Assembly: GCF_000025925.1 (NCBI RefSeq)
Contig: NC_014033.1
Coordinates: forward strand, 3,360,001-3,392,000
DNA length: 32,000 nt
Source of the DNA: Xylanibacter ruminicola 23
Lineage (GTDB): Bacteria > Bacteroidota > Bacteroidia > Bacteroidales > Bacteroidaceae
Direction: 5' to 3'
Of the stretch, positions 1-32,000 are shown one piece after another. The first letter of the stretch is position 1; each line of letters begins with the position of its first letter. The position numbers and the translations under genes are program-made. Below the pieces are notes generated by a model. That model saw only the letters and a list, made by a program, of their open reading frames with translations. It did no database searches and had not been told where the DNA came from.

Positions 1-1
1 T

Positions 2-2110
2 AGTGATAAGCGTGGTACGGTATATGGAATCTATGAGCTGTCGAAGCAGATCGGTGTGTCGCCATGGTATTATTGGGCCGACGTACCTGTAGAGCAGCAT
101 GCTGCTATATATATTAATAAAGGTGAGTATACCGACGGCGAGCCTGCTGTTCGCTATCGTGGCTTATTCCTGAATGATGAGGCGCCTTGCTTGACTACAT
201 GGGTAAAGAATACTTTTGATACCAATTATGGTGGTCATCAGTTCTACGAAAAGGTGTTTGAGCTGATTCTGCGTCTGAAAGGTAACTACCTGTGGCCAGC
301 CATGTGGGGATGGGCTTTCTATGCCGATGATCCTGAGAACCTGAAGACAGCCGATAGGATGGGTGTGATGATGGGTACGTCGCATCACGAGCCTATGGCA
401 CGTAACCACCAGGAGTATGCTCGCCATCGTAAAGAGTGGGGTGCTTGGAACTATTCTACGAATAAAGATAATCTGGATCGCTTCTTCCGTGAGGGTATCG
501 AGCGTATGAAGAATACCGACGACATTGTGACCATTGGTATGCGTGGCGATGGTGATGAGGCTATGGGAAACGGTACTGATACGCGTTTGCTCGAGGAGAT
601 TATCAATAACCAGCGTCGTATTATTAAAGAGGTGACCAAGCGTCCGGCTAAGGAAACACCTCAGATCTGGGCCTTATATAAAGAGGTACAGGATTATTAT
701 GATGCCGGTTTGCGTGTGCCCGATGATGTAACCATTCTGCTTTGTGACGATAACTGGGGTAACGTGCGCCGTATTCCTACTGCTGAAGAAAAGAAACGTA
801 AAGGCGGATGGGGATTGTACTACCATGTAGATTATGTGGGTGCGCCCCGTAACTCGAAGTGGATTAATGTAACGCCCATTCAGAATATGTGGGAGCAGTT
901 GCAGTTGGCCTACAATGGTGGCATCCAGAAACTGTGGATACTGAATGTAGGTGATCTGAAGCCAATGGAGTATCCTATCCAACTGTTTATGGATATGGCT
1001 TGGGATCCTGCTAAGTATCAGGTTGACAATCTGTTGGATCACACCCGTGATTTCTGTGCCGAGAGTTTTGGTGTGCCGCATGCAGATGAGGCTGCATCAA
1101 TCCTGAACCTGGTTTGCAAGTACAACGGACGTATCACCTCGGAGATGTTGGATGCACGTACCTATACCTGTGACGAGTTTGAACGTGTGGTAAACGAGTA
1201 CAAGGCCTTGGAAACCCGTGCGTTGCGTTTGTTCTTAGAGTTGAAACCTGAGTGCCAGGATGCTTATCGCCAGCTTGTGCTCTTCCCTGTACAGGCCATG
1301 GGTAATATCTATGAGATGTATTATGCACAGGCCATGAACCTGCAGCTGGCTAAGAATCATGATCCAGAAGCCAACGAGTGGGCCGACCGCTGTCGTCAGG
1401 CTTTTAAACGCGATTCGTTGCTGTGTAACTATTATAATAAGGTGATGGCCCGCGGTAAGTGGGATGGCATGATGATCCAGAAACATATCAGCTATCGCAC
1501 ATGGAACGATAACTTCCGTGCCGATGTTTGCCCACGTCTGGTTGAGGTGCCCACCCCTGTCAGCGGACCGGTATTCTCGCCCAGCGATGGTTATATCAGC
1601 ATAGAGGCTGAGCATACCTATAGTCGTGAGGATGCTAAAAATGCTACTTGGACGGTGATTCCTTATATGGGGCGTACGTTGAGTGGCATCTCGCTGATGC
1701 CTTATACTGCTTCTACCGATCAGGCCAAACTGACTTATCAGTTCAAGGCTGCTGATGTAAAGACGGTAAAGGTGCATGTGGTGACAAAATCAACTCTCGA
1801 CTTCCTGGATAAGGGTGGCTTGATTTACGACTTGGCTATCGATGGCAAGCAGCCCGTGGCTGTGAACTTTAATAAAGACCTGAACGAGAAGCCTGAGAAT
1901 ATTTACACGGTTTACTACCCAACGATTGCCAAGCGTGTGGTTGAGATGGTAGTGGAGTTGCCAGTTGATGCCAATGAGAAGGTACACACACTGACCCTCC
2001 ATCCTCAGGATCCGGGCATCGTTTTCGAGAAGATTGTGATTGATCTGGGTGGTTATCAGTCGCAGTATCTGTTCGGTAAAGAGTCACAAAAAGCGTACAA
2101 TTTACAATAA
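2..2110 (+). CDS. GH115 xylan alpha-1,2-glucuronidase, 3' portion (5' end lies upstream of the window)
   Basis: The frame is open from nt 2 (SDKRGTVYGIYELSKQIGVSPWYYWADVP...), so the GTG at 56 in the ORF track is internal. The blocks GLFLNDEAP, MGTSHHEPM and IGMRGDGDE and the long C-terminal tail match what I recognise from GH115 enzymes of Bacteroidota xylan PULs. Stop TAA at 2108-2110. Confidence 0.8.
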   Translation, partial: SDKRGTVYGIYELSKQIGVSPWYYWADVPVEQHAAIYINKGEYTDGEPAVRYRGLFLNDEAPCLTTWVKNTFDTNYGGHQFYEKVFELILRLKGNYLWPAMWGWAFYADDPENLKTADRMGVMMGTSHHEPMARNHQEYARHRKEWGAWNYSTNKDNLDRFFREGIERMKNTDDIVTIGMRGDGDEAMGNGTDTRLLEEIINNQRRIIKEVTKRPAKETPQIWALYKEVQDYYDAGLRVPDDVTILLCDDNWGNVRRIPTAEEKKRKGGWGLYYHVDYVGAPRNSKWINVTPIQNMWEQLQLAYNGGIQKLWILNVGDLKPMEYPIQLFMDMAWDPAKYQVDNLLDHTRDFCAESFGVPHADEAASILNLVCKYNGRITSEMLDARTYTCDEFERVVNEYKALETRALRLFLELKPECQDAYRQLVLFPVQAMGNIYEMYYAQAMNLQLAKNHDPEANEWADRCRQAFKRDSLLCNYYNKVMARGKWDGMMIQKHISYRTWNDNFRADVCPRLVEVPTPVSGPVFSPSDGYISIEAEHTYSREDAKNATWTVIPYMGRTLSGISLMPYTASTDQAKLTYQFKAADVKTVKVHVVTKSTLDFLDKGGLIYDLAIDGKQPVAVNFNKDLNEKPENIYTVYYPTIAKRVVEMVVELPVDANEKVHTLTLHPQDPGIVFEKIVIDLGGYQSQYLFGKESQKAYNLQ

Positions 2111-2244
2111 AAACTAACTCTATATTATTAGTTTTCTTTGTTTTCTGTAACACGGACTTTATATTTTGTAACATTTTTCTTTAATTGTTACTGAATATAA
2201 AGTTTGTGTTTCTTCTTTTTAACCCTTTTTTTACTTAAAATATG

Positions 2245-2252
2245 TACTTTTG
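2245..2252 (+). promoter_or_regulatory. Putative Bacteroidota -7 promoter box for the xus operon
   Basis: TACTTTTG matches the Bacteroides -7 consensus TAnnTTTG. It lies about 100 nt upstream of the ATG at 2353 in a 242-nt AT-rich gap. I see no convincing -33 TTTG at the expected spacing. Confidence 0.45.
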
Positions 2253-2352
2253 CGACCGTTTTAGTCTGTAAGTCGAAAAAGTATGTAGAATCAAAACAAG
2301 TTTTTTTTATCTCAATTAACTATAGTCAAATTATGTATCAAAATCAATCAAA

Positions 2353-5300
2353 ATGAAACAGCTAACAAGTCTTTTGAAACGTGCTGTTCCTTCTTTGCTT
2401 CTACTTTTCTGCTCTGCTTTCGCGCAGGCGCAGGTAGGCAGTGTTAGCATTAAGGGATCGGTCGTTGACAATGCGGGTGAGCCTCTGATTGGCGCATCGG
2501 TTGTTTTGAAGGGAAACACTGGTCAGGGTACGGTAACGGACTTTGACGGTAATTTCCAGTTGAAGGTTCCTTCTGAGAGTTCAGTTATTGTGATCTCTTA
2601 TGTGGGAATGAACACTCAGGAACTGAAGGTGGGCAAGCAGCGCACTTTCAAGGTGACACTGACCGACAACACCAAGTTGACGGAAGTGGTAGTAGTTGGT
2701 TACGGCCAGCAGAAGAAAGCCTCGGTGGTAGGTGCTATTACCCAGACCACAGGTGAGGTGCTGGAGCGTGCCGGCGGTGTGAGCAACATTGGTGCTGCCC
2801 TGACAGGTAATCTGCCTGGTGTAGTAACCATGCAGTCTACTGGTATGCCAGGTGATGAGGATCCAAAGATTGTGATCCGTGGTATTTCTTCTTGGAACTC
2901 AAGCGATCCTCTTGTATTGGTGGATGGTATTGAGCGTTCACTCGGAAGTATCGACATCGCCTCTGTACAGAGCATTTCTGTACTGAAGGATGCCTCTGCT
3001 ACAGCCGTGTATGGTGTGAAGGGTGCCAATGGTGTTATTCTGGTTACTACCAAACGTGGTAATGATGGTAAGGCCAAGATCGAAATCGGTATGCAGGCTA
3101 CTGCCAAGGTGGTTTCACAACTGCCTGGAAAGCTGCACTCAGCCGATGCACTGGCCGTTCGTAACCAGGCTATCGAGCATGAGTTAGGTCTCACTCCTTC
3201 TTCATGGGGTAAGATTACACCAGAGGGAATCCTGAATAAGTATCGTAACCCTATCGATCAGGCAGAGCGCGAGCGCTATCCTGATGTGGATTGGCAGGAC
3301 GAGCTCTTCAAAAAGATGGCTTTCTCTTACAATCCTAATGTTAACATCTCGGGTGGCACCAAGGCCGTAAAGTACTTTGCTTCGGTTGACTTCCTGCACG
3401 AGGGTGACTTGTATAGGGAGTTTGATAATAACCGTGGTTATAATGCCGGTTATGGTTTCAACCGTATCAACGTACGTTCAAACCTGGACTTCCAGATTAC
3501 TAAGACAACAGTCTTGAAGTCGAACCTGTTCGGTAGTCATGGTCAGAAGAAGGGTCTGTATGGTATCGACACCGGTTCATGGTATGAGAGTCAGTTGTGG
3601 CAGGCTGCCTACAGCACACCAACAGATGCTTTCATGCCTCGTTACAGTGACGGTACATGGGGTTACTATCCCGACGACACTCAGGGTGCTCATAACTCTA
3701 TGCAGGATATTGCAACTGGTCATGGTTCGGCCACCAATACTACTACGCGCGTAAATACCGACTTTATCCTGGAGCAGGATCTGTCGTTCATCACACCAGG
3801 ACTCCGTGCTTCGGCTACGGTATCTTGGGATAACGTGTTTGTTGAGGTGAACCGTGGTATCAACGATATGAACCACTCTACACAGACCAAGTGGATTGAT
3901 CCTGAGACTGGTCAGGAGAAGTATTCTCAGCCTCAGGACAGTAAGACCAACTTCGACTACCACGAGGGTATCCTCTGGAGTACTAATGGTGGTTCTATTC
4001 AGAACTGGAACACACAGCGTAACCTGTTCTATCAGGGACAGTTGTTCTGGGGCCGTCAGTTCGGTCAGCACGATGTAACTGCCATGGGTGTATTCAACCG
4101 TACAGAGCGCACATCGGGTGGTAACTTCACTAACTATCGTGAGGACTGGGCCTTCCGTACCACTTATAATTATGGTGGCAGATATTTCTTTGAGTACAAT
4201 GGTGCTTACAACGGATCAGAGAAGTTCTCAAGTGCCAACCGCTTTGCTTTCTTCAACTCAGGTGCCGTAGGTTATCTGATTAGTGAGGAGAAGTTCTTCC
4301 AGCCTTTGAAGAAGTATATCGGCATGCTGAAGTTCCGTTACTCTTATGGTGAGGTTGGTGATGACTATATCAACAGTCGTTGGCTCTATGCTACACAGTG
4401 GGCATATGGTGGTAACATTCAGCAGGGCCTGCAGACTGAGACCAGTCCTTACACATGGTATAAAGAGTCTTCTGTAGGTAACCCCGATGTACACTGGGAG
4501 AAGGCTATCAAGCAGAACTTAGGTATCGACTACTCTCTGTTGGATGGTTTGTTCGCCGGATCGATTGAAATCTTCCACGAGAAGCGTTCCGACATTCTGA
4601 TTGCTGGTGCTAACCGTTCTATTCCTTCTTATTATGGTGCTACACCTGCCACTGCTAACCTGGGTCGTGTTCGTACCAAGGGTTATGAGTTGGAACTCCG
4701 TGTAAACAAGGTGCTTCATAATGGCATGCGTTTCTGGGGTAACTTCAACATGACTCATGCTGAGAATAAGATTCTGGAGTATGATGATGCTCCTGGACTG
4801 CCCGATTATCAGAAGCAGACCGGCTTTGCCATTGGTCAGGATCATGCAAACCTGACATCTGGCTATGCTAACACTTGGGACCAGGTTATTGGTATGACCG
4901 ATTTCAATACCAATGATGATCAGAAACTGCCCGGATCGTACATCATCCACGACTACAATGGTGATGGTGTGATTGATTCAAACGATTCAGCTCCATATAG
5001 TCTGACTGGCACACCACAGAACACCTATAGTGCTTCTATCGGTTGGGAGTGGAAGGGCTTCAGCGTTTATATGCAGTTCTATGGCGTACGTAATGTGGTT
5101 CGTTATGTAGCCTTCAACTCTCTGCCTGGTGGAAAACTCGATACCGTATATGATGAGGGTAGCTACTGGACCGTGGATAACATGGATGCCGACGCACCTA
5201 TGCCACGTTGGGGTTCTAAGCCCGACTATTACGAGGGCACACGTTTCCACTATGATGGTTCATTCATCCGTCTGAAGAATGCTGAGATTGCCTATACATT

Positions 5301-5487
5301 CACTCAGCCTTGGGTTAAGAAGATGGGTGCACAGAGTCTGAAGGTATTCCTGAATGGTAACAACCTCTGGGTATGGAGCCGTATGCCAGACGACCGTGAG
5401 TCGAACTTCGCTGGAACTGGTCTCGCTTCACAGGGAGCCTATCCTACTGTTAAGCGTTTTAACTTAGGTCTTAAGATCAACCTATAA
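2353..5487 (+). CDS. xusA: SusC-like TonB-dependent outer-membrane transporter (first of tandem pair)
   Basis: 1044 aa with a signal peptide. CarboxypepD_reg-like N-terminal domain (SIKGSVVDNAGEPLIGASVVLKGN...DFDGNFQLKV), plug (VVVVGYGQQKK ... GVILVTTKRG) and a long barrel. A SusD-like gene follows after 12 nt. The gene order matches the Xus cluster described for Prevotella bryantii and Bacteroides xylan PULs. Confidence 0.95.
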   Translation: MKQLTSLLKRAVPSLLLLFCSAFAQAQVGSVSIKGSVVDNAGEPLIGASVVLKGNTGQGTVTDFDGNFQLKVPSESSVIVISYVGMNTQELKVGKQRTFKVTLTDNTKLTEVVVVGYGQQKKASVVGAITQTTGEVLERAGGVSNIGAALTGNLPGVVTMQSTGMPGDEDPKIVIRGISSWNSSDPLVLVDGIERSLGSIDIASVQSISVLKDASATAVYGVKGANGVILVTTKRGNDGKAKIEIGMQATAKVVSQLPGKLHSADALAVRNQAIEHELGLTPSSWGKITPEGILNKYRNPIDQAERERYPDVDWQDELFKKMAFSYNPNVNISGGTKAVKYFASVDFLHEGDLYREFDNNRGYNAGYGFNRINVRSNLDFQITKTTVLKSNLFGSHGQKKGLYGIDTGSWYESQLWQAAYSTPTDAFMPRYSDGTWGYYPDDTQGAHNSMQDIATGHGSATNTTTRVNTDFILEQDLSFITPGLRASATVSWDNVFVEVNRGINDMNHSTQTKWIDPETGQEKYSQPQDSKTNFDYHEGILWSTNGGSIQNWNTQRNLFYQGQLFWGRQFGQHDVTAMGVFNRTERTSGGNFTNYREDWAFRTTYNYGGRYFFEYNGAYNGSEKFSSANRFAFFNSGAVGYLISEEKFFQPLKKYIGMLKFRYSYGEVGDDYINSRWLYATQWAYGGNIQQGLQTETSPYTWYKESSVGNPDVHWEKAIKQNLGIDYSLLDGLFAGSIEIFHEKRSDILIAGANRSIPSYYGATPATANLGRVRTKGYELELRVNKVLHNGMRFWGNFNMTHAENKILEYDDAPGLPDYQKQTGFAIGQDHANLTSGYANTWDQVIGMTDFNTNDDQKLPGSYIIHDYNGDGVIDSNDSAPYSLTGTPQNTYSASIGWEWKGFSVYMQFYGVRNVVRYVAFNSLPGGKLDTVYDEGSYWTVDNMDADAPMPRWGSKPDYYEGTRFHYDGSFIRLKNAEIAYTFTQPWVKKMGAQSLKVFLNGNNLWVWSRMPDDRESNFAGTGLASQGAYPTVKRFNLGLKINL

Positions 5488-5499
5488 AAAAAGAAAACA

Positions 5500-7398
5500 A
5501 TGAAATTTCTAAATAAGTATATAATGATAGGTGCTGCTGCCCTGACCCTGAGTCTGGGTATGACTTCGTGCACCGACTATTTGGACAAAGCCCCAGAATC
5601 AGATATCTCTGATACTGACGCCTACAAGGATTTCCATAACTTCCAGGGCTTTGTAGAGGAATTATACTATTGTCAGCCTGATCCTACCAACGGTTACTGG
5701 ACTAACTCTTGGAACTGGGGTGAGGATGAGATTATGAACATCAATGTGAACTATCACATGTGTTATAAGGTTGACCAGGGTGACTTCTGGGGATGGCAGA
5801 GTGAATTCGACGGATGGCAGTCTGGTTGGATGGATCGTGCTAGCAACGAGACAACCAGTGCTAATGGTCCCGACCGTTTCAAGCACTCTATGTGGCCTTT
5901 GGCATGGTATGGTATCCGCAAGGCTAACATGGGTATCGAGAATCTGGATAAGATCACCGCTACCAAGGAGGAGAAAGATCTGATTGCCGGTCAGCTTTAC
6001 TTCTTCCGTGGTTGGTTCCACTTCATGTTGATGCAGTACTTTGGTGGTCTGCCTTATATCGATTCTGTTCTTCCCGCTGGTGAGAAGCTTACTTTGCCTC
6101 GTCTCTCTTATGCCGAGTGCGCTGAGAAGGCTGCTGCCGACTTCCGTAAGGCTGCCGACCTGCTGCCTGTTGACTGGGATAAGACTACTGTAGGACGTGT
6201 AACTGCAGGTAAGAACCAGTTGCGTGTAACTAAGATTGCTGCCCTCGGTTATCTGGGTAAGGATCTGTTGTGGGCTGCCAGTCCTTTGATGAACGAGGAG
6301 TCGACAGGTGCTACTACCTATAATAAGGACTTTGCTAAGCGTGCTGCTGAGGCATTTGGTGAACTGCTGAACATTGTTGATGGTGGTAACACACAGTTCG
6401 GTCTGATTCCATTCGACGAGTACTCTGAGAACTTCGTAACAATGGATGGTTCAGGTAAGATGCCTGGACAGAATAAGGATAATACCATCACCGAGGCTAT
6501 CTTCCGTGGTCCTACCTATGGTTCTGGTTGGGGTTGCTCAGCCTGGGGACAGGTAAAGTGCTATGGTGGTATGGATATCAACGACAGTGGTGTAACCTTT
6601 ATGCCAACTGCCAACTATGTAAACTACTATGGTATGGCTAACGGTCTGCCTTTGGATGATAGCGATTCTCAGTTTGATAAGACTCATCCTTGGAAGGACC
6701 GCGACCCACGTTTCTATCATGACATCAAGTATGATGGCTGTCAGATGATTGTAAAGGAAGACGACGGTTTCAAGGATTGGCGTTATGCTGACATGCAGAC
6801 CAATGGTAAGTATCGTGATGAGTACCGTGGAACCCGTACAGGTTACTTTAACTATAAGTTCGTTTCTACCAAGTGTAACAAAGTGGACGATGGTTATGGA
6901 TGGTCGCCACAGATTCACATGCATATCCCCTGGATGCGTTTGTCGGATGTTTACCTGATGTATGCTGAGGCTGCTGCCGAGGCTACTGGTAGTGCTACAG
7001 GTTCTGTAGGTTGCAAGCTGACTGCTGTTGACGCAGTAAACAAGGTGCGCGAGCGTGCTGGCGTAGCTGCTGTTGCCGATAAGAACACTGCTTCACTCGA
7101 CAATTTCATGAGCGAGGTTCGTCGTGAGCGTGCTGTAGAGCTCTCGTTCGAGGGTCACCGTTTCAACGACTTGCGCCGTTGGCTCCTCCTGGATAAGTAT
7201 CCTTATAACATCAAGACATCACAGGAATTCTTGCGTGTAGGCGATATGAATGTGGATGATCCTACAAAGAACACTGTTGCAGAATGGAGCGAGAAGGTGA
7301 TTCTGAAGCGTAATTTCTCTAAGAAGCACTACTGGCTGCCACTTAAGAAATCGGATACAACACTTTATCCTGAGTTTGGTCAGAATCCAGGATGGTAA
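5500..7398 (+). CDS. xusB: SusD-like surface glycan-binding lipoprotein
   Basis: 632 aa. Lipobox LGMTSC is followed by the acidic TDYLD. SusD/RagB C-terminal hallmark EVRRERAVELSFEGHRFNDLRRW. Located immediately downstream of a SusC-like gene. Confidence 0.92.
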   Translation: MKFLNKYIMIGAAALTLSLGMTSCTDYLDKAPESDISDTDAYKDFHNFQGFVEELYYCQPDPTNGYWTNSWNWGEDEIMNINVNYHMCYKVDQGDFWGWQSEFDGWQSGWMDRASNETTSANGPDRFKHSMWPLAWYGIRKANMGIENLDKITATKEEKDLIAGQLYFFRGWFHFMLMQYFGGLPYIDSVLPAGEKLTLPRLSYAECAEKAAADFRKAADLLPVDWDKTTVGRVTAGKNQLRVTKIAALGYLGKDLLWAASPLMNEESTGATTYNKDFAKRAAEAFGELLNIVDGGNTQFGLIPFDEYSENFVTMDGSGKMPGQNKDNTITEAIFRGPTYGSGWGCSAWGQVKCYGGMDINDSGVTFMPTANYVNYYGMANGLPLDDSDSQFDKTHPWKDRDPRFYHDIKYDGCQMIVKEDDGFKDWRYADMQTNGKYRDEYRGTRTGYFNYKFVSTKCNKVDDGYGWSPQIHMHIPWMRLSDVYLMYAEAAAEATGSATGSVGCKLTAVDAVNKVRERAGVAAVADKNTASLDNFMSEVRRERAVELSFEGHRFNDLRRWLLLDKYPYNIKTSQEFLRVGDMNVDDPTKNTVAEWSEKVILKRNFSKKHYWLPLKKSDTTLYPEFGQNPGW

Positions 7399-7434
7399 GA
7401 TCATCAATACTATTATTTATAAGAACATTGATTT

Positions 7435-10236
7435 ATGAAACATATAATTAAGAATATTGCACTTGGCGCCGCTCTGCTGCCTGTAGCAGCAGTGGCACAG
7501 ACAGAGAAGGAATATACCGACTCTGTGGCAAGTCAGGTGAATGTGGCCTTCCGCACAGTCAACGAGGCTGATCTGATGGGAGGTGTTTCAACTGTCAATA
7601 TGATAGAGCAGGCCAAGAAGGACTATACAACCTATAGTCTGGATGGTATGGATGCTTTGGTTGGCGGTTATAACGGACAGCTTTGGAATCAGGGTGAGGC
7701 CTTGGTGCTTGTTGATGGTGTGCCCCGTGATGCCAACAATGTACTGCCCACCGAGATTGAGCAGATTACCTTCCTGAAGGCCGCTTCGGCAGTAGTGCTC
7801 TATGGTAGCCGTGCTGCAAAAGGTGTGATTCTGATTACTACCAAGCATGGTCGTAACGACGGTCTGAATGTAAGTGTTCGTGGTAATGCTTCGCTCTATG
7901 TTCCAAAGAGCTATCCTAAGTATCTGGGATCGGCTGCTTATATGGAGCTTTATAACGAGGCTCTGCAGAACGATGGTAAGGCTGCCGTTTACTCTGAGGA
8001 TGATATCTATCACTATGCCTCTAATGAGAATCCCTACCGTTATCCAAACATCAACTTCTTTGATAGCCAGTATATTAAAAAGACCTATCAGCGTTACGAT
8101 GGTACAGCTGAGTTCTCAGGTGGTGGTCGTCTGGCTCACTTCTATGCCAATATCGGTTTGTCGAATGTTGGTAGCCTGATGAACTTCGGCGAGGGTAAGA
8201 ACAATCATACCACTCGTTTGAATGTTCGTGGTAACATCGACCTGCGTCTGAATGACTGGATTGACGGTTATGTAAACGCCAATGCCACATTCTACGATGC
8301 CCGTAACGATAATAGTAACTTCTGGAGTGAGTCGGCTACTATGCGTCCTACCAGTCAGTATCCTTTGGTGCCATTCATCCCCATCTCGTATGTGGAGGAA
8401 GCTGATGCTGTAACGCTGAAGACCATTCAGAACTCTAACTATATCATCGATGGTAAGTACTTCCTTGGTGGTACTCAGTCGCAGCAGACTAACCCATTCG
8501 CAGCTATGTATGCAGCAGGTTACAACAAGTACACCTCTCGTCAGATGCAGTTTGATATGGGCATGAACTTCGACTTGAACAGTCTGGTAAAGGGCCTGAA
8601 GTTGAAGACCAAGTTCGCTGTTGACTACCACACACAGTATAACACCTCTATCAACAACGAGTATGCTGTTTACGAGGCTAAATGGAATAATTACTCTGGT
8701 CAGGATCTGATCACATCGATTACCAAGTATGGTACAGATAAGCGCACTGGTACTCAGAACCTCAGCAACAGTCATGACAAGCAGTTCATCCTGATGCAGG
8801 CTCAGCTCGACTACGACCGCTCGTTTGGTGACCACAACCTCAACGCTACATTGTTGGCTCACGGCTATCAGATTAGTGAGGATGGTAAGTATCACCGTAC
8901 CAGCAATGCTAACCTTGGCTTGCAGTTGGCTTATAACTATGCTCATACTTATTATGCAGACCTCTCAATGGCTGCCATTCACTCAGCTAAACTGGCAGAG
9001 GGTCATCGTGAGGCCATCTCTCCAGTAGTATCACTGGGCTGGCGCTTGAAGAACGAGAGCTTCCTGCGTAATGTGAAGGCTGTAGATGATCTGAAGCTGA
9101 CCGCTTCGTATGGTATCATCAATCAGGACCTTGATATCGAGAAGTACTATATGTACGACTACGTTTTCACTGCTACCGGTACATGGTGGGGATGGAACGA
9201 GGTTGCTAACTCTATGCAGACCAGCGATTCGCAGCAGGGTTCTAACTATAACCTCGGCTTCATTAAGCGTAAGGAGTTCCGTGCTGGTCTGACTGGTTCG
9301 TTGTGGGAAGGCGCATTGAAGTTCGATGCCAACTTCTTCACCACTTCAACAAACGGTCTGCTGACAACAGCTTCGACTATCTATCCAAGCTACTTCCAGA
9401 CTTACTGGCCTGTATCTACTTTCCTGGCTAACACCAACTACAACAATCAGCGTCGTACTGGTGTTGACCTGACCTTGAACGTACATCAGAAGTTTGGTGA
9501 GTTTGATACTAACTTCGGTGTTTCGGCTATGTACTATACTTCGAAGAACACTAAGTGGGACGAGAACGTAGAGTACGACTGGTTGAAGGCTGAGGGACAG
9601 AGCATCGAGGCTATGCGTGGTTACGAGTGCCTTGGCTTCTTCAAGGATGCCGACGATGTAGCTAACTCTGCAAAGATTAATAACAACACCAAGCCTGGCG
9701 ACCTGAAGTATAAGGACCAGAATGGTGATGGTATCATCGACTCTAAGGACCAGGTGGTAATCGGTAAGTGGACTGCTCCATTCCAGATGGGTGTACACTT
9801 CACTGTAAAGTATAAGGACTTTACCCTCTTTGCTCAGGGTTCTGGCACCTTTGGTGGCAATGGCCTGAAGAATGGCAAGGATACGTGGGTATATGGCGAC
9901 GGCAAATACTCGGATGTAGTGCTGAACCGTTGGACTCCAGAGACAGCCTCTACGGCTACTTATCCTCGTCTGACCACAGAGAGTGGCGACCTGAACTTCG
10001 TCGCTTCTGATTTCTGGAAGTACTCTACTTCTGCATTCCGTCTGAACAAGGTTCAGCTCACTTATGATCTGCCTCAGTCAATCTTCGCTGGCGATTCATT
10101 CGTGAAGGGTGTTTCTGTATATGTAAGTGGCAGCAATCTGCTGACTATTGCCAAAGAGCGCAAGTATATGGAACTGAACGTAGGTACTGCTCCTCAGACA
10201 CGTATGTATAATCTTGGTGTGAAGGTAAATCTCTAA
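7435..10236 (+). CDS. xusC: SusC-like TonB-dependent transporter (second of tandem pair), lacking the N-terminal CarboxypepD_reg-type extension
   Basis: 933 aa with a signal peptide ending AVAQ. The plug starts almost directly (LVLVDGVPRD..., AAKGVILITTKHG). The barrel ends YNLGVKVNL, parallel to xusA (FNLGLKINL). A SusD-like gene follows after 13 nt. Confidence 0.93.
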   Translation: MKHIIKNIALGAALLPVAAVAQTEKEYTDSVASQVNVAFRTVNEADLMGGVSTVNMIEQAKKDYTTYSLDGMDALVGGYNGQLWNQGEALVLVDGVPRDANNVLPTEIEQITFLKAASAVVLYGSRAAKGVILITTKHGRNDGLNVSVRGNASLYVPKSYPKYLGSAAYMELYNEALQNDGKAAVYSEDDIYHYASNENPYRYPNINFFDSQYIKKTYQRYDGTAEFSGGGRLAHFYANIGLSNVGSLMNFGEGKNNHTTRLNVRGNIDLRLNDWIDGYVNANATFYDARNDNSNFWSESATMRPTSQYPLVPFIPISYVEEADAVTLKTIQNSNYIIDGKYFLGGTQSQQTNPFAAMYAAGYNKYTSRQMQFDMGMNFDLNSLVKGLKLKTKFAVDYHTQYNTSINNEYAVYEAKWNNYSGQDLITSITKYGTDKRTGTQNLSNSHDKQFILMQAQLDYDRSFGDHNLNATLLAHGYQISEDGKYHRTSNANLGLQLAYNYAHTYYADLSMAAIHSAKLAEGHREAISPVVSLGWRLKNESFLRNVKAVDDLKLTASYGIINQDLDIEKYYMYDYVFTATGTWWGWNEVANSMQTSDSQQGSNYNLGFIKRKEFRAGLTGSLWEGALKFDANFFTTSTNGLLTTASTIYPSYFQTYWPVSTFLANTNYNNQRRTGVDLTLNVHQKFGEFDTNFGVSAMYYTSKNTKWDENVEYDWLKAEGQSIEAMRGYECLGFFKDADDVANSAKINNNTKPGDLKYKDQNGDGIIDSKDQVVIGKWTAPFQMGVHFTVKYKDFTLFAQGSGTFGGNGLKNGKDTWVYGDGKYSDVVLNRWTPETASTATYPRLTTESGDLNFVASDFWKYSTSAFRLNKVQLTYDLPQSIFAGDSFVKGVSVYVSGSNLLTIAKERKYMELNVGTAPQTRMYNLGVKVNL

Positions 10237-10249
10237 AGATAAGATAAAT

Positions 10250-12019
10250 ATGAAAAAGATTATTAATATATTGACTCTGGCCGCAGTATCGGTAGCATTC
10301 ACATCATGTGATGACCTGTTTGAGCCTGCTATTGAAAACAACCTCGGTCTGGACTATATGTATGAAAACCCTCAGTACGCTGAAGGCGTATTGGGTAATG
10401 CTTATACACGTATCCCCTGCGCTGACTTCCCATTCAGCGAGGTGGCTACCGACGATGCTGTGAGCAATGACGCTACAAACGACTGGCGTAAGATTGCTTC
10501 AGGTACATGGACTTCGAACGAGAACCCATCAGAGCGTTGGCGTAACTGCCGTGCTGCCATCATGTATCTCAACCTGTTCCTGGCTAATGCCGACAAGGTG
10601 AATTGGGCTAATGACGAGATGGCTTCGCGTATGTTTAACGACCGTGAGAAGGGTGAGGCCTATGGTATGCGTGCCATGTATATGTACTATCTGTTGCAGG
10701 CTCATGGTGGTATGACTGCCGATGGTCAGTTGCTGGGTGTGCCCATCGTAACTGAGCCCGAGGATGCAAGTAGCGAGTTCAATTTGCCACGTAACACTTT
10801 TGCAGAGTGCCTGCAGGCCATCTATGATGACTGCGACCGTGCTTTGGAATTGTTGCCTACTAATTATAAGGATATTAAGAATGCCAGTGAGATTCCTTCA
10901 AAGTATCAGGGTGCAAACGTTGGTCAGTACAACCGTGTGTTCGGTGCTAACTTCCAGCTCCGTATGTCGGGTGCCATTGTCGAGGCTTTCCGTTCTAAGG
11001 CTGCTCTGCTGGCAGCCAGCCCTGCTTTCGAAAAGTCGGGTGCTACCATGGCTCAGGCTGCCGACTATGCAGCAGTAGTTCTGGACCGTATTGGTGGTGT
11101 AGCTGGTATGGATCCTAATGGTTGGACCTGGTACTGCAACAATGAGATTGATGCCCTCTCAGCTGGTCAGCTGCCAAAGGAAATCCTTTGGAGAGGTGAG
11201 GTGGAGAAGAGCGGTAGCAACGACCGCGAGGCTGACATGTTCCCTCCATCACTCTATGGTAAGGGTCGTATCAATCCTACTCAGAACTTCGTCAATGCCT
11301 TCCCAATGGCCAACGGTTATCCTATCGATAATGAAAAGAGTGGATTCAATGCTGCTAATCCTTATGCTGATCGTGATCCTCGTCTGACTGCGTACGTTGT
11401 TTATGATGGCAACGGTGCAGGTAAGGATAACACGGCTATCAACACTACAGTGGATGATTCACAGAACCGTGATGGTTTGAACAACGAGGTTGGTTCTTCT
11501 ACCCGTACAGGTTACTATATGCGTAAGCTGTTGCGTCAGGAGATTAACCTGGATCCCTCGGCAAAAACCACACAGAAGCACTACAATGCTCGTATCCGCT
11601 TTACCGAGATCTTCCTGAACTATGCTGAAGCTGCCAACGAGGCTTGGGGCCCAACAGGTAAGGGTAACCACAGCTATAGTGCTTACGACATCATCAAGGC
11701 TCTGCACGAGCGTGCTGGTGTGGGTAACGACTATCTGGAGAGCATTAAGAACGACAAGGATAAGATGCGCGAGCTGATCCGTAACGAGCGTCGTATTGAG
11801 CTGAGCTTCGAGGGCTTCCGTTTCTGGGATCTCCGTCGTTGGAAGGCTAACCTGACAGAGCCCGCTAAGGGTATCAGCATTAAGACCGTTGATGGTAAGA
11901 AGACCTATACCACCATCGAGGTTGATAAGCGCGATTATAAGGACTACATGATCTATGGTCCAGTACCTTACTCTGAGATGCTGAAGTTCGATGAGTTGAA
12001 GCAGAACCAGGGCTGGTAA
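10250..12019 (+). CDS. xusD: SusD-like surface glycan-binding lipoprotein
   Basis: 589 aa. Lipobox AFTSC is followed by DDLFE. SusD/RagB hallmark IRNERRIELSFEGFRFWDLRRW. Confidence 0.92.
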   Translation: MKKIINILTLAAVSVAFTSCDDLFEPAIENNLGLDYMYENPQYAEGVLGNAYTRIPCADFPFSEVATDDAVSNDATNDWRKIASGTWTSNENPSERWRNCRAAIMYLNLFLANADKVNWANDEMASRMFNDREKGEAYGMRAMYMYYLLQAHGGMTADGQLLGVPIVTEPEDASSEFNLPRNTFAECLQAIYDDCDRALELLPTNYKDIKNASEIPSKYQGANVGQYNRVFGANFQLRMSGAIVEAFRSKAALLAASPAFEKSGATMAQAADYAAVVLDRIGGVAGMDPNGWTWYCNNEIDALSAGQLPKEILWRGEVEKSGSNDREADMFPPSLYGKGRINPTQNFVNAFPMANGYPIDNEKSGFNAANPYADRDPRLTAYVVYDGNGAGKDNTAINTTVDDSQNRDGLNNEVGSSTRTGYYMRKLLRQEINLDPSAKTTQKHYNARIRFTEIFLNYAEAANEAWGPTGKGNHSYSAYDIIKALHERAGVGNDYLESIKNDKDKMRELIRNERRIELSFEGFRFWDLRRWKANLTEPAKGISIKTVDGKKTYTTIEVDKRDYKDYMIYGPVPYSEMLKFDELKQNQGW

Positions 12020-12053
12020 TAAAACAATGTAAAACTAAAAAGTAAAAAAGAAA

Positions 12054-13088
12054 ATGAAACGAATATATGCATTCATTTGTGGAATCTGCGCGCTGAGTGC
12101 TTTCACATCTTGTGAAAACAAGGAGGTGGAGTTTGACGACTTTGACTATCAGACCGTCTACTTTGCCAAGCAGACTCCTATCAGAACGATTGTACTGGGT
12201 GACAATGTTTATCCTACAGAACTTGACAACCAGCATCAGTTCGAGGTATATGCCACTGTAGGTGGTGTATGGAAGAACCGTCAGGATCGTACCATTCAGG
12301 TGGCTGTGGATAACTCACTGGTTACCGGTAAGACCTTCGAGAATGGTTCACCTGTCCAGGCTTTGCCCGAGGATTATTATGAGTTGTTGAGCAATACACT
12401 GACCATTCCTTATGGAAAGGTGATGGGTGCAGTGAAGGTTCAGCTCACTGATAAGTTCTTTGACGATGCCAAGGCTACAAGTCTGAATTATGTACTGCCT
12501 TTGCGTATTGTAGGCGCTAAGGACTCGGTACTGACTGGTAAGGACTATATCCTTTACGGTTTGAAGTATATCAACAAATATACAGGCGCATGGATTAGTC
12601 ATGGTACTGATGAGATTGATCTGAATGGTGTGAAGTCGACCGAGACCCGTGAGGCTGAGTACCTGGAGAAGAACGAGATCCGCTACCTTACTACCGAAGG
12701 TCTGGCAGTAAGCAACTACTCTGTTCCTACAACAGTAGAGGCTTACAGATATGATGATGCTGCGAAAGCGTATAAGAAGACCATCGTATCACTGCCATGT
12801 AACCTCAAGCTGACCTTTGGTCAGGACGAGAGCTGCACAGTAGTTCCTACTACTGCAGGCTGCACCGGTTCTGGTTCAGGTAAGTGGACTTTGAAGGGCG
12901 CTAAGAATGCATGGGGTGGTAAGGATCGCGACGAGATCGTGCTCAACTATACCATCGATTATGAGTACACTGACTATGATCCCAATAACAATTGGGCTGC
13001 TGTTCAGCGTCATAAGATTGTGAAGAGCGCTGATACGCTGGTTATGCGTGATCGTCAGACCAAGCTCGAAACTTTCGTAGTAAAATAA
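12054..13088 (+). CDS. xusE: Surface lipoprotein of unknown fold, probable accessory surface glycan-binding protein (xusE slot)
   Basis: 344 aa. Lipobox AFTSC is followed by the acidic ENKEVEFDD. No catalytic motif recognised. It occupies the conserved hypothetical-protein slot between the second SusD and the GH10 gene in Xus clusters. Confidence 0.7.
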   Translation: MKRIYAFICGICALSAFTSCENKEVEFDDFDYQTVYFAKQTPIRTIVLGDNVYPTELDNQHQFEVYATVGGVWKNRQDRTIQVAVDNSLVTGKTFENGSPVQALPEDYYELLSNTLTIPYGKVMGAVKVQLTDKFFDDAKATSLNYVLPLRIVGAKDSVLTGKDYILYGLKYINKYTGAWISHGTDEIDLNGVKSTETREAEYLEKNEIRYLTTEGLAVSNYSVPTTVEAYRYDDAAKAYKKTIVSLPCNLKLTFGQDESCTVVPTTAGCTGSGSGKWTLKGAKNAWGGKDRDEIVLNYTIDYEYTDYDPNNNWAAVQRHKIVKSADTLVMRDRQTKLETFVVK

Positions 13089-13107
13089 AAAATAATTCTG
13101 AAAGATT

Positions 13108-15231
13108 ATGAAACGTAATATTTCAAATATCATCTGTGGTGTTGTCGCCGTCTGTGGCCTCGCTTCATGTGCCGACACAGACATGATCAACATCTTTAAG
13201 GATAAGACTAAGAATCTGAAGGACTATGAGTACCTGAATGATTACGATGCGCTTAAAACATTTTCTAACCCTAAGGCTTCTCCCAATTTCAAGTTGGGAG
13301 TGGCCTTGGAGGCAGATGACTATAATGCCAACGGTCTTGTTACACGTCTGGCTAATGCCAACTTCATGGAGCTGACAGCAGGAAATGCAATGAAAATGGC
13401 TTCGTGTGTGGATGAGAATGGTAATCTGAACTTCGAGAATGTTCAGGCATTTGTTGATAATGCTGAGGCCAATGGTGTGTCGGTTTATGGTCACACACTG
13501 GCTTGGCATGCTCAGCAGCCCCTGAAGTGGTTGGAGAAGCTGCTCAAAGATAAGGAGCTCGACATCGATCCTAATGCGAAGCTTGAGAAGGAAGACTATT
13601 CTGGTGACTTTGTGGGCATGTCAAAGTTCCCTTATTATGTGATGGGTTATGAGCCATCTATTGTTAATGGCTGTCTGCATTCAGAGAACCCTGGTTCATG
13701 GTATCAGTATTTTATTGCTGATGGTATTTCTATCCCAGCCGATGGCAATTATACTGCTATTGTAAAGGTCAAAGGTTCTGTTGCAAATGATGGTCTTACC
13801 CTGAACTGTGGCTGGGGCTGGGGCTCTGGCGAGTCAGCTTCGGGTAAACTGAAGATTACAACAGACTGGACTGAGCAGAAGGTCGACTTTACCGGAATTC
13901 CTGGTGGAAAGAAGTGTAACCTTGTACTTCAGCCTGGTAGCTATGACGGTACTCTTGATATTCAGACCGTTCGTCTGGTTCATTACGAATCACCTGCTAT
14001 CGAGGTTGCAGTTAACGATTATGATTACTCGTTCAAGGATGTTAGTAAGTTCCCATATTATGTGATGGGCTACGAGCCAACAATTGTTAATGGCTGTCTG
14101 CATTCAGAGAACCCAGGTTCATGGTATCAGTACTTCATTGCTGATAACATTCCGCATCCTATCGAGGGTACTTATGTTGCAACCGTACGTGTAAAAGCTT
14201 CAAAGGCTGGCAGCATGGCTCTTAATATGGGCTGGGGCTGGGGCTCTGGCGAATCTGCATCTGGAACTTTGAAGGTTGATACTGAATGGAAGGATGTGAA
14301 GGTTACCTATGATAATATCCCTGCCAAGTCATGTAACCTGGTACTCCAGCCTGGTAGCTTCGATGGTGTTATTGACATCGCATCGGTGAAGGTTGACCAC
14401 ATCGTAAAGATGAACACACTGCCTCTGACAGAGAAAGAGAAGAAGGATACACTGACTTATGCTCTGGATAAGTGGATCGGTGGTATCATGACTGCTTGTG
14501 ATGGTAAGGTAAAGGCTTGGGACGTAGTAAACGAGGCACTCTCAAGCGGACATGCCGATGCTGAGGGCGTATATGCTTTGCAGCACCTGAAGGATCAGGA
14601 AGATCCTGAAAAGGCTGCAACCGAGAGCTTCTTCTGGCAGGATTATCTGGGCGATATCGACTATGTTCGTACTGCCGTTAAGCTGGCTCGCAAGTATGGT
14701 CCACAGGATATGAAGCTCTTCATCAACGACTATAACCTTGAGGCTGCTTGGGATCAGAACAACAAGGCCAAGAGTCTGGTTGCTTGGATTAAGCGTTGGG
14801 AGGCTGACGGCGTGACCAAGATTGATGGTATCGGTAGTCAGATGCACGTAACCTGCAGCATGAATGCCGACAAGCAGAAGGCTAATGAAGAGGCTGTTGT
14901 GAACATGCTGAACATTCTGGCTGGTAGCAAGAAGCTGGTTAAGATCTCTGAGCTTGATATGGGCTGTGAGGATGAAGCCGGCAATGTTATTAAGACAGAG
15001 AATATGACCGAGGAGCAGCATAAGGCTATGTCTGCTTACTATAAGTTCATCATCGAGAAGTACTTTGAGATTATCCCTGCTGACCAGCAGTATGGTATCT
15101 GCCAGTGGTGCATTACCGATGCTCCAACTAACTCAGGTTGGCGCAAGGGTGAGCCTGTAGGTCTCTGGGATCTCGATTATAACCGTAAACATACCTACGG
15201 CGGATTTGCTGATGGTTTGAACGGTAAATGA
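13108..15231 (+). CDS. xyn10C: GH10 endo-1,4-beta-xylanase lipoprotein with two CBM4-like modules inserted in the catalytic domain
   Basis: 707 aa. Lipobox GLASC is followed by ADTD. GH10 N-terminal strands (YGHTLAWHAQQP), acid/base block KAWDVVNEAL and nucleophile block KISELDMG. About 290 aa containing a tandem repeat lie between the HTLAWH block and the rest of the barrel, as in the Xyn10C-type enzymes of Prevotella and Bacteroides. Confidence 0.92.
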   Translation: MKRNISNIICGVVAVCGLASCADTDMINIFKDKTKNLKDYEYLNDYDALKTFSNPKASPNFKLGVALEADDYNANGLVTRLANANFMELTAGNAMKMASCVDENGNLNFENVQAFVDNAEANGVSVYGHTLAWHAQQPLKWLEKLLKDKELDIDPNAKLEKEDYSGDFVGMSKFPYYVMGYEPSIVNGCLHSENPGSWYQYFIADGISIPADGNYTAIVKVKGSVANDGLTLNCGWGWGSGESASGKLKITTDWTEQKVDFTGIPGGKKCNLVLQPGSYDGTLDIQTVRLVHYESPAIEVAVNDYDYSFKDVSKFPYYVMGYEPTIVNGCLHSENPGSWYQYFIADNIPHPIEGTYVATVRVKASKAGSMALNMGWGWGSGESASGTLKVDTEWKDVKVTYDNIPAKSCNLVLQPGSFDGVIDIASVKVDHIVKMNTLPLTEKEKKDTLTYALDKWIGGIMTACDGKVKAWDVVNEALSSGHADAEGVYALQHLKDQEDPEKAATESFFWQDYLGDIDYVRTAVKLARKYGPQDMKLFINDYNLEAAWDQNNKAKSLVAWIKRWEADGVTKIDGIGSQMHVTCSMNADKQKANEEAVVNMLNILAGSKKLVKISELDMGCEDEAGNVIKTENMTEEQHKAMSAYYKFIIEKYFEIIPADQQYGICQWCITDAPTNSGWRKGEPVGLWDLDYNRKHTYGGFADGLNGK
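13621..14400 (+). repeat. Intragenic tandem duplication of a roughly 141-codon CBM4-like module (copy 1 13621-13983, copy 2 14044-14400)
   Basis: SKFPYYVMGYEPSIVNGCLHSENPGSWYQYFIAD...GWGWGSGESASGKLK...CNLVLQPGSYDG aligns with SKFPYYVMGYEPTIVNGCLHSENPGSWYQYFIAD...GWGWGSGESASGTLK...CNLVLQPGSFDG. The period is 423 nt. Confidence 0.9.
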
Positions 15232-15280
15232 TATTGTTTGTCTATGAGCAGACAATTTTAGAACTTTACATTGTTTTTGG

Positions 15281-15312
15281 AGCCTGGGCTTGTGAAAGTC
15301 CAGGCTTTTTTC
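15281..15312 (+). terminator. Rho-independent terminator of the xus operon
   Basis: agcctgggctt / gtga loop / aagtccaggct forms an 11-bp stem with one G-U pair, followed by TTTTTT. It lies 50 nt after the xyn10C stop. Confidence 0.8.
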
Positions 15313-15335
15313 TTGGTAGATTCAATAAAAATGTG

Positions 15336-15343
15336 TAATTTTG
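15336..15343 (+). promoter_or_regulatory. Putative -7 promoter box for the four-gene cassette
   Basis: TAATTTTG matches TAnnTTTG. It lies 25 nt upstream of the ATG at 15369 and immediately downstream of the terminator. Confidence 0.45.
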
Positions 15344-15368
15344 CAGGGTTTTTTGAAAGATCAGATTT

Positions 15369-17027
15369 ATGAAGCCTGAATACATCAATAGATATCTCCA
15401 GACGGCTGCCAAAAAGAATTGGATTTTGTCAGTTTTTCTTGGCGCTTTGATCTTTTTGTTTTGGGGAGGATATCTGCCGCATGCACTTTCTTACGCAGAG
15501 CAATACCAACTGTTTTTGTGGACGCCTGACTATCTGTTAGGATGTTTGGGGCATCCAGGAGGGGCTGCTGAATGGCTCGAAACATGTATGGTGCAGTTTT
15601 ATTACCTGCTGTGGTTGGGGGCAATGATTCTGGCTTTGCTTTTTATCGGCTATCAGCGGATGGTGGCAAGCTGGTTAAAAGCAGAGTCTTTTCTGCTGAG
15701 TTTGATTCCTGCTATTTTGCTCTTTTGGGCGATGGGCGATCTGGATGTGCTTCTTTCGTTTCCTATCGCTATTATGGCTTCTCTGGCGATGGCTAAGATT
15801 GGTGTTGCTAATCGTTGGTTGGATATCTGCAAGGAAATGGTTCTGACACCATTGGTATATTGGCTGATTGGTCCGATGGCATGGCTGTATGTAGCATTAC
15901 GCATTGTGGTGGATTACAAGCGCTTTATCTGGCTGCCATTATGGTTGTTGGCCATACAACTGGTGTTGTGGCATACGTTGCTGGAGCAGTTACCCTTACA
16001 CTCGGTGATGTGTTCTATGGGCTATTATCGTAGTCCATCGGTGGTTCCCCTGCTATGGATAGTGCCACTATCCGTGCTGTTATGTGTGTTGGCTGACCGA
16101 CTATATATAAATAAGGTATTAAAGTGGCCTGTTCAGGCGATTGCCGTTGTGGTGTTAGGTTGGCTGGCTGTGACACGTGGTTATGCCGATGAGCGCTACG
16201 AGTTGGTATGGCAAGACTATCAAATCAGAAACGAACATTGGGACGACATCATCAAACGGGCCGAACAGAAAACGGTGGAAACGGCATTCTGGTCTAACAG
16301 CGTGAATCTGGCATTGGCAGAACGTCGCCAGTTGGCTGATAGAATGTTCGACTTTTACCAGAGCGGAATCGATGCCTTGTTAATGAATATGGTACGCGAT
16401 CCATTCTCGAATATACCAGCTGCCGAGGCTTTCTATCGTTTGGGTATGGTTAATTCTGCACAACGGTATATGTTTGATATGCAGGAGTCGATCAATAATG
16501 GCAGAAAGAGCGGACGTTTTACCCAGCGTATCGCTGAGTGCTATATTATCAATGGGAAATACGATTTGGCCAGGAAACATCTGGCGCTCCTGAAGAACAG
16601 TCTGTTTTATAAGAACTGGGCAGAAGAGGCAGAGCAATATCTGGGCGATGAGGCTGGGATTAATGCCCATTCTGTTTGGGGAAAGTTGCGACAATATCGA
16701 CAGAAGCAGGATTTCCTGTTCTACTACCCGGAGATGGCTTCGATGCTGGGTAGCTTGTTTAATGGAAACAGATCGAACACCATGGCGTTGGATTATTTCG
16801 TGGCGCAGGTCCTGTTGAACGGCGATGCGCCCACCTTCCAGCAGGCATTGCCATGGGTAGAGCAGTGTGGAGGCTATATGCAGATGCCTCGTGGTTATCA
16901 AGATGCCTTGAACTGTATCCAGCGTCAGGGTAATGTGCCAGGTTCGCCGTATGCCGCCTTTATCAGTAGGATGTTAGCGAAAGCACAGCAACAACAAAAC
17001 AATCAAGTGTATGAAACAGCTCATTAA
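15369..17027 (+). CDS. Uncharacterised polytopic membrane protein (about 8 predicted TM segments) with a C-terminal helical, TPR-like soluble domain; paralogue A1
   Basis: 552 aa. Hydrophobic segments by eye at about aa 18-36, 73-95, 108-123, 126-145, 157-180, 186-205, 225-242 and 255-269, followed by a roughly 280-aa hydrophilic helical region. Shares the blocks KKNW, FWG, QLFL..DYL, LVQF, YWL.GP and SLFYKNWA with the ORF at 18505. From memory it resembles the Bacteroidota DUF6057 membrane-protein family; this is unverified. Confidence 0.8.
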   Translation: MKPEYINRYLQTAAKKNWILSVFLGALIFLFWGGYLPHALSYAEQYQLFLWTPDYLLGCLGHPGGAAEWLETCMVQFYYLLWLGAMILALLFIGYQRMVASWLKAESFLLSLIPAILLFWAMGDLDVLLSFPIAIMASLAMAKIGVANRWLDICKEMVLTPLVYWLIGPMAWLYVALRIVVDYKRFIWLPLWLLAIQLVLWHTLLEQLPLHSVMCSMGYYRSPSVVPLLWIVPLSVLLCVLADRLYINKVLKWPVQAIAVVVLGWLAVTRGYADERYELVWQDYQIRNEHWDDIIKRAEQKTVETAFWSNSVNLALAERRQLADRMFDFYQSGIDALLMNMVRDPFSNIPAAEAFYRLGMVNSAQRYMFDMQESINNGRKSGRFTQRIAECYIINGKYDLARKHLALLKNSLFYKNWAEEAEQYLGDEAGINAHSVWGKLRQYRQKQDFLFYYPEMASMLGSLFNGNRSNTMALDYFVAQVLLNGDAPTFQQALPWVEQCGGYMQMPRGYQDALNCIQRQGNVPGSPYAAFISRMLAKAQQQQNNQVYETAH

Positions 17028-18495
17028 TCATATTTCTATTGTCTTGACAGCGATCTTCTGTCTGGTCATGCTGGAGGGCTGTCGCCATCAGGTGGAGCAT
17101 GCAACTCGTGTGCATCAGGTGCCTGCTATCTATCCCGATTATGTAGGGGTGACTATCCCGGCGGGTATTGCTCCCTTGGATTTTAATTTCGTGGGTGGCA
17201 ATGTGGATCTGTTGGATGTAACGGTTCGTGGCTCTAAAGGAGGCGAACTGCATGTACAAGGTGAATGGGCTGACTTTGATATTGAAGCATGGCAACAGCT
17301 GACCCAACAGAATGCAGGTGGTGAGTTGCTATTTACTGTTTGTGTGGAGCATGATGACCAGTGGACACAGTATGATGATTTCAAGGTGTATGTGAGCAAA
17401 CTGCCCTTAGAGGATTATGGCCTGACTTATCGTAGAATTCCACCTGGTTATGAGGTGGGTGGCGCTAACATCGGTATCTATCAGCGTGATTTGCACAGTT
17501 TCGACGAGACTGCCATTTTGAAGGTGAGTGCTGTTTACGGCCATTGCATCAACTGTCATACAGCTAACCAGACCAATCCTTCTACGCTTACCATGCAGTT
17601 CCGTGGCGAAGGTGGTGGCACCCTGGTGCAGAAGAATGGCAACCAGCAATGGCTGAATACCCGTACCGATTCTACCAAGGCTGCTGGCAGCTATGCCTAC
17701 TGGCATCCGTCGGGGCGTTATTGTGCTTACGCCGTGAATTCGGTGCATCAGAATTTCCATGTGGGTACCGAGAAACGTATTGAGGCTTATCACCGCTTTA
17801 GCGATCTGATTCTCTTAGATACTCAGACCAATCAACTGATACTCTCGCCATTGTTACAGACGGAGGATCAGGAGATATTCCCCGCATTCTCGCCCGATGG
17901 TAAGTATCTGTATTACAGCACTTCGAAACCATGCAATCTGCCTGCTGAGTACGAGAAGGTGAAGTGTAGCATCTGCCGGATTGCCTTTGATGGGAAGACA
18001 GGCACTTTCGGTAACGAGGTTGATACACTGGTAAATACTGCGGCTACCGGTAAGAGTTATACGTTGGTTCGTCCTTCTTACGATGGACGCTGGCTGATGT
18101 TCTGTGTGAGCGACCATAGTAATTTCCCGGTGTTCCAGAATGATGCCGACTTATGGCTGATGGACTTGAAAACTGGTGAGATGCGTGAGTTGAAGGAGGT
18201 AAACAGTCGTAAGACGGAGAGCTTTCATAACTGGAGCTCAAACAGTGGATGGTTTGTGTTCTCGTCGAAACGCGAGAATGGCGAGTATGCCCAACTTTAC
18301 CTGGCATCTATAGATGATAAAGGCCGTGTTACCAAGCCGTTCTTGTTGCCCCAGCGTAATCCCAAGAAATACTACAGTGAATTGTTCGACTCGTATAATG
18401 TGCCCGATTTCACCAAGTCACCAGTAAGTCTGGATGTACATGAGGTTCACAGACAGGTGTTTGATGGCAAGCGACAACAGGTAACAATTAGATAA
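17011..18495 (+). CDS. Uncharacterised lipoprotein with a single CXXCH motif and PD40/TolB-like beta-propeller repeats; paralogue B1
   Basis: 494 aa. Signal peptide with lipobox MLEGC (Cys24). CINCH at nt 17545-17559. PD40-like blades PAFSPDGKYLYYST, RPSYDGRWLMF and HNWSSNSGWFVFSS. Collinear with the ORF at 19740 over its whole length. The start overlaps the A1 stop by 17 nt. Confidence 0.85.
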   Translation: MKQLINHISIVLTAIFCLVMLEGCRHQVEHATRVHQVPAIYPDYVGVTIPAGIAPLDFNFVGGNVDLLDVTVRGSKGGELHVQGEWADFDIEAWQQLTQQNAGGELLFTVCVEHDDQWTQYDDFKVYVSKLPLEDYGLTYRRIPPGYEVGGANIGIYQRDLHSFDETAILKVSAVYGHCINCHTANQTNPSTLTMQFRGEGGGTLVQKNGNQQWLNTRTDSTKAAGSYAYWHPSGRYCAYAVNSVHQNFHVGTEKRIEAYHRFSDLILLDTQTNQLILSPLLQTEDQEIFPAFSPDGKYLYYSTSKPCNLPAEYEKVKCSICRIAFDGKTGTFGNEVDTLVNTAATGKSYTLVRPSYDGRWLMFCVSDHSNFPVFQNDADLWLMDLKTGEMRELKEVNSRKTESFHNWSSNSGWFVFSSKRENGEYAQLYLASIDDKGRVTKPFLLPQRNPKKYYSELFDSYNVPDFTKSPVSLDVHEVHRQVFDGKRQQVTIR

Positions 18496-18504
18496 CCAAA
18501 CGAA

Positions 18505-19728
18505 ATGATGAAAAAGAATTGGAAACTATATCTGACAGCCCTATTTGGTATAGCTGTGTTCTGTTTCTGGGGGTATGTGTGGCCTGAAGTGATATTGGCG
18601 CGTGAGTCGTTTCAGCTGTTCCTCTATCAGGATGATTATCTGATGGAGCGGTTGGCTTTTCCTGATGGCATGGCGCGCTATGTTGGAGAGTTCCTGGTAC
18701 AGTTCTTTCGATTCGTGACGCTGGGAGCCTTGCTATCTGCTATCTTGCTGGTTGCTATTCAACAGCTTTTCGGTGTGCTGCTGAAACGAGTTCTGCCTGC
18801 TGTCAGTGAAAAGATTCTTTTCCCCGTATCTTTCTTGCCTTCGGTCGTGCTGTGTTACCTGTTATGCGACCTGGACTTCTCAATGACTCTGCCTGTAGGT
18901 CTTCTGTTTACATTGGTGCTGATATTGCTATTGCCCCATCGGAAGATGCCTGCTTTCATCGTTTCATGTCTGCTCGTGCCAATAGGCTATTGGCTGGCAG
19001 GTCCTATCATCGTGTTGCTGCCTTTATATCATCTCAGAATGCTTTCTATCCCTCGCGAAAGAATAGCTGTTGTAGCACAGACTTCGGGTATGGGCCTGCT
19101 GTTGCTGGCCTGTATCATCTTCAGTTCGTATTTCGTGCCGTATTCTTTGGAGAATATATTCAAGGGCTTGGATTACCAGATGATTCAGCGTGGCAAGTTT
19201 GGCACCGATGAGGAGATGGTGTATGATCGTCTTTTGCGTATGAAAGACTGGAACGAGATTGTCAGGAGGTCGAACGAGCAGGAACCGCAGTCGTTAGCTT
19301 GTAAAAACGTGGTACGTTTGGCCAAGTATTACCTGAAGCAGATTTCCGGTGATGAGTTGAAGGAGAATCTGTTGCATACTTACGAGGTGCTGACCAGTGG
19401 TATGGCGGCCATGATGATGAGCGATGTATATCTTCACATGGGTTTCCCGAACATATCGCAACGTGCTGCCTTCGAGGTGCTGGAGAGTACTTCGAATTAT
19501 AATATGAGTGGTCGTGAACTGTCGCGACTGGTGGAAACAGCTCTGATTACGGGGCAATATGAGGTAGCGTTGAAATACATCTCTTTGTTGGAATCTACCT
19601 TGTTCTATCGTAACTGGGCAAAACAGATGAGAGAGTTGGCTGCGCATCCTGAAACAATTAAAAGGGTGCCATTCTATGGCCCGTTACAGGATATCTATGG
19701 TCAGACAGTTGATGTGAATTTCTTTTAG
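18505..19728 (+). CDS. Uncharacterised polytopic membrane protein with a shorter C-terminal helical domain; paralogue A2
   Basis: 407 aa with the same N-terminal layout as A1 (MMKKNW..., FWG, QLFLYQDDYL, LVQFF, GYWLAGP). The soluble domain aligns with A1 (SQRAAFEVLESTSNYNMSGRELSRLVETALITGQYEVALKYISLLESTLFYRNWA versus SAQRYMFDMQESINNGRKSGRFTQRIAECYIINGKYDLARKHLALLKNSLFYKNWA). It ends about 100 residues earlier than A1, measured from the shared LFY(K/R)NWA block. Confidence 0.8.
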   Translation: MMKKNWKLYLTALFGIAVFCFWGYVWPEVILARESFQLFLYQDDYLMERLAFPDGMARYVGEFLVQFFRFVTLGALLSAILLVAIQQLFGVLLKRVLPAVSEKILFPVSFLPSVVLCYLLCDLDFSMTLPVGLLFTLVLILLLPHRKMPAFIVSCLLVPIGYWLAGPIIVLLPLYHLRMLSIPRERIAVVAQTSGMGLLLLACIIFSSYFVPYSLENIFKGLDYQMIQRGKFGTDEEMVYDRLLRMKDWNEIVRRSNEQEPQSLACKNVVRLAKYYLKQISGDELKENLLHTYEVLTSGMAAMMMSDVYLHMGFPNISQRAAFEVLESTSNYNMSGRELSRLVETALITGQYEVALKYISLLESTLFYRNWAKQMRELAAHPETIKRVPFYGPLQDIYGQTVDVNFF

Positions 19729-19739
19729 ATGAAGGTGAT

Positions 19740-21188
19740 ATGAAGAAGATAAACAAATGGGCTTTGATAACACTGCTGTCATTTCTCGTGTCGGCATGTA
19801 GTCTGCACCCTGATCATGTGCAGATGGTGAACCAGCAGCCTGATATATATCCGGATTATATCGGTGTAACGATACCTGTGGATATCGCACCGCTGAATTT
19901 CTCAATGACTGATGATGACTTTACAGATGTCTATGTAGATGTGAAAGGCGAGAAGGGTGGTTCTATACATGCAGAGGGGACCTATGCTGATTTTGACGTA
20001 GATGAGTGGCATCAGTTATTGAAGGCTAACAAGGGAAGTCGTTTGTTGGTGTCGGTGATGGCATGCAGAGAGGGAAACTGGTATCAGTATCGCGACTTTT
20101 CTATCGAGGTTAGTCCGAATCCGCTTGACGAATGGGGTATTACCTATCGCCGTATTGCGCCCAGTTATGCGCTCTATGGTCATATGGGGCTGTATCAGCG
20201 TTGTCTCTCTGACTTTACAGAAACGTCGATGCTGGAGAATTCGCAAGTGCATGGACAATGCATGAACTGTCATACCCAGAATCGTACGAATCCTGAGCAG
20301 TATGTGTTCCATGTGAGAGGTGAGCATGGTGCTACAGTGGTACATCAACACGGAAAGGATGTACTCCTCAAAGCGCGTAACGACAGTCTGGGAGGTACAA
20401 TGGTCTATCCCTACTGGCATCCGAGTGGTCGCTATTGTGCCTTTTCAACTAATAAAACAGCACAGATGTTTCATACTGGCAACAACAAGCGTATTGAGGT
20501 GTTTGATACCTCATCGGATGTGTTTGTTTACGACATGGAGAAGCATGAGGTTATCAAGGATACCCTGATTATGACGACTGGTTGGGCAGAGAATACACCT
20601 GCTTTCTCGCCTGATGGTAAGTGGTTGTATTTTACAACTGTCAGATGTGGCAACTATCCCAAAGGCTATGATCAGGTAAGGTATAGTCTTTGTAGAGTGG
20701 CATTTGATGAGAAATCGGGCAAGATTGGTACCGAGGTGGATACGTTGGTAAATGCTGGTGTAACGGGTAAAAGCGTGACTTGGCCTCGCCCTTCGTATGA
20801 TGGAAAGTACTTGATGTACACGCAGTTGGATTATGGTTACTTCTCGGTTTGGCATCCGGAAGCAGATTTATATATGCTTGATCTTGAGACGGGAGTAAAC
20901 AGACCATTGAACGAGGTGAATAGCATACGTTCGGAGAGTTTGCATAACTGGACGCGTAATAGTCGTTGGTTCCTGTTTACCAGTCGTCGTGAGGATGGTT
21001 TGTACACACGTCTTTATTTCTCGTCTGTTGATGAACACGGGAAGGCCACCAAGCCGTTCCTGCTTCCACAACAAAATCCTAAGGAGTATTATCAGCGCTT
21101 AATGTATTCGTATAACACCCCCGATTTTACATCTGTACCAGTTAAAACGAATGCTCGCGAAATGGGTAGGAAAATAGAGCGTTTCTGA
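19740..21188 (+). CDS. Uncharacterised lipoprotein with a single CXXCH motif and PD40/TolB-like beta-propeller repeats; paralogue B2
   Basis: 482 aa. Lipobox LVSAC (Cys20). CMNCH at nt 20259-20273. PAFSPDGKWLYFTT, RPSYDGKYLMY and HNWTRNSRWFLFTS. Blocks shared with B1 include IYPDY.GVTIP, ITYRRI, YWHPSGRYCA, EVDTLVN and TKPFLLPQ.NPK.YY. Confidence 0.85.
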   Translation: MKKINKWALITLLSFLVSACSLHPDHVQMVNQQPDIYPDYIGVTIPVDIAPLNFSMTDDDFTDVYVDVKGEKGGSIHAEGTYADFDVDEWHQLLKANKGSRLLVSVMACREGNWYQYRDFSIEVSPNPLDEWGITYRRIAPSYALYGHMGLYQRCLSDFTETSMLENSQVHGQCMNCHTQNRTNPEQYVFHVRGEHGATVVHQHGKDVLLKARNDSLGGTMVYPYWHPSGRYCAFSTNKTAQMFHTGNNKRIEVFDTSSDVFVYDMEKHEVIKDTLIMTTGWAENTPAFSPDGKWLYFTTVRCGNYPKGYDQVRYSLCRVAFDEKSGKIGTEVDTLVNAGVTGKSVTWPRPSYDGKYLMYTQLDYGYFSVWHPEADLYMLDLETGVNRPLNEVNSIRSESLHNWTRNSRWFLFTSRREDGLYTRLYFSSVDEHGKATKPFLLPQQNPKEYYQRLMYSYNTPDFTSVPVKTNAREMGRKIERF

Positions 21189-21272
21189 TGATATCTATCT
21201 TGCTTTAAGTTATCTGTTACGTTTTACAAAGTAAATGATACATATAGGAAATCTAATATCGTTATTTTGTGC

Positions 21273-21280
21273 TACCTTTG
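21273..21280 (+). promoter_or_regulatory. Putative -7 promoter box for the debranching-enzyme operon
   Basis: TACCTTTG matches TAnnTTTG and lies 28 nt upstream of the ATG at 21308. Confidence 0.45.
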
Positions 21281-21307
21281 CAGCAGTAAACTAATAAGCG
21301 AGAAAGA

Positions 21308-24070
21308 ATGATTAATAAATCAGCAGCCATAGCAGCACTCATGTTGCTAGCTACAGGTGCGAAGGCACAGAACCCCTTCGTACAGACTTGGTGTACCAGC
21401 GACCCTGCACCGATGGTACATAACGGAATAATGTATGTTTATACTGGTCATGACGAAGATGGCGCCGACTTCTTTTGGATGCAGGAGTGGCGTGTATATT
21501 CAACTCAGGATATGGTGAACTGGCAGGACCATGGTTCGCCATTGGCCTTGGAGACTTTCTCGTGGGCCGATGACCGTGCTTGGGCCGGACAGACTATCGA
21601 ACGTGACGGAAAATTCTACTGGTATATCTGTGCTCATTCAAAGATTTCGAATGGTATGGCCATTGGTGTGGCTGTGAGCGATAGTCCTACAGGTCCGTTT
21701 AAGGATGCACTTGGAAAACCTTTGTTTGAGAATGGCAGCTGGGATCATATCGATCCAACCGTGATGATTGATGACGATGGGCAGGCTTGGCTGATGTGGG
21801 GTAATCCACAGTGCTACTACCTGAAGCTGAACCGTGATATGATTTCGTACGAAGGTGAACTGGGAAAGCTGCCTATGACCGAAGAGGCTTTTGGCGGTCC
21901 GATGATGAAGGAGCGCGAGAAGGGCAAGACCTATAAAGATTCGTATGTTGAAGGTCCTTGGTTAACCAAGCGCAATGGTACATATCAGTTGTTGTATGCT
22001 GCTGGCGGCGTGCCTGAGCATATCTCCTATAGTACGGCTCCATCGCCTCTGGGTCCTTGGAAATATGCCGGCGAGATTATGCCGCTGTGCGATACCAACT
22101 CGTTTACCAACCACTGTGGTGTGGCCGATTATAAAGGTCATAGCTATTTCTTCTACCATACAGGTAAACTGCCAAATGGTGGCGGTTTCGGTCGTAGTGT
22201 AGCTGTTGAGGAGTTTAAGTACAATGCCGATGGCAGTTTCCCAAAGATTATGCCCACCGATGCAGGCGTGAAGCCTGTTGGCGTGTTTAACCCTTATCGT
22301 AAGGTTGAGGCCGAGACGATGGCTTTCTCGAAAGGCGTGAAGACCGAGCAAAATGATGAGGTAGGGGTTTATGTCAGTGACATCCACAATGGCGACTATA
22401 TCAAACTTCAGAATGTGGCCTTTGCCAACAAGTATCCACGTACGTTCACAGCCCGTGTGGCCAGTGGTTTGCGTGGTGGCAGAATTGAGATTCATCTCGA
22501 CAGTATCGGTGGCAGATGTTTGGGCACCCTGAACGTGCCTGGTACAGGTGGCTGGGAGAAGTGGCAGACCATTACCGTTGATCTGGATTACTCTACCATC
22601 ACCGATATCGATGCACCAACCCGAACCATTTCGGGTTTGAACCTGCCTGCTACAGCCGACGTTTATCTGGTGTTCAAAGGTCGTAAGGGACCAAAACTGT
22701 TTAACTTCGACTGGTGGGAGATGCGTGGACTGGAGCAGGTGAACATGCCTTTGTTCCAAACCAAATATACTGCCGACCCATCGCCACTGGTAGTAGGTGA
22801 TACCCTGTTCCTCTATACTTCGCATGATGCCTCGCCCGAGGATATCCCCGATGTGAACGAGAAGAGTTCGGCAGGTTTCTTTATGTACGACTGGCTGTTG
22901 TGGAGCACTACCGATATGGTGAACTGGACCGAGCATGGTGCAGTGGCTTCGTTGAAAGACTTCGCTTGGCGCAGTCGCGAGAACGGTGGCTGGGCTATCC
23001 AGACCGTAGAGCGTAATGGTAAGTATTACCTGTATGCCCCTCTGCATGGTCATGGTATCGGTGTACTGGTGGCCGATTCGCCTTACGGACCGTTTAAAGA
23101 CCCACTCGGCAAGCCATTGGTTTGGGATCAGAGTAACTGGTATGATATCGACCCATCAGTTTATACCGACGACGATGGTCAGGCTTATATGTACTGGGGA
23201 AACCCACATACCTTCTGGGCTAAGTTAGGTGAGGATATGACATCGCTGACCAGCGGTGTAACCAAACTGCCACATATCCCCAACTATCAGGAGGGACCTT
23301 GGTTCTACAAGCGCAATGGTCATTACTATTTAGGTTTCGCATCAACCTGTTGCCCTGAGGCTTTAGGCTATGCCATGAGCGACAGTCCTACCGGACCTTG
23401 GGAATGGAAAGGCTATATTATGAAGCCCACCCAGCGCGACCGTGGTAACCATCCCGGTATCTGCGATTTCAAGGGACATTCGTATGTGTTCGGTCAGAAC
23501 TACGATCTGATGCATCTGGAGACTTTTGTGCACCATGAGCGTCGCAGTGTGTCGGCTCAGGAGATTACCTATAATGGCGATGGCACCATCCAGGAGATTC
23601 CTTACTGGTTGGACCAGCAGCCCATGAAGCAGTTGCACTGGCTGAACCCCTACCAGCGTGTAGAGGCTGAGACCATGGCTTGGGGCTTCGGACTGAAGAG
23701 TGCCAAGATGGGTATCGAGAATCCTGGTGTGGTAGCAGATATGCCTACCTCAACGGGAAAGAAGAATATGTATATCTTTGATATTAATGATGGCGAGTAT
23801 ATCAAACTGCGTGGTGTTGACTTCGGTAAGGGTGCCAAGCAGTTTAATATCACAGCAGCCGCTACTGGTGGTTGCACCATCTGTCTGCGATTAGATAGTG
23901 CCGACGGTCCTGTGGTAGGTACCGTCACCATCGGTAAGACCGGTGGCGTTGAGAAATATCGCTCATTCGGTGGCAAAGTGAAGAATGCTGCTGGTGTGCA
24001 TGATCTTTATATATGTTTCGACAAAGCATCAGGTGATGTTCGTCTGGATTGGTGGCAGTTTAAAAAATAA
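21308..24070 (+). CDS. Two-headed GH43-CBM6-GH43-CBM6 enzyme (probable alpha-L-arabinofuranosidase / beta-xylosidase)
   Basis: 920 aa with a signal peptide. GH43 starts NPFVQTWCTSDPAPMV and PLFQTKYTADPSPLVV, each followed by DMVNW..HG, Y.Y....G.GIGVAVSDSPTGPFKD-type blocks and EGPW. Each half ends with a CBM6-like module (NPYRKVEAETMAF...GDYIKLQNVAF and NPYQRVEAETMAW...GEYIKLRGVDF). Confidence 0.9.
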   Translation: MINKSAAIAALMLLATGAKAQNPFVQTWCTSDPAPMVHNGIMYVYTGHDEDGADFFWMQEWRVYSTQDMVNWQDHGSPLALETFSWADDRAWAGQTIERDGKFYWYICAHSKISNGMAIGVAVSDSPTGPFKDALGKPLFENGSWDHIDPTVMIDDDGQAWLMWGNPQCYYLKLNRDMISYEGELGKLPMTEEAFGGPMMKEREKGKTYKDSYVEGPWLTKRNGTYQLLYAAGGVPEHISYSTAPSPLGPWKYAGEIMPLCDTNSFTNHCGVADYKGHSYFFYHTGKLPNGGGFGRSVAVEEFKYNADGSFPKIMPTDAGVKPVGVFNPYRKVEAETMAFSKGVKTEQNDEVGVYVSDIHNGDYIKLQNVAFANKYPRTFTARVASGLRGGRIEIHLDSIGGRCLGTLNVPGTGGWEKWQTITVDLDYSTITDIDAPTRTISGLNLPATADVYLVFKGRKGPKLFNFDWWEMRGLEQVNMPLFQTKYTADPSPLVVGDTLFLYTSHDASPEDIPDVNEKSSAGFFMYDWLLWSTTDMVNWTEHGAVASLKDFAWRSRENGGWAIQTVERNGKYYLYAPLHGHGIGVLVADSPYGPFKDPLGKPLVWDQSNWYDIDPSVYTDDDGQAYMYWGNPHTFWAKLGEDMTSLTSGVTKLPHIPNYQEGPWFYKRNGHYYLGFASTCCPEALGYAMSDSPTGPWEWKGYIMKPTQRDRGNHPGICDFKGHSYVFGQNYDLMHLETFVHHERRSVSAQEITYNGDGTIQEIPYWLDQQPMKQLHWLNPYQRVEAETMAWGFGLKSAKMGIENPGVVADMPTSTGKKNMYIFDINDGEYIKLRGVDFGKGAKQFNITAAATGGCTICLRLDSADGPVVGTVTIGKTGGVEKYRSFGGKVKNAAGVHDLYICFDKASGDVRLDWWQFKK

Positions 24071-24079
24071 ATAACGATA

Positions 24080-26227
24080 ATGAAGAAACTAATATCAACT
24101 ATTCTGTTCTGTGTAGTGGCAGTGTCGGCCACTGCGCAGAACCTTTCTGTAACTTATGTGGCTAAGAATGCCGTGAGAGTGAGATACGCCAATCCGGCTA
24201 CAAAGAGTGAATTGCCCGACTGGTTGTATGTGAGTCACGATGAACTGAAACAAGCTGATATTACTGCCGAGGTGGATGGTCGCACCTTGACGGTGAAAGA
24301 TAATACAGGTAAAGCTGTATTTAAAGCCACTGACCATCAGTTGGCGGGTAGCGAGGCTACACTGACTTTCGTCTCGCCTAAGGATGAATATCTCTTCGGT
24401 CTGGGACAGTTCCAGGATGGCTACAGCAATGTGCGTGGATTGTCGCGCCGACTTACACAGGTAAACACCCAGATCAGCATCCCCATGCTGATTTCGAGTA
24501 AGGGCTATGGCGTGCTGTGGAATAACTACGGCCTGACCGACTTTAACCCATGCAGTCACAGTGTGAAACTAACGAAGCGTGCTGGTGCCGGTGAGCGTGA
24601 GGTGGTGGATGTTACCTCTACCGAAGGTGGCAAGCGTGAGGTTCGCGAACGCCATATCTTCGAGGCCACGATTGATATTGATGAAACCGTCGATTATGCG
24701 CTGCTGCTCGATGTGGGGCAGAAGATGGCGCGCCGCCATAACCTGACCATAGATGGCGAGCAGGTGATAGAGATGCAGAACGTATGGCTGCCACCTACGG
24801 CCTCTAAGATAGTACATCTGACCAAAGGTCGTCACCAGCTGTCGGCAGAACTGACCAAGATTGATCAGCCTGTCGTATATTATAATAAGGTGAAAGACGA
24901 GACTGTGTTCCGTTCGCCAGTAGCCGATGGTGTTGACTATACGGTGTTTGTGGGTTCGCCTGATGAGATTATTGCGACCTATCGCGAGCTGACCGGTGAG
25001 TGCCCTCAGATGCCAGAGTGGGCTTTGGGGTATATCCACTGTCGCGAGCGTTTCCACTCGTCGGATGAGATTCTCCAGACCGCCAACCGCTTCCGTAGCG
25101 AGAACCTGCCCGTGAGTATGCTGGTTCAGGACTGGCAGTATTGGGGCAAATACGGTTGGAACTCGATGCGTTTCGATGAGGCGTTCTATCCCGATCCCAA
25201 GGCGCTGACCGACAGTCTGCACCAGATGGGCATGAAACTGATGCTGAGTGTGTGGTCGAAGATCGACAAGAACTCTGAAGTGGGTCAGCAGATGCTAGCC
25301 GCCAACTATTATATCCCTGAAACTGATTGGATTGACTTTTTTAATCCTGAGGCTGCCGCTGCCTATTGGAAGAACTTCAAAGAGCGCCTGTTGCCTTTGG
25401 GTATCGATGCCTGGTGGCAGGATGCTACCGAACCTGAGAACGACGACCTGTTGGACCGTAAGGTGAACAACGGTCGATGGAATGGTGAACAGGTGCGTAA
25501 TGTCTATCCGCTACTGGTGAACAAGACGGTGTATGAAGGTCTTTTGGCTGCTGGTAAGGAACCAATGATACTCACCCGTTGCGGTTTTGCTGGTATCCAG
25601 CGCTATGGCTCGGCCATGTGGAGTGGTGATGTGGGTAACGATTGGGAGACTTTCCGCCGCCAGATTACAGCAGGTCTTGGCATGCAGGCTGCTGGTATCC
25701 CCTGGTGGACCTACGATGCCGGCGGCTTCTTCCGTCCGCAGAACCAATATACCGATAGTGCTTATATTGAACGCATGCTGCGCTGGATAGAGACCGCTGT
25801 TTATCTGCCACTGATGCGTGTGCATGGTTATATGAGTAATACCGAACCCTGGAACTATGGTCAGGAGGCGCAGACAATCATTGCTAACTGTCTGAAAGAG
25901 CGCTATCAGCTTCTGCCTTATATCAAGCGTTGCGCCAAGGCTGTCTCTGAACAGGGTAGTACACTGATGCGCCCATTGGTGTTCGACTTCGCACATGATG
26001 CCGAGGCTCTGAAGCAAAAGTATGAATACATGTTTGGTCCGGCACTGCTCATCAGTCCGGTTACCGAGCCAGGTGTGACCACATGGCGCACCTATCTGCC
26101 CAAGCATCCTGGCGGTTGGACCGACTATCATACAGGAAAATACTACGATGGCGGACAGTATGTTGAAACGCCAGTAACTAAGGCCTATATCCCTGTGTTT
26201 GTCAGAGTTGGATATTCTATAGAATAA
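24080..26227 (+). CDS. GH31 alpha-glycosidase (probable alpha-xylosidase or alpha-glucosidase acting on xylan side chains)
   Basis: 715 aa with a signal peptide. GH31 blocks GIDAWWQDATEPE, LTRCGFAGIQRYGSAMWSGDV and IPWWTYDAGGFF. Starts 9 nt after the GH43 gene. Confidence 0.85.
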   Translation: MKKLISTILFCVVAVSATAQNLSVTYVAKNAVRVRYANPATKSELPDWLYVSHDELKQADITAEVDGRTLTVKDNTGKAVFKATDHQLAGSEATLTFVSPKDEYLFGLGQFQDGYSNVRGLSRRLTQVNTQISIPMLISSKGYGVLWNNYGLTDFNPCSHSVKLTKRAGAGEREVVDVTSTEGGKREVRERHIFEATIDIDETVDYALLLDVGQKMARRHNLTIDGEQVIEMQNVWLPPTASKIVHLTKGRHQLSAELTKIDQPVVYYNKVKDETVFRSPVADGVDYTVFVGSPDEIIATYRELTGECPQMPEWALGYIHCRERFHSSDEILQTANRFRSENLPVSMLVQDWQYWGKYGWNSMRFDEAFYPDPKALTDSLHQMGMKLMLSVWSKIDKNSEVGQQMLAANYYIPETDWIDFFNPEAAAAYWKNFKERLLPLGIDAWWQDATEPENDDLLDRKVNNGRWNGEQVRNVYPLLVNKTVYEGLLAAGKEPMILTRCGFAGIQRYGSAMWSGDVGNDWETFRRQITAGLGMQAAGIPWWTYDAGGFFRPQNQYTDSAYIERMLRWIETAVYLPLMRVHGYMSNTEPWNYGQEAQTIIANCLKERYQLLPYIKRCAKAVSEQGSTLMRPLVFDFAHDAEALKQKYEYMFGPALLISPVTEPGVTTWRTYLPKHPGGWTDYHTGKYYDGGQYVETPVTKAYIPVFVRVGYSIE

Positions 26228-26246
26228 TTACATAAACTTTAAACTT

Positions 26247-28175
26247 ATGAGCAAAAAACTATTATTAACTCTACTCATGGCCTGCGCTATGCAGGCAAAG
26301 GCCGGCACCATCACCAATGCTGATGGTACGGTAACATTCCAGTATAAGAACGACCAGGCCAAAGAGGTGCTGGTTGATGTGCAGTTTGCAGGGCGTAAAG
26401 CCATGCAGAAAGATGCCAAGACAGGCTTATGGACCGTAACGCTGGGTCCGGCTGCCCCCGACATGTATCCCTATTGCTTCGTGGTTGACGGTGTGAGCAT
26501 CATGGACCCCGACAATCCACAGTACTTCCCCAACGAGGGCTTTAAGAACAGTCTGTTGGAGATCAAATCGAAAGACGGATTGCCCCACGACATCAAGAAT
26601 GTGCCCCATGGCACCATGGAGTATATCCATTATTACTCTAAGAGTCTGGGCGGCACCAATACCGCCATCGTGTATTTGCCACCCAACTACATGATGAGTC
26701 GTGATAAGAAATACCCTGTATTCTATCTGATTAGTGGTACTACTGATACCGAAGAGGTTTATTATAAGGTGGGTCGTGTGAACTATATCCTCGACAATCT
26801 GCTGGCACAGAAGGCTGCCAAGGAGATGATTATCGTGCAGCCTTATGGTAATCCCACCAAACTGTTGGCAGCGCCTGCTGCTAACGGTGCCCCACAAACC
26901 CGTTTTGGTGGCGACGTGTTCAGTAAGGACCTGATCAACGACCTGATGCCTTATATCGAGAAAAACTACCGTACCATCAACAATAAGGATCATCGTGCCA
27001 TCGGTGGTTTCTCGCGTGGTGGAAACCAGGCTTTGTTCAATGGCTTGAGCAACCTGGATAAGTTCTCGTATCTGTGCAGCTACAGTTCGTTTACATCAAC
27101 CGATATTGCTGGTGTTTACGATAATGCTGAGGATACGAATAAGAAGATACGCCTGTTCTGGTTGGGTGTTGGTACCGACGATTTCCTGTATGGCAATGCC
27201 CGCGACTATATGGAGTTCCTCGACACCAAGGGTATCCGCAGTGTGAAGGAGTTTACCAACGATAAGTTCGGACATACCTGGATGAACGCCAAGTATTTCC
27301 TGACCAAGACCTTGCCACTGCTCTTCAATAAGAAAGCTGCCGAAACAGCCATGGCTACCGGTGAGCCAGCCCCTGCCAAGACCGGAAAGGAGCAGCAGTT
27401 CACTCCTGGTGTTATGGCCCGACTCTTCCCACGTCCTATCATCTCGCCCGAATATACCGAGGATGGTATCATCTTCCGTTTCAAGGCGCCTGAGGCTAAG
27501 AAGGTGGAGCTGGAGTGCGAGATGCTGCCCGAGAATGTGGCTATGGAGCGCGACAGCGACGGCGTGTGGAGCGTGAGGCTGAACGAGTATCTGTTTGAGA
27601 CCTTTAAGTATTGCTTTGTGGTTGACAGCATGCAGGTTACCGACCCCAGCAACATGTATATCTCGCCCGATGCCGGCTTTAAGTACAGTGTGGCCGACAA
27701 TCCTAAGTCGCCATTCAACTTCGCCTCGCAAGGTGAGATGGATCACGGTCGTGTCAGCTACGACTTGGAGCGTAATACCGCTTTCTATATCTCTGGCAAT
27801 ATGCGTATGGGCGTGATGCCTGCCTTTATCCAGCTGATTCCTGTCGAAGGTGAATCGGTAGAAAGCTGGTTTAAGGTAGGTGGTGCCGATGCCATTACCG
27901 ACCGTTTGATTGCCGATGGCAATGCCAAGCCCTGTATGATCACCGTGAGCGCTCAGGATCTAAGTCAGCAGCAGGGTGGTATGCAGATGCCTGGCTTTAA
28001 GATGAATAAGCTGGACGCCAACGATTATCCTACATGGAGCTTGCGTCGCAGAGCCTTAGTAAAACTGTTGCTCGAAATTAAGAAGCAGCCCGATCCTGAG
28101 TTCCCCGCTATGGGCGGCTTTGGCGGTGGCGGCTTTAATGGAGGCGGTGGCTTTGGCGGCGGCTTCGGTATGTAA
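26247..28175 (+). CDS. CE1-type (esterase D / feruloyl esterase-like) carbohydrate esterase with an Ig-like N-domain, a degenerate second repeat and a Gly/Phe-rich tail
   Basis: 642 aa with a signal peptide. E-set-like module (TVTFQYKN...YPYCFVVDGVSIMDPDNP). Alpha/beta-hydrolase with nucleophile elbow GGFSRGG (Ser codon 27012-27014), GTDDF and FGHTW. A second E-set-like module (IIFRFKAPE...FKYCFVVDSMQVTDPSN). The C-terminus is AMGGFGGGGFNGGGGFGGGFGM. Confidence 0.85.
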   Translation: MSKKLLLTLLMACAMQAKAGTITNADGTVTFQYKNDQAKEVLVDVQFAGRKAMQKDAKTGLWTVTLGPAAPDMYPYCFVVDGVSIMDPDNPQYFPNEGFKNSLLEIKSKDGLPHDIKNVPHGTMEYIHYYSKSLGGTNTAIVYLPPNYMMSRDKKYPVFYLISGTTDTEEVYYKVGRVNYILDNLLAQKAAKEMIIVQPYGNPTKLLAAPAANGAPQTRFGGDVFSKDLINDLMPYIEKNYRTINNKDHRAIGGFSRGGNQALFNGLSNLDKFSYLCSYSSFTSTDIAGVYDNAEDTNKKIRLFWLGVGTDDFLYGNARDYMEFLDTKGIRSVKEFTNDKFGHTWMNAKYFLTKTLPLLFNKKAAETAMATGEPAPAKTGKEQQFTPGVMARLFPRPIISPEYTEDGIIFRFKAPEAKKVELECEMLPENVAMERDSDGVWSVRLNEYLFETFKYCFVVDSMQVTDPSNMYISPDAGFKYSVADNPKSPFNFASQGEMDHGRVSYDLERNTAFYISGNMRMGVMPAFIQLIPVEGESVESWFKVGGADAITDRLIADGNAKPCMITVSAQDLSQQQGGMQMPGFKMNKLDANDYPTWSLRRRALVKLLLEIKKQPDPEFPAMGGFGGGGFNGGGGFGGGFGM

Positions 28176-28192
28176 ATCAAGAGAAAAAAACT

Positions 28193-29377
28193 ATGAGACT
28201 TATATCAACTATTGTACTGTGTTGTGCTGCCCTCTGCGCTCAGGCGCAGCAGGGTGGCCAACTTCCATTAGCTTATCAGGTAGAGAATACTGGCGCAGCT
28301 TTTGCAAAGCCTGCCATGCCTGCAGCTAATGAACTGCCCGTTATCAAGGATCTGCCCGACCCACTGAAAGGCGTGAATGGTTTTAGTGACTGGGCGCGTA
28401 AGCGTAGTGAGATAGCTGCGCTGATACAGCATTATGGTATTGGCGAGAAACCTGCTGTGAAGAAAGAGAATATCAAGGCCCGCATGAGTGGCGACACCCT
28501 CATTGTGGATGTGACCGTGAATGGACAGACACTCACTTTGACCTCTGAAATCAGATATCCCAAAACGGGCAAGGCGCCTTATCCCCTGATGATTGGCTCG
28601 AGCATGATTGCGCTGCCACGCCAGTTGTTCGAGGACCGTCCCATTGCCACCATGAACTTCCACGAGAAGCAGGTGAACGACTACGGACAGTGGGGCAAGC
28701 ACCATGAGCGTGGTGAGCACAACTTCGACCGTCTCTATCCACAGTTGAAGGATAACGGTGCTTATAGCGAATGGGCTTGGGGCTTCAGTCGTTTGATTGA
28801 TGGCTTGGAGCTGTTAGGTCCTGAGGTAACCAAGATTGATACCAAGCGTATTGGTGTTACAGGTTGCTCGTATGCCGGAAAAATGGCCCTGTATTGTGGT
28901 GCTTTTGATGAGCGTGTGGCTCTGACCATCGCTCAGGAACCTGGTGGTGGCGGTGCTGCTGCCTGGCGCTACTCGCATCTGCAGGACAGCGTAGAGAATC
29001 TGGATAAGACCGACTATCACTGGTTCTTGGAGAGTCAGCTCACTAACTTCCATGGCGACAGTGTGTATCAGCTGCCTTACGACCAACATGAGCTCTGTGC
29101 ACTGATTTGTCCACGTGCCTTGCTGCTGTTAGGTAATCCCGATTACAAGTGGTTGGCCGACGATGCCATGTTGGTATCAGCCAAGGCAGCCAAGAAGGTA
29201 TGGGAGCGTTTCGGTATTGCCGATCGTATGGGTTGGAGTATCGTTGGTGGTCACGGCCACTGTCAGTTGCCTGAGTGCCAATGGCCCGAAGTTTTGGCCT
29301 TTATTGATAAATTTTTGTTAGGCAAAGATACTAAAACGAGTGATATTCGCGTTTATTCTAAAACATTAATCAAATGA
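28193..29377 (+). CDS. CE15 glucuronoyl esterase (non-canonical GCSYAG elbow)
   Basis: 394 aa with a signal peptide. CE15 blocks LPDPLKGVNGFSDWARKRSEIAALIQHYGIGEKP, IGVTGCSYAGKMAL, ALTIAQEPGGGGAAAWRY and GGHGHCQLP. Confidence 0.85.
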   Translation: MRLISTIVLCCAALCAQAQQGGQLPLAYQVENTGAAFAKPAMPAANELPVIKDLPDPLKGVNGFSDWARKRSEIAALIQHYGIGEKPAVKKENIKARMSGDTLIVDVTVNGQTLTLTSEIRYPKTGKAPYPLMIGSSMIALPRQLFEDRPIATMNFHEKQVNDYGQWGKHHERGEHNFDRLYPQLKDNGAYSEWAWGFSRLIDGLELLGPEVTKIDTKRIGVTGCSYAGKMALYCGAFDERVALTIAQEPGGGGAAAWRYSHLQDSVENLDKTDYHWFLESQLTNFHGDSVYQLPYDQHELCALICPRALLLLGNPDYKWLADDAMLVSAKAAKKVWERFGIADRMGWSIVGGHGHCQLPECQWPEVLAFIDKFLLGKDTKTSDIRVYSKTLIK

Positions 29378-30318
29378 AGAAGACTATATTATCAGTATGT
29401 ATGTGTTGCCTCTCGGCTATGGCCATGGCTCAGCCAGCAGGCGGATTCGGAGGTTTTCAGGCACCTCAGGTGAAGCTGGAAACCTCGCAGGAATGGAAGG
29501 ATGTGAATTATGCTGGCGACGACCAGGCTTATCACACCTGTGATATCTATCTCCCTAAGAAGGAGCAGGCATCCTATCCTGTGGTGATTCATATCTATGG
29601 CAGTGCCTGGTTCAGTAACAGCAGTAAGGGTATGGCTGATTTGGGTACCATCGTCAAGAGTCTGTTGGATGCCGGTTTTGCAGTGGTTTGTCCAAACCAC
29701 CGTTCGAGCATGGATGCCAAGTGGCCTGCTCAGATTCACGATATTCGTGCCGTCATCCGTTTTGTACGTGGTGAGGCTAAGAAGTATAAGTTTGATACCA
29801 AGTTCATCGCTACCAGCGGCTTCTCATCAGGTGGTCATCTGGCTTCTACTGCTGCTACTACCAGTGGTACCAAGCAGACTAAGGTGGGCACCGTGGATAT
29901 CGACCTGGAGGGCAACGTAGGTAACTATCTGAACGAGAGCAGTTCTGTAAATGCTGCTTGCGACTGGTCGGGACCTATCGACCTGACTGCTATGGACTGT
30001 GGTGAGTCGATGAAGATGGGCGAGAACAGTCCTGAGGACGTGCTGTTGAACTCAAAGTTGGCTAAGGAACCTGATAAGTATCTCAGTCTGAGTGCCAATA
30101 CCTATGTGGATAAGAACGATCCTCCTATCATCATCTTCCACGGTGAGAAGGATAACGTTGTGCCCTGCTGCCAGGGAAAGGCTTTCTTCGAGACGTTGAA
30201 GGCTGCAGGAGTAAAGACCGAGGCTACCTTCGTTCCCGAAGGCAGTCATGGCGGACCAGCTATGTATGTAGAAGAAAACCTTCAGAAGATGGTGAATTTC
30301 CTGAAGGCGCTCCTGTAA
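29374..30318 (+). CDS. Secreted alpha/beta-hydrolase, probable acetyl-xylan or feruloyl esterase
   Basis: 314 aa with a signal peptide (AMAMAQP). Oxyanion-region block VVIHIYGSAW, nucleophile elbow SGFSSGGHLA, IIIFHGEKDNVVP and a late GSHGG. Its ATG overlaps the CE15 stop (ATGA at 29374-29377), suggesting translational coupling. Confidence 0.8.
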   Translation: MKKTILSVCMCCLSAMAMAQPAGGFGGFQAPQVKLETSQEWKDVNYAGDDQAYHTCDIYLPKKEQASYPVVIHIYGSAWFSNSSKGMADLGTIVKSLLDAGFAVVCPNHRSSMDAKWPAQIHDIRAVIRFVRGEAKKYKFDTKFIATSGFSSGGHLASTAATTSGTKQTKVGTVDIDLEGNVGNYLNESSSVNAACDWSGPIDLTAMDCGESMKMGENSPEDVLLNSKLAKEPDKYLSLSANTYVDKNDPPIIIFHGEKDNVVPCCQGKAFFETLKAAGVKTEATFVPEGSHGGPAMYVEENLQKMVNFLKALL

Positions 30319-30333
30319 AATGACTATTCTTAT

Positions 30334-30376
30334 AACAAGAAGTAGCTTTTCGCCATGCGAAAAGCTACTTCTTGTT
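30334..30376. terminator. Perfect 19-bp hairpin between convergent genes
   Basis: aacaagaagtagcttttcg / ccatg loop / cgaaaagctacttcttgtt. It starts 16 nt after the esterase stop and has no T-run directly after it on the + strand. Confidence 0.6.
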
Positions 30377-30382
30377 GGGTGA

Positions 30383-30417
30383 TAAGCTACTTTTCGATTA
30401 GCGAAAAGTTACTTTTT
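30383..30417. terminator. Second, related hairpin with a T-run (likely + strand terminator; also the first structure met by the - strand transcript)
   Basis: An 8-bp perfect stem (ctacttttcg region pairing with cgaaaagt), loop attag, an extension with a 2x2 mismatch, then TTTTT. The right arm gcgaaaagttactttttg closely resembles the right arm of the first hairpin, gcgaaaagctacttcttg. Confidence 0.55.
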
Positions 30418-30420
30418 GAT

Positions 30421-32000
30421 TTAGTCGTGGAGAATTAATGCCGACTGGGCATCTACGATGGCCTTGGAGCCTTTGAGGGTGCCGAGGCCATTCTCATTGA
30501 TGGTGCCATCGCAGCATACGATGGTGTAGTGGCCATCAGGGATGGTGAGCTCCATGGGCTCCTTGTTGGCATTGAGCACCACGATGATGTTGCGCCAGTC
30601 GTCGCGTCCTGCATAGTTCTTCAGACGGAAGGCTACCACACTCTCTGGAGCATCGATAAACTCCAGATGCTTGCGCACCAAGTCGGCATTGCCCAAACGG
30701 AAAGCAGGATGATTCTTGCGCAACTGAATCAGGTTCTTATAATAATTGAACACCTGTGGATACTGCTTCAGGTTGTCCCAGTTGAGCTGATTGATGCTGT
30801 CGGGCGACTCAAAGCTGTTGTGCACACCTTTCTTATTGCGCAGCAGCTCCTCGCCACTGAGCATGAAAGGCACGCCCTGTGAGGTGAACACGGCTGTCTG
30901 TGCCAGCAGGTCGAGCTTGATCAGTTCCTCGGTGGTGATGCCTGGGATGCTGCTCTGCAGGCGATCCACCAGGCACATGTCGTCGTGACAGCTCACGTAG
31001 CTGATCATTTGCGTAGGCTCTGTGGCCCAAGGCTCCTTGCTGTAGTTCACCTTGGTCATATCCACCTGCGGATGACTGATGGCACCAGCGATACCGAACT
31101 TGATGCTCTCCTTATGGCCTGCCAAGCCAGCTAAGAATGCGGGCTGCTTATCGTCGCTGAACGGACCGCGCAAAGCATCGCGAATCTCATCGCTAAAGGC
31201 TGCGATAGTTGGCATCTGTGGGATGTTGGCCTTCATGCCCAACTGCTCGTTAGGAATAGCACAGGCACCAGCACTCCAACCCTCGCCATAAATAAAGATG
31301 GTGGGATCGATGTCGTTAACAGCCTTTCGGATGGCGTTCATCGTCTCGATGTCGTGAACGCCCATCAGATCGAAACGGAATCCATCGATATGGAATTCGT
31401 TAATCCAGTACTTCACGCTCTCAATCATGAACTGGCGCATCATGGGCTTTTCGGATGCAGTCTCGTTGCCACAGCCACTGCCGTTGCTGTACTGACCATC
31501 GGCTGTTTTGCGATAGAAATAGTCGGGATAGGTGCGCTGGAAGTTGGAGTGCTCGATGTCGTAGGTGTGGTTATACACCACGTCGAGAATCACGCGGATG
31601 CCAGCCTTGTGCAGCGCCTGCACCATCTGCTTGAACTCACGAATACGCACCTCGGGCTTGTAAGGATTGGTGGAATAGCCACCCTCGGGCACATTGTAGT
31701 TCACTGGATCGTAGCCCCAGTTGTACTTGTTGTCGCTCAGTCGTGTCTCATCCACTGAACCATAGTCGTAGCTGGGCAGGATATGCACAGCGTTGATACC
31801 CAACGACTTCAGATGGTCGATAGCCCAAGGCTCGGTGAGCGCCATGAACTTGCCTGGATACTGCGCATCCTGACGATTGATAGAGAAGTCGCGATGGTGC
31901 ATCTCGTAGATAATCAGATCTGCAGGCGATTTTGTGACAGGACGCTCATCACAGCACCAGTGCTCAGGATCGGTGCTGGCCATATTGATGATGGCGCCAC
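30421..32000 (-). CDS. pulA: GH13 type I pullulanase, C-terminal ~525 aa (N-terminus lies beyond the window end)
   Basis: The reverse frame stays open past the listed Met at 31983 to the window edge. Type I pullulanase signature YNWGYDP and GH13 regions DVVYNHT, GFRFDLMG, YGEGW and YVSCHDD. Stop at 30421-30423. Confidence 0.88.
   Translation of the reverse strand, partial: GAIINMASTDPEHWCCDERPVTKSPADLIIYEMHHRDFSINRQDAQYPGKFMALTEPWAIDHLKSLGINAVHILPSYDYGSVDETRLSDNKYNWGYDPVNYNVPEGGYSTNPYKPEVRIREFKQMVQALHKAGIRVILDVVYNHTYDIEHSNFQRTYPDYFYRKTADGQYSNGSGCGNETASEKPMMRQFMIESVKYWINEFHIDGFRFDLMGVHDIETMNAIRKAVNDIDPTIFIYGEGWSAGACAIPNEQLGMKANIPQMPTIAAFSDEIRDALRGPFSDDKQPAFLAGLAGHKESIKFGIAGAISHPQVDMTKVNYSKEPWATEPTQMISYVSCHDDMCLVDRLQSSIPGITTEELIKLDLLAQTAVFTSQGVPFMLSGEELLRNKKGVHNSFESPDSINQLNWDNLKQYPQVFNYYKNLIQLRKNHPAFRLGNADLVRKHLEFIDAPESVVAFRLKNYAGRDDWRNIIVVLNANKEPMELTIPDGHYTIVCCDGTINENGLGTLKGSKAIVDAQSALILHD

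Follow-up and report, generated by a model that had tools for sequence, protein, structure and literature searches.

Four genes inside a xylan PUL of Xylanibacter (Prevotella) ruminicola 23 encode two pairs of envelope proteins, each consisting of a DUF6057 membrane protein (A) and a PD40-type β-propeller lipoprotein with a CxNCH motif (B). The pairs were analysed within a 32-kb window, which is the whole stretch of DNA under study. Each A and its own B are tentatively read, with somewhat less than even confidence, as a cognate periplasmic complex that is tethered to the inner membrane, carries a probable site for haem c or another cofactor, and was recruited to PULs. Adjacency, co-evolution, and fusions across phyla point to a periplasmic step in fibre use that has not been described previously. 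An earlier note, made from the DNA alone, could name no experimentally characterised homologue and recognised no CAZyme, regulator, or transporter. Sequence, fold, and literature searches found no characterised homologue, solved structure, or paper on A or B, and Pfam and NCBIfam profiles gave no CAZyme, transporter, regulator, or defence signature in the four proteins.

The genes lie on the same strand with junctions of −17, +9, and +11 nt, as previously read and now borne out by the ORF coordinates; the first junction is a 17-nt overlap of the B1 ORF with that of A1 (Table 1). Upstream, the PUL comprises GH115, two SusC/D pairs, a DUF5627 protein, and GH10, and a terminator-like hairpin after the GH10 stop ends the xusA-D/xusE/GH10 unit. 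The box TAATTTTG is a putative promoter, judged by the known Bacteroides consensus. The downstream flank holds GH43-CBM6, GH31, an esterase, CE15, and BD-FAE, and a terminator scan of the interval between B2 and TACCTTTG found none. Placed between the xus capture genes and those for debranching, the four genes would form a unit transcribed from a promoter of its own.

Table 1 Features of the four-gene unit (positions in the window)
Feature	Position	Strand	Remarks
Intrinsic-terminator-like hairpin with T-run	15279..15308	+	13-pair stem, 6 GC pairs, TTTTCTT tail
TAATTTTG, Bacteroidota-type −7 box (TAnnTTTG)	15336..15343	+	25 nt 5′ of A1 ATG
A1, DUF6057 protein, 552 aa	15369..17027	+	Pfam 1.6e-119; exact match WP_224082997 (X. 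ruminicola)
A1 conserved loop-1 motif EQYQLFL	15498..15518	+	
B1, PD40 lipoprotein, 494 aa	17011..18495	+	PD40 match; exact match ADE81958/D5EY26
B1 lipobox Cys24	17080..17082	+	behind signal peptide
B1 CINCH, residues 179-183	17545..17559	+	strand D and D-to-A loop, blade 1
A2, short DUF6057 protein, 407 aa	18505..19728	+	Pfam 3.7e-72; exact match WP_041386359
B2, lipoprotein, B1-like architecture, 482 aa	19740..21188	+	PD40; exact match ADE81009/D5EY27
B2 lipobox Cys20	19797..19799	+	
B2 CMNCH	20259..20273	+	
TACCTTTG box, ahead of GH43-CBM6 gene	21273..21280	+	downstream limit of four-gene unit

Both A proteins score far above the Pfam cutoff for DUF6057 (A1 400.9 bits, A2 244.5 bits, cutoff 29.8), the family that the earlier note had suggested for A. 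They are 25% identical (E 5e-43). A1 takes on about eight hydrophobic segments (residues 19–270) that are followed by a TPR-like helical domain (~274–520). The shorter A2 aligns to A1 residues 15–452, lacks a counterpart of the last ~100 residues (453–552), and contains about six hydrophobic segments and a TPR-a part, so that the eight transmembrane (TM) segments formerly ascribed to A hold for A1 and not for A2. The AF2 model of A1 (pLDDT 71, pTM 0.68) yields a soluble domain that matches only TPR proteins in Foldseek, namely scaffolds and chaperones such as YfgM and TadD. Minimal natural variants of 294–333 residues retain TM1, loop 1, TM2, a K/R-rich loop, TM3, and the TPR part. These variants, together with the K/R-rich N-terminus, place the TPR domain outside the membrane; natural A–B fusions place its C-terminus in the compartment of B, which is exported as a Sec-dependent lipoprotein when unfused. 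The TPR domain would hence be periplasmic and the N-terminus cytoplasmic.

The eight segments of A1 could indicate an inner-membrane transporter that imports xylo-oligosaccharides or another PUL product, with B as its substrate-binding lipoprotein. A membrane protein paired with a lipoprotein is reminiscent of binding-protein-dependent uptake, and neither an MFS nor an ABC importer can be seen in the window. This reading is disfavoured and the least probable, as TM4–8 are the least conserved part of A (mean column identity 0.12–0.32) and natural variants manage with three TM segments. TM4–8 appear to be dispensable in the minimal variants and fusions, and the functional core of A is probably not an eight-TM bundle, which speaks against a role as transporter or as polytopic enzyme. 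Neither by fold nor by family does A match any transporter. A conservation analysis of homologues found no invariant His or Cys in A either; an obvious electron path to the quinone pool is thus missing, which speaks against a redox reading.

B1 and B2 (PD40 38.8 and 35.5 bits, cutoff 20.9) are 47% identical over 484 residues with six gap positions, which confirms the collinearity and the 40 to 50% identity estimated by eye. All 33 diverse homologues compared conserve the lipobox Cys (C24 in B1). B1 is composed of a signal peptide, an Ig-like sandwich (~38–130), and a roughly six-bladed PD40 propeller (~137–470). Its AF2 model (pLDDT 83, pTM 0.83) matches propellers of S9 peptidases, tricorn, and the TolB type in Foldseek (E down to 1e-8). 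The predicted architectures, a membrane and a helical part in A and a lipoprotein with CXXCH and PD40 blades in B, hold in the models. An acidic cluster resembling an export signal follows the lipobox Cys in only 1 of 136 B proteins; B is therefore probably a periplasm-facing lipoprotein. One source labels B2 a "cytochrome c-binding protein" (ADE81009/D5EY27).

Each B harbors a single CXXCH, as had been noticed, which occupies the place in blade 1 where blades 2–5 of B1 bear the PD40 signature. The motif occurs in all 136 B locus copies (CxNCH in 134) and in 143 of 149 B representatives. Four full-length representatives lack it, and all four lack R198 as well. At 49 positions the 136 B proteins, otherwise about 45% identical, reach at least 97% identity, and many of these positions are Arg, Tyr, Glu, His, or Lys. 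Judged by this conservation, CxNCH, R198, and about 25 other invariant polar residues most likely form a cofactor site, for which covalently bound haem c is the preferred candidate. Both nrfAH and ccsBA occur in Bacteroides, Porphyromonas, and Prevotella intermedia (PMC10434189). A drop of AF2 confidence at CINCH (local pLDDT 68–75) amid an otherwise confident propeller also counts in favour of such a site. Several observations weigh against the haem or cofactor assignment. Pfam and NCBIfam searches returned no cytochrome-c family match for the four window proteins. Prevotella depends on exogenous haem, which would make several haem lipoproteins per genome costly. AF2 draws the motif, at this low local confidence, as a β-strand whose geometry fits neither haem ligation nor a CxxC disulfide. 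Additionally, both motif-less representatives that were looked up still stand behind a DUF6057 gene, which indicates that pairs can survive the loss of the motif.

The same data can be read as a non-catalytic envelope scaffold or chaperone that organises periplasmic enzymes or hands over imported oligosaccharides, with CxNCH as a structural metal or disulfide site. In this comparison A–B is likened to TolB/CpoB of Tol-Pal, PorE of the T9SS, and the TPR scaffolds of exopolysaccharide systems. This alternative is rather unlikely but the most serious of those considered. B finds its best sequence and fold matches in TolB, other substrate-gating propellers, and PorE, a T9SS scaffold with TPR and propeller; the soluble domain of A matches TPR scaffolds and chaperones only, its membrane part is reducible to three TM segments, and motif-less B remains paired. 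The planctomycete copies amid housekeeping genes would fit as well. TolB/CpoB and PorE likewise combine a periplasmic PD40-type propeller with a TPR component, within envelope-spanning assemblies. The NCBIfam scores are, however, far below their cutoffs (TolB 24 versus 343, PorE 17 versus 600), and B differs from TolB by an Ig-like instead of an α/β N-domain. B is a lipoprotein with CxNCH, encoded outside any tolQRA-pal operon, and neither A nor B has a peptidoglycan-binding or OmpA-like domain. PelB, AlgK, BcsC, and PgaA use periplasmic TPR arrays that dock polysaccharide-handling partners along a trans-envelope route and resemble the TPR-like superhelix of A. These systems serve polymer export and terminate in an outer-membrane barrel, whereas A is anchored by a DUF6057-specific bundle and partnered by a propeller lipoprotein; no homology to them was detected. 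The 49 near-invariant, often charged positions in paralogues of only about 35–45% identity and the joint behavior of CxNCH and R198 as a single unit are unexpected for a plain scaffold.

The invariant B residues are identical across all paralogues, whatever the specificity of the PUL. This constancy of the binding face counts against the transporter and also against a sensor, in which B would bind an oligosaccharide or a redox or gas signal and A would relay it to a PUL regulator of the HTCS type. Reg_prop sensors of Bacteroidales HTCS are themselves periplasmic β-propellers that are encoded in PULs and anchored at the inner membrane. The window shows no regulator gene, and some pairs have HTCS genes nearby (at L039, and at L099 next to a pair without the motif). 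At L089, the pair is followed by a histidine kinase/response regulator and an HDOD protein. A sensory role is nevertheless improbable, because ligand-facing residues would be expected to vary with specificity, most loci have no adjacent regulator, and A has almost no cytoplasmic mass. HTCS proteins combine kinase, receiver, and DNA-binding domains on one polypeptide (as at L039), but A–B has no output domain.

For 124 of 134 B genes (79 loci, at least six Bacteroidales families), the gene immediately 5′ on the same strand encodes A, and some apparent exceptions belong to a divergent DUF6057 cluster. A–A and B–B identities correlate with r=0.86, compared with 0.28 on average and at most 0.49 when partners are shuffled within multi-pair loci (200 shuffles). 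Single-polypeptide A–B fusions without the B signal peptide exist (P0311, P0331, P0381, P0334), P0473 is listed with DUF6057 and propeller Pfam domains, P0433 is a B–TPR fusion, and P0509 is listed with propeller and many TPR Pfam domains. Adjacency, correlation, and fusions support the proposal of the earlier note that every A acts together with the B of its pair, with which it would be in physical contact.

Alternatively, A might merely be the maturation chaperone of B, which alone would be the functional unit. CcmI (CycH) and NrfG, membrane-anchored or periplasmic TPR chaperones of apocytochromes c in system I and Nrf maturation, provide the precedent: A would be comparable, with a periplasmic TPR domain tethered to the inner membrane and a gene that adjoins, and is translationally coupled to, that of a CXXCH protein. 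They show no detectable sequence or profile relation to A, and the system II (ccsBA) of Bacteroidales lacks CcmI. A and B differ from them in being 1:1 cognate, co-diversifying, and sometimes fused, which fits a permanent complex better, and in that motif-less B keeps its A. A single chaperone would suffice for all paralogues, whereas each B comes with a separate A. This explanation is very improbable.

The unit had been called a duplicated cassette. Two paralogous pairs are indeed present, but a local duplication does not fit, because B1 and B2 (47% identical) are each closer to B proteins of other loci. B1 is 58–69% identical to the "pair 1" B of a recurrent SusC-SusD-lipoprotein-A-B-DUF4369-A-B locus, of which it is, by sequence, the orthologue. 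B2 is 62–68% identical to a short-A satellite class in xylan PULs of other Prevotellaceae that adjoins GH10, GH43, BD-FAE, and GH3 genes. The pairs thus appear to be anciently separated subfamilies instead of a recent tandem duplication; A1-B1 would be a "pair-1 type" and A2-B2 a "xylan-satellite type" cassette. A gene-neighbourhood survey showed that the A–B linkage recurs in xylan and other PULs. Among 80 A–B loci, SusC is found in 43 and SusD in 39, and in many the pair lies immediately 3′ of a SusD or SGBP-like gene in the same orientation. The suggestion that the unit had landed in the PUL is contradicted by this habitual 3′ position in SusC/D operons and by the order xus-GH10-A-B-A-B in a sister species. 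Bacteroides XusABC (BT_2065 receptor, BT_2064 DUF4374, BT_2063 PepSY; PMC10434189) follows a similar genetic logic, a TonB-dependent receptor operon with a propeller lipoprotein and a polytopic inner-membrane protein, but its families differ from PD40-CxNCH and DUF6057. In Bacteroides BtuB/BtuG, a TonB-dependent receptor is likewise joined by a β-propeller lipoprotein. XusB and BtuG are surface-exposed, whereas B lacks the export-signal-like acidic cluster, and A–B also occurs without any TonB-dependent receptor in Planctomycetota.

The module appears ancient, with at least three phyla represented (Bacteroidota, Planctomycetota, KSB1). In the latter two it occurs without Sus genes, and DUF6057 is directly 5′ of B in all four non-Bacteroidales loci examined (L095–L097 and L089, an environmental contig of 61% GC). 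It is therefore neither xylan-specific nor Sus-dependent. In Planctomycetota the neighbours are housekeeping genes (tRNA synthetase, Clp, and others) mixed with oxidoreductase genes, and not glycan loci, and the glycan link may be a Bacteroidales specialisation or mere operon hitch-hiking. In the latter case, A–B could be a general envelope housekeeping module, for example for lipoprotein, outer-membrane, or cytochrome biogenesis, present in PULs by hitch-hiking or as extra copies needed on Sus induction, and not for glycan chemistry. The uniform residues of all paralogues and the range of PUL neighbours (xylan, GH92, GH28, GH5, GH26, GH18) agree with this. It is quite unlikely nonetheless, as two to three diverged copies per locus are unexpected, subfamilies are stably tied to PUL types (in at least 11 loci, B2-type pairs accompany xylan genes), each A has diversified together with its cognate B, and the position behind SusD or SGBP-like genes recurs.

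In the favoured complex, A would be the inner-membrane anchor with a cytoplasmic N-terminus, a conserved periplasmic loop 1 (E44-x-x-Q-x-F), three to eight membrane segments, and a TPR-like domain facing the periplasm. Haem c would be installed in B by the system II machinery that Bacteroidales possess, and A would keep its partner B at the inner membrane, on the periplasmic side. The complex would then perform one conserved chemistry or binding event on material entering the periplasm, common to all paralogues and not a xylan-specific reaction; a catalytic or redox role may be proposed. In Bacteroidales the module would have been multiplied and built into SusC/D operons, as an accessory of the PULs.

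The accessible literature gave no report of xylan-dependent expression of the window genes. In X. ruminicola KHP1, a locus of matching gene order (SusD, hypothetical, PD40, DUF4369, hypothetical, PD40, PD40, hypothetical; J4031_09865-09910), in which A and B are assigned by annotation order only, is transcribed (baseMean 166–942), and its genes shift together with log2FC of +1.07 to +1.96 (Table S6, PMC11575231).

The four consecutive plus-strand genes A1, B1, A2 and B2 encode two pairs of proteins, each made up of a DUF6057 membrane protein with a TPR-like domain (A) and a PD40-propeller lipoprotein (B). A recheck of the open reading frames returned the same coordinates and the same junctions of -17, +9 and +11 nt as the earlier note. 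In the databases, where all four proteins have exact counterparts from X. ruminicola, A1 and A2 are called "DUF6057 family protein", B1 "TolB family / PD40 domain-containing protein", and B2 [quoted passage not shown].

Features of the window around the two A-B pairs
Feature	Position	Strand	Remark
GH115	cut by window start	+	then two SusC/SusD pairs
DUF5627/BT_3987-like lipoprotein and GH10 xylanase	5' of four-gene unit	+	"xus" arrangement with the SusC/D pairs
Terminator-like hairpin	15279-15308		3' of GH10
TAATTTTG box	15336-15343		5' of A1
A1	15369-17027		552 aa
B1	17011-18495		494 aa
A2	18505-19728		407 aa
B2	19740-21188		482 aa
TACCTTTG box	21273-21280		5' of GH43 gene
Double GH43-CBM6, GH31, esterase, CE15 glucuronoyl esterase, BD-FAE esterase	3' of four-gene unit	+	
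Antisense ORF	21962-23053	-	363 aa, inside GH43-CBM6 gene
Esterase with Gly-rich tail	26247-28175		product ends in GGFGGGGFNGGGGFGGGFGM
Pullulanase-type gene	window end	-	

The antisense ORF in the table is the longest of many in the window; its translation is of low complexity and rich in His, Gln, Thr and Ile, and it should almost certainly not be counted as a gene. The Pfam Esterase match of the tailed esterase spans just residues 131-285 of 642, which leaves much of the protein without assignment.

The resemblance of A to DUF6057 proteins, suggested in the earlier note, is borne out by Pfam (PF19529, gathering score 29.8 bits), with 400.9 bits (1.6e-119) for A1 and 244.5 bits (3.7e-72) for A2. 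DUF6057, a family without assigned function, is also matched by 33/33 diverse A homologues. The propeller assignment of B likewise holds at the PD40 cutoff of 20.9 bits (B1 38.8 bits, B2 35.5 bits). B1 and B2 are collinear and 47% identical, inside the range of 40-50% guessed by eye, and A1 and A2 are indeed much more diverged (25% identity). As had been read from the sequence, each B contains one CXXCH, namely CINCH in B1 and CMNCH in B2. Across Pfam, NCBIfam and PADLOC, the four proteins match DUF6057 and PD40 only, with TolB, PorE and Dpp5 below threshold, and none of the four matches any PADLOC anti-phage defense model at E<=0.01.

In the AF2 model of A1 (pLDDT 71, pTM 0.68), a helical bundle in the membrane ends near residue 270, and a TPR-like helical domain comes next. 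In Foldseek searches against the PDB, A1 finds TPR proteins only (YfgM, p67phox, Rap/AimR, TadD; best E 0.18) and its membrane part has no match; a PDB profile search with A gave no match either. The model of B1 (pLDDT 83, pTM 0.83) is composed of a signal peptide, an Ig-like sandwich (~38-130) and approximately six four-stranded blades. Its Foldseek matches, the best at E 1e-8, are generic propellers such as those of S9 peptidases, tricorn and GH74, and the PDB profile search with B gave weak TolB matches only.

Several identities were tried for B and rejected. Against the TolB equivalog model (TIGR02800), the B proteins score 24.2 and 23.2 bits, compared to a cutoff of 343 bits. Whereas TolB of the Tol-Pal system carries an N-terminal alpha/beta TolA-binding domain, B has an Ig-like sandwich in this place, and its neighbors are DUF6057 and PUL genes instead of tolQRA-tolB-pal. 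The similarity to S9 prolyl-oligopeptidases is confined to the propeller; B ends ~25 residues past the last blade and is no S9 peptidase, because the C-terminal alpha/beta-hydrolase domain with its Ser-Asp-His triad is absent. A surface glycan-binding protein of the SusE/F type was considered as well. In Bacteroidota, acidic residues right after the lipidated Cys act as lipoprotein export signal and give surface exposure. At least two acidic residues at +2 to +5 are present in just 1/136 B proteins, and since the signal-like cluster is missing in the other 135, B probably stays in the periplasm.

The topology of A can be derived from its natural variants. Hydropathy taken by itself was ambiguous: with 8 or 6 segments the C-terminus would be cytoplasmic, whereas the positive-inside rule favors a re-entrant fifth segment. 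Short variants of 294-333 aa (loci L034, L062, L040, L049) consist of TM1, a conserved loop 1 of 45 residues, TM2, a K/R-rich loop and TM3, straight after which comes the TPR part (A1 residues 283-452). Given the K/R-rich N-terminus, a TPR domain behind three TM segments is predicted to be periplasmic. The same location follows from fusions of A to B, because unfused B is an exported lipoprotein. With a periplasmic TPR domain in A1 and A2, the fifth hydrophobic segment, which harbors a conserved YWLxGP, would presumably not cross the membrane; a non-spanning segment also fits the positive-inside rule better.

Conservation in A is highest in loop 1 and the first TPR part (TPR-a) and lowest in TM4-8. 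This low conservation, the 3-TM variants and the fusions argue against a transporter and against a polytopic enzyme. A transporter is disfavored as an explanation: A matches no transporter family (MFS, ABC-2 or others), and TM4-8 are dispensable. Because loop 1 of A has an acidic residue on the periplasmic side and Wzy_C_2 was matched, a GT-C enzyme, an oligosaccharyltransferase or an O-antigen ligase (WaaL, Wzy_C) had been considered. The idea was rejected: the Wzy_C_2 match is a single one (E 0.016, in 1/33 A members), PDB searches by sequence and by fold returned nothing of this kind, and some members have just 3 TM segments.

The co-occurrence of A and B was followed in a survey of one genome per GTDB species, which yielded 79 loci. 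Nearly all of them are titled Bacteroidales (Prevotellaceae, Bacteroidaceae, Tannerellaceae, Rikenellaceae, Proteiniphilum, Muribaculaceae, Coprenecus). One contig (L023, CAVCRI010000089.1) is labelled Lachnospiraceae bacterium, yet its A-B pairs are of the Prevotella type (51% identity to B1), with bin contamination or mislabelling as the likely cause. The pairing proposed from the two copies in the window proved general, as 124/134 full-length B genes are immediately preceded by a DUF6057 gene in the same orientation. Several of the 10 apparent exceptions lie at contig ends or follow a member of a divergent DUF6057 cluster (confirmed at 2.8e-65). Over the 124 pairs, A-A and B-B identities correlate with r=0.86; when partners are shuffled within multi-pair loci, r averages 0.28 and reaches at most 0.49 (200 shuffles).

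An exhaustive profile search (E<=1e-30) extends the B family to about 620 representative clusters at 50% identity. Among the best 150 of these 620 clusters, DUF6057 (N-terminal) and B (C-terminal) are joined in one polypeptide in P0311, P0331, P0381 and the partial sequence P0334; P0473 is a further fusion. The fusions are devoid of the B signal peptide and lipobox Cys, and two of them adjoin SusC/SusD genes (L087:2461-5445, L088:3021-5594). In other B proteins, TPRs extend the C-terminus (P0433, scanned directly; P0509, listed with many TPR Pfam domains). The pairing, the correlated identities and the fusions give good support for a cognate and probably physically associated complex, in which A is a TPR protein anchored in the inner membrane and facing the periplasm, and B a periplasmic lipoprotein with a propeller. 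A less likely rival is that A serves purely as a chaperone, which the fusions fit less well than a permanent complex.

The profile-search representatives of B reach Pirellulales, Thermoguttaceae and KSB1. At 4/4 non-Bacteroidales loci (L089 with 61% GC, L095, L096, L097), DUF6057 again lies directly upstream of B, and none of the four contains Sus genes. It is well supported that the complex is ancient and was multiplied and attached to Sus operons in the Bacteroidales. A housekeeping envelope factor is a less likely rival explanation, which the loci without Sus genes would fit. As side observations, the Planctomycetota-type pairs (L089/L090/L091 with 61% GC, L095, L096, L097) are all without Sus genes. 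GFO_IDH_MocA oxidoreductase genes occur within a few kb in 3/4 non-Bacteroidales copies (L091, L095, L097), xylose-isomerase-like AP_endonuc_2 genes in L095 and L096, and PSCyt3/PSD-domain and HXXSHH-domain genes in L096. These neighbors could be due to chance, as the families are abundant in Planctomycetota.

That A-B pairs recur in PULs was confirmed: among 80 surveyed loci, SusC-like genes are found in 43 and SusD-like genes in 39, and SusC/D stand beside an A-B pair in more than half. Other neighbors are GH92, GH28, GH31, GH95, GH127, GH5, GH26-like and GH18-like genes, so the module is not xylan-specific. No third conserved partner is evident from the neighbors in the 80 loci.

The two pairs in the window were described earlier as duplicated. 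Their paralogy stands (47% identity of B1 and B2), but a recent tandem duplication is rejected, because each pair has closer orthologs at other loci. B1 shares 58-69% identity with the first pair in the core Prevotellaceae arrangement, which reads SusC-SusD-U496-[DUF4369]-A-B-[DUF4369]-A-B and in many cases has a third, inverted pair behind it. B2 shares 62-68% identity with another class with short A (208-437 aa), which is located directly after SusD or beside GH10-CBM4, GH43, BD-FAE and GH3 in other Prevotellaceae, including X. ruminicola KHT3. The window thus juxtaposes two old subfamilies. A sister species (L092; GCA_024712465.1, JAMQYI010989006.1) shares the order xusA-D, xusE, GH10, A-B, A-B, and its B1 ortholog is 79% identical. 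In its second pair, A is long (593 aa) and B just 38% identical to B2, so A-B cassettes are exchanged over time while their place in the xylan PUL stays fixed.

In B, CXXCH is present in 136/136 B copies of the surveyed loci, 134 of them in the Asn form (CxNCH), and in 143/149 B representatives. The six representatives without the motif are two fragments and four full-length proteins (P0313, P0367, P0397, P0402), and 4/4 of the latter have additionally lost R198, which is part of an RGE motif in the blade after the CxNCH blade. A DUF6057 gene still precedes the motif-less B in 2/2 cases looked up (L098, L099); L099 also adjoins an HTCS gene. In the B1 model, with strand order read against the sequence, CxNCH falls within blade 1, on strand D and the following D-to-A loop, where blades 2-5 show the PD40 signature (WHPSG, FSPDG, PSYDG, HNWSSNS), and AF2 confidence falls to 68-75. 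The 136 B proteins, although 45% identical on average, have 49 positions with an identity of at least 97%, including D43, Y44, Y140, R141, R159, R198, Y228, E258, E288, H406, R421, K442 and Q448.

This invariance looks like that of a shared cofactor or active site and not like variable ligand binding. Two less probable rivals are a non-catalytic scaffold resembling Tol, PorE or EPS-TPR proteins, which the TPR domain and the sub-threshold TolB and PorE matches would fit, and an accessory protein of a sensor. Most likely, B would hold a cofactor at CxNCH/R198, for which haem c is the simplest choice, and would carry out a single conserved chemistry. CXXCH in an exported protein, the mark of c-type cytochromes, is found in B as CINCH or CMNCH behind a lipoprotein signal peptide. 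A1, A2, B1 and B2 have no match to a cytochrome c family model in Pfam or NCBIfam at E<=1, and the CXXCH of B lies within a propeller blade with no recognizable cytochrome c domain. No solved precedent is known for a beta-propeller that serves as a monohaem c-type cytochrome. Haem attachment is feasible in Bacteroidales, as system II ccsBA and nrfAH occur in Bacteroides, Porphyromonas and Prevotella intermedia (PMC10434189). The full redox reading, in which A-B would be a phylum-spanning periplasmic module with a monohaem c-type propeller cytochrome, a dedicated inner-membrane TPR anchor and a non-hydrolytic step in PULs, is nevertheless held to be rather improbable.

If this redox reading were true, polysaccharide utilization by gut and rumen Bacteroidales would include an oxidative or reductive step, and A-B would represent a new class of PUL-encoded activity besides CAZymes, transporters and regulators. 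The pair might for example exchange electrons with sugar oxidoreductases of the periplasm, or its targets might be decorations that are not carbohydrates. Haem bound at CxNCH/R198 would mean that strict anaerobes in need of haem spend it on glycan loci, and that redox chemistry takes place in PULs. If no haem is bound, A-B is still a new envelope complex. No solved structure, published function or curated family beyond DUF6057/PD40 was found for A-B, and no literature on DUF6057 or the A and B protein accessions; as a system the pair does not fit any known kind. PULs are the central model of dietary-fiber use by gut and rumen Bacteroidota, and the set of their components (SusC/D, surface binding proteins, CAZymes, regulators, importers) is commonly regarded as complete. 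A-B adds a fifth, uncharacterized component that recurs in many loci, often in 2-3 diverged copies. With the comparative data, what had been four hypothetical genes becomes a testable system of a cognate TPR anchor and a propeller lipoprotein with a CxNCH/R198 site. Genetic tools reportedly now exist for Segatella copri (PMC8634118), which makes such experiments feasible.

Transcription of a related locus can be taken from RNA-seq of X. ruminicola KHP1 (Table S6, PMC11575231). J4031_09865-09910 follow the core-locus gene order and are annotated as SusD, hypothetical, PD40, DUF4369, hypothetical, PD40, PD40 and hypothetical (PMC11575231); from annotation and gene order only, we infer that they form the core A-B locus. 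All are transcribed (baseMean 166-942) and rise together with cobalamin (log2FC +1.07 to +1.96, about 2- to 4-fold); many other KHP1 PUL genes are also higher with added cobalamin (PMC11575231). The A-B genes go unmentioned in the main text of PUL transcriptome papers on Segatella and Xylanibacter, and the accessible literature yielded no xylan-induction data for genes of the window.

Three further proteins accompany A-B pairs elsewhere. U496 (26/80 loci) and a DUF4369 lipoprotein (27/80) are both limited to the Prevotellaceae core locus. U496 is a lipoprotein of ~500 aa without Pfam match that is encoded after SusD, just before the A-B pairs (loci including L005, L008, L010, L011, L018-L020, L025, L029, L042 (2563-4053) and L050); it is duplicated internally, contains Trp-rich repeats (WWGCGVEDGECGDKF...) and would seem to be a so far undescribed family of the SGBP type. 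The DUF4369 lipoprotein is absent from the window. It comprises ~200 aa with a helical tail and no thioredoxin domain, and its gene lies between or before the core-locus pairs (L005:11473-12129, L041:5059-5685, L056:7678-8250 and 24 further loci). With no evident link to A-B, a cytoplasmic RidA/L-PSP-domain protein of 350-380 aa with weak similarity to FkbO/Hyg5 chorismatases adjoins the pairs in 11 loci (L030:8078-9130, L079:4524-5669, L085:7151-8266 and 8 further ones), which span Prevotellaceae, Alistipes, Proteiniphilum, Bacteroides and Tannerella.

Follow-up and report, generated by a model that had tools for sequence, protein, structure and literature searches.

The window analyzed here, a stretch of 32,000 nucleotides from Xylanibacter ruminicola 23 (NC_014033.1, 3360001-3392000), contains a xylan utilization locus, and between the upstream and downstream parts of this locus lie two consecutive gene pairs (Table 1). 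In both pairs, a gene for a DUF6057 membrane protein (A1, A2) is located directly upstream of a gene for a lipoprotein (B1, B2), on the same strand. The A1 stop and the B1 start overlap by 17 nt. B1 and B2 are tandem paralogs with 47% identity over 484 residues. Both translations have a signal peptide and a lipobox cysteine at the N-terminus, and in the family alignment described below the lipobox column (C24) reaches a conservation of at least 90%, which supports the prediction from sequence that B1 and B2 are exported lipoproteins.

Table 1. Genes and sequence features of the two DUF6057-lipoprotein pairs and the surrounding xylan utilization locus (positions in the window).
Feature	Position	Strand	Evidence
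Xylan utilization locus, upstream part: GH115, two SusC/SusD pairs, DUF5627 surface glycan-binding-type protein, GH10	56..15231	+	
A1, DUF6057 polytopic membrane protein, 552 aa	15369..17027	+	PF19529, E=1.6e-119
B1, lipoprotein, 494 aa; N-terminal beta-sandwich (~residues 25-130) and six-bladed PD40 propeller	17011..18495	+	translation, Pfam, AlphaFold, Foldseek
CINCH of B1 (C179, I180, N181, C182, H183)	17545..17559	+	tgc atc aac tgt cat, residues 179-183
Q196-F197-R198 of B1, in the hairpin strand paired with the CINCH strand	17596..17604	+	family alignment, co-loss
Y228 of B1, blade 3, strand A	17692..17694	+	co-loss with the motif in 3/3 motif-less lineages
A2, DUF6057 membrane protein, shorter, 407 aa; partner of B2	18505..19728	+	PF19529, E=3.7e-72
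B2, lipoprotein, 482 aa, paralog of B1	19740..21188	+	translation; PD40, E=9.2e-9
CMNCH of B2	20259..20273	+	tgc atg aac tgt cat, residues 174-178
H-V-R of B2, counterpart of Q196-F197-R198 of B1; family-typical His retained	20310..20318	+	alignment
Xylan utilization locus, downstream part: GH43-CBM6, GH31, esterase, CE15-type glucuronoyl esterase, BD-FAE	21308..30318	+	

The B proteins are members of the PD40 beta-propeller superfamily, as judged from their repeats and propeller fold. PD40 (PF07676) was matched by both proteins (E=8.6e-10 for B1), and the AlphaFold model of B1 (pLDDT 96, pTM 0.93) has a beta-sandwich ahead of a PD40 propeller with six blades, as counted from the strand pattern. 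Foldseek returned TolB as the top match for B1 (2e-14), and prolyl oligopeptidase propellers were also matched; all of these are generic propellers, with TM-scores of at most 0.47. TolB resembles the B proteins in its PD40 repeats, in the order of an N-terminal domain and a six-bladed propeller, and in its periplasmic or envelope-associated location. Unlike TolB, the B proteins have a beta-sandwich as N-terminal domain, with a conserved PDY..VTIP..IAPLNF motif, are predicted to be lipidated, are paired with DUF6057 proteins, and contain an invariant CXXCH in blade 2. Identification of B as TolB was rejected, as the TIGR02800 equivalog model scored 24 bits against a cut-off of 343, and the neighboring genes encode DUF6057 and SusC/D proteins, with no tol or pal genes.

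The CXXCH motif is not due to chance. A preliminary description of the window had located one such motif in each lipoprotein, CINCH in B1 and CMNCH in B2, and had placed the two at the same alignment position; the coordinates are exact, and in the pairwise alignment the motifs do align with each other. At least one CXXCH occurred in only 0.64% of shuffled B1 and 0.37% of shuffled B2 sequences, and the motif was absent from all 15 other window proteins examined. It is retained in 118 of the 120 closest homologs. When homologs are clustered at 50% identity, 144 of the 149 cluster representatives (29-59% identity) contain it exactly once. Two of the five motif-less representatives are fragments. 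All 157 B copies from 77 genome loci likewise contain exactly one CXXCH. In a family alignment of 129 sequences (29-79% identity), just seven columns are invariant (R141, C179, C182, H183, R198, G297 and W414), three of which belong to the motif, and the C-x-x-C-H spacing is exact throughout. The preliminary description had proposed an alignment of B homologs as a test of C, C and H; all three columns proved invariant, and the motif as a whole is kept in 144/149 and 157/157 sequences. The tandem arrangement of B1 and B2 would agree with a motif that arose by accident and is common to both merely because they are recent paralogs, but conservation down to 29-31% identity in hundreds of clusters, against a shuffle expectation of 0.4-0.6%, makes this hardly credible. 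Conservation among cluster representatives, in the alignment and among genomic copies refutes a chance occurrence, and on the sequence evidence the motif is under very strong constraint.

Conservation around the motif is more restricted than first described. In the "G.C.NCHT.N.TNP" context, C, N (N181, 126/129), C, H and T/S hold family-wide, and the remaining positions are variable; residue 180 is hydrophobic in every case. The downstream "YWHPSGRYCA" had been regarded as an invariant block with candidate distal ligands. Instead, it is a PD40 blade motif (W-S/H-P-D/S-G), in which the Cys is replaced by I, V or L in 111 of 129 sequences and the His is retained even in members without CXXCH. 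Position 196 is His in 112 of 129 family members, B2 included, and Gln in the whole B1 ortholog group. Residues H/Q196, R198 and Y228 are better pocket candidates than those of the "YWHPSGRYCA" stretch.

Evidence for such a pocket comes from three lineages that lack the motif. The three lineages are independent, and the closest motif-bearing neighbor is different for each of them. N181, R198 and Y228 are altered in all three lineages and H196 in two, while almost all other conserved residues are retained. This joint loss indicates that the motif and the co-lost residues form one functional unit. One of the lineages keeps C182 in the absence of C179, N181 and H183.

The predicted structure around the motif is unusual for a heme c site. 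A heme domain had been proposed to separate the N-terminal region from the propeller, but the model contains none: the upstream part (~25-130) is the beta-sandwich, and the motif lies inside blade 2. In this heme-free prediction, CINCH is part of a regular strand (E179-186, local pLDDT 92-95) that pairs with E189-198 and is assigned in the model to the innermost strand (strand A) of the blade. Solved CXXCH heme sites are, as far as is known, characterized by helical-turn geometry. The helical turn expected of a heme c site was not found at the motif, where the model has a beta-hairpin instead; taken at face value, the regular strand is incompatible with this geometry and counts against heme c. 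Positions i and i+3 lie on opposite faces of a regular strand, and C182 should, according to the model, face away from C179 and H183. Family searches did not point to a cytochrome either. Whole B1 and B2 had no match to cytochrome families in Pfam or NCBIfam at E<=0.1, and eight excised segments gave a single match to the Pfam cytochrome c models at E<=10 (PF00034, E=0.077). No match for the B proteins was obtained in a PDB sequence search, and neither this search nor Foldseek gave a specific match to solved heme-propeller structures.

We nevertheless regard one covalently bound heme c in each of B1 and B2 as the best reading, and as a little better than an even bet; the proteins are probably an undescribed kind of heme protein. 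The invariance of C182 would be explained by a heme site with two thioether bonds, and beta-strand geometry offers no explanation for it. Signal peptide and lipobox also mean that the B proteins are predicted to be exported, as maturation by System II requires. Once the protein has been exported by Sec and lipidated, C179 and C182 would be joined to heme by a System II synthase (CcsBA), and H183 would serve as the proximal iron ligand. The residues co-lost with the motif would complete the pocket, R198 and Y228 being the probable partners of the propionates. His196, present in B2 and most other members, would give a six-coordinate, bis-His heme, and Gln196 in the B1 ortholog group a distal site that is open or weakly ligated. 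Apart from the strand geometry and the family searches, further observations count against heme c. The near-invariant N181 next to a hydrophobic residue 180 forms an amphipathic-strand pattern that heme attachment does not require, and neither His nor Cys is conserved in DUF6057, which leaves the gene pair without an obvious redox partner.

These residues could alternatively form a non-heme Cys/His site, which is less likely but the main rival of the heme c reading. It would bind a metal (Zn, Fe or Cu) or a substrate, or act in thiol catalysis, near the central channel of the propeller, where many propeller enzymes have such a site, with C179, N181, H183, H/Q196 and R198 on one face of the hairpin and Y228 of blade 3 nearby. 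The CXXCH spacing would then be a by-product of strand periodicity. The position of the motif in a regular strand of a high-confidence model fits this proposal, as does the alternation between polar, invariant C179/N181/H183 and hydrophobic I180/C182/T184, and the lineage that keeps only C182 of these motif residues is consistent with C182 standing apart from the polar face. Propeller carbohydrate-active enzymes use catalytic sets of His, Tyr and Arg, which the co-lost N181, H183, H196, R198 and Y228 recall, and the genes are located in polysaccharide utilization loci. A metal-dependent propeller lyase, the PL22 oligogalacturonate lyase 3pe7, is among the Foldseek matches (E=3.5e-7) and shares with the B proteins the propeller, the glycan-utilization setting and conserved His/Tyr/Arg near the channel. 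PL22 enzymes are seven-bladed and have a His3Gln Mn site. The B proteins, however, match 3pe7 with a TM-score of 0.33, lack the His3Gln ligand set and have a membrane partner, and the Foldseek matches are generic overall. If C182 merely faced the core, its invariance (129/129, 157/157) would be left unexplained, as would the constant, exact C-x-x-C-H spacing. Adjacent Cys-His pairs are awkward ligands for a single metal, a soluble enzyme would have no need of a 1:1 membrane partner, and the ccsBA neighbor found in Segatella albensis (see below) would have no explanation.

A purely structural role, in which the cysteines form a disulfide or the motif stabilizes the blade 2 hairpin, with the His for packing and no cofactor, appears improbable. 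The motif does lie within a structural element of the modeled propeller, and no cofactor-binding family was detected by Pfam, excised segments included. But at 29% identity, residues with a structural role alone seldom stay invariant among variable neighbors, and here Cys, Cys and His make up three of the seven invariant columns. A disulfide between i and i+3 in a regular strand is strained, and the loss of R198, Y228 and H196 along with the motif speaks for a functional pocket.

Heme attachment would depend on a cytochrome c maturation system, for which the CcsBA type had been suggested. Our searches and published data show that CcsBA-type (System II) synthases of Bacteroidota are present in Prevotellaceae (PMC10434189). 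In Prevotella, compact fused ResB-CcsA synthases are widespread, and many of them have no obvious client because they are far from nrfHA. A c-type cytochrome in a fermentative anaerobe, which the preliminary description had called unexpected, is not so per se: nrfAH together with ccsA/ccsB is documented in the Bacteroidales Bacteroides, Porphyromonas and Prevotella, including Prevotella intermedia (PMC10434189). In Segatella albensis DSM 11370, a B1-like gene is followed after 57 bp, on the same strand, by the start of such a synthase gene (PF05140 and PF01578, with WGHYWNWDPKE). The same order, B then synthase (83% identical), with a gap of 21 bp, was found in a metagenome relative. This adjacency is limited to one small clade, a point against heme c; it was found in none of the other 76 genome loci and in none of the 80 metagenome CcsBA loci. 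We estimate a chance of ~10% that one such adjacency would occur accidentally in this sample. The arrangement resembles the locus-specific paralogs of cytochrome c biogenesis genes in Bacteroides, for instance the BT2473-82 locus of B. thetaiotaomicron, a Bacteroidales locus outside nrf with its own ccsA genes and a "thiol oxidoreductase" (PMC10434189). The substrates matured by these ccsA genes are not stated in that report, the accompanying proteins are unrelated to B, and the B arrangement is found in one clade only.

The preliminary description had compared B with cd1 nitrite reductase (NirS) and other heme-propeller enzymes; NirS, quinohemoprotein dehydrogenases and hydrazine synthase are likewise exported and combine a beta-propeller with CXXCH. 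These enzymes, however, carry heme c in a cytochrome domain of its own, which is helical, and the propeller of NirS has eight blades and holds heme d1. The B proteins have six blades and no separate or helical domain near the motif, which lies within a blade, and NirS ranked only 48 among the Foldseek matches (TM-score 0.32), so that the analogy does not hold. Cytochrome f, a mainly beta c-type cytochrome with one heme c, a CANCH motif and the N-terminal amino group as ligand, is a precedent for heme c on a beta protein through C-hydrophobic-N-C-H. It differs from B in its ligand set, has no kinship with B in sequence or fold, and has its heme site outside a propeller blade. If the heme c reading is true, none of the PDB matches obtained would offer a solved precedent for heme within a blade.

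The membrane partner is a constant companion of B. A-then-B order was found in every complete genome locus, often in two to four copies, and distant members are arranged likewise. There are also natural DUF6057::B fusions (P0151, P0165, P0211), in which B sits beside the C-terminal domain of the partner. The AlphaFold model of A1 (pLDDT 91) has about 8-9 membrane helices and a C-terminal TPR-like helical domain, and no significant match to its fold was found in the PDB. We propose that B works with the DUF6057 protein encoded directly upstream and probably docks, on the periplasmic side, on its TPR-like domain; this side and the orientation of B at the outer membrane are inferred. DUF6057 was not mentioned in the literature searched. 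The DUF6057-B cassette is entirely uncharacterized. The exported Bacteroidales lipoproteins to which B belongs form a very large family that has not been described before: clustering at 90% identity gave more than 5,600 protein clusters, and clustering at 50% identity gave 429 with E<1e-30.

The cassette is not specific for xylan. A heme lipoprotein inside a xylan locus had seemed surprising, but the cassette is common beside SusC/SusD genes generally: a SusC-like gene is nearby in 41 of the 77 loci, and xylan-type genes in only 12. We regard it as an accessory of SusC/SusD loci in general; its putative physiological role is in glycan use, at a step of redox chemistry, ligand sensing or catalysis. 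Tentatively, and with less assurance than for heme in B1 and B2 themselves, the cassette could represent a large unrecognized family of mono-heme c-type cytochromes that hold heme inside a PD40 blade and are tied to SusC/SusD loci. Few gene systems in gut and rumen microbiology have been studied as thoroughly as the polysaccharide utilization loci of Bacteroidota, and we know of no heme protein among the described components of these loci. Prevotella is a dominant genus in the rumen and human gut. If the heme is real, genes for several c-type cytochromes would lie beside those for glycan importers in many Prevotella genomes, heme supply and cytochrome c maturation would be linked to fiber degradation, and heme c would be held in a new structural mode. 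Gut and rumen fermenters would acquire glycans by way of a heme-dependent step, be it redox, ligand-sensing or catalytic; the compact "orphan" CcsBA synthases of Prevotella would have a purpose; and His196 (B2-type) and Gln196 (B1-type) would mark six-coordinate and open-site variants with different roles. If it is not, there remain the Cys/His/Arg/Tyr site of the family, which is sharply defined, and a membrane partner without a detectable structural relative in the PDB. The DUF6057-B family is multi-copy in Prevotella and in other Bacteroidales.

A xylan utilisation locus makes up the window, with two tandem pairs of genes in its middle, each consisting of a DUF6057 membrane protein (A1, A2) and a lipoprotein (B1, B2). 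The A1 and B1 genes overlap by 17 nt, and the remaining junctions measure 9 and 11 nt. A2 is the shorter of the two membrane proteins, by ~145 residues. Among named relatives, the closest is Xylanibacter (Prevotella) ruminicola D31d, with a protein identity of 96%. No inner-membrane sugar transporter of the MFS or SSS type was recognisable among the ORFs of the xylan locus (window 1-32000), and the two DUF6057 proteins were the only polytopic membrane proteins identified in the window.

Coordinates of genes, sites and homologous regions (positions in the window or, after an L number, in a retrieved homologous locus)
Feature	Coordinates	Description
GH115, two SusC/SusD pairs, DUF5627 surface-binding-type protein, GH10		upstream of the tandem pairs
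A1	15369-17027	DUF6057 membrane protein; PF19529, E=1.6e-119
B1	17011-18495	lipoprotein, second gene of first pair
99-nt deletion	17510-17608	B1 allele, metagenome contig
69-nt deletion	17527-17595	B1 allele, metagenome contig
CINCH	17545-17559	motif of B1
Gln196 codon	17596-17598	B1
A2	18505-19728	DUF6057 membrane protein; PF19529, E=3.7e-72
B2	19740-21188	lipoprotein, second gene of second pair
CMNCH	20259-20273	motif of B2
His196 codon	20310-20312	B2
GH43-CBM6, GH31, esterase, CE15 glucuronoyl esterase, BD-FAE		downstream of the tandem pairs
B1 deletion alleles	L171:603-2018; L172:1501-2886	metagenome contigs from different studies
Fused ResB-CcsA	L037:11527-12684	Segatella albensis DSM 11370
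Related synthase	L087:2222-3379	metagenome relative
Orphan compact CcsBA	L082:8001-9413; L085:8001-9404; L088:1882-3198	also many of L091-L113
FKBP-like protein	L082:9481-10071	also in L083, L084
Distant cassette with neighbours	L090:4096-9912	31% identity to B1

B1 and B2 are 47% identical, and their single CXXCH motifs align, which bears out the shared position claimed in the preliminary description; its motif coordinates were exact. CXXCH arose in 0.64% of B1 shuffles and 0.37% of B2 shuffles, and was found in none of the 15 other window proteins examined. The B family comprises 5,642 clusters at 90% identity (E<=1e-5) and 1,940 at 50% identity (E<=1e-3), 429 of the latter with E<1e-30. Exactly one CXXCH was present in 118 of the 120 closest homologues, in 144 of the best 149 50%-identity representatives (these share 29-59% identity with B1, and of the five exceptions two are fragments without coverage of the site), and in all 157 B genes of 77 genome loci. 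Judged from sequence, the motif in B1 and B2 is not a chance occurrence, and the probability of a chance origin is close to nil.

In an alignment of 129 sequences, only R141, C179, C182, H183, R198, G297 and W414 (B1 numbering, CINCH being residues 179-183) are invariant, so that all three motif residues whose constancy had been in question are without exception. N181 is kept in 126 of the 129, and the family consensus reads C-[MVILF]-N-C-H-[TS]-[FY]. A third Cys occupies the column of B1 residue 186 (C-x-N-C-H-x-x-C) in 22 of the 129 cluster representatives.

Two B1 alleles carry in-frame deletions, each of which removes the hairpin holding CINCH. The 120 closest homologues include no other indel variant; the DNA of these two is otherwise near-identical to the window, with one mismatch in the aligned flanks, and the deletion borders are clean, with just 2-nt microhomology. 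They may represent either natural alleles that lost the site or artefacts of assembly.

An AlphaFold2 model of B1, computed with the 129-sequence alignment (pLDDT 96, pTM 0.93), has an N-terminal beta-sandwich (~residues 25-130) and, after it, an all-beta region that, read from its strand pattern, would form six four-stranded PD40 blades. CINCH falls within a modelled strand (E179-186), which is joined by a two-residue turn to a pairing strand (E189-198) bearing residue 196 and R198. On the pattern of W-S-P-D-G blades, the CINCH strand would be the innermost strand of blade 2. A separate haem domain had been proposed between the N-terminal region and the propeller; with CINCH modelled in a blade 2 strand, there is none. 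Residues i and i+3 of a regular beta-strand lie on opposite sides. Accordingly, one face of the modelled sheet would be shared by C179, N181, H183 and, from the partner strand, H196 and R198, with I180, C182 and T184 turned toward the hydrophobic core.

Foldseek comparison of the model with the PDB returned generic propellers only: TolB (E=2e-14, TM-score 0.47), prolyl oligopeptidase (E=1e-8 and weaker, TM-score 0.34-0.37), the PL22 lyase 3pe7 (E=3.5e-7, TM-score 0.33) and, at rank 48, NirS (E=7.2e-7, TM-score 0.32). A search of PDB sequences with B1 gave no match, nor did the cytochrome models of Pfam and NCBIfam against the B1 and B2 proteins. A Pfam scan of the excised motif segments (E<=10) recovered no cytochrome family (one PF00034 hit, E=0.077).

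The motif is absent from three full-length representatives (P0143, P0198 and P0241), and the nearest motif-bearing neighbour is different for each, which indicates three independent losses. N181, R198 and Y228 are changed in all three, and H196 and C182 in two each, while nearly all other conserved residues are kept, including R141, R159, H232, W414 and R421 (H406 in two of the three). Given this joint loss against an otherwise conserved background, C179, N181, C182, H183, H196, R198 and Y228 behave as one functional unit. The YWHPSGRYCA block, put forward in the preliminary description as offering candidates for a distal ligand, is a PD40 blade signature; its His232 survives motif loss, and the position of its Cys is occupied by I, V or L in 111 of the 129 sequences. 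Residue 196 is His in 112 of the 129, B2 among them, and Gln throughout the B1 orthologue group (>=66% identity). B1 and B2 are thus two site variants, usually kept side by side.

The DUF6057 gene precedes the B gene in all 77 genome loci, where this cassette occurs once in 26, twice in 26, three times in 23 and four times in 2; a frequent arrangement is A-B-A-B followed by an inverted pair. The pairing is kept in members at 31% identity, among them one without the motif, which has a hybrid two-component regulator upstream. A SusC-like gene flanks 41 of the 77 loci but xylan-type genes only 12, so the cassette accompanies SusC/SusD loci in general, as an accessory, and is not specific to xylan. 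At the distant locus L090, a radical SAM protein (PF04055) precedes the cassette together with two proteins of unknown function, in place of SusC/SusD.

The DUF6057 model (pLDDT 91) has about eight or nine membrane helices and a TPR-like domain. Against the PDB, Foldseek gave only weak TPR matches, from the TPR-like tail (best E=0.12), and no significant fold match for the confidently modelled membrane domain; a profile search of PDB sequences yielded weak matches to unrelated membrane proteins only (E>=0.016). Conservation is highest at E44, Q47 and F49 of the first loop, at Q76-F77, and in a helical-domain cluster, R383/R387/E390/K403; no His or Cys is conserved. DUF6057 is therefore not a CcsBA- or CcmF-like haem-handling protein, and we rejected it as a dedicated haem lyase or, there being no sign of a GT-C-like fold, a glycosyltransferase. 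DUF6057::B fusions occur in P0151, P0165 and P0211. In P0151 the B match begins at the position corresponding to B1 residue 39, and the B signal peptide is therefore absent, which argues that B and the C-terminal domain of DUF6057 share the periplasmic side. In Bacteroidota, acidic residues after the lipid Cys mark lipoproteins for surface export. Such residues are present in only 10 of 117 B proteins, so that B is likely to face the periplasm.

Genes for cytochrome c maturation and its clients are known from related species: nrfAH is present in Bacteroides thetaiotaomicron and Porphyromonas gingivalis as well as Prevotella intermedia, and B. thetaiotaomicron has ccsA/ccsB genes both within the nrf operon and at two or more further loci (PMC10434189). 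In S. albensis, which has a single cassette at the locus, a 385-residue fused ResB-CcsA synthase (matching PF05140 and PF01578, with a WGHYWNWDPKE motif and five invariant His) shares its strand with a B1-like (Gln196) gene and begins 57 bp downstream of it. A metagenome relative has an 83% identical synthase in the same order after B, with a 21-bp gap. This type is unusually short, and at most 46% identical to the related compact CcsBA synthases of 450-490 residues that are widespread in Prevotella. Some of the latter are orphans with housekeeping neighbours and, in the examples examined, no nrfHA nearby, so that no client cytochrome is apparent for them; a second CcsBA class directly follows nrfH-nrfA (e.g., L118, L120, L141). 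A look at 20 clusters for ccsBA on the 3.58-Mb contig of assembly GCA_019973335.1, which contains the window's DNA, turned up Prevotella names and no member from that contig. B-ccsBA adjacency was seen in none of 80 metagenome CcsBA loci and in one of the 77 genome loci, and was rejected as a general rule. Since none of the remaining 76 genome loci shows it, nor any of the 80 metagenome loci, the S. albensis arrangement is only moderate support for haem c.

On balance, we lean slightly towards covalent attachment of haem c to the B proteins. The C-x-x-C-H spacing is exact and invariant in an exported protein, the co-lost Arg/Tyr/His set resembles those by which propionates are held and a distal ligand is provided, synthases are available in Prevotella, some lacking an evident client, and one is a neighbour of B in S. 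albensis. Against haem c stand the confident beta-strand prediction at the motif, the absence of any cytochrome domain signature, the near-invariant Asn with a strand-like amphipathic pattern, and the cassette's lack of a redox partner. The chief objection to canonical attachment is the predicted strand-face geometry, in a model made without haem, and that geometry leaves the invariance of C182 unexplained, a point in favour of haem c. A non-haem metal or catalytic site built from Cys and His is possible, though we regard it as rather unlikely. A purely structural role of the motif appears improbable.

Literature searches on DUF6057, on CXXCH or PD40 with polysaccharide utilisation, and on Prevotella c-type cytochromes found no paper on DUF6057 or the B family, whose members are named 'hypothetical' or 'PD40 domain-containing protein' in databases. 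If haem is bound, B would be a c-type cytochrome whose scaffold and genomic setting are both new; if not, the pair would remain an uncharacterised two-component module, associated with polysaccharide utilisation loci and bearing a sharply delimited site.

Downstream of an orphan compact CcsBA, at a distance of 68 bp, lies the gene for a 196-aa FKBP-like protein that has one CXXCH. Prevotella-like SusC/DUF6057/B contigs (L029, L033 and L039) are labelled Subdoligranulum, Acutalibacteraceae and Lachnospiraceae, probably due to binning contamination of metagenome-assembled genomes.
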